DNA of 64,000 bases, from contig CT868062.1 in the NCBI GenBank assembly GCA_000165425.1, positions 1 through 64,000 on the forward strand, in the 5' to 3' direction. This stretch comes from Paramecium tetraurelia. Lineage: Eukaryota. How positions within the stretch are numbered: position 1 is the stretch's first letter; each line of letters opens with the position of its first letter. A program made the translations under genes and the position numbers. The notes below the pieces were generated by a model. The model searched no databases. It was not told where the DNA came from and was given only the letters and a program-made list of their open reading frames with translations. Below, piece by piece: positions 1 to 64,000 of the stretch.

Positions 1-750
1 CTTTCTCTTACCCAAACCCATCTTACCAATAAGCTAGCAATAGGAAGGCACTCTGGAGTTGTGAACTCTGATCTTCCAACCCTGACTCCTCTCAAATTCC
101 ATAATAATCGTTCAACCCTTCACTTTATGATCCTTAAAGGGAGAGGAATGTAAAGGAGTTGAAGAACAATTCCTTGAATTATGATTCTAATGATATCATT
201 AGGTTTTATAAATTAAATGTACTCTTAATCCTTAAATTCGTATATTACTGACTAAATTTATGAAATCTCGTTGGATTATTTTGAAATAGAAAAAATATAG
301 GTTTATAGCAATTTACCAATATTTGTAAAAACTAAGAAAATTTAATAAACCTTACTTGAGTAATTTATATATTTCTGAAATGATTTATTATAGAATAACT
401 TTAACTTATGAAAAATTTCAATATTTTTATAAATCAGATGGAATAATTAAGATCAACTGTATCAATCTTTGTATTAACTAATAAAAGTTTTTAATTAAAT
501 TTAATATTGCGAATGGATATTAATCTGATTATTTTAATTTTTAATTATTTCATTCTTTATCAATAACGAATTTTTGAGATAATCTATTCTAACATTAAGA
601 GCAATTTGAGAAATTATTCCAAACAAATAATGAAATAATATTTTTATTCAATATATATTAAATTGAAATATGATAATTAAATTTTTATGAAATGTAATCT
701 TATTGATCAATTATACTAGTAATTTATTAGAAATAAAATAGTAATCAATA

Positions 751-2355
751 TCATTAATAAATGAATTCAATAACTGAATACTACCCATTAGTTCTTTATT
801 TATTGGAGTACCTGCAATCCCAAAATACCAGATATTTTCCATCTGGTGATAGAGCCCCATAACTATTTTCATCCTAGCAGGGTATTTTGTTGAAAATTAC
901 AAATTTACCTTCAAAAGATTATCTCATTAAATATATTATTGATTTATGTCTAACAATCAGCAAGTTCCTCTCCCTGTTATATTGTATTGGAAATGAGACG
1001 TAGTCCTAGTTTTGAGTCCCGTTTAGAGGAATTGTACTTTCCTAATTCTCCATGAATATTCCATCCTTAGATTCATAGACCTAGATAGAGTTATTATACT
1101 AATTATGATTAGCTGTCACCCATAAAAATTAATCATCATTTAGAAACAGAAGTTTCTTACCATAGACTTAGATTGATTAAGTAACAATTTAATTGAATTG
1201 CCATTTGCTTAATTCGTCTCTTTTCCAAATTATTATTTATTAATCCTGCCCGCAAGAGACTAATAAAGTTTCTGATTAATTTAAACACACAGAGTACACA
1301 GAATCATTATGTTTTTCTAATGATTATTAAATCTGTAAATTTTTGATAATTGGGTCAAATTTCCAGATTTTAATTGATTTATCTTTGCTTGAAGATATAA
1401 GCTCATCTCCAAATTTATTTAAAATAATGCAATAAACATTCCCACTATGCTGTTTGACCGTAAATTAGGATATAAATTTATTTTTTTCATCCATACTCCA
1501 GCATATTAGGGTCTGATCATATGAACCTGAGATGATGCAATCAGATTAAGGAGTGAATAGTAAACATGTTACGTTATTTAGATGGCCTTTCAATACTTAT
1601 ATTAATTGAAATTTGCCTTCAGTAAAGCTCCAAACTTTTATATCTTTGTTAGAAGTAGATATCATTTTTTCTCCTTTTTTATCAAACTAAATTGCATAAC
1701 ACCATTAATCTTAAGATTAAACCTCATTCATTTATTTAATTTCTACTTTATTCAACAATTTATCAACTTTCAAGTTCGATATTTCCTCATTCTGAAAGGC
1801 TTCAAAAATGCCATAATTAGCCTAGAGTAATTTTGGAATTTCAATAAGCTGATTAAGCAATAGAATTATCTTCGGTTAATAATTTAATAGAAGAGTGGTT
1901 AGAGCATCCCCCAACTCTCTCTAGATTTGGTATTCATTTATTTACCGAAATTATGAATCATTTTTCAAAAATAGATCAACCTCTTAATAATATTTAGATG
2001 ACTATTATATTGCTTTTGTTTCATTTAAACTTTCTTTCCAGAGGTTAATCTACGATTGGAGGAGAGCATATTTTTGAATTTGCTCAGATTTTGACTGATC
2101 AACTTAATTCTAAATTTTTTCAATCATTTCTAGTGTTTAATTGATTACTTTATCAATTATTTGATTCTTTTAATGTTAGTTATCATCTACATGTTATTTA
2201 AATTTATCAAAACCGATAAACCTATAATTTCCCTCCATTTTGTTGATACACTCCTTACACGCGAGTCTCTATTGCTTTGTCAATTATTTATTTAAAATAA
2301 TCAATTCCACTTGCATCTAATGTTCTGAACATGTTAGTATTTAATTTGTGAGCAT
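751..2355 (-). CDS. WD40-repeat protein with N-terminal CxxH..CxxC motif and coiled coil (paralog 1), intronless, ~534 aa
   Basis: Code-6 frame ATG 2355 to TGA 751 (1605 nt, divisible by 3). Starts MLTNQILTCSEHQ...RLACKEC. WD repeats include IKVWSF, LKGHLNNVTCLLF..IISGSYDQTLICW and SPDGKYLVFWD. Confidence 0.88.
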
Positions 2356-2879
2356 TTAAATTTATATTAAAATTATTCCTAATCTTAATTTAAATAGCCC
2401 TATTCATTCTATATAGAAATTTTAGATTAATTCTATTAATAATTTAGAATATCTATTGATCTGTTTGTATTATTTATTTAAGCGTAAATTTTATTTTTTT
2501 TTCAATTAAATTACAATTCAATAGTTATTGATGAATTTAAATTACTCACGAGAAATATCACTAAAGTGCTATTCTGATTGATTAATCAATGTAGATACGC
2601 TAATTTATTATTTGATGGATATTACCATAATAAGAAAACTTTAAAATATATAGTTTGAAAAGTTATAGAAGCCAATTATTTTATTTTAAATATTAAAAAG
2701 TCTTTGAATGCTACATTATTTCAATATAAATAAAAGAAGTCAGATAAAAATTCTAAATGCAGTCTTATATAAATCTAAATAGATCAATATCACTTATCAT
2801 AAGTCAATAAAGTAATAGTATATAATTGAATAAAAAAAGGTTTAATATAAATTTAAATACATTTAAATAATTTTACAAA

Positions 2880-5800
2880 TCATCCTTTACTTTGTTCTTT
2901 TTTTTTCCTAATAAATTCTTTTATTGAATTATATCTTTCTTTCATATCCTCATAAAATTGCTTAAACAGGAAAATTAGCTGTACAAATATGGAGAAGCCT
3001 ATGAAAAATAGAATAATCCAGCCTAACATATACTTTTCATCAAATGTTAATATTTGACTAATATCATGAATAGCTAAGACAACAGTCATAAAAATAATTA
3101 TGAATATGCACATGTCTGGGATTGCTGTTTAAATTAAGGTCTTTTTATTTTCGAAAGGATTTTGATAAAGAATCAAAGCCAAATTGGAAAAGCATGATAA
3201 ACAGCAAAAGGATGTTTACAGCAAAGGTAATTCATAAAAATAAACAGTAAAGAAGATAAACATGGTCTTACGGATCAAGTTTACTATACAGTAGTTTTTA
3301 GCCAAATTCTTATTAGTGTTGATTCCTTCATATAAGGAAGAATAATAGTAGGAAAATTGTTTATTTTCATAAAGAATGGGGTGCTGGGAACAAACAAATT
3401 TATACAATCTAAAAACCGTTACTATGAATAGTATTCCCAAATAAGCAAATGCGATGTTAATGATAATAATTACAAAGTCTAAATTCCTTGTGTATTTTAA
3501 TTAAAGTACGCATGCTAAACATATATCTAAGAACACTAAACCAATAACTTGGATTAATTTTGCTCTAAAATTCTGATTGAACCACACTGCCTCCTTATAA
3601 ATTAGATCCAATATATGTGGAGGTTTATGTGTCTGTTGAGAGAATTACTTTATAATCTATTCTGATTAATTGATACTTGGATCTATATTGCTTTATTCTT
3701 ACTAATAAAGTGAGAAGATTTTTATTTAATGAATTGTTTTAGTTTTTTAATAATACTTATTATTGATCAAGTAAACATAGAATCTTGATACAAAATCTAA
3801 GATGAACACAAGAACGATCAAAGCGATGAATAATTGAATATTATTGAAAAATAAGGGGTTAACATCTTTCTCTGTAAATTTAGGAGGAGCTTCAAAATAA
3901 TATGCATCACCGGGTTAATTTAATGATAGGACATCTGGGATATTGATTATATCACCCCATTCTAATTAATTGAAAAACATCTTGACATTTAAGGGATAGT
4001 CTACGTTTAGGAAGTAGAAATTATTGATCCAAGTCAAAATATCTAAAATGGTCCAGAAAAAATTAAATCCGCCTAAAACTATTGTTAGTGGTCCAATCAG
4101 TTGAAGTAAAAATGTAAATGTAGATGAAGCTGCAACTACACTTTGTGCTTAGGCTTATTATTCTTAATTGTAATAGACCTTTTTCCTGGGGACTATCACT
4201 ATTTCTCTGGCTTCTTCAATGAGAATTCTATTTGATTCTTTAACTAAAGGCACAAGCAAATGAATAAGATTGGATTCTAAAATAGTTTTGAAGAAGTCAA
4301 ACCTTATCTCACACCCTACCTTATTGTCCTCTATCTCAGATTTTTTCAAAACTGAATAATTAAATTCATTTGTTTAGAATTCTTCTATGGTTATTTATAA
4401 TTTATCACAAGCTCCTTCCAAATCTGCTTCTCCAAACAGCAAATCAATGTCGCTTGTAGTAGTAGAATTCTTATAAGAAATGTCAATGGATTTTTTTGGT
4501 GGTACAAAACAAACACCTTAATTACAAATAAAATCTTTTTCTATGCTACATTTAGAGTTACATCCATCCATGTCTATATTATTCCCGTCATCACATTACT
4601 CAATCCCTGCAATAATGTTATCACCACATTTAGGGATACACGATTTTAATTATTTATCTAAGTACAGGCCTGAGATATTATCACATGTGGAGCAATCCTG
4701 TGTAATGCACTATTTACAATTGTTGGGAGAATTTTCACATTCTTCACACTTCTCTGAACATTAATTACATGAGTTATCCTTTAGAAAATACCCACTCTCA
4801 CATTTCTAACATTCAATAATATACGAATCTCTGAAACTACATTCAAGACAGTGATCTTGACATTTATAACAAAAACTTAGGCTACTGGTATCTTCTTGAC
4901 ACTTGTAATTTGGATCCACTTTGCATTAAGTGCACCCATCTCTAGGTATATCATTATAATCATCACATTCCTCATTTCCATTCTTGATTCCATCTCCACA
5001 TTCAGATAGGCATTTCTGTTGATTTAATTTGAATCCTAATTGGCATTCAAAACAAATCCCCTTTTAGCAATTGGTGCAATTCTTATCACATTGATAACTG
5101 CATTCAAAACAACCATCATAGGGTTGAGTATTGCTATCATCACAATCTTCTTTGGCAGCTATTATTCCATCTCCGCATCTAGATTCACAACCATTTGTAA
5201 AGTCATCGTAATATAACCCTTGTTAATCATCACACAATTTCAACTCTTCACAAATTCCTTTGGACTAATTCAACACAAGTGTATCCTCACATTATAAGCA
5301 CTTACCCAACTGACAATCTAAACATTCCAATTGGCATTGATACTTACAATTATAGCAACCATCATATTTAAATTCATTACCATCTTCACAATCTTCGTTC
5401 GATGCAACTAGGTTATCCCCACAAACTGAATAACAAGAATTATTTACGACATCAAAATAATATCCATATTAACATAACAAACAGATTTCATGAAAATGTT
5501 TACAATATTAAGGTTTCAGAGTCTAACAACTATAGCAATCCTTATCATTAAATTCACATTATTCATCAACGGCAAGGATTCCATCCCCACACTAAGAAAT
5601 ACATTGGTTTCTTTAATTTAGATAATAGCCCTCTTAGCATTTGACACAAACCTCATTATTACATTCAATGCACAATGGAAAACAATAATTGCAATAGAGG
5701 TTAGGAGATATTTTCATATACAACTCACATTAGGTTTATGTTTCTTAATGAAGTATACAAGTTTCATTGAATTCATCATAATCAGCTTAAAGATTGCATT

Positions 5801-8800
5801 TTAAACAAGTATCTTAAAGGGGAAACAAACAATGATCAATAATATCATTAGGTTAATCTAATGATCTAATGCATTATTATGATACATTTGGAGACAATTC
5901 ATACCCTTCTTTACAAAGCTAACAGAGACCAAAATTAAAAGCTAAGCAATTTTAATCATTTTAAAATTGACAATTATTACAGGCATTAATAGGTTCTAAC
6001 TCCCCAACATTATCACATTATTCAGAGAATGTTTAGATTCCATCTCCACAAATTGAGTAACACCTTGATTGTCTTAACGCATATCCTTCTATACAATCTA
6101 AACACATGCCTTTGAGACAGAATGCACAAGAATCTTCGCAATTAAATTTACATTAATGACACCCATCCCCATAAACTAGATTACCGTCATCGCATTCTTC
6201 ATCTTGTGTTATTACTTTATCACCACAGATAGGATAACATATATTGTTTATTCTTTGATATCCTGTGTTACAAGATAAGCATCCATTACCTGTTGTACCA
6301 CAAGTTTTGCATGAGGGCTAGCATTTGGCTTTGCAATTTTAGCAACCTTAATATGGCAGTATTAATCCATCTTCACAAGATTCCTATGCTACTTTAACAG
6401 AATCTCCACAAACAGGAAGACAAACTTTGTCTGCTGTAAGTATATACCCTGCAGCGCAACTCTCGCACCTTAAATCAACACAAGATAAGCAAATAGTTGA
6501 TGATTGACATTGAAATTTACAGGTACTACTACATCCATCTCCAGAAATAGTATTGCCATCATCGCATTATTCAATATAAATGCCAGTTGGATCAGTCACT
6601 ATTAAACCATCTCCGCATATATTCTAACAATAGTACGAGACTGGTTTAAATCCTGTTTCACAACTCAAACATAATTTATTTGTGTAATCACAAGATTTAC
6701 AACCTAGTCTGCAATAATATTTGCAATCTTTGCATCCATCTATGTCACTAGAATTTCCATCTTCGCATTATTCAGTACCAACTAGTAAGCCATCTCCACA
6801 CTTCTCTTTGCAAATCCAAGGACTCTAAGTAGGATCAATGTACCATCCGGATGTTGCGCATTCGTAACATAATCCTTTAATGCATTTCGTGCATTAAGGT
6901 TAGCATTAAAATCTACAATTGTGACATCCATCATATTCAATATTATTTCCATCCTCGCATTCTTCATCACCTGTAATTAAACCATCTCCACATACATCAG
7001 GACAAGGCAGAATTGTAGATGAATCACAAGTCAAACAATTTAGTGGGCATTAATATTAGCAATTGAAGCATTTATCATCCAATTAACTGTTTCCATCTTC
7101 ACATTATTCATATCCTTACACTTAAAGATCATTACAAATAGGTCGACATTCACCCAATTCAAGAACAAAACCATCATCACATGAATTGCATATTTCATTA
7201 TGCCAAATTGTTGAATTATTATCACACTATTTAAAACATTAGCTCAACGTATTATCTAATTCTAATGGACAGGCTATGTAATATTATAATTATATACCTG
7301 TACAAGCATCGCTCATCTCATAATATCCAGGTTCACAAATGCATTCTAAACCTTTCAAGACACGAAACTATAATGAATTACAAGTAAGACAGCCATTAAT
7401 AGTTGATCTAAAACATGTTTAGCATGAGAAGTGACATGAATTACATGATTTTGTTGACTCTTAATAACTTGTATTTAATGGGCATGAACATGTTGATTCT
7501 ACTTATTAAATCATACTTATATTTTTGCAAGTTAGACAATCACTATTTGTTGGACCAAAACAAGTTTCGCAAAATTTATGGCAAATTAAACAAATTGGAC
7601 TACCCATTTTTGGATAATAACCATCTATGCAAACACATTATTCATTTAACAGCCTTCTGTTATTTGTTGTTAAGCATTCTATACATCGAGTCGAACTTAA
7701 ACATTAATTACATTCAATCGGACAATCATTACATTAGTTATTTTACTCAAATTAATTTTGTTTACAAACACACCCTTCTTATGTTAAAGTATAAGTATCT
7801 TTACAAGTTGAACAATATTATTGAGAAAGGCAAGCCAGACAAGATGAAGGACATTCTAAACACGTAAGAGAAGGTTTAAAGTAATATTGATTAGACGAAC
7901 ATTCTGCTTAAGAAAACTTAATCACATTTGAGTCATAAGTACTTTCCCATAGAGTACAGGTAGTTTAATCTGTGCATTCTAAACAATATGGTTAACAATA
8001 ATGAACTGCAATATAAAGGTAATAAAATGCACAATATGCTTCTAAAGGTTCATTATTTGATCCAAAACATTCCCATGTAATCGTCAACGAATTCTCATTA
8101 TGATCTATCTTCTCATAAATTCTCTGTTATTTTGTACCATCATCTTCATCCTCATTAATAGTATATTCTTCATTTAATGATTTTTCAACTGTTACGAGAG
8201 AATCAATTGAATATTTAAAGAGACCATCCATCGGGAAATTAGGGCCATACAATATGTAAAATCCTACAGTGACACCGTGATGAGGAGCAGTTATGCTAAA
8301 GGTTCTTGAGAATTTAGCCTGAGCCCAAATATATTTACCTCCGAAAACTCTCATGTAGTTCCAATAAGAATAGAAGATAGTTGAACCTTTCAAGAAATTA
8401 TCACCTGTTTGAGAAACTAACGTATACTTTGAATATTATGTGGGGTCATTTGCAAGACTTCCATATTCCTTAATTAAATATTTAGAATCTAATATAAGAA
8501 ACTATTATTACAAGGAGTTTCATCATCATAATCTTGACAATAAGAATCGACAGGCATCTGATAAGGTTCAGAGCAGGACCATCTACAAGTACCATCTCTA
8601 TATTTATAATATCCTGTAAAGCAAGTAAGGCATTCAAAAGGTAATTCACAAGTCTAGCAAGAAGAAGGACAATATCCTTTCTAGACACTAATCGACCTAA
8701 TGGCCCATGCTGCGTCTGCAATTCTAAGTTGGTATAGTGAATTAATATTACGTGTAGTTCCCTTTTACTGATAATAAAAACGAGTAAGGCGGTATATCAA

Positions 8801-9969
8801 AGTATCCATATATTTGGTAACTCTGGCAAGTAGTGTATGTTGTATTACAATTAGAGTAGGATTAAGTATCTTCTATCTGAATCTTAAGAGATTAAAGCCC
8901 TGAACTTGTTGAGAAAATTGAACCATAATATGTATTATTAATTTTTAATTCTATACCACATCCTTATGGCATACCATTCAAAATCCAAAGTTCCATTTTC
9001 AATCCTATTAAATAGTTACTCTGAATGCTGCTTGAAAATTTTATAAATCTATAAAATCCTGAGCTGAATTTAAAGAACCCGAACAAATAACTATAGTTAA
9101 TATACTAGATTCCTGGAGTAGTATCAACATTCTGCGGATCATAAATCAAGGAATATTAGAGAAGGCTTGTGGAAGAATAGAAACTAGAACTATCCAAATA
9201 TTAGGCTAATTTTATAGAAATATTTACAATTACTGCTTGAACAGAATCCATTTACATATTTTTGAGAATAAAATTGACAATTTTGTTTGCAACCTATATA
9301 TTATCTGTAAAATAAATTTGAGGGGCAGTAAGGGCAAATATTATTAGTTGGTGATCCATAAAAGCATGCCGTACATTAATTGTATTCGGGTCCTGTGCAT
9401 TATGAACAAGATGGAAAACAAGTTAGAGAAAATTGAGAAATCATGATATTTCTTATCGAAACTTATCCATTCCCACTCATGGATGTTAAAAATGTTATTG
9501 GGCCTGATGATGATGAAGGTATTGTAAAATTAATGGTTTTGACGTCATGAAAAATGGAATCACAAAATCCTATTGACAATGGATAACTTGTTGGGGATGT
9601 GTAGGTATAGGTATATGAAAATGATCCAATTTTGAAAGTGATGGCGTCGTTAGACCAGGTATCATAAAAATATAGATCAATGGAAACAAAGCATCCACCT
9701 TACAAAGTTTGTGTATAATAGTACTTAGCACCATTATTATCTTTATTTAGTGTAATATAACTTGTAGAAGGACTTGTGCAATTGATAAAATTAGCAGTGG
9801 ATAGAGGTTCTGTAGTTTTGATAAATCCACCTGCTCGATAGTTTGCTGTTGTTAAATCTGTCGACTCAATAAACATAGAATCGTAGGACAGAAGCTCAGA
9901 GTATTATTACCATTAGGCATTTAGGAGAACAAATAGGCAACATAGTATTAATTGGAAATAGCAAAGCAT
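2880..9969 (-). CDS. Giant cysteine-rich surface protein: signal peptide, furin-like/CxxC repeats, ~12 CGDG (Myxococcus cysteine-rich/DUF4215-like) repeats, C-terminal multi-pass membrane region
   Basis: Starts MLCYFQLILCCLFVLLNA (signal peptide). Repeated CGDG/CGDN...E(Q/E)C(E/D)DGN..DGC motifs at ~4550-7120. Hydrophobic helices at 2900-4150. TGA at 2880. Probable short introns near 9210-9235 and 8480-8510 (boundaries approximate). Confidence 0.85.
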
Positions 9970-11567
9970 TAACTTAATATTATGAATTTAAGAAATCTTT
10001 CTTTAACTTTTTAACTTAATATAAATTAAATCACATGTGATTTAATTTATATTTTAAATCAATTATCGTAAAAAAAAAAATGGAAAAGACTATTATTCTA
10101 AATTTCTGTTCATTTAAATTTTCTTCTAAATGTAATGTTTATTAAATCCTTATGAGAATTCAAGTCTTCCACTTTGGGGAGTTTTGTTTGTTTTTTCTTT
10201 TAGTTAATTCTTTTCATACATTTTAGATGACAACAAAATTAATCTCAGACCTAATATTTTATAAAAATCCTTCTGATTTTCTGAAATTTTAGATCAATAA
10301 ATTTGAAAATGTTATGTTTAAAATCGGTTAGGCTCTTAAAGAACTAACCTAGGCATAATTTATAATAACATTTATAAAATTAATATAACTAAAATTAATA
10401 AACTAGTGAAAATTATGAAGCTGTTTTAAAAAGTACTACACAACATTCAAAAATATATTCTAAATACAGTAGCAATTGAAATATATCAATTTTCAACTCT
10501 CTTTATATCCTGGATATAATGAAGCAAATATTTAAATAAACCAAATATTATACGAATTTTTTTTAAACTGTTATTCTATGTAACAAAAATAGTAATCAAT
10601 ATATCTTCCATACTTGCATTCTTATATAGTACAATTCTAAATTGGACACAATTATCGACATAAATTCCTCATTATGTACTCCTTATAAGAGGTAAATATG
10701 GAATAACTATGGTTCTAATAAATAGAGAAATATTTCTAGGATTGAACAAAAGAGTATTTAAAAACGAACTTTGTTTGCTATTGATTGAAGAACGAAACTA
10801 ATTGACGATTTAATTTTTTAGGCTGTGTGGAAGAGATAATCAATTAAAATCATCAAAATTTGATGCTCATGCTTTCTATAAATGAAATCTCATTAGTTAA
10901 TGCCTTCGAAAAGTGCTTGATGAATAAAATAGGATATTCTAATCTGATGAAATTTAAATAGAGTTATAAAAAAGAAAATAGAAAGATAAACACAAATAAT
11001 ACTAAATTATATTGGTTAAACCAATAAATTTATCATTGGAAATTTATTATCATTATTTTATTGAATTATTTTTAAAATACACCAATAGTAAATTTAATTA
11101 GATATTAATTGAAGTATTAATTAAATGAACTAAGAGCTGGAATCATCATACCAATATTATGTATAAAATAAAGTCTAGGAATTGTTTACTTATTTACATA
11201 AATTCTATTTATAATTAACTCTGTTTTACTTTGAAGCAATTACAATCAGTGGTTGAACTTTTGTATAATTTATAATCAAATATGATTCTTCAAATTTAAT
11301 CAATTTATTGCAAATTAGATAGGAATATAATAAAGATAAAAAATTAACAAAGAATTATATAAATATTTTTATAACAGTTTTAATAATTAATGTTTAGAAC
11401 TATTAGAAACCAAATTAGTTTGAATTCTTGCCTTTGTACACTTAACTAAATATTGAGCATTTAATTTCCTAATATTAGTAGTTTAATTTTGATATCGGAT
11501 GATCCAATTATATTTATATTAAAATCATAGAAATTAATATAATAATAAAATTAGAATAACTTCTTTG

Positions 11568-12399
11568 ATGGATAAATAGTTTAGATAATCAGAAAATTAA
11601 GAGAAATTAATTTAGGTAAATCGATCCTAAAACATCAGATTGATCAAACATACATTTCAGCTATTTATTATAGTAGAGACTCTTGTAATAATAAGTATGT
11701 ACTTTTTTTAATATAGGTTAAATTTTTATGCTATCATATTATCAACTCTATACTCCTTATAGAAATGAGGAGTATAGATTGTGGGTCTCCTTTTATTATA
11801 GTTGTCAAGGGGGTAATTGCTTTTAAAATAAGTATGAATATTTTAAATAAGAAATCTCTGCTCAGGTATTTCACCATCTGAAAAATATAAAGATTATTAT
11901 TGTTCCAATACTTAAGATTTTAACGTGTTTAGATATATTCTAAGTTTTATTCTTATCTTGATCGTTCTTACTATGATCTTTGATGTATACAGAATGATGA
12001 AAATAAAAAATGAATTGAAAAATGAGATTTTATCTTCAAAACTGATCTATAAGGCTAAGAAATATTAAATTATTATTATACTGCTATTGTTCTCATATTA
12101 TGTGATCCTGTTCATTTTCATTTTTGGAATAGATGGGGAATGTAATCAATATTAGTATCATTTAAGATGGTAGTGCTGCATTAGGTTCAGCATTTTTCGT
12201 TGGAATTTCAGGATTTTTCACCTACATGGTTATCATTCTTTATTTTCGATATCTAAAAGGCAGATTAGCAAGAGAATCTTATTTTGAAAAACTTTTAAAT
12301 GAAGGACTAGATGAATCTGATTTTAAATAAAACTTTGAATTCAAAACAGTTGAATGCAGAGAAGAGAGATTCTACTCAGTTCCAGAATAAGATAATTGA
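11568..12399 (+). CDS. Four-transmembrane protein, claudin/PMP22-like topology
   Basis: ATG 11568; introns 11695-11716, 11832-11851 and ~12142-12166, plus an optional one at 11866-11892. Four hydrophobic segments. First loop reads LWVSFYYSCQGGNC..LC..YC. TGA at 12397-12399. Confidence 0.7.
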
Positions 12400-12906
12400 A
12401 AAATATAATTTAAAGTTGTTTGATTATAATAATGTAAGTTGAATTAAAAAGAATAACCATTCTCATAAATAATAATAATCGTAATTATAATCTTAATTAT
12501 GAATTAGTTATTATTCTTTAATTCATTAGCAAAAAGATCCGAAATTTATCAATTAAAGTAATCTAATATAAATTTACTGATTGTTTATGCTGGTTTTTCA
12601 GTTAACCTGTATTATGATTTTCATATTATTAATTCAATTTTTCAATACCATTGTATTGCCTGTATACAGTCAGATAAGTTATAGTAAATCATTCAAACGA
12701 ATTATTTAATCTTGAATAAGTGAAATGTGACATGAAGACAATCATTAACCTAGGTGTAAGGCATTATAGGATATATTGCAACCACTTATTTATTCTTTAG
12801 CAAAATAAATTACTGTTTAGAAATAATAATGAATTAGTTACGCAACTAAAACTTTTATTAATAATAGCGAGAGAATATTTGACTACAATAATTTAATTAT
12901 AATTTA

Positions 12907-14541
12907 TCAATTATATAATATTTCAAATGATGAATAGGCTTTTTTTTTCAAGTCCCAAGCCACCAGATATTAACAATCGTCTGTTGTTGTAAAATAATTA
13001 TGTTCTGTCATAAAATCATATTGATCTTCAACATAAATACAACCATTTTATTCTTTAAGGATATAAAGATAGTGTTAAGATCGAACAAAAATCACTTTTT
13101 TTTCCTTATTATATATGATAGGTGCTAATCCTAAACCTTCAACATTCGAAGTCTTTTTCAAAGTTATTCTTTTTTCAAAACTCTCCTAAAAACTTCCATT
13201 TTTCATTTCATATAAACATATAAAAGTATTCTCAGCACTCTAAGCTACCCAAATAAATTTATTGTCTGATAATAAAGTAAGATGAGACCCATCTGCATTT
13301 AATGTCTATTTAACAGCATGCTTGAATTTAAATTTATCTTCATTCACTTTTTCCCAAATTAAAATAGATTAATTTTATCCACTTGAGATCAAAATGTTTT
13401 CTTATTCATTCAAACTTATGGAATAGATGTTAGATGAATTAAAATGTAAATTTTGGAGAAATGCAAGTGAATTGTAATCAAAATTGATTCTCCAAATAGA
13501 TATTGATCCCTTATTTCCTGCTGTAAACAAAAGAGTTTCATTTTTGTTCATAATCATACATTATACAAAATCAGTTTCTAATTGATAAGGATTCGAGCTT
13601 TTCCATTCATTTTAATTTGAGCACTTCCAACATCTTATAGTTTTATCGCAAGACCCTGAAATAAAAAATAGAGTTTTTTTACTAAAAAGTAAACAAGTTA
13701 CAATGTCACGATGGCTTTATAAATTCTGTATAAATTTCAAAGACCCTTGATTAAAATTCCATACTTTAATAGTTAACAAACAACTTGAAACCATAATTGA
13801 TCCTTTCGCATTAAATGTCATTGAATAACATGTATCGTATTATTTAATTTGTTCATCTTTCAAAATTAATTTTATAGATTATTTTTAATTCTAGATACTT
13901 TGCATTCTCCGATTGCTTTTAAAAATACTGGAGATAGACTTTTCATCATAAAATACTATTTCAGATTCAAGATTTTCATCTTTTTGTTGGATGAGATCAT
14001 TTAGAATTGTTTCACATTTCTTCTACTCTTCAAAATTACTAAATTATCCTAATTTTCTATTAATTTTTACACTCCATTCATTATTGATCTTATTAATAGA
14101 ATTAGAGATTTCCGACATATCAATATCTTTCCCATTTTCCTATGTCTAAATTATTATTTTCTCTAATTCCTTATGGAAGCTGAAGGTAACTATATCCGAT
14201 TTTATTTTATTCAAATCTTCCATCCAAAATTTTGTTACGTTGAGGATGGAGTCTATTTCTTTATTTACCTTAGTTTTCAAATCGATTGCAATTTATTGGA
14301 ATGTATTTAATAGTTTCAAATTCTAATCTATCACAATTTCATATTATTCCCTTTTTCGCCTCTAACTTTCTTAAATGGTTTGCATTGCTATTTTGAATCC
14401 CATAGTTCTTGCTTATGAGGAGTATAATTCCATACATTCACTACATAAGAGTCTTTCATTTTATTAAAGTCTGACATCCATAACTACACTAACAATAGGC
14501 TACTTGTGCTCATAAGCGCATTCTAACTATTATTCTATCAT
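12907..14541 (-). CDS. WD40-repeat protein with N-terminal CxxxH..CxxC motif and coiled coil (paralog 2), intronless, ~544 aa
   Basis: 1635-nt code-6 frame. Starts MIEQQLECAYEHKQPI...ERLLCSEC. Contains HRDIVTCLLFS..FISGSCDKTIRCW and ends YLVAWD..FEILYN*. Confidence 0.88.
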
Positions 14542-15707
14542 TTTGGAAATATGTATTTGAGAAATTCAATAATTTAATTCAAATATATCCATCTTAATGA
14601 TTCTTAATTAATTTTGTGTATTAAAGAAAGAATATAAAAATTAGTACAACTTAAATATCCTCAATCATAATCATACCAGAATACAGTTTGATCTCGGTTC
14701 GATATAGAAAATTTTTATATTTATAAACAAACTATTATCATATAATAAAATATTTCTACAAACTTAATAATTCCTATTATGATAGTGATCAAGGAGAGAA
14801 TCTTAATTGAAATTATTTCGAATCTAACTAAAAAAATTATCTAAATATATTGATTGAAAGGTTTACTAAATATATGAATATGAAATAAAGATTGAAGTTT
14901 AAGAAAAGGACATGAAGTAATAAAATTCATTAAGAGTAGAAAGGACCTCACATATGAGTTATGATTTAATAAATACTCAAAGATTGAAATATTGGAATCG
15001 AAGATATTGTGCCTAATAATTTGATATATATACTTAAAAAAATTTAAAATATGATTTTGATATCATTTTTGAAATCTAAATTGGCTAAAAAATACAATAA
15101 ATTTATTATATAGGCATTAATTGCAATGATTTAATTATGAAATTACAATATTTATTAACAATCTGAAAATATAAATATTGGGATAATAATTAAACAGTAT
15201 TTATCCAATTTTGAAATTCTATAAGTAGATTTGTATTATAGATAAAGTAGGTTGAGAACTTAGAACAAAAACACTAATAATTCGATTAATATTTGAGACA
15301 GATAAAAAAGGTCTGCTAAAGCTACTTAATCTAATTTCTTCATATATTTTTATTCAATTTCTTTTCAAAGCAAGATATTTTTATTCCATTATTTCTTACT
15401 TTTGCTCCAATTTGCATATAGTAAGATTGAGAAGAATTACTTGCTAATTAAATAGCCCATATATGATTGATTTTAGGATATAATTGAGTAAGCTTTACAT
15501 TTAAACATGTCAATCCTTACTATTGAGACAGGAAGCAACTCAGGAACTAAGATTTGGTATTATCATGCTGATTTTCGCTTAATAATGATCTCCAAAGTTG
15601 GTATTATTTTGGATTATAAATCTTGCATTCCATAAACTGAAATTTTGCACTTTATTTATAATTTAAAATTCCATCTTTTGAGACACTTAGATTAATAAAA
15701 CATTTGA

Positions 15708-17718
15708 ATGAATAATATGCATAATTAGAATATTTGTGAGACTCACAATAGATAGAACTAATTTGTTTGTATTGATCCAGGTTGTTCAGGTAGTGATTCA
15801 ATGCTTTGTGAACAATGTGTTTCTTCTGATAGACATTAAGAATGCAAGGAAAAAAATTATATAATATCATTTGAGAAATTCATAAAAATAACTGCTAAAA
15901 TTGCTAAAGAGAAGATGAAGCAAGAAGATGTTTCTATTCTTAACCTCAAAGAAACGATAGACAATTTATAATATTTTTATTCAGAATTTAGATAGTATTA
16001 ATTTTATTAAATCTTAGGGATGTAGATTCTCGAAAAGATTTATACTTCAAACTTAAATAAAAAATTAAAAATTTTGAGTATTATAAAAATCCAAAGTACT
16101 TGTAATAGGTCAAACAGAACAGCGCTTTCAATTAAGACTTTTTCTTCCAGAATGATTACGAAGACAGATCTGAAAAACCCTTAATAAAATATATAGCAGA
16201 GATTGACAATTCAATTCGTCAGATGAAGGATATTTTTAACAAGAAAAGAATTGAATAGAAGCCTTAACAACAAATTATAAAATAGATCATTATAAGATCC
16301 TGTAATTCCAGTCGAGTTCTAAGCTAAAATGAAATTGATAATGTAAATACAAAATCTGAATTTAAATAACATAAAGATGCTGAGAAGAAAAGTAATTTAA
16401 TATAATAGCAGTAACTATTATTTGAGGTAGAAAGAGATTAATAAGAAACTACTGCTAAAGTAGACTCTCTCTAGATTAACTAAATTATACCAGATTAAAA
16501 TAATCAATAATAAAATTAGTAGCCTAACTCCTCATCTGAATCATCAATTATTCCTTAAGCCTAAAATTATTCTATAGACCCTGATAAAGCGCTGATAAAA
16601 TAGTAAGTCAATCAGATGGACTTCGGAAACCCATAACAAAATCTGGATTATAGATTTGGAATTTCTTCTGTAAACTGTTAGAATCTAAATTCTGATCTAG
16701 CTTTAGAATCCTAAAAGAAAATAGTCTCTCTTATCAACCCTATCGTTAGTAATAGGGATAATTAATCGGGTATTTTGAAATCTAAATTCAAATGTAGAAA
16801 ATTATTTGGAAAACTTTTTGGAAATTCTCCAATTATCAAAATTCAAGTTATTGATGACAAATAATTGATCTATTTAAGTGAAAATAAGCTATCTCATGTA
16901 ACTGAATACAAGTCTAATTCTAAGAATAAAAAGATAGAGAAGAATTTAGAATATGTAATTTTTGATTTTGTAATGATAAAGGACAATTCAATTTTAGTTC
17001 AAACTGATTAAGGTTTAATTCTGTTGAATAAATACTTAGATCAATTATACACATATAAAAGGATAATCTATAAGAACCACTTAGCTATTTACAAGAATTT
17101 AAAGGATTTTGATATCTCCACAAATTTTGTGTGTTATCTTTAAGATGTCAACCAATTTCTATTATGCTAAGTGATTGACAATAAAATCGTTGAATAATAG
17201 AGAAGATAATTATAGACGAGTTAACTAAGCATCATATCAATAAAAGTAATTAAGAATAGTTTATATGTTGGGTATCATACTGGAAAAGTTAGTATATATG
17301 ACCTTTAGACTTGGTTAGAATAAAAGACTTTTCAAATTTTAACAAGCTGCAGTGAAGTCTTTCCATCTATATTTTTTGAGGAGAAGTTTTGTTTAGCCAT
17401 TTAGTAAAATAACCTGTATAGAATAAATTATGATAAAGAAATAATTAAATTGTGTTCTACAAAACATAATATTATTTCGTGTGCTTATTACATTAATGAT
17501 GAAAAGAAGAAATACGAATTCCATTTATTGCAAGATAATTATGTAATTCAATAATATTATATTAGAAAATCTATCTATGTTATTAGAATAAGGATAAATT
17601 TTATAATAAAGAAAGATTATAATAAAGCATTTCATGTGTTAGCTATTATTTAGATTGGCAATAACCAAAATTTTTTTATGGAGAAAGAAACGGAGGAATA
17701 TTCTGTTATCATATATGA
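15708..17718 (+). CDS. Protein with B-box-like zinc finger, Gln-rich linker and C-terminal beta-propeller-like region
   Basis: N-terminus MNNMHNQNICETH..FVCIDPGC..LCEQCVSSDRH. Two 23-nt introns (15995-16017 and ~17543-17565) restore the frame. C-terminal strands LYVGYHTGKVSIYDL and FFYGERNGGIFCY. Confidence 0.75.
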
Positions 17719-18828
17719 GAATATGATTTCTTAGAATATATGTATTAAAGGATTTGATAAATTTTAATTTGATTTTTTCTATCCTTAAACAATTAAATTA
17801 TTATAGAATCTATAATTAATAAATTTAATAATGTTTAAGTTGTGAGATATTTTTAAACATTTGAATTCCTAGATTCTAATGTAAGTTCCTCTGTCTAATT
17901 TACAAAAATCTTCCTAAAATAACCATAATATTGTTTTGATTTTCTTCTCAAAATCTGAAGGAAAGAATACTGCTAACTTTGAATTGCTATAGTTGTTCTT
18001 GATTGCCTGATTGGCACAAAATCAAAAGTACACTCGTTCCTAGTCTAGAACTGAATTACTTTTCCTAATTTTGAAGTATTACTTATTTTGAAATGTTTTG
18101 ATAATTACAAGATTTTTATTTTGCAGAACATATATTGATCAAGCTACACATAAATTTGAGAGTTTGTGCCCTAATAAAGGAAATAAAATGATTGGAAAAT
18201 AATATTAGTATTAAAAAGACCAATTTTTAGTAAATAAGTTTAAAATAGTTATGAAACAGCCTCTTGCATGCACCCTATTATTAAATATTATGACTATTTG
18301 GAGATGATATCTTTGCACTTCATAGACGTATTCCTTTCCCCTCTATTTTCATTTACATACTTTAATTACCATTGAAAAAATAATTCAGAAATATATCTGA
18401 ACATTTTTGACTTCTAGTGAATAAAAATAGCAAGACTCTTCAATTCCACGTCTTACTAGTATAAGGTACTAAATAGAATCCATAAATAGCATTTTAGAAA
18501 AGTAAATTTATTATAATATGAAATAACTACTTCTGCTACAAAAGAAGCCCTTTGAAATACCTATTGAATGCATATTTCGAGAAGTTAATGAAGGAAGCGA
18601 AAGCCAACTAATGATTTCATTTTTATTTATTTTTCACCAATTGTTTGAGTCAGATTGGAATAAATGGAATTGACTTTAATTTAAATATTGTTCATTATTT
18701 ATTTTAATACTGGGAGAATCATTACGTCATTTATGAATTAATAGTAAAATTTGTTAGAATTAATTGCTATTGATAAGGTATTGAATAAATCTTTTTAAAT
18801 TATATATTTTATTTTAGAAATCATACAT

Positions 18829-19519
18829 ATGTAAGTATCTAATATCAGTGATTTGTCTGACATCATCAAGGAGGCAGAGAAAGTTTACACCTTTAGAAAA
18901 TTAGTGGAGGAAGATGCTGAACAACTAATGGTATTAATGACTGATGCGTTTGTACATCATAATGATGCATTTTTGATTTTAGATTCAATAGATTCAGATA
19001 TGAGTAGTAAAGCAATTCTTCAAGAATAGTATCAATTATTCATATCTATAAATTAGTTTGTTGATGATTAAGGAGAATCTATCTTTTGGAGCATTTCATG
19101 GAGATAAGCTAGTCTCAGCATGTTTAAGTTACGATTTGCAACGCAAGTCAGATATGAATGTAGATTCCGGGGTAGAGTCCACAGAAGCATAGAAAGAAAT
19201 TGCAAATATGCTCAGTAGTTTGCTTGGTTAATATGGTGATACAAAAAGTCTTCCCAAAAATGAAATATGTTATTTGAGTCATTTGGCAACATTTTCTGAT
19301 TACTGCAAACAACACCTGGCCTTGATATGTTCCTATTTATCAGTCCTTGAAACTAGAAAATAAGGATTTTAGAAAATGCTAACAAGCTGTGGACATGTGG
19401 CTACTTTTAAGGTGTTCACAAAAATATTTAAGGAGTATGAATATGTCAAAATAATTGAAAAACTTAAAGATAAACCTTTATTTATGAAATCGGTGATAGC
19501 AACAATAACCCCATAATGA
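18829..19519 (+). CDS. GNAT-fold N-acetyltransferase (arylalkylamine N-acetyltransferase-like)
   Basis: YTFRKLVEEDAEQLMVLMTDAF; SFGAFHGDKLVSACL; motif-A-like YLSHLATFSDYCKQHLALICSYLSVLETRKQGF. One 28-nt intron at ~19029-19056. Confidence 0.7.
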
Positions 19520-20189
19520 AAATCATGTATTAATAATTATTATATGATAAATTATTTTTTCTTATTCTATCAAGGTATTAACCAAATTTTAGTTTCATAA
19601 ATCAGACATTGCATTTCTATAATTAAGAATACAAATATTGACGTTCTTTAAAGTTATCCAAGATAAAAATTGATGTTTTATAAATGAAGCATGGTCTATT
19701 ATCTTATTTAACTTTTTAGTGTGTTCTATTGATTATATTAATTAGGATATAATAATTCTGTTAGTTAAAGCAAATATCCTTTAAGTAATTATTAGATTAA
19801 GACCTCTAAATTAAATATTTCTTTAATTAATCTTAGCAAGAATGTATTTTGATAAGACGGAAACGATCGATTTAAAATTATTTGCTTTTATGATAGTTCA
19901 TTTAATTGTTGAACCACGTTTTTACCATGTTGATATTACAAAATGAAGATTATCATATTAATTAAAGAAACATAAATTATTATTACTAAAGGAATGATGA
20001 TTTCATTTATCAAATTTATTTCAACATCATAATCAAAACATTTAATTTGATAATCTAGTAATCACTTCAAATTCTTGAAATAATAAACTTATATATTTAT
20101 TTATTTTTTTTAATAAAATCGAATTGGGAATATATAAATAAAATACCTTAAAATGAGGTTTTTACCTAATAGAAAAGTATATATTGTAT

Positions 20190-20690
20190 CGATTGAGGTT
20201 GTTACACCAAAGATAAAATTTCTATCAAATTAACATGAAGGTTAACTATTAATTAAGGGAAATGAATAGATAATTTAATTTAGTTCTTTTATTTTTAAAT
20301 GAATCCAATTTGGACAGCTGTAAAGGATATCACACATACTTAACAAGTTATTGTCTGAATTTAGAATAAATAAGTAGATGTGAAAAGCAACGATTGATAA
20401 ACATATGGGGAAAATAGAAGATGCTAGAAATTTTCTAACTATTTTAAAATTAGATGCCAATAATACGAATCACTTTAGATGAGGACTCAATATAATCAAA
20501 AACTATTCTATCAGAATTAGTATGCTCATCGAAAGATTTCAAGAGATGATGGCCACTTGTTGTTATTCGATTTTTGAATAAGGATTACACTAATTCACAA
20601 TCTGTTGTAGGATGATACTTCAAGAATTAATCTAGATCTGGCAGGTGTAAAAATAGCTCTGAAACATATATGAATATTTAAATATAAATG
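20190..20690 (+). pseudogene. Possible decayed TPR-like gene remnant
   Basis: Fragment KHMGKIEDARNFLTILKLDANNTNHF resembles a TPR helix pair, but all frames are interrupted by TGA or frameshifts. Confidence 0.25.
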
Positions 20691-21247
20691 AAAATTAATC
20701 GTAAAATAGAAAATATAGATTAGATAGCTTAATTCTTCTATTTTTTGTGGAAAAGTGAAATATCATTATAGAATATATATATACAATATATGAGTTTTAG
20801 AATATTGTATTGAATTTCTTCTATTTTTATGTTATAACAATATATTCCAATATCTATATCAAAGTTGTTGGAGTTAAAAATTGAAGAATCAACACCATCT
20901 TAGAAATGTTTCTTTTTTACGTTTCTCCATATGAAGTAAGAGAATGAATGATAACTCTTATGTATTTATCAGCAAATCAATATTTGAAGCAGTTGGTTAG
21001 CTTCAAATTGGGTTTCTTGAAGTTTGTTTACATATGGAATTGTCAAAACATTAAATTAATAGTTATTGTTATTAATTTAATGTTTGTGTAATCGTTAATG
21101 AATTAATTACATCATAGTATGAAATCAATAATATAATTTAAAAATATTTAAATATTTAATAATAATTGTGACGTGATTGCAATTTTATATTGATCTCATT
21201 ATTTGATATATAAGCTCATTTATCTTAATGAATTGAAGTAATTATTA

Positions 21248-22294
21248 ATGTAAAAAGAATTATTAACAATATTAGCCCTAACATTGTTAGCAGGTACAAC
21301 CCTATTGAACACCACTTAAAGCTTAGAATCAACATCCTTCTTAGAGGACAAATTAATGAAGGAATACTAATTATGGTAATAGGAACATGGAAAAAGATAC
21401 TCTTCATTTGAAAACACACACAGATTTGGAATTTTTAAACAAAATTACGCTTATGTATAAGAACACTAAAAAAGATTTGAAGCTGGCTTAGAAACTTATG
21501 AACTTGGTATGAACGTCTTTGCTGATATCTCTTCTGAAGAGTTTGAAGCAAAACATTTAAACTTCAAACCATCCAATAAATAACAATCTGAATAAGTCTT
21601 CAGAGCACAAGGAAGATAAATCCCAGAAAGTGTTGACTTGAGAAATGATGGAGTCGTCGGTCCAGTCTAAAATCAAGGAAGTTGTGGATCATGTTGGGCA
21701 TTCTCTGCTGTTGGTGCTTTGGAAACAGCTGCAAGATAGAGCGGAGAAAAAAATGTTGAATTTTCTGAATAAGAACTTGTTGATTGTGTCAAAGGAGGAG
21801 AATATGAGAGTGATGGTTGCAATGGTGGTTTTATGTTCGAAAGTTTTAATTATGCCACAACTAATGGTATTGCTATCAAATCAGAATACCCATATGTTGC
21901 TGTTGCCTAAGATTGCTAAGCTAAAAAGACTAAAACTAGATTTTAATTCAATGGATTTGTTGAAGTTGAATCACTCAATTCCTAAGCCTACGTTGAAGCT
22001 GCATCTCAACATGCACTCTCTGTTGGTGTCAATGCAAAAGGAATCAATTTCTAACTTTACAAAAAGGGTATCTTCTCATCATAATGTGATGGAAAAATTG
22101 AATCACTTAATCATGCAATTCTCAATGTTGGATATGCATCAGATTATTATTTACTTAAGAATTCATGGGGACTTTCTTGGGGAGAAGCTGGATTTATCAG
22201 ATTTGCAAGAATTGCAAATAAAACTGGATAATGCGGAGTTCATTAGGATGTAACCTATCCAATTTACAACAAGAATTCTGCTGCCATTTAATGA
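21248..22294 (+). CDS. Cathepsin L-like papain-family (C1A) cysteine protease precursor, 348 aa
   Basis: Signal peptide, ERFNIN/GNFD-like propeptide (RFGIFKQN..GMNVFAD), catalytic QNQGSCGSCWAFS, LNHAI and LLKNSWG. Intronless 1047-nt frame. Confidence 0.97.
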
Positions 22295-22486
22295 TTTTAT
22301 TAAATGTATATTATTAAATTCAGCATTATTTTAAACATTTTATTCTTATTTAAGCAACCAAGATTATATTTTACATTAAATTTTGGTATTTATATATTAT
22401 TCATAATATTAAAATACTTGTTGCTAAGACATTATCATCTCAGAATCATAAAATTAAACTAGTATATTGGTGAATCAAATAATTAT

Positions 22487-24094
22487 TCAATCAACATACA
22501 GTTTATATATTGAATAACTTCCACTTTTCTAAATTTCTTTACATTCCCAAACCACTAAGAATTGTCCATCATTAGTCATCGTACCTTAACTTCTATTCGA
22601 TTAACACTAAATAATTTTTATTATTTGAAATTTCTGGTCTAACGTCTCTCCAATAATATATATCCGTAATTTGTGTCTAATTATAATTAAATTTTTATTA
22701 TTATTGTAAACTATAGGAAATAGGAAGCTGTCTTAAACATGATCTCTTTACAATTCTATTGCTTTATCATTTTTCTATTAGAACACTCCATTGTTAAGTT
22801 CAAAAACATTAATATCTGCATCTGCAACTGACAATAATAAGTTATCTCTTAAAAATTTCACCTTTAAACATCTTTCACAAAAAGATTATTTAACAAAATT
22901 GCTGAAAACCCAAACATTTCTTTTTTTTTTCCAAACAATAATTCGGTTTTACAATCCAGCGGAAACCAAAAATGTTTCAGATTCATTTAAACTTAATGAA
23001 AATATACTGTCTTAATGCTAAATTAATTAAGTTTAATATTCTAAAATATTTTTTTTGAAATTCAATTCCCAAATTTTTATTGTTGAGTCCAGGCTTGCTG
23101 AAATTAATTCATTTTCTTTCTAATTCAATATTATGCATAGTATTTATCCAGTATGCATATTATATGGTTATGAAGATTTCCATTATGTATTCTCTGATTA
23201 TTACCAGCATCGAATTGAACAATCAGCAGAACCAGATATAAAGCAGTTGGAAAATTTACTAAAAATTAAACAGTTTACACTCTCAGAGTGCCCTAGCAAT
23301 TTACATCTCTCTTCAATTATACCATTTTTAAAGTTGAATACTCTAATTATTTCATCACATGTGGATATCATAATTTCATCAGAATGATTAAATGAGATCG
23401 CTCTACATTATTACGGTTATAAAAACTGATTTTCAATCAATTGTATTTCCAAATTTTGATTCTTCTATTAGAAATTTTGGCTTTTTAATTGTTCTCTAAA
23501 CTTAGTCAAGGAAGATTCCTCAAGCTCTTTCAAGTAACTTTTGAATTCTTAATATTCATTCGATAACTATAAAGACATTAGTTAATCTATATAGGATTCT
23601 AATTTTGATTAGCAAGATTAATTATACGTTTGAATATTTTTCATTAACATAACATGCGATTAGGAGGTAGATACCTTTTTCTTTATTTGATTGTCTAACT
23701 CTTCAAAGAAGCTATATTTAATCGTGCTTTGTTAAATTTAATCTAATTAATTTTTCCATTGCTATATAACACCTTCAATTTAATCAAGTTATGAAAGCAT
23801 TTTTGTTTTGAGATTCTGAACGTTTATTGCCAACATCTGAACATTTTTTTCTGTTGCCTTTATGAAAACTTCAACACTTTCTGCGTTTCTTTTTTACTCA
23901 TTCTCAATAATTTAGATAACTTTTTAAAATCCAACTATTTTGACATTCCCTTCAAAGTCTTACATGCACACATTGCATAATAGTCTCTCATTATTTTTTA
24001 AATGATCATCAAATAAAACCGTTGTGATCGGTGAATTGTGGTTTTTTTAACATGTTAGTTATTCTTAATTTTCTATTACTTAATATTTGAACAT
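22487..24094 (-). CDS. WD40-repeat protein with N-terminal CxxxH..CxxC motif and coiled coil (paralog 3), intronless, ~535 aa
   Basis: 1608-nt code-6 frame. Starts MFKYQVIENQEQLTCQKNHNSPI...ERLLCNVC. Contains LEGHSESVNCLIFS..FISGSADCSIRCW and MTNDGQFLVVWE. Confidence 0.88.
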
Positions 24095-24531
24095 AATAAA
24101 TATTTTAATATATTAGTTAACTCGATGATTTTTTAAATAAGATTGGGTCAATTTGTATCAAATATAGCTTGAAATAATTAAAGAAACAAAACAATTAAAT
24201 AGGAATATGAATCATAGTTATGGAAATTCTAATACAAACAAGAAAATGAATCAGCTTAAGCAATTAATGAAGACTTAAAACATGATCACTACTAATTAAT
24301 TGAGCTCAATAAAATGAAAGAACTAAAATAGAATACAGAGTGGAAAATATTCTATTTAAAAGTAGTTTGCAGAAAGCACAAATTTTTCAAATAATAGGAT
24401 ATCACTTGATTTTATAAATTAATTAAATATTCATTTCGGCAATGTAATTGAGATTATTTTAAAATTATGCAATTTTACATGAAATATTCACTGTAAATTC
24501 TACTATTGATATATTTATAAATAAATCTTGT

Positions 24532-25275
24532 TCAAAATTGTTGTTTTATGCTTTCATTCTCTGATACTACTCTTCTTGGTAATTGAAAGACATAAGCTTT
24601 TTCAGCTAATTTATAGCGTTCATCAAGAATTGCGCAATTGATATACTTAGTTCCATTTTCCTCCGTCATCCCATAGCCTTCATGCACATGTCCAAAAATA
24701 TGATAAAGGGGCTTAACTTCTTTTATTCGATTAGCTAATGCTTGATCTCCCCATTCTCCCTCAGTAGGTTCGTAACTACTAACATAAGAGCTATGACCTA
24801 ATGGGGCTCCATGTGTTAAAACAATATCAGATCCTTCCTCCATTATTTTCCAAAATTCTTCACCATCTTCTTCATCAACTTAAAATGCCCATGGATTAAA
24901 AGGTATTGTTGGAGAATATGGACTTCCCCAAATCTTATATCCTTCTATAACGACAGAAGAATTCTCCAAGTAAATGCAACTTTACTTTAATTTCTCTTTC
25001 AGTTTTATATGATCCATGGGAGCATATCTTTTGTGGAATCGATCCCTGAGCTATTTTTCATATTTTTCAATATCTAGAAAAATATCATGATTTCCTGCTA
25101 TCACAACCTTATATTTAAAAGGTAATGCCTTTATCCAATCAATGAACACTTCGACTTCTTTGTATTCTCCATGTGTTGAGAAATCTCCACAATGGATAAA
25201 TACATCTCCCTAAGGAATTTCAATAAAGCGCGAATGAGTATCGCTTATGCAAACAAATGTTAGAGGATTGTCCAT
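24532..25275 (-). CDS. Metallophosphoesterase (calcineurin-like, MPPED/239FB type), 247 aa
   Basis: All five metal-binding motifs are present: CISDTH, HCGDF, AGNHD, LTHGAP, FGHVHE. Intronless 744-nt frame. Confidence 0.95.
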
Positions 25276-25555
25276 CAAGCTAAAAGTCTTTTCAATTATT
25301 TTATTACTAGAATTTATGATTCATAGTTTTCTACTATTATATAATACGTAAATTCTATCATTTTGATCAGAAAAAATACTGTAAATTAAAAATACTCAAT
25401 TGCAACATAAGTTAATAGTGATTTCTCTTTTTATTTTAAGTCTTTTACTGATAGGTTTTGTATTAAATGAAACAATAGAATGGATAGGATGTTATCAATT
25501 AGATTAACATTATCATAAAATAATTTTATCACATTTATTAAATATCAAAGATAAA

Positions 25556-26194
25556 TCAACCTAAACCTTAAACTACATTAAAGAAGTGATATATTTTGGC
25601 TTTGACATCATACACCCCAATTTCTTCTTGACACATTTTGCATTGCACTGACAACAATATGTCATCATTTTTCACTTTTTCATTTTCTAGTGGTTTGACA
25701 AATTTATTTTCTATGATTTTTGTATTAATTGTTACCATTGCTCTATATTACTTTTTATAAATCTCATGCTATTGACAATGATAACTAATTTAAATAAAGC
25801 AATTTGAACAACTTATCACAGTATTATTTTCACTGTTTTTGAGATGAGCTTCATATTTCGATTAAACATATTTTTCGTTTTATAAATCCTCCAATGGATT
25901 ATAAAACACTTATTCCATCATCAATTGCTTTTTTGTCTATTCGAAGTTGAATTCAATTTGTGTATTATTTTTCATTTCTTCATCCTCGTCATCATCAATC
26001 CAATTCTATTATGCATAATCCATAACATATTATGAATCATAAGCAGTGTTCTCCAACTTTTTTTTGTTTCTCTTAATCACATTATCTAAGCCTAAATGAT
26101 ATTCAATACCAGAGAAATTAATATTTGAAAATTGGAGAATGCTATCCTTCTTATGAGGATCAGGATCCCAATCATCTTAGTTCTCGATGTCCAT
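25556..26194 (-). CDS. EAPP: E2F-associated phosphoprotein-like protein
   Basis: FYNPLEDLQNEKYV, ISCSNCFIQISYHCQQHEIYKKQYRAM and VQCKMCQEEIGVYD..IYHFFNV match the EAPP C-terminal domain pattern. One 24-nt intron. Confidence 0.85.
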
Positions 26195-26234
26195 ATTTAT
26201 ATTTTAAATTTTTATAATAAATATTAAAGAATTA

Positions 26235-27668
26235 ATGTCAGAAAAACAAAATCAACAAAATCCCAAGAAAGGAGAGTCTTGGAAGCCTAAAGAAAAATTT
26301 GATAAGAAAGCAAATAAAGAGAAACAAAAACAAGAATAAGAATAAACAGAAGCCAAACAGGAATCCAATAAGACAGTGTAATAATAATAATAACAATAAC
26401 AATAATAAACTAACCAACAACCCATTGTTAAATAAGCAACGCAATAATAGTAGCCAATTAATGATAAATAAATTGTGTAGACAGAGCCACCAAAAGAGTA
26501 AAACAAAAGAAAAGATTTCCTTTCACATCTTCCCATCTTTTAGGATTACACCTCTGTAAGCATAAAGACAGTCAAATAAATTGATGTAATATATTGTTTC
26601 TACTTTAGCCTTTGACCTTGCATCATTCTTTTATAGAGCTATGCATTTAATATTAAAATGGATAGTGCATAGGGTCTACTCATCGATGTGTGGAATTTCT
26701 TAATGCCTTGAAATAATTCATAAAGGATTACAAGTTATCAAAACAATCAAATTACTTCGCTATGGCATTTTTGGATGAATTAAAGAAAATCTTCAATTTA
26801 ATGAAAAATTTTAGAACAGTAAATGAGGGAATGAGCACATCCTATTTATTCATAAGGGAGTGCTTAATGATCCTAAGAGACACAAAACTTGATGAAAATG
26901 AATCAAAGATTTGGCTGTGCAATCAGATTGATCAATTCATACAATCCAAAATCATCTCAGCATCAGAGTTGATTGTTAAAAATGTATATAATATCTCATA
27001 TCCTATGAAAAAAGGCTACTCAATTGATATAAGAGGGAACAACAATTCTAGTATATGCTCGATCCTATTTGATTGAGAATTTCCTCATTAACTATTTTAA
27101 GTAAGGTAAGTAATTGACTATCTTCGTCGTCGATAACCCTTAATTCGGAGAGGGATCGTAATTAGTGAATCGTTTATAATAATAGGGAATCTCCTGTTAT
27201 TAAATATTGTTATCTCATGTTAGCTACATTCTGTCAAAAGTAGAAACAATCTAATATCATATAGGTTGATAAAATCTTGGTAGGAGCATCGTCAATGTTA
27301 TGTAATGGAGCCCTGGTATCAAGAGTTGGGACAGCCTTGTTGGCATGCCTGGCATCAACTCATAAAATACCATTTTTAGTATTTTGTGAAAGTTATAAAT
27401 TCTCAGAAAAGAGTCAAATTGATTCATTGTCATGGAATGAAATAGCGTAATTAGAACAGGGAAATGAAAATCAATAATACACTTCTTTGAGTCTCAGATA
27501 TGATATAACATAGTCCAATTATATTAATATGGTATAGCGCATAATCTAATTTACTAGATTGTGACAGAGGTTGGATTGATACCGGCTACATCTGTGAAGG
27601 CAGTGATTGGGGAGTTCAAGAAATATAATTATGTGGATGCTATTGAAGTTCCTAGAAAAGATTAATGA
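26235..27668 (+). CDS. EIF2B4: Translation initiation factor eIF2B subunit delta
   Basis: K/Q-rich N-terminus, then FLSHLP, LHHSFIELC..IGSTHRCVEFLNALK, VGASSMLCNGALVSRVGTALLA, FCESYKFSEK, YDIT..IVTEVGLIPATSV. Four short introns. Confidence 0.92.
26379..26408 (+). repeat. (TAA/CAA)10 trinucleotide repeat encoding poly-Gln within eIF2B-delta
   Basis: taataataataataacaataacaataataa lies in frame in the N-terminal low-complexity region. Confidence 0.8.
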
Positions 27669-27753
27669 AAATGTTAATAGGTAAAAATGGTATAATTATT
27701 AAATATTGTATACAATTTAATATCTTGTATTACTAATAAATTTATATATATTT

Positions 27754-30069
27754 ATGTTATAAATAAAGGTTTCATCAGCTTTACCGTAAAATCCCTACTT
27801 AATCAACTAAGTCGAATAATTCTTAGTGGACTCCAACACTTTGATAAGAAATGTAAGTCCTCTCTAATTTAGGGATGTTATCGAAAATGTGTTATGCATT
27901 TGGATGGCCAATATAAAAAACTGCTTCCTATTGAATCACCTTTACTACTAAAAATCAAAGTCTTGAGGAGATTATGCTATTGTACATTAATGTATTTCAA
28001 ACTCAAAATCAACAAGGGCGAAATTAATTAAGGCAAAAATTAGTTCACTCTTTGGTCACGATTCCTTCTCTATATGAGAGATTTCCATGATAACATTTCA
28101 CTCTTGAAGATCTAGTATAAGAGTAAGCGATATTGAAATTCTTAATTAGAAAAGTTTTACACTCAAGAATTGATATCGATATTGATAAAGGCATTACTAT
28201 TCAGATCATAATATTATCAAAAAAATCAAATGGTAGCCAGAGGTCTCTTGTACTTTCACCATCTTAATGGTACAATAATAGAGTAGGCTTTGATTGAGAA
28301 AATAACGTTTTTCTTAAGTTTATAGGGGTAAGAATGGGTTCATATAAATTAGCAAATACCATCTGGTTGCTGGAAATAGTTACTTTCAATTGCAAAACTA
28401 TCAGACAGCTTTGAAGTATTATCTTAAAGGACTCGATTTCTACCAAAGGAATCTAATCATCATTTATAAGGAAATCACCCTTACTTCCTTAGAAGAAATA
28501 AAGATTACTCTGAATTATTACGTAATCAATATTGATAATAATATCAATAGTCAAAAGAGATCATTTTGTCTTTGTTTTTAATAGCATTGGTGTATGAATA
28601 GTTAAATGACTTTCTAAAATATCAAGAGACTCTCAAAATGATGACTTGGGTTGATTCAAATTATTAGCCAGAAGACTCAATAGGAAGACTATATTTCTAA
28701 TAATATGTGGACAACACCAAATACTTAGAATATGCTCTTGAGAAGGCTGAAATCTCTAAAGTGCTAAAGCAGGCTCTGCCAGAAGAAGAAACATTGAAAG
28801 TCCCTGTAGAAGAGGATCAATTAAATTATTACAACAATATGCTTTACGAATTCAGTGAATTTCCAAAAATCAGAAGACATTATTTCTATTATGATAAATC
28901 ATAACCTCCATACAGTAATGAAATTATAGAAAGTGAAACTTATTTAGAGAGATCCAAAGCTCTTAAAACAAATGCTAGTGTTTAGATGGTTTATAAATAG
29001 TAAACTAATGAAAATGAATCTACAACCATATGCAGATCTGTATTGATGAAAACTAAATATTCGGATAATGGATTGTCGACTAGATTTTAAACTGAATCAG
29101 AAGGATTTTCATAACCAATAATTCATGTCTAATAATCAAACAAGAGAAACAAAAAGTAGCTAAACAAAGAAGATGTCACATTACAAATGTATTATGGAAA
29201 TGCAATAGAGAAGTCTGTAAAATTGTAAGAATTAGAGAATTTAGCCGAATAGCATAATTAAGATTTAGTATAATAACAAATTGAAACAATTACATTTGAT
29301 AAAACTTTGAAACAATCAAAATAAAAAATTTGTAAATATTTACACCTTATTTTTAGAATTTAAGAGAATTTTTGGTTGTATTAATTTGAACAAAGAGCCC
29401 TTTGAACATGAAACGAGAGAGTCTAGAAAGAGACAGAGGAAGCAGTAAGCTAAAAGCATCAATCAACTACAACAACTATTAAGTATTCAGCTTTAAATCA
29501 AAACTAAGACTGAGCAATCTCAATTATTGGAGTAGTACAATAAGTAGAGAAAATTAAACTCTTAATCATCACCTAATATATTTTAAAAAGTGCATAACAT
29601 GCATCGATAAACTAAAACAGTGAAATTGGAAGAAAAGCCTGTAATTACTAATAAAGAATTTAGTAAAGATATGGGCAGTAATCATAAGACACAAGATGAA
29701 GATCAATTGATTAGAGATATCAATATCAACACCAAGGAGACTATTAAGAAAATGATGGATGAGAAGGAAAGCTTGATCTAATCAAAACCATTTTCAACCA
29801 GAAGATCATCCTAAAACACTACTACCAAGTAAATTTATTGTAATTAAAGTAGGAGCAATATTTTGTTTGAAAAATTGATTTAAAAAAATGATAGTTTGGC
29901 CCATACAACAGATTAAATTAGTAATTCAAAAAAGCTGAATTCATTGAAATCTTTGTTGGAGGTATCCAGAAATAATCCAAATCAAAAGAGGATGACAGCA
30001 ATTTTATCGACAATAACTCCTAGATCTGCTAATAAGATGGGTTCACACACAATTTTACCTCTATGTTGA
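27754..30069 (+). CDS. Hypothetical protein with TPR-like helical N-terminal half and low-complexity C-terminal half
   Basis: Long code-6 frame with several short introns. TPR-like segments LQNYQTALKYYLKGLDFYQ and IALVYEQLNDFLKYQETLK. Ends HTILPLC*. Internal intron boundaries not all resolved. Confidence 0.65.
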
Positions 30070-30100
30070 TTATAAATAATAATATAATTTTAAATTTAAA

Positions 30101-31605
30101 ATGAATTAAGGGGAATCAAATGATTTGTTGTCATTTAAAAGAGAGAAGTTTAGAGTATAGATAAGACACCAAAAACTAACAGAGGAGTTTAAGAAAAAAA
30201 GACGGTTCTATAATTATGAATAAACAAAAAATGATTTTCTACATAAAGTTTGCGATGAACTAGTCAATTATCAATTTAGAGAGTAGTTAATTGAGGAAGA
30301 CCTTAATAATATTAAGTTATTACTAAATGTGCTCTAAAAAGCCTTTGAAGATGAGTAAAATGTTGATTATTGGGTGACTGAAAATATAGTAAAAAAATTT
30401 AGGTAATAAATCATATAAAATCAGATTCCTTATAAATCTATCAAAAATGGATAATGAGTTTCAAGAAATAAATGCAACGTTAATTCAAAGTGTTTTCTAT
30501 TATCTAAACAGAGAAGATTATTAAAAGTTTGCAGAATTAGATGATATCCAATTTTTGTAATACTTATAAAATAATATAAAAGAAGAGGTATTTGAAATAT
30601 TCCCTTAAGTAAGAGTTAAACTCATTTTAGACTTTAAATTGCATCTATTTTCTAGCCTAAGAAAAGCAGACTTATAGAGATTTACTAATCTAAAATAATT
30701 TTGAATTTCTATCTTAATTAATGGTGCTTGATCCTAATAGACAATTTTCTGAAGTTATCTTAGCCTTAATAGGTTCAGCCTTTACTTTTTGTTTGGAAAT
30801 CAATATTGACAAAATTAAATCAATTAAGGAATACGTAATAAAGTCTTACTTTGATGAAAATTAAGCCATAAGGAGATTAGCCTTGGAAATTCTTGAGGAA
30901 ATCCCTTCAAAATTATCATTTGAAAATAATTATACCTACGCAAATGAAATAATCTCTTCTCCAATGTTCTTAAAACTCTATGACACAGCTTTAAGAACAA
31001 GTTATGATTTTTTAGCTTTGAAAGTTGTGATTATTTATTATGGAATTAGTGATTAGTTATTTGAGAAGGAGTTTGTTATCTATAAGAAAGTAATCAACTC
31101 AAATTTTCAATCACAAGATCTTAATAAAGCTTTGAGAATCTAATTATTTTGGGCTATTTCCAATAAAATTCAGAACAAGGAATTCCTACTTTAATTATTA
31201 GACTCTTAATTGCTAGATTAGATTTTTGGACAGACTTCCGAATTCTCAGATAATGAGGCTCTTGAATTCTCGTATGTGATTTTGAATTTCTCTATTTTGG
31301 TATTAATCATTTATTATCTAAAGTGTAACGAAGAATAATTATCAAAATTAATTAGAATAGGATTGTTAACTATATGCAATCATTTGTTTTCTATGGAAGC
31401 ACGATCAACAAAGATCGAAGAACATACTGTTAAAACATTACTTAATATTTTGCATAAGCTATTTGATTCTTAAGATGTTAACAATGAGTTAATTATACCA
31501 TTTTCAGCAGTAGTAAAAATGATTGAAATGAGTGGAATTGTTAATAAAGTGAAGGAGAGTCAGATTGATGATAAATTAATCTAAGATTTTGATGTGTATT
31601 TTTGA
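30101..31605 (+). CDS. Divergent importin-alpha-like protein (IBB-like motif plus degenerate ARM repeats)
   Basis: N-terminal KREKFRVQIRHQKLTEEFKKKRR resembles the IBB domain. LRIQLFWAISN resembles the ARM consensus KEAxWxxSN. Several short introns. Confidence 0.7.
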
Positions 31606-31685
31606 TTTTTGTAATTAGATATATTTAATTATAAATACATTTTAAATACAGTAAACCTCCTACTTTACTATAATCAATAACAAAA

Positions 31686-32711
31686 TCAACAGGGAATGTT
31701 TTCTCTTCTTGCTTGCTTTTTGGTTAAACAAAATTTAACTTTTTTGGCAGGAGATTAAGAGCTAGTTTGTTATTTTTTAGGAGATTATTAGCCAGTTATG
31801 TTTAAACTTGAAAAACTAAGCCTACTTTAGAAACTTAATCTGCTTACAATTTCCAACTGGGAGTTTTGTAGTGAAGGATTTTTTAGGATACTTTTTGGAG
31901 TTGAAACTGAACTCTATGATCTACCTCTGACTCCATCGTATTCTAATTGCAATAAGGATAGCTGAGATGTCCTTTGAGAGTTGGCTTGTTATGAAATTCT
32001 GAGTTTCTAATTTTTTTGGTTTTGGAGCGCTTTAACAGTTGTCTTTGCAATTTTCGATCTCTCCTTTCTTGTGTCTTGATATTTTATTGAATGTTATGAT
32101 GGTATCTGTTAGGTTTAATTATAGGATGACTCCAAATATGAATTATAGGTTTCATGTGATCTTTGTGAGAATTGGGATTGCTTTTTGGAGGAAAATCGAT
32201 TGTTAACAGAAGGAGATAAACCATCTCTTAATTTGGTTACATCAAATGGTCCGTGGGTGTGGAGTTTTAGATTTTTTCTCAAATCTACTGTCGTATTTTG
32301 ATTCAAGCTCTCTTTCATTTCGCCAACAAAATTAATTTTTGGAACTGTTTCCTTTCTTGAAAACAATGAGGATTGATCTCCATTGGAAATTACGGATAAT
32401 TATTGGATAGGTTAAGTCGGCTTTATAAAAGATAGCATTTCATTCTTAGATCTATTGTGTGTTGAGACTATGACCGAGTGTTATTATTATTCTTTCTTCG
32501 GTTTTATCAATCCTCTTTTAAAACCACAAGAATTATAAATTAGGTTATTCATTTTTTACTCTAAATCTTAAATATCAGGCTCGTTCAATTAGCAATCTTG
32601 GAGTCTAAAATCAATGTCTTCTTTGGAGCAAACATTTAGGTTGTAAACTGAGACTGGTCGATCAACTTCATCCTCTATAATTTCTGAATCAATAATATAT
32701 TGTTCTGTCAT
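31686..32711 (-). CDS. Hypothetical Ser/Lys/Gln-rich low-complexity protein, 341 aa
   Basis: 1026-nt code-6 frame from MTEQYIIDSEIIEDEV to SPKSILKN..KKVKFCL..IPC*. It contains track ORF 32115..32366 in frame. Confidence 0.75.
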
Positions 32712-32984
32712 TATTATAAATAATAACATAATATTTGATAATAATCAAACTAAGCAAAGGAGTTTATGACCGAATAATACTAATCAGAGATTATATATAA
32801 TATTTGAGATGATAAAGTGTTAGGCAACGAAGTTACTAGTAATTTTTATAAATTAAGATCACTGAATATTTATTTGAAATAGTTTTCTCAATTTTTATAA
32901 GCAAAAGTAATGGGAATTTCATATAATACAAAAACATACAAATATACATATTTACAAATCACTTCATTGAGTTAAATTATAGTA

Positions 32985-34157
32985 TCAGTAAAGTTTAGGT
33001 TGTGGTACAGAGTTGATATTGTCAAAATCCTTAAAGTTGAATATCTAATCAATATTGCCCTTATTGGTAGCAGGTGAGAAAGGATTATTTGATGAGCTGA
33101 ACTGAGTACTAGAGCTATGAGTTAAGGATGTTTTTTGACTGTCCGAAAGGCTGGTTTTGACTGATCCACTACGAAAAATGATAATTAATATATACTTCAC
33201 TTCTAATGTTTTGATTGGAAGATTCTTGTGTCTGAATTTATTTTTGAGTTCCTCATTTTCATACTTATTGAAAATATTATTTAACTTCATCTATTTTTTA
33301 ATCCATCTACTTAAATATAATTATTAAACAGTAGGTCTATCATTTGGGTCTTTGGTTAATAACGCTTGAATTAGAATTTGTAAATCCTCATTAATATGAC
33401 TATTAACAACAATTTCTTAATTGGTTATCTTCCTTATTAACTCTGTTTAAGAATTGGCTTGAATTGGGAAATGAGTATGAAGTAAAATCTATTATGATAA
33501 ATAAAATAAAATTACATAGATTAATGCTCCAAGGGAATAGCAATCTACTTTATAATCATGTTATTATTTCAACACAACCTCTGGAGGCATATATTCAGTA
33601 GTTCCACAAAGAATGGGTTCGACTTTATTTATGTAAGTGGCCCAACCAAAGTCACCCAATTTATAAGTGCCATCTTCGTGCAGAAACACATTCTCTAACT
33701 AATTTAGAAGATATAAATTAAAATTTTACTTTCAAATCTCGATGGATTATTTTATTCTGATGTAAACAGTCTAAGGCTCCTAACATGGAAATACAAACGT
33801 TAAAGACTTCTTTCTCTTCATAGGGAGTCTTTGGAATTTGTAAGGAACCTCTCGAACAGTATTCGGAAATGATATAAATATTTTGATTGTTTTCGAATGA
33901 ATGATGTACTTTGAGTATGTTTTTGTGATTTAATGTTGATTGTATTTTAATCTCTTGTCTGACCATTGATTCTGCATTATATTTATTTAACATTGCTTTT
34001 GAAATCTATTCATTAACAAATGGATTACAATTTTGCAGGCGAAATACTTGTTTGAGCTCAAATCCAAGACCTGGTAGACTGTTCCAAAGGAGCCACTACC
34101 CAATTAGGCTTTCAAGGCGTAAGTGGTTCCATTACTCGACATAATGATGTTATTCAT
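32985..34157 (-). CDS. Aurora-like Ser/Thr protein kinase
   Basis: LGSGSFGTV, FACK, RQEIKIQSTLNHKNIL, HRDLK/LEN, DFGWA (Aurora-type), CGTTEYMPPE. About four short introns. Confidence 0.9.
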
Positions 34158-34246
34158 TGATGAATTTATTTATTAAATCATCTAATAAAAATTATTTCTT
34201 TTCTTTTAAATAGAGAAAATTTTAGTAATAAATTATTGGATCAAAA

Positions 34247-34946
34247 TCATTTTTTTCTCTTGTAAACTAACCCTTAAAATTCACATGGTCTTTTATCCAA
34301 AGAAATGGGCTTTTTAGTTCCAAAAAATGGTGTCACCAAACTCTCACCAAATTTTGGCAGCTTCCCTTGATTAACTTTGTTATCTGATTTGTCAATTTCT
34401 AATGTGAATTTGTATAATTTACAGAATAAGCATTTTTTTAGGATAGGTAATCTCAGATTGTCTTCCTTCTGATTTTCTTTATTAATTACACTAGCCTTTC
34501 GATTCTCAGAATTCTAATGATACTAAATTGTAATATCTCCTATAGGAATCTCCTGATTATTAAATGTGTCGATGTCACAAGATTTATATAAGTCCAATTA
34601 ACTTAATACTTTCTTCAAAACTAATTAATTCTAAATTGTATACAGTTTTAATTATGTGACTCCTCTTTTTTGAGTTGCCTTTTGGTTCTGTGCTTTGTCT
34701 TCTTTGGCAATAGGCATAACTGTCAACTTGGTTTGATTCGGTTTGAATAGAATTATATTAAACTGATCGCTTTGGTTTGAGATACATCTTTTCAAATTTT
34801 CTAACTTCATGTTAACATAGTGACTAATATTGTTGGGCGTCTCTTGATTTTGAAACCTGCTGAGGCAATCGATTAGAGTATTGTTCGAAAAATGATTTGC
34901 ATTTCTATCTAATCTCTTTAACTCCCAAACAATTATTATTATTCAT
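34247..34946 (-). CDS. Hypothetical protein
   Basis: Code-6 frame from MNNNNCLGVKEIRQKCKSFFEQY with at least one short intron near 34400-34422, ending VYKRKK* at 34247. Intron structure not fully resolved. Confidence 0.6.
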
Positions 34947-35013
34947 TATTTATATATATATATAATATCATATAAGAATTATAATTATAACAAATAAATT
35001 AGAAATATATTGT

Positions 35014-35792
35014 TCAATATATGTCATTGTTAATGTTATTAAGAGTTGAAACAGTGTTATTTTGCTAAGCTTGTATTAACAATATTGTGAGGTTATTATT
35101 AATTTATTATTATTGTTTATTTTCTTCAGTGAGTGATTTAATTAAATTTTAATTTTATTTCTCTTTATTTTCTGCTTCTACCCTTATTTTCTCGATCCTC
35201 TTGTGCTACTTGAGAAATGCCTGCTTCAGTAGTTTGTTCTCGTCCTCCAATCTCTGGGTCTACATTCTTAATGAAAAACTTACATTCGACTAATATTTCT
35301 CCCCTAATTTTTACTCGAAGGCGTCAAAACATAATTATATCACCTGTTGAGCCGACTGGATATTTTATGATTGCTAGAGCCTTTTGAGTAATTCCTCTTT
35401 TAAAGCCTTTTTGTAATTGTCAAACTATTATATATGTTTAAAACAATACATCTGCATCGCCAATCTCGAATTTCTGTGGAATGGAGGCCTTTTACCCAAG
35501 AATCTCAAAGACTATCTCAACATTGTTGTCGAAATCCTCCAATAATCTCAAAATATCTGATTGCTGAATCTGAGGGTACTTCTCTTAAATAATCGCCAAA
35601 TTTTATCTAAATAAATAAATTAATATCACATACAAAGTAATTCTTTTACGTGCCTGGCATAAAGTTTCTAAATTTCTCTCCTAAGTAATACGCCTTCTTA
35701 GAGCAAAGGTAGGATTTCTAGTCTAAACTAATAAATTTATTAGGTACTTCACTTGGCTCATCTTCGAAACACTTTCTCTTTCCAACCAACAT
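35014..35792 (-). CDS. CUE/UBA-like domain plus coiled-coil protein
   Basis: IQEKYPQIQQSDILRLLEDFDNNVEIVFEIL (CUE-like), then LEDENKLLKQAFLKQHKR and NNNLTILLIQAQQ..NDIY*. About four short introns. Confidence 0.7.
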
Positions 35793-37415
35793 TCGTAAAT
35801 ATATATTAATAATATTAATAAATATTTAATTATCCCTTAAAAACACTATAATCGAGTTCATTAAACTCTATAATTAATTTTCATTAAAACACATAAATAT
35901 TTAAATAATTTAAATTGCTGCCAATCAATCCAATTAATTTCATATTGAATCCCCATAAGACATTTCCAAATCTAAACTCTCCTCTTTAAAAAAGATAATC
36001 AGAAATTATAAGTACATGTTGAATCTTATTCTAAAATTATTACTATTGAAAACCTTAAATAATTTAGGACTATCTTTTAAAATCTCCAATTAATTTCAGT
36101 CTAAACTCAAAAATACTGCTAAACTTTTGGTTTTATTAAATTACAAAGAACCCTGACTTTCACGAATTCAAAATTCCTCTATTATCTTGGTGTAAGTAGA
36201 TTCTGTAAAATTTATGATTATTTATACTTGTTAATATAATATTCTTAAAAGTTTATCTATAACATTATGCAATTAGTTAAAATTATGAAATTATAAAAAT
36301 CAATTTTTAGATGCTAAGGATGATGGGATTTAGTTTCTTATCATTATAATATTAATATTTTATTGATGTTGTAATATTGGTTCAGAAATATGCTGCATTA
36401 CTACTATCGCTTGTTAGCTCTGCTCTTAATTGCTTCAATCTGGCTTCCTTCTTTGCCAAAGCGAAATCAAACACTGAAAAGCTATATACCTCTGCCAAAT
36501 ATGGATATCACCTGGTTTTTTTTAAACAAAGATGGGCTCAAATAAGATTTATGAAAAGTTATACGAAAATACTGCAGAAACCAAACTAAATGCATTTTAT
36601 TATGTCAATTAACAATTCCCAAAACCAAGATTCCATTTAAGAATGGAATACTTGAAATTCTAGAGGTAATTAATTTTTCTTCCCTTATTGTTGCTAAAGC
36701 CAAGAAAATACCTCCAAATGTGAATATTCCACTTTTGGCATCTACATCTGCGAATTTTTCACTTATGAATTTCTAATGGTCTTTCTTTTCTTTGTAATCT
36801 TCTCTAGTATCTAGCTTGCAAAGTAATAAAATATTAATCTCCTCTTATCTTGAGGTCCAGCTTTATAAAAAATTGTTATTTCTATTGCCAAGCATGATGT
36901 TGTCATGATTTATATAATAGCGAAGTTTTTATGTAATTGAGGAGACACCAACCAACTCAGACTCATTTGGGATATATGATTGAGTAAATATATATAAATT
37001 CCTAAATTTTTACATTTAAATTTCCCTTTCATCTCGTATATTGAGAAAAGAATGAATAGAGGTGGATATAAGTTCTGATTGTATCAGCATATAATACTTA
37101 ACTATTTAGATAGAACAAAGGATTTGAAGTTTAAGCAATTAAAATTTTATAGATGACATCCTAAAAGACCAAATAAATGATTATATGAATATTTCTTTTT
37201 AATATTTTCTATATTATCATAATAGGTGTATCGAGTATTTCTAATATGTTTTTAATATATTTATAATGTGATGCAACCAACCTCACTTTAACAATTTATT
37301 GATTTATATTGTTTAATCAAATTGCTTATCAAATTTAGTATTGGGAGACATCAGGATGTAAGAAAAGGATGATCGGAATGTTTAAATTAACTTATGTAAA
37401 ATAATTAATAATTAA

Positions 37416-38303
37416 ATGAGATCTTAAAGAGTTGTAGTTTTACTTGAGAGATTGTATAGGTTGGATGAAAAGTTGGGAGGCAATGAAAGAAAGAAGAATG
37501 TGAGGAATCCTCAGAAAGAATTTGATTAGATGATTGAAGATTTAAAGGAGGAGGTCGAAATGATTTCTGCAAAATAGAAGGACAGAGATCAGCGAAATTA
37601 AAAGTATGGAAATGATGAGGATGCAATTCGTTTTGGTGTAGAAATTAGAGAGTCTATTTTAAAATGCGAATCGCAATATAAATCTTTAGAGAAAACTCTT
37701 TTGCGATAATTAAAGAAGCCTAAAGTAATCATGCATTTCCAATATAGAAATATAATCAAAATGATTTGGAGTTAAGAGTTACATCATTTAAATTGTTAAA
37801 GATTGCTTTGAAGGGAACCAAGATGAGGGAATTCGGAGTTGAAGAATAGGAGTTTAAGGGAGTGACACTGAATGAATTAAAGAATCAAGTTTTTGAGGGG
37901 GGCACTCAATTTCAAAAGAATTAATTGGAGTATCAGGAACAACTGAGTTTGGAGGATTAGGAGGCTATTCAAAGATGGAATCTGAATGATGAATATATGG
38001 ATAAATAATTGGATCAAATTATTGCAGGGTTGGATCAAATGCATTACAAGGTTTAAGCAATGAGTTAGGTATTTGATTTGAGTAAACTTTATGTAGAAAA
38101 TCGACGAGACTGGTGGAAGAGTTAAGGAATTAATTTAAGAAGTCGATAAAACTAATTAAAGTTTAACTTCTGCTAATAAAGCGTTGAAAAGATTAACTGA
38201 AGTTTATCGAAGACCCAATAAGTTCGCTCTGGATATTGCATTCATTTTATTGCTTTTGGGCTTGATTGCTACTGTAGTTACCACAGTCACGAAGAAGCGA
38301 TGA
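37416..38303 (+). CDS. Qc-SNARE, SYP7-type syntaxin-like protein
   Basis: Helical N-terminal domain, SNARE coil (MDKQLDQIIAGLDQMHYKVQAMSQKIDET..VDKTNQSLTSANKALK), then RRPNKFALDIAFILLLLGLIATVV tail anchor. Two introns. Confidence 0.85.
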
Positions 38304-38375
38304 AATAATTAATTAAGATTTTTTGTAATATCATAATTTAATGTATTAAAATATTTTTTCTTGTATTAATGATAC

Positions 38376-38970
38376 TCAGTTTGAAAGATCATCCGAAGGG
38401 GAACGCGCGGGCTGTTTTTGCTTGTTATACTATTTGTCACGACGGGAAGACTCAGAGCTGGATGAGTGTCTTTTGTGGCCTAATTAGAAGTAAAGTAAGT
38501 GAGTTAGTTAAACTTTTAGGTTTCTTTTTATGTCTGTCGACGCTTCGACTTCGGGATCGCCTCTTATAGTTACTATCTCTCTTCCTGTACTTATCATTGC
38601 CTCCTCTACCTCTCTCTTTATCACGATCATTTGTACTCCTAAATACTAATTAAATTAACTATTACCTCTTCCTTCCACTTGCATACTCAATCTTCATTGC
38701 TTACCCTTTCAACTCACGACCTTGTAAACTAATATATAGAGATTTTTCACTCCTTTACCTATTGTAGGCCTCAATCGCTTTTTCTACCTTTTCGAATTCA
38801 ACAAATGCGTATACGTGAGGACCCTTGTCCAACACTTTAATCTCGGTGATTTAACCATACTGTTTAAACAGCTCCTCTAAATCATCCTTTTAAACCTACA
38901 CAATTCTAAATAATCATGTTACTTTGTAAGCAAGATTGCCAATCCATAACTTCTTCTTGGGCTCCGACAT
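38376..38970 (-). CDS. SR-type RNA-binding protein / splicing factor (single RRM plus RS-rich tail)
   Basis: RNP2 KLWIGNL, RNP1 YAFVEFE, then RRSRSRS. Introns at 38896-38922, 38729-38758, 38639-38665 and 38480-38513. Confidence 0.88.
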
Positions 38971-40763
38971 CAAGAAAATGTAATTTATATTAATTTTTAA
39001 TATTCTTCATTCAAAAAAATGGCTTTAATACCTCAAGATTTTAATGACCCTCCTTTATTTTATAAATAAAATATAAAAATATTTGAAATTATTTAAAATA
39101 ATTATCTTTGTTTTCTTTAGCCACTCAAATCCTTCAAACCCGCCCTCTACTCCAATTCTTATTCCTGACCTCCATGTCTGCTGTATCCATAGTCTCATAA
39201 TATAAAAGAAATTCAAGATAAATTAAAATGTAAATAATATAAAGATCCATCAGAATTTATAAACAATATAATTATGTATGAATATTTATTACCATAAATC
39301 TGTGGTGGAATTTTATTTTCCAATGACAACAATTCACATTTCTCAATGTAATTCATTAGTATTTATTTAAATTATGTTTATCCGCAAATTTGTTCATTAT
39401 TTTTTAATCATATTCATGCCATCCATTTTAAATTCCTCATCACATTCAATTCACAAAGTTTGGCTGTTCCTTTACCATCCAAATAATGCTAGAGCAAAGA
39501 TTACATAATTTAATAAAATTTATGAGATAGCTATTTATATTTAAAGCTAGCAAAACTATATAATATTTCCCTATTATTTTTTAATAAATAAATGTACTTC
39601 AATTAAATTAACAAACTTGTCAATAGTCATTGAGTAGAAGGAATATTTGAGATCCAAAGCTATTTGGAATGTAAGATTATGTTTAGAATTCTTTTCTTAA
39701 TTATTATTTATTTTAGGTAAAATAATATTCCTGTATTCTTATTGATATATTTATAAAAGAGAGAGTAAAATTGAGAGATTACTTTTTGATGAGAATAAGT
39801 TTTAGCTATTGATGAAATTAATATAATAATGATAAGATAAAACAGAATTCAAATACACTACTAACCTTTGAATCCTTAAAGTATTGGTTAATCTATATTA
39901 TAAAATTATGGAAAATTATCACTTTTTACTAATAATAACAAGTCATACAAAAGTTTTAGGATAGAAAGAATTAGTTTTGCTCTTCATTTTTTACCATCAT
40001 CATTCCAAAGATTTAGAAATAAAAAATCATGAATATAAAAAATGAATTAAAAGGGGATAATAAAAGGAAGAGTCATTATAGAATTGAAGCAGTATAGATT
40101 TTACATAAATTAAAGAAGAAAAGGAAGTAAATAAATGAATTTGATATTTCTTCAAAATTTGGAAGATCATGTAATACCAGGAATCTACTTTAAATCATTC
40201 AGAATTGTTCATAATTGATAAGAACATCTTGTTCATTCAAAGGCATTGAACTAAGTTTGACCTTAAATTATAGACTCTGCTAAATTTAGAATTAAGGATG
40301 CATTTTTTAATGAATGAAAACTAGAAAGAAGTGTTATCAATTTCTAATTTAATTGACAAAGGAGAAAATACAGTAAAAATAAGAAAAACGAGCAAATAAT
40401 AATAATTATTAGTAATCTACTTATTCAAGTGACGAAGAATAATAAAACTAAAAGGTTTAAGTATTAGAGAGAAGGATGAGTTATTCAAATTAAGAGGAAT
40501 ATTTTAGAATTAATGAAATTAATTAATATTAGACATTTAGAGGAGATCTAGAGAATTGAAAGAATTAAAAACTTCTAATTTCTAGGGAGATTACTATTCA
40601 TATCAACAGTTTTATCCATGGTTGAACTAGATCGATGTTGAAATTGTTATTAACTTGCTGAGAGAGTGTTGAATCTACGAATGCGAAGGGGGGGGAGACG
40701 TTAAGAGTGAAATAGAGAAGTGGGGGCTGATTTTGATATTTATTTATATAAAATTAAGTGTTT

Positions 40764-41198
40764 ATGTTGAGATTGGCCACTTAGGCAATAAGAAGCATGG
40801 TGCAAATTATGCCAGTTATTCGGCCTATTCAACTTTGTTAGAAGCCTGTGCAATTTTTTGGATTGGCGAGGTTATTTAAATAAACTCGTATCAGTGGGCA
40901 GGCTAGATCTAAGACGAAGTCGTCGGGATCGAGTTGGAAGAAGAGGATTAGGAGTCAGAACAGATTATATAAGATTGGGAATCACAAGGGGTTGATGAAG
41001 AGGGTGAAGATTGTGGGTCCGAGGAGGGCGAGAAGACTGAAGTTCAAGTCTCCAGGGTCTAGGCATTTGAATCGAAATTGTTCGAAGGCGAATTTGAGGA
41101 GGAAAAGGCGAACTCGATACATAAGTGATGTTGATATGCCGAGGATGAGGAAGTTGTTGCCGTTGATGAAGAGGCAGAAATGCAAAAGGGGATCTTGA
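40764..41198 (+). CDS. MRPL35: Mitochondrial ribosomal protein bL35m precursor, 144 aa
   Basis: Presequence-like MLRLATQAIRS. Core YKIGNHKGLMKRVKIVG...PGSRHLNRNCSKANLRRKRRTRYISDVDMPRMRKLLP fits the L35 pattern. Confidence 0.82.
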
Positions 41199-41257
41199 GT
41201 ATATAAAAAGAAGGGAGAAGCAATAATATTTTATTTCAAATATATTATTTAAATAAT

Positions 41258-41735
41258 ATGATCAGAGGATTACGATTGTTGTAGATGAGGCCAATCTTTT
41301 GCTTTGCTGCAGACAAGACTCCTGCGACCACATAGGGCAAACAATAATAGGCAAAGCCAATTCAAGTCTATAAAGACGGATAATTGATAACAAAGAATTA
41401 TCTCTAATTGAAGAAGTCCTAGGATATCGAAGGGTATGTGCTCACTTTGGTGAAGAATTATTACAGAACAACAAACAAAGTAAGAAATGATAATAATGTT
41501 CAGTCGGCTTTAACTCTGGATTCTGAATTGGAATAGCATGGATTGGACAGTTTGGATTCGATTGAGTTGTCGATGCAAGTAAGGACATATTGAGTAAATT
41601 TAGATTGAGGAGGATTTGGGATATGTGATTTCAGCTGAAACTCTGCCCGTTTTGAATAAGCTTAGACACTACGTTAATTACATCAAATAAGTAGAGCAAT
41701 ATAAGGTGGAGAACAATGCTTCCCCATTGGCATGA
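41258..41735 (+). CDS. Mitochondrial acyl carrier protein (NDUFAB1/SDAP-like)
   Basis: Presequence-like MIRGLRLLQMRPIFCFA. Phosphopantetheine site LEQHGLDSLDSIELSMQIEEDLG. Two introns (24 and 25 nt). Confidence 0.92.
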
Positions 41736-41946
41736 TTAATATCATAATGCATATTCAGTATTAATAACAAAATATTAATTTTCGTTTGTTAATTTGCGTG
41801 TGTTTAGGGATGAAACAAATGATAGACTAAAAGTTCTGGTTTAAGAGACGCAATCGAAATTCTAGAAAATTAGTAATGGGTATGAGATTCATTTGCACGA
41901 ACATCAAAGATTTAAATTAATATTTATATTAAAAATAAAATCTTCC

Positions 41947-44900
41947 ATGCTCCTTATTATTTTGAGCTTATGGACAGCTATTGCAAACGTGGCCAAGAAT
42001 GGCTGCAGTAATCATCACTTATATGCTAGCATCAAAACTGGACAAAATATCAATATTTCCGACAACGAACGAGATTTTAACCTGGCAAATCAAATCTGAA
42101 TTTTTTGATGGAGCTGATTTGACCTACACTTTAAGTGACTCTCAATAGAAAGAATTTCAGATCATACATCCCTTCGAACAAACTGGAAGAGATTCCTCAC
42201 ATAAGAATGGTAATGAAATAATATTCCATATTAAAAGTTGCCTCAAATATTGTTGCAGCCAAAGCAGCTAGAATATCCTCAAGTGGATTTTGGCTCAATA
42301 TGTTCGCGTTCCTAGATTAATCTGAAGATGAAGTTTATTTAAATATTGCCGAAGGGTACAATAACAGTTCTATATACAATAGTTCAGATGTAAGGGCATC
42401 TCCTTATTTCAATTAACGCTATTTAGTTACCAAAAGAAACAACTCAGAAATAACCTGCTTCGATGTTGATTTTACAAACACCCAGCAATACATTGTGGAT
42501 TGCCAAAAGTAAGTAGTCCAAGACGATAAAATCATATTACAAAATATATTTTTTGTACTCTCCAAGGATGGAACCAAAAATCAAGTGTTCACTGAAAAAG
42601 CCATCTTTTAAACCTATAAATAGAGGTTCCTTGGACAGTACACTGTAACCAATGCTCTCGGAATCACACATCAATACCTCTTCAGAGTGACACCAGCCTA
42701 CGCTGTTAGTTTAGATTCCGAATTGGCCTCAGACTCTTTGGTTGAAGTCTACTTAATATCTGCTTCTGGTGAACCTCAGAACACCAACTTTGTATTAGAC
42801 AAGGCTGTCTTGGCAGATACTTTGGGAGTTCCCAAAATCGACTTTTCTTTGGTTGATTTCTCTGTCCAACCAAATGGAGATATCTATTTGTTAGATGCCT
42901 TCAACGGTCTGTACATAGTCAAATATTTGCCAAATGGAGAATGGGAAGTGCAGAACATTGTCTATCCAAGAACAGGACAGGCCTTCGCATTTAGTGTGAA
43001 CTCATTCATCAAGGAAGATGAGTCATTGGCCCATGTGATTGTAGTGCAGGGATATAATTATTTCATTCAAATTGAGAATATGGAATTCAAATACATTTAT
43101 GATTTGCCATTCATTCAATTGGAGTATCCTGCCTACATTAAACTCTCTTAGGAGAATGTCATCATTAGAAATGAACACACCCTCTACTTATACAACATAG
43201 ACACTGAGAATGTCCAATTAAACTCCAGGTACACTCTCAGTTAAAAGGACATCATCTTGTTGAATCCTTACTTACCTGATTTGGTGGTCATATCAAATTT
43301 ATTATCCAAAAGATACACCTTATCCATGGGCCATTTGAAATACATGGGCAGTACAGGGGCTAAAGCAGTGAAGGACATTATCTTAACAGCCTACGCTCCC
43401 AACGAGTAAAAATGCTCAATCACCATCTCCTATCAAATATTGAATGACAGAGACCCTCAGATCTATAAGTTGGCCAATAGTGCCCATCCATTCCCTAAGA
43501 CTCTGGTTGAAGGAGACACGCATCAATAATTGCAATCTCAAGCATCTGGACCAAATATATAATACAAATTAGGCAATAAAGAATTGGAAGACACTCAAAT
43601 TTAGGGAGTCATCAATAAGAGATGGGTATTGAAAAAGGATTCCATTGTTTGGCCTACCAATGTTGTCTATGCTGATGTGTTGGTGTTAGAAAAGTAGACC
43701 TAATTTTATTAGATCATCCAAACTGATGACTTGAAATTGCAAATATGGCTTTGTGATCACCCCTCAATATTTGAATAAGAATTCAATTGCTAAAAAATAG
43801 TATCTGGTATTGACTTGAAGGTTACTGTTAACAAATAAACTTTCACTTTATGGAGACACGATTTAAACAACATATACTTTATGTACAAAGACACTGACTT
43901 TAGTGTGATAATCAAATATTATTATGCAGGAGAATTGAAAGTCTTCAAGCAATTGACTTATGATAAAACAGACCCTATGAACAAAATCAAATCACTATTC
44001 TTCGCTGATAACTATTTCTTTATTATCAAAGCAGACGATACCATCTTAGCATACTCCACCTATGATCATGAAAATCATGTCTTGGCCATAGCTGATGCCA
44101 ATACTTTCAAGCCTTATGGCTACTCCTTAAATTGGAAACCCTAGAGATTATTTGGAAATAGAAAGCTTCATCCCAATCTCATTTTTGTTGTTAACCAAGA
44201 CAATATTGTTCTTGTCGATTTCCACTATAAATTCACTTTTCTCCAAGAATTCGCATTCAAGGCTGGCCTCGAAGCAGAATTGGCCATTGCTGAAGACACC
44301 TTCTTCATTGTCTATGGATAATCAACTCAAGGAGCTAGAGATGGCTTCATTGAGGAATATGATTTCTCAAGATTAAACAATATCTTCAAGATCAAGACCC
44401 TCCAATTGTATTGGTATTAAATCACCTCGCCTTTGACTGTCGACTAGAGTGAAGAGAATGGAAGACTATTCGTAAGAGCCTATTGTAAATACTCAAAAAA
44501 AGCACATATCTTGGTGTTCACTCCTGATACTCTGTAACATGACACTCTTTTTGACGCTTGGAGTATCTCAAATGAAAACATTCCAGATGACGATAAGATT
44601 GTGATGGCTGTCGATGGAGACTAATAGATGTTCTTGTACACCTATGTAGATGGGTAGACCACCTTAGTTTCAGAGATGAAGAATTCCGTCATGACTCTTA
44701 AGGTTAATTTGGATAATGCCATGTATAATTCAAATATGAATTTGAATCTGATCGTGTCTAATTATGATTATCCAGATGAACCCTTCAACACAGTCAAAAT
44801 ATAGGATTAAGTGCAACTCATCAACACTTAATCAATAATAGAAATAGATAATACTAAATTCGATCTCTTCAAATCTGGAGTGATATTAAATTCTAATAGT

Positions 44901-47900
44901 TAATAAAAGAATGTTGAATTGGGCACCCAATGGTTCTCTGGTCAATTGGTTGGCATTGATTTGGAATGCGAACAATGTGAAAACCACATTATTGTTCAAA
45001 ACATTTTGGAAACCAATAATCCAAAATTCTTCAATGGATTTGAAATCAGAGAAGTGATTAAATATAATGATGATGCTAATATCTTTGTAGCCACGAAAGG
45101 ATTGATATTTACACATCCCGATAACACCTTGATGGCCACTTATCATTTCGATTTACCATCTCCAACTTATCGATGTTATCAAGCTTAAGTATCATCAGAT
45201 AAACTCCTCATTTACACTCTTTGCGAAGATAAAGGATAGTATTCCATTTATGTCACCGGATGTCTTTCTGTCACTGGATGTTCTCCATTAGGCGAGAAGT
45301 TTAAGATTGAACAGGCTTCAAAAATACAATTAATAGACAATGACATAATGGTTGTTTTACACACTGATAATTTCTAATACAGTGACGTTGATGGTCGTAT
45401 TGTTATCTATTAATTGAAGAAGGGATTAAAAACTTGGAATTTGGAAGTCTTGGATGTGATTGCAACTTAAACTTTGAATTCATAATTGGAATCACCCTTA
45501 GAATACTTTAGACCAAGTGATTTCACAGTCATTAAATAATACTAAAATTAAGATCAAACACTATATAAGATTATCATCAGCAATTCAAAGAATGGACTTG
45601 TATTCTATGATTTTACATTGACTAATATGAGATATCAATTCTAGTCAGTTGAATCAGTAGATTTATATAACTATTTAAATTATGAAGTCAATTAATATGC
45701 ATTTTCAAACACTCACTTCTTACAAGTTAGATTAACCGAACATCCAACATATGATAAAGATCAATAATAAATTCAACTTTAATTGTTGATCTAAACAAGC
45801 AATGCTGCTCATTATGGAATTTCCTTTACCTTCAAAAAGTAAGATAAGTCAGCATCCACCAAAATCAATTCAAAACAATTAGATTTTGTATTGAACAGAT
45901 ACTCCAATTGGCCTTCAATTAATAAAATTGCTACAAATGGTAACTACATTGCTATCCCCTATTTCAATGATAATGCACTACTTGTAGGACTATATAAAAA
46001 GTCTGCTTCCATTCCCACAACAATTATTAGTGGAACATACTTGTAATATATATAGGGATAACACATATCACCCTTGAATATGGCATTGTTCTTCGATCTC
46101 TCAAACGAGAAGTCACTGTATGCAAGTGAATTATCAGGCCCACTGAAAAGTTATGCATTATTAGATTCTCCAATCATTACTTTCAATAATCAAAATGGAG
46201 ATTTGAAAAATTAAACAGTTACAGTCTTCTTGCAAAATGATTTCAATATAGAAAAGACATAATTCAAATTAGAAGTCCGACCAATAGATTTAAATGAATG
46301 CAGAACCAAAATAACCAACATTTAGATTTACCCTTCCACTACCGAAGTCATGTCATGGCAATTATCAAATGGAATATTTGAGGGAGTTGGTTTGAAATAT
46401 ACCATCGAAGATAATTAAGACTTCACAATCATCCAGCCCATTACATAAATTAGTTCATCATAACACTGTACACAAGGTAAATCTTATAGTCTATATATAA
46501 TTAGTAATTGGATAGGTATCATCAATCAAGGCCTAATGGTTGCTGAGAGAATGGAATGGCCACTTTGCATTCTTGGACTACAGTACTGCTACAAATGGTT
46601 TGTATTACACCAAAGTTGCCGCTATGTAGAATCAAGCTCCTAGTTTCTCTGAAATAGTTTATGTAGATCCTGAAGCACCTACAATAAAATGTTTTGATTT
46701 CGACTATCTCAATTCTGAATCAGCAGATAATTTTATCATCGATTGTCAACTTGATCAACAACAAATCATCTACATAATCAAGGGGAAGACAATAAATTCT
46801 ATTTCCAAAATCAAATCATAATTCACAACTAATAAATTGAGATGGTTCAACAGATTGCCTTATGATGATGCCTCCTATTATTTGAGAGTGACTCCAGCCT
46901 TTTCGATTACAGAAGACGGCTCTGTTGGCAAAGTTTCATAAGTTGAACTCTTCCATTATGATGGCCAAGAAATAACCTTACATTCTACAATCGATAATGC
47001 TAAGTTCGCTCAATTGCTCAAAAAAGACAAGATAGATTTCATGTTGGTAGACTACAAGGTGTATAATGATGGCACTCTCTATCTTTTAGACCAGAAACTA
47101 GGAATTATCAAATTGTAATACAATCACAAAGATAAAGATTGGAAGCTTTTGGATCAAATTAATTTCACCTTATAACAATATGTAGCCTTTGACATAGATG
47201 ATTATGTGAATGAGAAAGGATAGTCTGTCTAGCATATCGTAGTATTGAGTTACAACTACTTTTTCGTTTTGGAAAACAAAGTCATAGTTAAAGTCATAGA
47301 TTTAGGTTATTTTGCTACAACCTATCCATAATAGATACAAATAAGTTAAAGAAACATCTTTATTCAACATGATAATGCTGTCTTTGTTTATGGATTCAAT
47401 GATGAATCAATTACCTTGTTAGATAAACAAGCAATCGTAGGAGGATACTCTGTTGATAAGATCAAAGATGAGTTTATAGCTATAGGTTAGAAGGAATCCA
47501 ACTTATACTTCTTCAGTTAAGGTGCTTTGAAGTATGAATTCAAATCCGGACAGATCAAGGATGGAGAAGTCAAAATAGTTGCTAAATCATTAAATAACTA
47601 GCAATGCCAATCAAATATCAAATACTCGATCATCAAGAGTGACGATTCCAAGATCTACAAGATAACTGAATCTGATGCACCCTTCCCACCTGCTGCAGAT
47701 GAAAACACAGTTATCGATCTCGGAGAGTTAACTTCAGGACCAAATTAAAAATATGAGGCTGTATACGAAACGACCGAAAATAATTGTTTTATGACAGAAT
47801 TAGAAGCATAAGAACAAATTCGAATTGTACAAAATACAAAATTTGAAGCTTAAGGCCAACCCTCAAATATATTATTCTAAACCTCCATTTTCCAACCTAA

Positions 47901-50551
47901 ATAATCAACTATCTTCAAAATATTCTAATTGAAAGATAAGAGTTTAGCTCTGTATTAGTCCGACCCCAAACTTGAAAATAATATTTACAAATTCACCTAA
48001 GTTGGAACTATAAAAGATATTACAGTTGAACTGAATGATTAGACTTTCTCTATTTGGTAGGTTGGAGATGTAATTGTAAGATTTGCGACTGCTATCAATG
48101 AATATAAAATCAATCTATATAGTTTTAACTTTTTTATGATAGAATTACTTAAAACAATATCATTCGAAGAAAAGGAGGGTTAATAAATAGTAAGTATCTT
48201 AAATTAAGGAGAATACTTATTTATTTTATAAAAGAACGGAGTGCTACATAGTTATTAAATATCAAAATTCAGCTTTGTTAATAAGGTAACTGGAAATGAT
48301 TTGATTGGATATGGTGGATAATGGATGCCAATTAAATTGTATGGTAATAGAGTGTTAAAATCAAATATTGTATTTGTTTAAAATGAAAACAATATTGTAC
48401 TAATTAATTACTTTAATACAGAATTCATTTTCGTTAAACAAATGGATTATACTAAGGGTGATGAGATATATATTTCATCTGCTAAGGATTCATTCTTTTT
48501 AGTTAAAAATAAGGAAATAATAGAATATAACTATTAAAATTTATTGAACATTTTCAAATCAAAGACAGTTGAATTATTTGGATACACTATAGTAAATCCA
48601 TTAACTGTTAAATTTTAATTATCAACTGGTAATCTGATCATTAAAACATCTAAAGCATAGGATTTCTATTTAAATATATTTAGACCATCTACTACTTAAC
48701 ATGACACATTCTACTTAGCAATCTCAGTATTAACACTTAAAGATGATCCTCAATTTACCATATCAGTTGCAGAAGATGATGCAATACTGCTTAGTATCAA
48801 TCATTCTCTCCTACAAGCAATTCACAAGATTGAAAAATCTCCTCTCTTAGTTTTTAATCCAAAATTTGATGAGAAAACTTACTTTTATAATGCAAAGGTG
48901 TCTGTAATTGTGAAGAGCCAGGATGACTAGAATAATTAAGTTACATTTAAATAGAATGTAAGACTTGTAAATACATTTTCATCTTTGAGTGTCAAAAATG
49001 CAAATTATACCATTTCGACCAATTCAACCAAATCTGTTGAATTCCCAGTTGAGGCAGTTTATGGACAAAACATTTTAACAACCCTTAAGACCTTCTATGT
49101 GACAGAGGGCAACGTTTACTTGAAGGCTTTGGTCTAATAACTTCCGCGAAAGAAGATCGTTGACTATAAAATAAATTATGGTTATTCCAAGGACAAAGAT
49201 ACTTTCTATTTACAAGCCAAGAATACTTTATTAATTGGTACCAATTTAGGTGAAGATTTCTCCTATAGACCAGCAGAATATACACTATCTGATCAATACA
49301 ATTGCTTTAGAACAGACAATTACAAAGATATGTTTTATTCCATTTGTAATAATGGAGTTGAGAATTAATTGGTGTTGACTAAATGCGTAAACAAGAAATG
49401 TCAGTTGGTTAATTCATACCTTGCAATTCCTAATGGATATTAAGTTATAGCCCCTTATGAGGATTACATTATCGTGTTGTTTTACAACCCCTTAAGTCCG
49501 CAAGATTAGGATGGAGAGTACAAGATGTATAGGATAATTCAGAATGATGCATTCTATGTCTAAAAAGAGGTGATGTCAATGAATTTGGAGTTCATCAAAA
49601 CCAATTTAAATAAGGATGCAGTAACTTTCAGGCCATCTGGTATGACAGGAGTTGGAGTTGAAATAAGTAAAGAAACTTACGTATATTTGTCAATGGTAAC
49701 TGACTGCTTTGATGAATTGAGGTACAATAGTTTCTTGTTCGAAAACAAAGATATTCAGCCTACTAGATTTGGGTCAATTTCACTAAAAAAATTGTTGAGT
49801 AAACAAATCATAGATCAGACTCTCTTCTTATCCACTTAGGTGAAGTCTTCCTTGTTTGAGAAAGATGTGTTAACAGTTGATTTAGTGATTTTGACTTCAG
49901 ATTCTGGAACATTCTGGATTGTGGTGAAATTTAAATACAACAAGGACGAAAAGAGATTTGAACATCAGCAATCAGATATAAAGAGTACATTTGTTAAGTA
50001 CGGGGATTGGAAAGTACTCAATTATTTGGCAGTTGATTCTTCATCAATTGGAGTTGCTTATTATAAAGACAATTAAGTGACTGTGGGCATTTATCAGATC
50101 CTTAAAGAAAGTCCTTACTTTTTGACAACTGGAGGTAATCAATTTGTGGTCACCAATTAACAAGATTTGAGTCCATTAAACTTCTTAATGTTCATATAAG
50201 TATATATTTTATATCTATTTAAAGACAAACTAATTGTACAACAGCAACCCGAATGAAAAAGGATTAACTAAATTCATGTTGAATACAAATAGTTCAATTG
50301 TGATAACTGAGCCTTAAAAAGTGGAAAGTTAAAATTTGACTTTGACCTTCAAGAATGATTTCTCAGAGGCAGTGTAAAAGATTGCTCTATAAATTATACC
50401 AATTGATGATGACGACGACTCTAGCAAAGGACTGGGGGCAGTTTGGATAGTGTTGATTGTGCTTAGTAGTTTGGTCGTTCTGGTTTTAATGGGTTATGGT
50501 TACTATAAGTCATAAGACCCAAATAAAGAGGAGGATGCTCAATTAGTATGA
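41947..50551 (+). CDS. Giant type-I membrane protein A (~2,820 aa): signal peptide, two ~1,400-aa units, one TM helix, ~15-aa tail
   Basis: Starts MLLIILSLWTAIA. Five introns (22, 28, 27, 28, 25 nt) give an 8475-nt frame consistent with track ORFs 42687, 43881, 44919, 49570 and 49840. TM helix AVWIVLIVLSSLVVLVLMGYGYY. Ends EEDAQLV*. Confidence 0.88.
48151..48690 (+). repeat. ~540-bp high-identity direct repeat, second copy at ~56837-57376 in the neighbouring gene
   Basis: Both copies begin aaaacaatatcattcgaagaaaaggagggttaataaatagtaagtatcttaaattaaggagaatacttattt and stay highly similar through tatatttagaccatc. Confidence 0.9.
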
Positions 50552-50627
50552 AATATTAAAATAAAAACAATAAAATATTGTAATTTAAAATGCCTAATCT
50601 ATATCCATGTAATAAATAATTTAATTA

Positions 50628-53600
50628 ATGAATTAAAAGATTACATCATCTTTGATAGTATTCTTAATTTGTCTTTCAATTGTGAATGCCAAGTCAACGG
50701 GGTGCTGTAATAATACATCTTATTATCTTTAGCTTCAAAAGTGGAGCAGTTGCAACTATTTCCCACGAAAGGTGAAAAATTGCGAATCAATCTACATGAT
50801 AATCTATTTGAGGGAGAGGATCTCACATATGAGTTGCAAGACACATATTTTAAATTAATTAATCCTGTACAAAATACCGGAGGCAGCTCAACTCATTATA
50901 AACGTATATTGACATGTTAATTATCTAGCTGCATCGAACATCAGGGCAGCAAAGCCATATCACACAAAAAAAATGCAATCTTGGTTGAATTCATTTGTAT
51001 TCTTGGACCAAAACGCACTGGAAGTGTCCATTTAATATTCAGAGGGGTAATTGTTAATGTAGAATTTAGAACTGCCTTGGACAAAATTCCAACTCCAGGT
51101 TTCGGGACCAAAGTAGTTATTGCAAATGTGGTCGATAATCTAGAGTGTTATGACGTAGAATACATTGATAACGATAAATTTATAGTGGATTGTCAAAAGG
51201 AAGTCACAGAGAAGTTAATCAAAAAATAAATTGATGTGTTCTATATTTACTCAAAACAATCATAAAAAGTGACATCGTTTGAAGATGAAGCATCAGTCAA
51301 AATCTACAATTAAAGACGTATAGGGTTATATTACTCAACCAGTGCATTAGGAAAGGAAACTACTTACATTGTGAGAGTTACACCAACCTATTCGTTGGAC
51401 CCAAATGAATAACTCTCTGGAAATTCAATCGTATAAGTTTACACATTGAGTGACAACTACTAACCCTTGCCTCGTCCATATATTCTAGACAATGTGACTA
51501 TGGCATTTCTATTAGGCAAAACTGATGTAGAACTTTCAATTGTGGATTTCGAAATGACATACAATGGATACATTTTCCTATTGGATGCCCAATACGGTCT
51601 CTTTGTGGTCAAATTCTAACCAACTGGAAAGTGGGAATTATTTGCACAAGCCGACTTTTAATTAGGCAGATCCTTTGCTTTCGATATCGATTATGAACAC
51701 AAAAAAGATGGCTCAGAACTTGGCGTAGTTGCAGTTCTTGGATACAACTTCTTCGCTATTTTGGATACAGAAAAATCTTATGTTCACAACCTTCCATTTA
51801 TGTAGTTGGATTACCCAGCCACTATTAAAATATCATAAGACAATATCATAGTAAGAAGTGACAAGTAGGTTTATTTCTATAAACTTGATGTGGATACTGA
51901 CACCATCTACCTAAACTATAAGGTGGACATTCCTTCCACTGATGTCTTATTGGTGAATCCATAAGAACCAGATCTGATCCAAATTAGTACTTAAAGTTCA
52001 AACAGATACACTATTTCCAATGGTTATTTAGCATACAACGGAAGTGATAAGGTCTAAGACAAGAAGGTGGTTGCTATCAAGGCCAAAGCTCCAAATAAAT
52101 AAGAATGCTAAGTCTTCCTTTCATATCAAATTATTGAAGATAATGAAAATTGGATTTATCAATTGTTTGATAAACCTGTGCCTTTCCCAAATGTGATTGC
52201 TGATGGGGAAACTGATTAAGTTTTGAAAAAATTAGCATCTGGACCAAATCTCTAATATAGATTAGTTAAACCAACTTAATTGGAAGCCACAAATATCAAA
52301 GCCACCATTAGATCAAGAGTTGAATTAAGTCTAAATCAAGAGCTACCCAAAAATGTAATTTATGCAGAGATTGTATCAACAGAAGACGATACTCAATTCT
52401 ATTAAGTTTTGTAGACTCAGGATTTGAAGGTTCAAATCTTAAATTGTGTTCACAATTCTATTTATGTTGAAGATGCATTTTGTGAACTCTTAGTAGCAGA
52501 TATAGGAATCTCAAGCAAAGTCAGTAAACAGAACTTCTCCATTTGGAACAGACAGGGCATAATATATTTCATGTACATCAGTGAGTAATACAATGTTGTG
52601 ATTCGAGCAATTCATAATGGTGCAATAACTCCAGTGAAGACTATATCATTGGATTCTACAGACACAGCAAACAAGATTTAAAGTATTTTAAATTGTGGAG
52701 ATTATCTTTTGGTTCATAAGGCCAATAATGAAATCGTAACATTCTTAATTTACAGACCAGAACTATTCGCACTCACAACTTTAAACAAGAATTCCTTCTC
52801 ACAATATGGTTACAATGAAGAATGGGAACCAAAAGCACTCTTCACAAATAAAAAGTTGCATCCAAATATTCTGTTCATCTTACACAAAAATCATATCTTG
52901 ATGTTGGATACAGATTATGGAATGTTTTCATTCATTAAAACCATTCCAATTACTCCAAATCTAGATTATTCAATTGCTATTGGATAAAGTACATTCTTTG
53001 TTGTCCAAGGAAAATCAGCTCAAGATGTCTATGATGCTTAAATCTATGAATACAACTTTGCAGAAATCAATCATGTCTATTTGTAGAAGAAATTGTACTT
53101 GTATTGGTATGACATATCTACTCCATTGAACGTTGATTTCAGCGAGGAAACTGGTAATTTGTTTGTCAGAGGAGTCTGTCTATATTGCAGTAAATCCTTT
53201 ATCTTGGTATTCAAACCCAACACTCCTCAACACGAGGCCTTGGTCTAAGCTTGGGATATTGCTGATGTCGTTATTCCAGAGACAAAATCCATCTTGATTG
53301 CTGCTAATGGATTCAAATAAAACTATTTATACTTGAATGTTGAAGGTGAACAATCAATCTTTGCAGTTTACGATCAAACCACAATGACTGTTGAATCATT
53401 CATCGATTCGACTATTTATTAGGATACATATTCATTGAATTTCTAGATCAGAAACTACAATTTCCAAGGTAAACCTGAAAAGTTTAACACTGTCGATATC
53501 ACTTAAGATGTTACCACCATTAGTACTTTAACCTAAATCAATTTGGATGAAAATGCCTTCCCTTATTCAAAATCAGGAATACAGATCTTTTCAACTGATG

Positions 53601-56600
53601 ATTAGGCTACTTTTGATTTGGGTCAAGGTTGGTACTCTGGTTAAATTGGAGATTTCGAAATTGATTGCGATCAGTGCGAAACCAATGTTGAATTGTAAAG
53701 CACTGTTGATTTACTCAATCCAAAGATCTTTAATGGTTATGAGATTAGAGATCATGTCAAATACAATGATAAGTTTAATATCATGTAAGCCACAACTGGA
53801 TTGATATTTGTTAATCCTGACAACTCATTGGCCTCAGTCTATGATTTCGATCTCCCCAATTTCGAATATCAATGCTATTAAGCCACTGTTTCTGAAGACA
53901 AAATGGTTGTTTACTCATTGTGTAATGATGGAACTGAATTCACTGTTTATGCCACCGGATGCTTTTCCATCACTGGCTGCTCTCCATTGGGTGAAAAATT
54001 CAAACTCGGAGTAGCTTCAAAAATTCAAGTAGTATCCAATGAACTCTTGGTTGTTTTGCACACTGATGCCGATCATCCAGAACTTATTTAGGATGGCAAA
54101 ATCGTTCTATATAGAATTGCTATGGGATTAGACAACTGGAAACTTGAAGTCATTGAAATCATCGATTTGAATTATCTTAATTCTGTATTGGCAACTCCAT
54201 TGGAGGATTTCAAACCAGCTGATTTCTAAGTGGTTAAACAAAAATCCATATCAAATGGCAAATATTCTTATAAATTGTTCATCAGTGATGCAACTAGTGG
54301 TTTCATTTTTATGGATTTCTCATTTTCGGAATTACCTGAATATTAGTTCTTGTCCATTGAATCCCTCAACCTCCACGAATATTTAAATAGGCAAGTCGGT
54401 CAATACACACTCCCAACAACTAAATTCTTATCATTCCAATTCGTTTGGGATCCGATCTACGAATGGAGTTCAGACGAATTGAGAGTCTACCCTCTGATTT
54501 TGACATCTGATGTCTCATAATACGGGTTCAAGTTTGTCTTCTCTGCTCAACCTACCTCCAATACCTTACTCAACATTAAAGCCTTATCTGCTGTCATAGT
54601 CAAATATGGAGACTGGACTCCAATGAATAAACTAGCCATCCAAAATCAGAACTTACAATTAGCCATTCCATATTATTAAAAAGATTAAATTGTTGTAGCC
54701 GTCTATAATATAGATATAATTATAGAAAATCCATTCGCTACAGTTGTTCCCACAATTAGTGTTGGCACCTATGAAGTATACTATTCAGAAGGTCAGTGGT
54801 TAAGCCCATTAAATCTAGCTGTGTTCTTTTCCAAAAAGGGTTCAATTCTTTTTGTATCCCAATTGTAAGGACCCCTTTAAAGTTACGGAATCTATAAATC
54901 ACCAATTTTAACATTGAAAAACCAAGACAGAGACTTAAAGAGCTAAGATATTACACTTTTTGTGAAGAATAACTTTTATGAAAACTATTTAACATTCAAA
55001 TTGTATGTGCAAGAAGTTGATAATCATGAATGTACTGCAAAAATCACAAATCTCCAAATTTACCCATCTACAGGCGAAGTTTTAACATGGAATTTGTCAT
55101 AAAATATTTTCGATGGTGTTTCTTTGAAATATCATTAAGAAGACACTGATGATTTCACAATCATACAACCAACTACATAGATTGGATAATCGATAGATCA
55201 TAAATAAGGTAATGATATATTGTTATATAATTAGTTGCAACATAAATTGTATCTGCAAAGGCACTGTTGACTTAGAATGGGGCCTGGTCCAATCAATTTG
55301 GATTCTTAAACAAGATTGGATCCAAGTATTAAATCCTCTATTCAGACACGTAATTTTTATTTCTAAAATAGTCCTGCAATAAATGCTGCTCCATCATTTA
55401 ACCAAGTTCTTAATGTTAAGAAGATCGATGCAAATCTTAATTGCTTAGACTTCGTACAATTGTCCGTTACTAGTTTTGTTATCGATTGCTAAATCCAAAA
55501 TAATAAATTCCTAATATTGATCAAGGATACCGATGAAACCTAAACAACCCCAATTGCAAACACTTAATTAAATAGAGCTTTAGGTACATACAAGATTAAC
55601 GATTTACAATTTGTCGTAAGAGTTACATTATCTATCACAAATGATGGACAATTAGCCAATGATTCATTTGTCGAACTATTCTAATATGCCAGTGGTTAAT
55701 TACAAGCCAAGTAAACCTTAGACAAATCTAAATTATCTACTATCTATGGAAAATAAATTGATGAATTGAATATCGTTGATTTCAAGATTGGATTAAATGG
55801 ATCGATTTATTTGTTAGATGCCAAGCTGGGAATCTTTGTTGTTAACTATGATATAGATTGGAAGTTCCAAAAATTGATCACATTTAGATTTGGTCAAACC
55901 TTTGCATTCGACAGAACCATACTCGAAAATAAAGAGGAAGCATTTGTAGTTTAAGGATATAATTACTACATAGTAATTGATTCTAATGGACAAACCAAAA
56001 AGGTGTAAGATTTGTAATTCAATACCATCACCTACCCCTAATCCATATCAGCAAGTGCCAACTTCGTTTTTGTCAAGCATTAATCATCTTTATATGTCTA
56101 TCACTCTGATGACTCTAACACTGGCTTGATCGATTTAATTGAATCACCCAATCTTACTGCTATTGTTAATCCATTTATTCAAGAAATCGTAACACTTTCT
56201 CTTCAATCCTCTGCCAGATGGAACATAAGCTTAGGATCACTGAAATTCAATGGAGTTAATCAAGCATCTTAAGGATTCAAAGACTTAACCATAATAGCCA
56301 CCTCATAACATAAATTGACATGTTCCACCAGGATCTAATATCAAGTGATTGAAAGTAGCAGTAAAGCTCCAATCAAGAAAAATAAGTCGGATCAACCATT
56401 CCCATAAGTTTTCGATGATATCTTTGAATAGTTCTAATTGGGTAATCTAATTTCGGGTCCAAATCTTGAATACAGCTTATCATTACCAAAAACGCCACTT
56501 GATTTCAGTGCTTAAGTTGTCTAAAACAGAGAAATATAAGTTTCAAATTGGCCCAAGACACCTTTATATAGTACTGAATTGGTTGGAAATGATAGAGAAA

Positions 56601-59600
56601 CTTTGTTCCAAATTTTCCAGACATAAGATAAGAAGTTAACAATTTCAATTTGTGTTTTGACTGATCATATTAAATATGTTTGCTAAGATTATGGAAATGT
56701 TTAGCTTTAAGAAAAAATATCTGATCAACTATTCAGTATATGGTAAGATAGCGACAACATTGTGAGATTCATTACCATTTCAACCTCATATAAAGTAACA
56801 AGTTATCTAGCTCCAGACGGTATTGTCATTGAAGACAAAACAATATCATTCGAAGAAAAGGAGGGTTAATAAATAGTAAGTATCTTAAATTAAGGAGAAT
56901 ACTTATTTATATTATAAAAGAACGGAGTATTAAATAGTTATTAAAGCGAAAAATTCAGCTTTGTTAATCAGATAACTGGAAATGCTTTGATTGGATATGG
57001 TGGATAATGGAAGCCAATTAAATTGTATGGTAATAGAATGTTAAAATCAAACATTGTATTTGTTTAAAATGAAAACAATATTGCTCTAATTAATTACATT
57101 AACACAGAATTCATTTTCGTTAAACAAATGGATTATACTTAAAATACTGAAATCCACATTTCAGCCGCTAAAGATTCATTCTTTTTTGCAAACGATAAGG
57201 AAATATTGGAATACAATTATTCAAACCTTTTGAACATTTTCAAATCAAAGACAGTTGAATTATTTGGATACACTATTGCTACTCCATTGACTGTTACATC
57301 TTAATTATCAACTGGTAATCTAGTCATTAAAACATCCAAAGCATAAGATATCTATTTAAATATATTTAGACCATCCCTTACATAGCATGATACATTCTAT
57401 TTAGCATTTAAATTAAATGGTGTTAAATAAGGAGATCCATTTTAATTGTCTTTAGGAGGTTCTCTATACATCATAACTCTTGCAAATGGAGAAAAGATTC
57501 AATAATTAAACTTTATTTTATTGAACCCTGAATTAATTGTTATCCCAATCAAAAAGCTTTAGAAATTTGTTTCAAACTTCCATGTTATAATGGATATTAT
57601 GAATGGGGATGACTAAACTTAAAAAGTGCATTATGAGTAAGATATAAAAGTAGCTAATACATTCACAAGTTTGATAGTTAATGATGAAGAATATTTAAAA
57701 TCAATCGAAATAAATGAAAATGATGGAAAAACTGAAGTAGCCATTAGATCTGATTGGATTGGAGGTTAAATAATAAGTACAGAATTGTCTTAGTAATCAA
57801 TCACTGATGACATAACACTTTTACCTTTTGTAAGCCAAGATTAGGCAGTCTTAATGGATTATTCAATTTATGATGTTGCTAAACCTTAGGCTGTCACCTT
57901 TTTGCAAGCTTCAAACACAGTTTTGTCATTCAAGGGAGACGACTTGAAAAATGCTCAGCCTGTTTTGACAAAATTGTCGGAGCACTATAAATGCTTCAGA
58001 TTAGAAGCCGATAGCACAAGACTTTATTCTGTTTGTAATAATGGTGTAGAAGATTAAATTTAAGTGGCTACTTGTGATGATAAATAGAAATGTTAAAGAG
58101 AAAATGCTTACATCTCAGCTCCATTCGCAACTTAAATTGCTGCTTTGGCTTAAGATGTTATTGTTGTTCTTCATACTGATTCATTGAATCCTGAAAACTA
58201 TGATGGATATATTACAATTAGAAAATTAGTATAAACTGATGGAATCTGGTCATCCACTACATTATTAACCATTGATTATGACTTCATTAAATAGAAATTT
58301 GGAGCATAAGCACCTAAATAGTTTAGACCATCTTCATTTATCCATTCACCAACAGGAAACAGTGTATCTCTCTACTATTTATAATTGATTATTACTGATA
58401 GCGTTAATGGTTTATTGTTTGTAGATTTAACTCTTTCAAAGACAACTTCAGAATTGTAGTATCAATTTTCAGAATATAAACTTTTGAAAGATTGGCTAAA
58501 TATTGATCAATATGCTACTGATGATACTCATTATTATTAAGCCTAAATTGTAACATCATAAGTTGAATATCCTACCAAAAAAACATTAAAATTAGCTCTT
58601 GTAACTGACATTTCATCCTCATATGTTTTTGAATTAGTTTTTGCAATTCAAGCCAATGTTTCTTGTAAACTAAGCACAATAAGAACTATTTTTGTTTTGA
58701 ATAGATATGGTAATTTCAAGGCATTGAACTATGTTTCAGCCTCATCATCCTCAATAGCAATCCCCTATGTTAATAACCTAGAGGTGATCATTGGAGTTTA
58801 TAAGATTCCAACTGATCTATAGAATGGTGCAGTTTAAACTATATAGGGATCTCACACATTTGCTCACTTTAAGAAATAAATCACTCCTCAAGATTTCTTA
58901 ATTTATAATACAGACAGTCTATTCTTGACAAGTACTACATAAATGGGAGTCTATCAAAATTAAGTTAGATATCAGTAAGTATTGAAATTCGGAGAACCTA
59001 AAAACTTGCATAATCAAAAGTTGACTTTGACATTTTAGAATGATTTTAGAAGAGTAGTCAGAACTATAGATTTATCCATAATACCTGTAAATAAGGATGA
59101 ATGCAAAACCAAGTTGACAGATCTTAAGATTTACCCATCCCAAGGCGAAGTTATGCAATGGGCATTGACTTAAAACTTCTTCGATGGTGTTTCTCTGAAA
59201 TATAGTGTAGACTAAGCTGACTTTTCAGTAGTTTAACCATTGACTTAGGTTGGATAATCAGTTAATCATATATAAGGTAAGGATATATTATTATATAATT
59301 AGTTGCAACATAAATTGTATCTGCAAAGGCACTTTTGACTTAGAATGGAGCCTGGTCCAATCAATTTGGATTCTTAAATAACGATGGATTAAAATATTCA
59401 ATTTACTATTCAGACACGTAATTTATTTTTCTAAAATAGTCCTGCAATAAATGGAGCTCCATCTTTTAACCAAGTCCTTAACATTAAGAAAATGGTAGAG
59501 CATTCCATTTGCGGAGACTTTGTGTAGCTATCTAAAACTGAATTTGTTGTTGATTGTTAAATTAATGATAATAAAAATTTAATTTACCTAAATGGAAATA

Positions 59601-62600
59601 TTGAATTAAATACAATTATGATTGAAGATACTTTAATGAAAAGATTATTAGGATCATATCAAATCAAGGAAGTGAAATATGTTGTAAGAGTTGCATTGTC
59701 AATCACAAGCGAAGGTTAGTTGGCTCATAAATCATACGTGGAATTGTTTTAAATATAAAATGATGGCCCTATACATTTAGCAACATTAGATAAAGCTAAA
59801 TTAGCTGAAATTACTTTCAAGTAAATAGATGAATTGAATATCGTCGATTTCAAGATTGGATTAAATGGATAAATTTACTTATTAGATGCTAAGATGGGAA
59901 TCTTTGTTGTATATTTCGATAAAGTTTGGAAATTCTCAAGATTTATTGAACAAAAGTTTGGCTAAGCCTTTGCATTCGATAGAGCCGTGCTTAGTAATAA
60001 ATAGGAAATATTTGCAATCAAGGGATACAATTACTATGGAATAATTAATAAAGATGGAAAGATAATAAAAATATAGGATCTTCCTTTTGCTAGTGTGACA
60101 TATCCTTAACAGATTAGATTAAGTGGCAAATATGTGTTTTTACAAAATCAAGGAAATCTCTACATCTACCATTCTGATGAGAATAATACTGGTCTTATCG
60201 ACATTGTAAATCTGACAAACTCAGCAGGAATCGTAAATCCTAATAGTTAAGAAATAGTAACTGTTTCATTAACATCCTCATCAGCTTGGAGCTTTAGTTT
60301 GGGATCCTTGAAATTCAATGGAAATGCATAAGCAAGTACTAATTTCAAAGCTGTGACAATTTAAGCCAAATCTTAACACAATCAAATGTGTTATTCTAGA
60401 ATTTACTATCAAGTATTGGCAAGCAATAGTGAGACTATCTACAAAAAGGTTGAGACTGAAACACCATTCCCTAATGTTTTAGATGAGAATGATGAACAAA
60501 TTAAGTTAGGAAGTTTGGTATCAGGTCCAAATTTGATATATGAAATTGTTCAACCAAAATCACCATTTGCCTCAAGGTTGAATCAATTTTTAGGTGTTGC
60601 TGCAGACCCAGATTTCGATGTGAACGCTCAAATTGCACATTAGAGATCTATTCAAGTTACTAACTGGCCAAAGAAAGCATTGTATTAGACATCCTTAGTT
60701 GCGAATAATTAAGAGACTCTTTTCTAAGTTTTCTAATAAGAAGACAAGAAGCTTATTATTTATTCTTGTGAATTGGTTGATCACGTAAAATATGAGTGCA
60801 AGGAGTATGGTAATTTGTAAGTGCAAGTGCAATTATCAGATTAGATCTTCAGCATATGGTAAGATTCTGATAATGTCGTTCGTTTCATTACATTGGATAC
60901 ACCATTTATCATTAAATTCTTGGAAATTAAGAATAATAAGACTGTTTAATATGGATCAATCAAATTAAATGAAGCAGAAGAGAAGGATGAATTAAAAGCA
61001 GTAGCATTCTAAAATCAAGGAGAAAATCTGTTTGTAATTTAGGAGAGTGGAGTTTTATCATCATATTCTACTGAGTCTTTCTTAATTATCAACTCAATTA
61101 CAGGCTAAAACTTGATTGGATTCTAAGGAGAATGGAAACCTATTAAATTATACGGAAATAGAATTTTAAGACAAAATGTTATTCTTGTTCAAAATGAGAA
61201 TAATGTCGTGATTATCAACTACTAACACCAAGAATTCATTTATGGATCTAACATTGCCTATACCAAAGGCAACTAAATATACATAGCCTAAGCTACTAAT
61301 TCATTGTTCCTTGTCAATAACAAAGACTTAAGTGAATACAATTACGAATAAGTTAACAATGTTTTCAAACAAAAGACTGTAGAACTATTTGGATATCAAA
61401 TCACACAACCTTTGAGTGTCTCTTCACACTTAAAAACAGGTATTTTGGTTGTTAGAACTACAAAGAATGAAAATGTTTACTTGAATATTTACAAACCAGA
61501 TCAATTACAACACGAGACATTCTATTTGGCTGTTAAGATTAATGGCAAGGTAGATGATGCATTTACATTATCTGTAAGTGGATCAGACCCAGTAGGATCA
61601 GCTTACATAGTTGCCTTAGCCAATGGCGAAGCTGTTTAATAATTGGAATTTGTTGTACTTGATCCAGAATTGATTCTTATACCCAATAAATAAAAACAAA
61701 AGTATCTTACTGATTATGAAGTTTCAATCAATGTTAAGAATGCTGATTCATAAAATAACAATATCCTTCCATTCACTTAAAAGGTCAAGGTAATCAATAC
61801 ATTCACTAGTTTAATTGTTGATGATACAAAGGCAACTTAATAAATTGAAATTGAAGCCAAGCAAAATTCAACTGCTGTCAAGTTGACAAATGGATGGATT
61901 AGTGGATAGTAGGCTTATTGTACATTAACATAAGAAAAAGCTAACGATATTGTCGTTTAATCATATCTCTACGAAACAAAGAACTCTGCATTGAAGAATT
62001 ATTAATTCAAAGACGCTTAAGCCTTCTAAAAGAATGTTATCTTTTAAGCTATGAATAACGTACTCTTAATGAAAGACAACAAATTAGAAGAAAGCACACC
62101 TCTTCTTGAGGCATTAGGTCAAGAATATGATTGCTTCAGATTAACATCTTTTGAAAAGTCAATATATTCTGTTTGTAATAATGGTGTAGAAGATTAAATT
62201 TAAGTGGCTACTTGTGATGATAAATAGAAATGTTAAAGAGAAAATGCTTACATCTCAGCTCCATTCGCAACTTAAATTGCTGCTTTGGCATAAGATATTA
62301 TTGTTGTTCTTCATACTGATTCATTGAATCCTGAAAACTATGATGGATATATTACAATCAGAAAATTAGTATAAACTGATGGAATCTGGTCATCCACTAC
62401 ATTATTAACCATTGATTATGACTTCATTCAATAGAAGTTGGGAGCATAAGCACCTAAATAGTTTAGACCATCTTCATTTGTTCATTCATTAACTCATTCT
62501 GATGATAACTCACTTTCAGTTTAATTCATTATTTCTGATAGTGTAAATGGTTTAGCCTTTATTGATTTCAGTTTCCCTAAGAATACATATGAGCCCAAAT

Positions 62601-63416
62601 ATTTATTCATGGAGTATTAGTTACTTTAAAAGTGGCTGAATGATAACAAACATTATGCTAATGATAATACACATTACTATGCTAATAAAATTGTTGAAGA
62701 ATCCATCAAGGAGAAAATCAAGAGCATCACATTAGTAGTAGTTACTGATAATTCATCATCTTATGTTTTCAATCTCTAATTTGCCATATTAGACAATTAA
62801 TCAAACAAGTTAACAAAAACAGAAGTTAAAGTGGCTTTGAATAGATACGGAACATGGAAGGCATTAAACACAGTTGCTGCCAATAAATAATCAGTTGTTG
62901 TAGCCTTTTACAATAATTCAAAAGTCGTCGTTGGTGTTTATCACATCACTGAAAATGCTATCTCTGTAATAAATGGATCATTTTCATTCACAACACAAGG
63001 AGTTTAAAAACTGGAACCAGTTGATTTCCTCCTTTATTTACAAGTAAATTTATATTTATATTTTTTAGGAATCTTCTTTGATAGCCAGCAAAGTCAGCAA
63101 GGGCTTGTAACAATATGAGATCAGGAACGATATCACTTTAAGCTTCGGAGAGAGTGCCAAGTTGGAAAACCAAACCTTAACCATAACATTTTCTAATGAT
63201 TACAGATAAGTGTCGAAATAAATTAAATTGAGTATCAAACCAGACGATGGAGGAGATGATGATGATAGCTCAGGCTCTAATGCTTGGTGGATAACCCTTG
63301 TAGTTGTTGGATCCTTAATCGTACTAGGATTAATTGGATTTTTCTTCTACAAAAAGAGAAAAGACAACGAAGAGGAATAAGAAGATTAAGACACTGGATA
63401 TGCACCTCTAAATTGA
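50628..63416 (+). CDS. Giant type-I membrane protein B (~4,200 aa): signal peptide, three ~1,400-aa units, one TM helix, short acidic tail
   Basis: Starts MNQKITSSLIVFLICLSIVNA. Eight short introns give a 12594-nt frame consistent with track ORFs 52709, 53903, 55766, 60386 and 61412. TM helix AWWITLVVVGSLIVLGLIGFFFY. Ends DTGYAPLN*. Confidence 0.88.
58025..58339 (+). repeat. 315-bp near-identical direct repeat, second copy at 62165-62479
   Basis: Direct comparison by eye shows about 6 mismatches and no gaps; the flanks are far more diverged. Confidence 0.92.
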
Positions 63417-63442
63417 GTTATACATTAAAAACATTATCAAAT

Positions 63443-64000
63443 TCAATCAATTAATTTCTTGGATTAAAATGTCTTTGATCCTATTGTGGGAGATCTTTTT
63501 AATTAAATTGTCGGAGATCGTTTAATCTGTCTTGCTTTATATGCAGCTGCACTTCTGGCCTCACTCATTATTGACTATAATCTGATTTTAAAATCTGAAT
63601 GATAATTTTTCATTAAGCGAACCCACTCTTTGTGAGTCAATTCAATTTACAATTTGGGCTATTCAATCTGACTTAGATAGACAACCAACTTGTAGGTAAG
63701 CATTTGGAATGGATAACTATCAGAAGAAAATTATCTAATTTTATCGAAAATATTTTCTTTAGTCATAGAGCCATTTAATCGAGCTATTATCGATATATAC
63801 AATTATTACTTCTTTTCATATTGATTTCTCTTTTCTCTATCATCATCCTGTACTCCTATTCCTCCTTTTATTTTAATTACTTAACTTCATCAGATGATAG
63901 TTTTGACATCAATTTCATTCTTTCTGTTGCAATTAGCACTTTGTTCTTTTATTTATAATCAAGGAGTGCTGAAAAATACTAATGCACAATATATTAAATA
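63443..64000 (-). CDS. 3' part of a hypothetical protein that continues beyond the window
   Basis: Code-6 frame YFSALLDYKQKNKVLIATERMKL...IKRSPTIQLKRSPTIGSKTFQSKKLID* with a 26-nt intron near 63785-63810. Confidence 0.65.

Follow-up and report, generated by a model that had tools for sequence, protein, structure and literature searches.

Two adjacent Paramecium genes encode giant predicted type I membrane proteins built from a repeated 1,400-residue unit of three putative beta-propeller modules

Introduction

LRP1 and LRP2/megalin are giant membrane proteins of type I topology that carry many beta-propellers and have a tail for endocytosis. The ectodomain of yeast Vps10p is duplicated, and in ROS1, YWTD propellers are combined with a kinase and a series of nine FN3 domains. 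Tyrosine- and dileucine-type tail motifs bind AP-type adaptors. The endocytic, phagocytic, and secretory pathways of ciliates are elaborate but, to our knowledge, few cargo receptors are known in these organisms besides the sortilins; the surface antigens of Paramecium are Cys-periodic and GPI-anchored. The SOR genes (VPS10/sortilin) of Tetrahymena are reported to be used for secretory-granule cargo (PMC3824020), and the ROS1/Sevenless ectodomain is described as three propellers alternating with beta-sandwich domains before one transmembrane (TM) helix (PMC11743138). The Paramecium surface antigens are described as large surface proteins of a multigene family with gene conversion (PMC4235209, PMC9788069).

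Here we analyze two adjacent genes (hereafter, g1 and g2) in a stretch of 64,000 nucleotides from Paramecium tetraurelia (hereafter, the window), which lies on contig C79 of an assembly of 72.1 Mb in 697 contigs. These genes were already known (annotated, unnamed), as are large multi-propeller type I proteins and internal duplication accompanied by conversion. What is new is the reading, derived from predicted models, of a 1,400-aa unit as three propeller modules, i.e., the family is new, the kind of protein is known, and no new biochemical mechanism is shown. The family and its predicted architecture appear to be undescribed so far: no description was found in the literature and six gene ids occurred in no paper (subscription papers were mostly outside the scope of this search), no family id was present in the one supplement of PMC5485702 that was searched, and the portion of PMC9159632 that was covered makes no mention of propellers.

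Results

Gene models of the tandem pair

Both genes are encoded on the + strand, with g1 (41947..50551) running from an ATG at 41947 to a TGA at 50549-51, g2 (50628..63416) from an ATG at 50628 to a TGA at 63414-16, and an intergenic gap of 76 bp. When translated with table 6, g1 is open throughout after removal of four introns (42008-42029, 42210-42237, 46477-46504, 50200-50224) and encodes 2,833 aa, or 2,824 aa if a fifth, inferred in-frame intron of 27 nt (42356-42382) is also removed, as it is in the public model and in both annotated orthologs that were compared; the position of this intron is common to three other units. Removal of eight introns of 22–26 nt (50707-32, 50904-28, 51047-69, 55209-34, 55350-71, 59277-302, 59418-39, 63044-68) likewise leaves g2 open throughout, with 4,197 aa. 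Read-through of TGA, or a 27-nt intron, at 55268 and 59336 was considered and rejected, because two flanking introns shift the frame around these TGAs. The g2 model is identical, letter for letter, to the public protein GSPATT00037429001, and GSPATT00037428001 corresponds to g1 started from another ATG and without the signal peptide; both are annotated as uncharacterised. The first-pass annotation of the window had called the pair invisible to standard-code ORF calling. This is correct in that the g1–g2 region contains no standard-code ORF of 200 codons (table 6: five frames of 1,259–1,572 codons), but the genes were already present in the public annotation.

Both products are predicted type I membrane proteins, with the units A-B in g1 and A-B-B' in g2. 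Signal peptides (g1: 41947..42003; g2: 50628..50702) were judged by eye; they remain below 1.8 in a 19-residue hydropathy window, and the orthologs begin alike. The TM candidate in each protein is a single hydrophobic segment located 15–21 residues from the C-terminus (TM helix plus tail, g1: 50423..50548; g2: 63276..63413). The two proteins contain 11 and 20 N-glycosylation sequons, respectively, and 0.8–0.9% Cys. Elsewhere in the window, the gene immediately upstream (41178-41736) resembles by eye a mitochondrial acyl carrier protein (DSLD motif), and the minus strand of 2883-8519 carries a 1,879-codon open frame under table 6.

Transcripts

Sequencing reads were compared for four of 24 runs over positions 43500-63499, a range that excludes the three introns upstream of 43500. 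None of the runs is recorded as RNA, and the expression of g1 and g2 rests on intron-free contigs and on read depth. Each of the 10 introns predicted in this range is absent from the run X7 contigs and retained in DNA run X18. The spliced contigs span the unit junctions at 46.3, 55.0, and 59.1 kb, end at 50597, and restart at 50625, where the DNA contig is continuous. In two stranded oligo-dT runs from one study, depth rises from 5' to 3' along g1 (2 to 32 and 8 to 36), drops to 1–3 past 50.8 kb, and rises again along g2 (to 53 and 80), with resetting only at the boundary between the genes and never at unit junctions. Nearly all first mates map to the minus strand, as expected for plus-strand RNA. 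Because spliced contigs cross the junctions and depth resets only at the gene boundary, g1 and g2 are separate, spliced, expressed genes, and each mRNA holds its units in one frame. The alternative that the units are separate genes, or separate transcripts, is therefore rejected.

Short-read contigs break at near-identical tracts and cannot phase them; in P. octaurelia, P. primaurelia, and P. sonneborni, each assembled independently, the g2 protein is colinear and has 4,194–4,198 aa (93, 82, and 72% identical, respectively). DNA run X18, which differs by a 6-nt insertion in the last g2 intron (63044-63068) and by 15 listed substitutions in 60703-63452, probably represents another strain or allele.

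Repeat units and predicted fold

The five units start at 42004, 46299, 50703, 55031, and 59102, in agreement with the first-pass annotation, and the motifs listed there are all present: the opening motif, its F(D/E)G..L.Y part (which may resemble cadherin-like motifs), and the closing motif in 5/5 units each, the type A motif in both first units, and the type B motif in all three later units. Unit A (42004..46298) and unit B (46299..50401) of g1, and units B (55031..59101) and B' (59102..63239) of g2, were delimited using motifs, identity, and a unit tree. Identity reaches 40% between the two A units, 55% between B and B', and 39% between g1 B and g2 B, compared to 24–28% for A versus B; the BLASTP matches between g1 and g2 (E-values of 0 to 1e-128) are far beyond chance.

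Based on AlphaFold2 models, the 1,400-aa unit resolves into three modules, each consisting of a seven-bladed-type beta-propeller and a small beta-sandwich. In unit A of g2, module 1 (50703..52130; taken from the model of a paralog's module 1) is predicted to comprise the N-half of the sandwich, propeller 1 (about 50867-52018), and the C-half of the sandwich, module 2 (52172..53521) an N-half with an SGPN motif, propeller 2 (52313-53359), and a C-half, and module 3 (53567..55012) an N-half with W.SG and CxxC motifs, propeller 3 (53702-54898), and a C-half. Unit A of g1 would have the same three modules by homology. Each propeller is apparently inserted in a sandwich whose strands flank it on both sides, giving predicted totals of six propellers in g1 and nine in g2, and the sandwiches are predicted to form a stalk that displays three, six, nine, or 12 propellers.

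The propeller assignment is consistent with full-length structural matches of the models to seven-bladed propellers (Foldseek; propeller 2 not searched on its own). From the same models, we infer that the propeller is inserted and that the sandwich is Ig-like. The sandwich is all-beta and confident in both models; in one of them its N-half is disordered, with only 5–7 aligned rows there. The only hint of an Ig domain was a sub-threshold match to Pfam Big_3_2 (E-value 0.013) in one of 17 members. As profiles, the three modules are barely alike (best probability 51%). Twelve Cys positions are conserved, and Cys26 and Cys469 of module 1 (conserved in 26/27 and 40/42 rows, respectively) probably staple its sandwich halves together. 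The CxxC of the third sandwich (53660-53680 in the window) is kept in first and single units (27/41 rows) and is gone from all B-type units seen, including B and B' of g2.

No Pfam family reached the cut-off for g1, g2, 22 aligned members, and a set of 8 full-length proteins, the PDB sequence search returned nothing significant, and no full-length match to a characterised family was found within the libraries searched. In the fold lists, which were filled by propellers, no chain matched sandwich and propeller together. A viral fold library gave only generic propeller matches (TM-score ≤0.27), and a plasmid search gave no match. Thus, the observation that the unit contains no named domain stands with respect to Pfam and PDB sequences, but the unit is not featureless, given its three predicted propeller modules.

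Members of the family in Paramecium

Using protein searches and a profile over fetched stretches, we identified at least 27 family genes on 13 contigs of the P. tetraurelia assembly. Except for g1, g2, and the twin of g2, all of them (24/27) are single-unit genes, and the basic form of the family is a signal peptide, one 1,400-aa unit, a TM helix, and a short tail. The family is uncharacterised, as proposed by the first-pass annotation, but its usual member is this single-unit protein of 1,400 aa rather than a very large one. Single-unit paralogs are only 20–30% identical. A TM helix with a tail was found in 23 of the 27 genes; the four members that lack one (C7:127299, C81:87157, C413:23067, and C509:122931, the orthologs of two of which also lack it) may be secreted or lumenal. 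Seven single-unit genes cluster in C509:96306-131325 and three in C79:84568-98132, several of them head to head, an arrangement suggestive of common promoters or of hetero-complexes.

Named homologs were found only in Paramecium, including a single-unit member in P. bursaria, by single-sequence or word-seeded (not iterative) searches, which do not imply absence from Tetrahymena or other ciliates. Unnamed environmental fragments match the family at 22–48%, and the family may extend past the Paramecium species sampled here; five such fragments (P0014, P0020, P0021, P0043, and P0046; 264–423 aa) are 22–32% identical to unit A of g2 and are open under the standard code. The single-unit paralog at C686:278778-282870 is split by one frameshift, and the ortholog in P. 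octaurelia is intact (1,427 aa); the second half of this paralog bears the UniRef name 'IgGFc-binding protein N-terminal domain' without Pfam support. A putative five-unit fusion in P. pentaurelia (P0065; 7,031 aa) was rejected as a merged annotation, with the TM helix and tail of g1 and the signal peptide of g2 in mid-protein; this record shows that the g1–g2 tandem is conserved in P. pentaurelia.

Gain, loss, and homogenisation of units

In the unit tree (FastTree; 42 units, 1,340 columns, midpoint root), g1 A and g2 A group as sisters and adjoin the single-unit genes of C30 and C686, and all B units form one long-branch clade in which g1 B lies outside g2 B and B' (support 1.0). This tree upholds the A-B-TM and A-B-B'-TM architectures.

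The region C79:26-94 kb is colinear with C509:205-118 kb (74–86% DNA identity), the two forming a genome-duplication pair. In the C509 segment, g1 is absent and the twin (ohnolog) of g2 (C509:168446-185031) has four units. The gene upstream of g1 (41178-41736) is 84% kept in that segment, where only ~0.9 kb lies between it and the g2 twin, a distance that marks where g1 was lost. In the public annotation, the twin is split into proteins of 2,286 and 3,206 aa, due to frameshifts in units 2 and 3 that are clustered like read errors; the intact protein would have ~5,500 aa with 12 predicted propellers. Units 2 and 3 of the twin are 97% identical. The start of unit 3 resembles unit 4 (93% over 150 nt versus 68% to unit 2) and its remainder resembles unit 2 (95–100%), with the switch point inside a tract where units 2, 3, and 4 are 94–100% alike. 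To judge from this mosaic, the chimeric unit 3 is a product of unequal crossing-over between B and B', and a P. pentaurelia protein with the twin's tail type and only two units (A-B') is the reciprocal kind of product. Misassembly of the four-unit twin is unlikely, given the 54 coding differences between units 2 and 3, of which 33 fall in third positions (37 synonymous versus 17 not). Thus, the earlier proposal that length changes by duplication of whole units is directly shown, with two, three, and four units among the orthologs and ohnologs of g2.

Several tracts on the + strand stand out as putative products of gene conversion. Positions 48151..48720 in g1 unit B and 56837..57406 in propeller 2 of g2 unit B share 89% DNA identity (range 85–93%), compared to 54% for the units overall. 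Within g2, the propeller 3 tracts of B (58025..58428) and B' (62165..62568) are 92% identical, with a core of 97–99%, compared to 63% overall, and a partly homogenised tract (55181..55465; 87% and 77% in two windows) lies near the start of B and B'. The equivalent of the last tract in the four-unit twin contains the crossover point. Between B and B', the propeller 3 tract is 97–99% identical in g2 and 93–97% in the twin, but only 81–83% identical between the twins, implying that it was homogenised independently twice.

A history based on the unit tree would begin with a single unit that gave rise to A-B by internal duplication, followed by a tandem gene duplication that produced g1 and g2, and by a second internal duplication in g2 that predates the split of the sampled aurelia species. 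After the last genome duplication, one twin segment would have lost g1, and the g2 of that twin would have become longer by one unit in P. tetraurelia and shorter by one in P. pentaurelia via unequal crossing-over in a conversion-homogenised tract. The locus provides an unusually clean natural record of a 4-kb, three-propeller block that was gained or lost in this way, with a crossover point that is still readable.

Discussion

Tail motifs and possible roles

The 15-residue tail of g1 has an acidic dileucine-type end (E-x-x-x-L-V; kept in 2/2 orthologs seen), and the 21-residue tail of g2 has an acidic cluster followed by G-Y-x-x-L (a G-Y-x-x-hydrophobic pattern kept in 3/3 orthologs seen). 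Among the first 15 tails of the family, the final seven residues include a dileucine-type pair or Y-x-x-hydrophobic in 12 (7/9 when one gene per clade is counted). Shuffled tails averaged 2.0 and reached 12 in none of 20,000 trials, a weak control, as the rule was set after viewing these 15 tails. Six of eight later tails fit the rule by eye, without a control, and two of the eight are twins of earlier ones; the motif is missing in 5/23.

A multi-propeller ectodomain without an evident catalytic signature, combined with sorting-type tails, points to cargo-capturing receptors that cycle through endomembranes. By analogy, g1 and g2 may be adaptor-sorted cargo or surface receptors working like LRP and VPS10, the reading that we favour, although we see the balance for and against it as about even. 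The propellers would serve binding, not catalysis, and would face the cell exterior or the lumen of an organelle, and the tail, too short for a signalling domain, would present a tyrosine- or dileucine-type signal to adaptor complexes. These adaptors would cycle the protein between the cell surface or Golgi and endosomes, food vacuoles, or lysosome-related organelles, cargo would be captured and sorted as it is by LRP- and VPS10-type receptors, and additional units would give reach and avidity. We infer the term 'receptor' from fold and tail motifs; a common propeller fold by itself shows no function, and a pure receptor model leaves the 4/27 genes without a TM helix unexplained. Were the family an independently evolved counterpart of LRP/megalin, a doubtful idea taken up below, its ~27 genes would make up the receptor set so far missing for selective uptake or the sorting of organelle cargo in Paramecium, and the soluble members would act as partners or decoys.

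An unlikely but serious competitor is a structural role, i.e., that of a glycocalyx or of a layer lining the lumen of a single compartment (food vacuole, discoidal vesicles, contractile vacuole, or oral region), in which the unit number sets thickness or membrane spacing and the tail motif merely delivers the protein. The very long, rigid, all-beta predicted ectodomains with their many sequons, the variation of length in fixed steps, a tail without signalling, and TM-less members that could co-assemble are all consistent with such a coat. However, read depth is moderate (1–80-fold), which is low for a bulk coat, the 24 divergent single-unit paralogs suggest many specificities, and the tolerance of two or four units by the twin suggests that exact length is not critical. 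The same variation in unit number, together with conversion, would reshuffle binding surfaces if the proteins were surface receptors for the recognition of prey, symbionts, or mates. This role, which we consider improbable, agrees with the gene clusters (seven genes in 35 kb on C509), the independent homogenisation of the propeller 3 tract in both twins, and the faster evolution of B units, but no hypervariable stretch is visible at a resolution of 200 residues, the three-unit protein is nearly fixed in length across four species, and g1 and g2 are co-expressed in the two raw-read runs, which sets them apart from exclusive antigens.

The proteins might also be subunits of a scaffold or chaperone complex in the lumen of the secretory pathway (EMC1- or gp210-like), in which membrane and soluble paralogs hetero-oligomerise. 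This would fit the head-to-head gene pairs, the members without a TM helix, and the twelve conserved Cys positions, with CxxC in first and single units. The tails, however, carry post-Golgi-type motifs and not a terminal dilysine, and neither EMC1 nor gp210 was matched in Pfam, making such a scaffold distinctly improbable. That the propellers are catalytic (lactonase, hydrolase, or oxidoreductase type) and the proteins membrane-anchored ectoenzymes is a far-fetched option, considering that Cys, Gly, Pro, and aromatic residues make up most invariant columns, with R82, D159, and Q448 of P0003 as the only polar invariants (22 sequences), and that no enzyme family was found in Pfam. The ~27-gene family, whose predicted architecture has no match among Pfam families or PDB sequences, is now accessible to RNAi and to look-up in existing Paramecium spatial proteomes (10.1101/2025.04.24.650466, PMC13742155).

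Comparison with known systems

Several known families resemble g1 and g2 in part. The Paramecium surface antigens differ from them in that g1 and g2 are low in Cys (~1%), end in a TM helix and a charged tail, and have no Pfam match to antigens. Seven-bladed WD40 propellers share 5–12% sequence identity with the family, but g1 and g2 lack WD repeats (0 and 2 WD dipeptides, respectively), and their predicted propellers would be extracytoplasmic with disulfide-type Cys. The FG-GAP repeats of integrin alpha are absent from g1, with one loose match in g2 and no Pfam match.

The layout of propellers among sandwiches is shared with ROS1, which is among the Foldseek matches (TM-score 0.14–0.18). However, g1 and g2 have neither YWTD motifs nor, with tails of 15 and 21 residues, a kinase, and the family sandwiches are apparently split by a propeller in the models, whereas the FN3 domains of ROS1 are in series. 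The 8 full-length proteins gave no FN3 match in Pfam, and propellers crowded the fold lists for the sandwich. With VPS10/sortilin, the family shares a signal peptide, a predicted lumenal propeller, one TM helix, and a short sorting tail. The differences are that Sortilin-Vps10 (PF15902) is matched in none of g1, g2, and 22 aligned members, that g1 and g2 contain no Asp-boxes, and that the family unit is composed of three predicted propellers of ~350–400 residues, compared to the single ten-bladed propeller of sortilin. As a positive control, PF15902 matched 25 times elsewhere in the genome and not on C79 or C509, and the true sortilins of P. tetraurelia sit at other loci.

Similarity to LRP comprises the predicted type I topology, multiple propellers, and an endocytic-type tail, with LRP2 chains among the Foldseek matches. 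Compared to LRP, g1 and g2 contain no YWTD-like and no NPxY motifs, EGF and LDL-A have no Pfam match in the 8 full-length proteins, Cys content is low, and the propellers match seven-bladed chains, whereas those of LRP are six-bladed (TM-score to LRP2 0.11–0.12). On sequence criteria, the g1/g2 family belongs to none of LRP, VPS10, and ROS1. It is conceivable, albeit doubtful, that the family is an independently evolved, ciliate-specific counterpart of LRP/megalin, in which an inserted-propeller sandwich stalk is repeated up to 12 times and the ectodomain is tuned in steps of 1,400 residues by unequal crossing-over, sustained by recurrent conversion of the same tracts.
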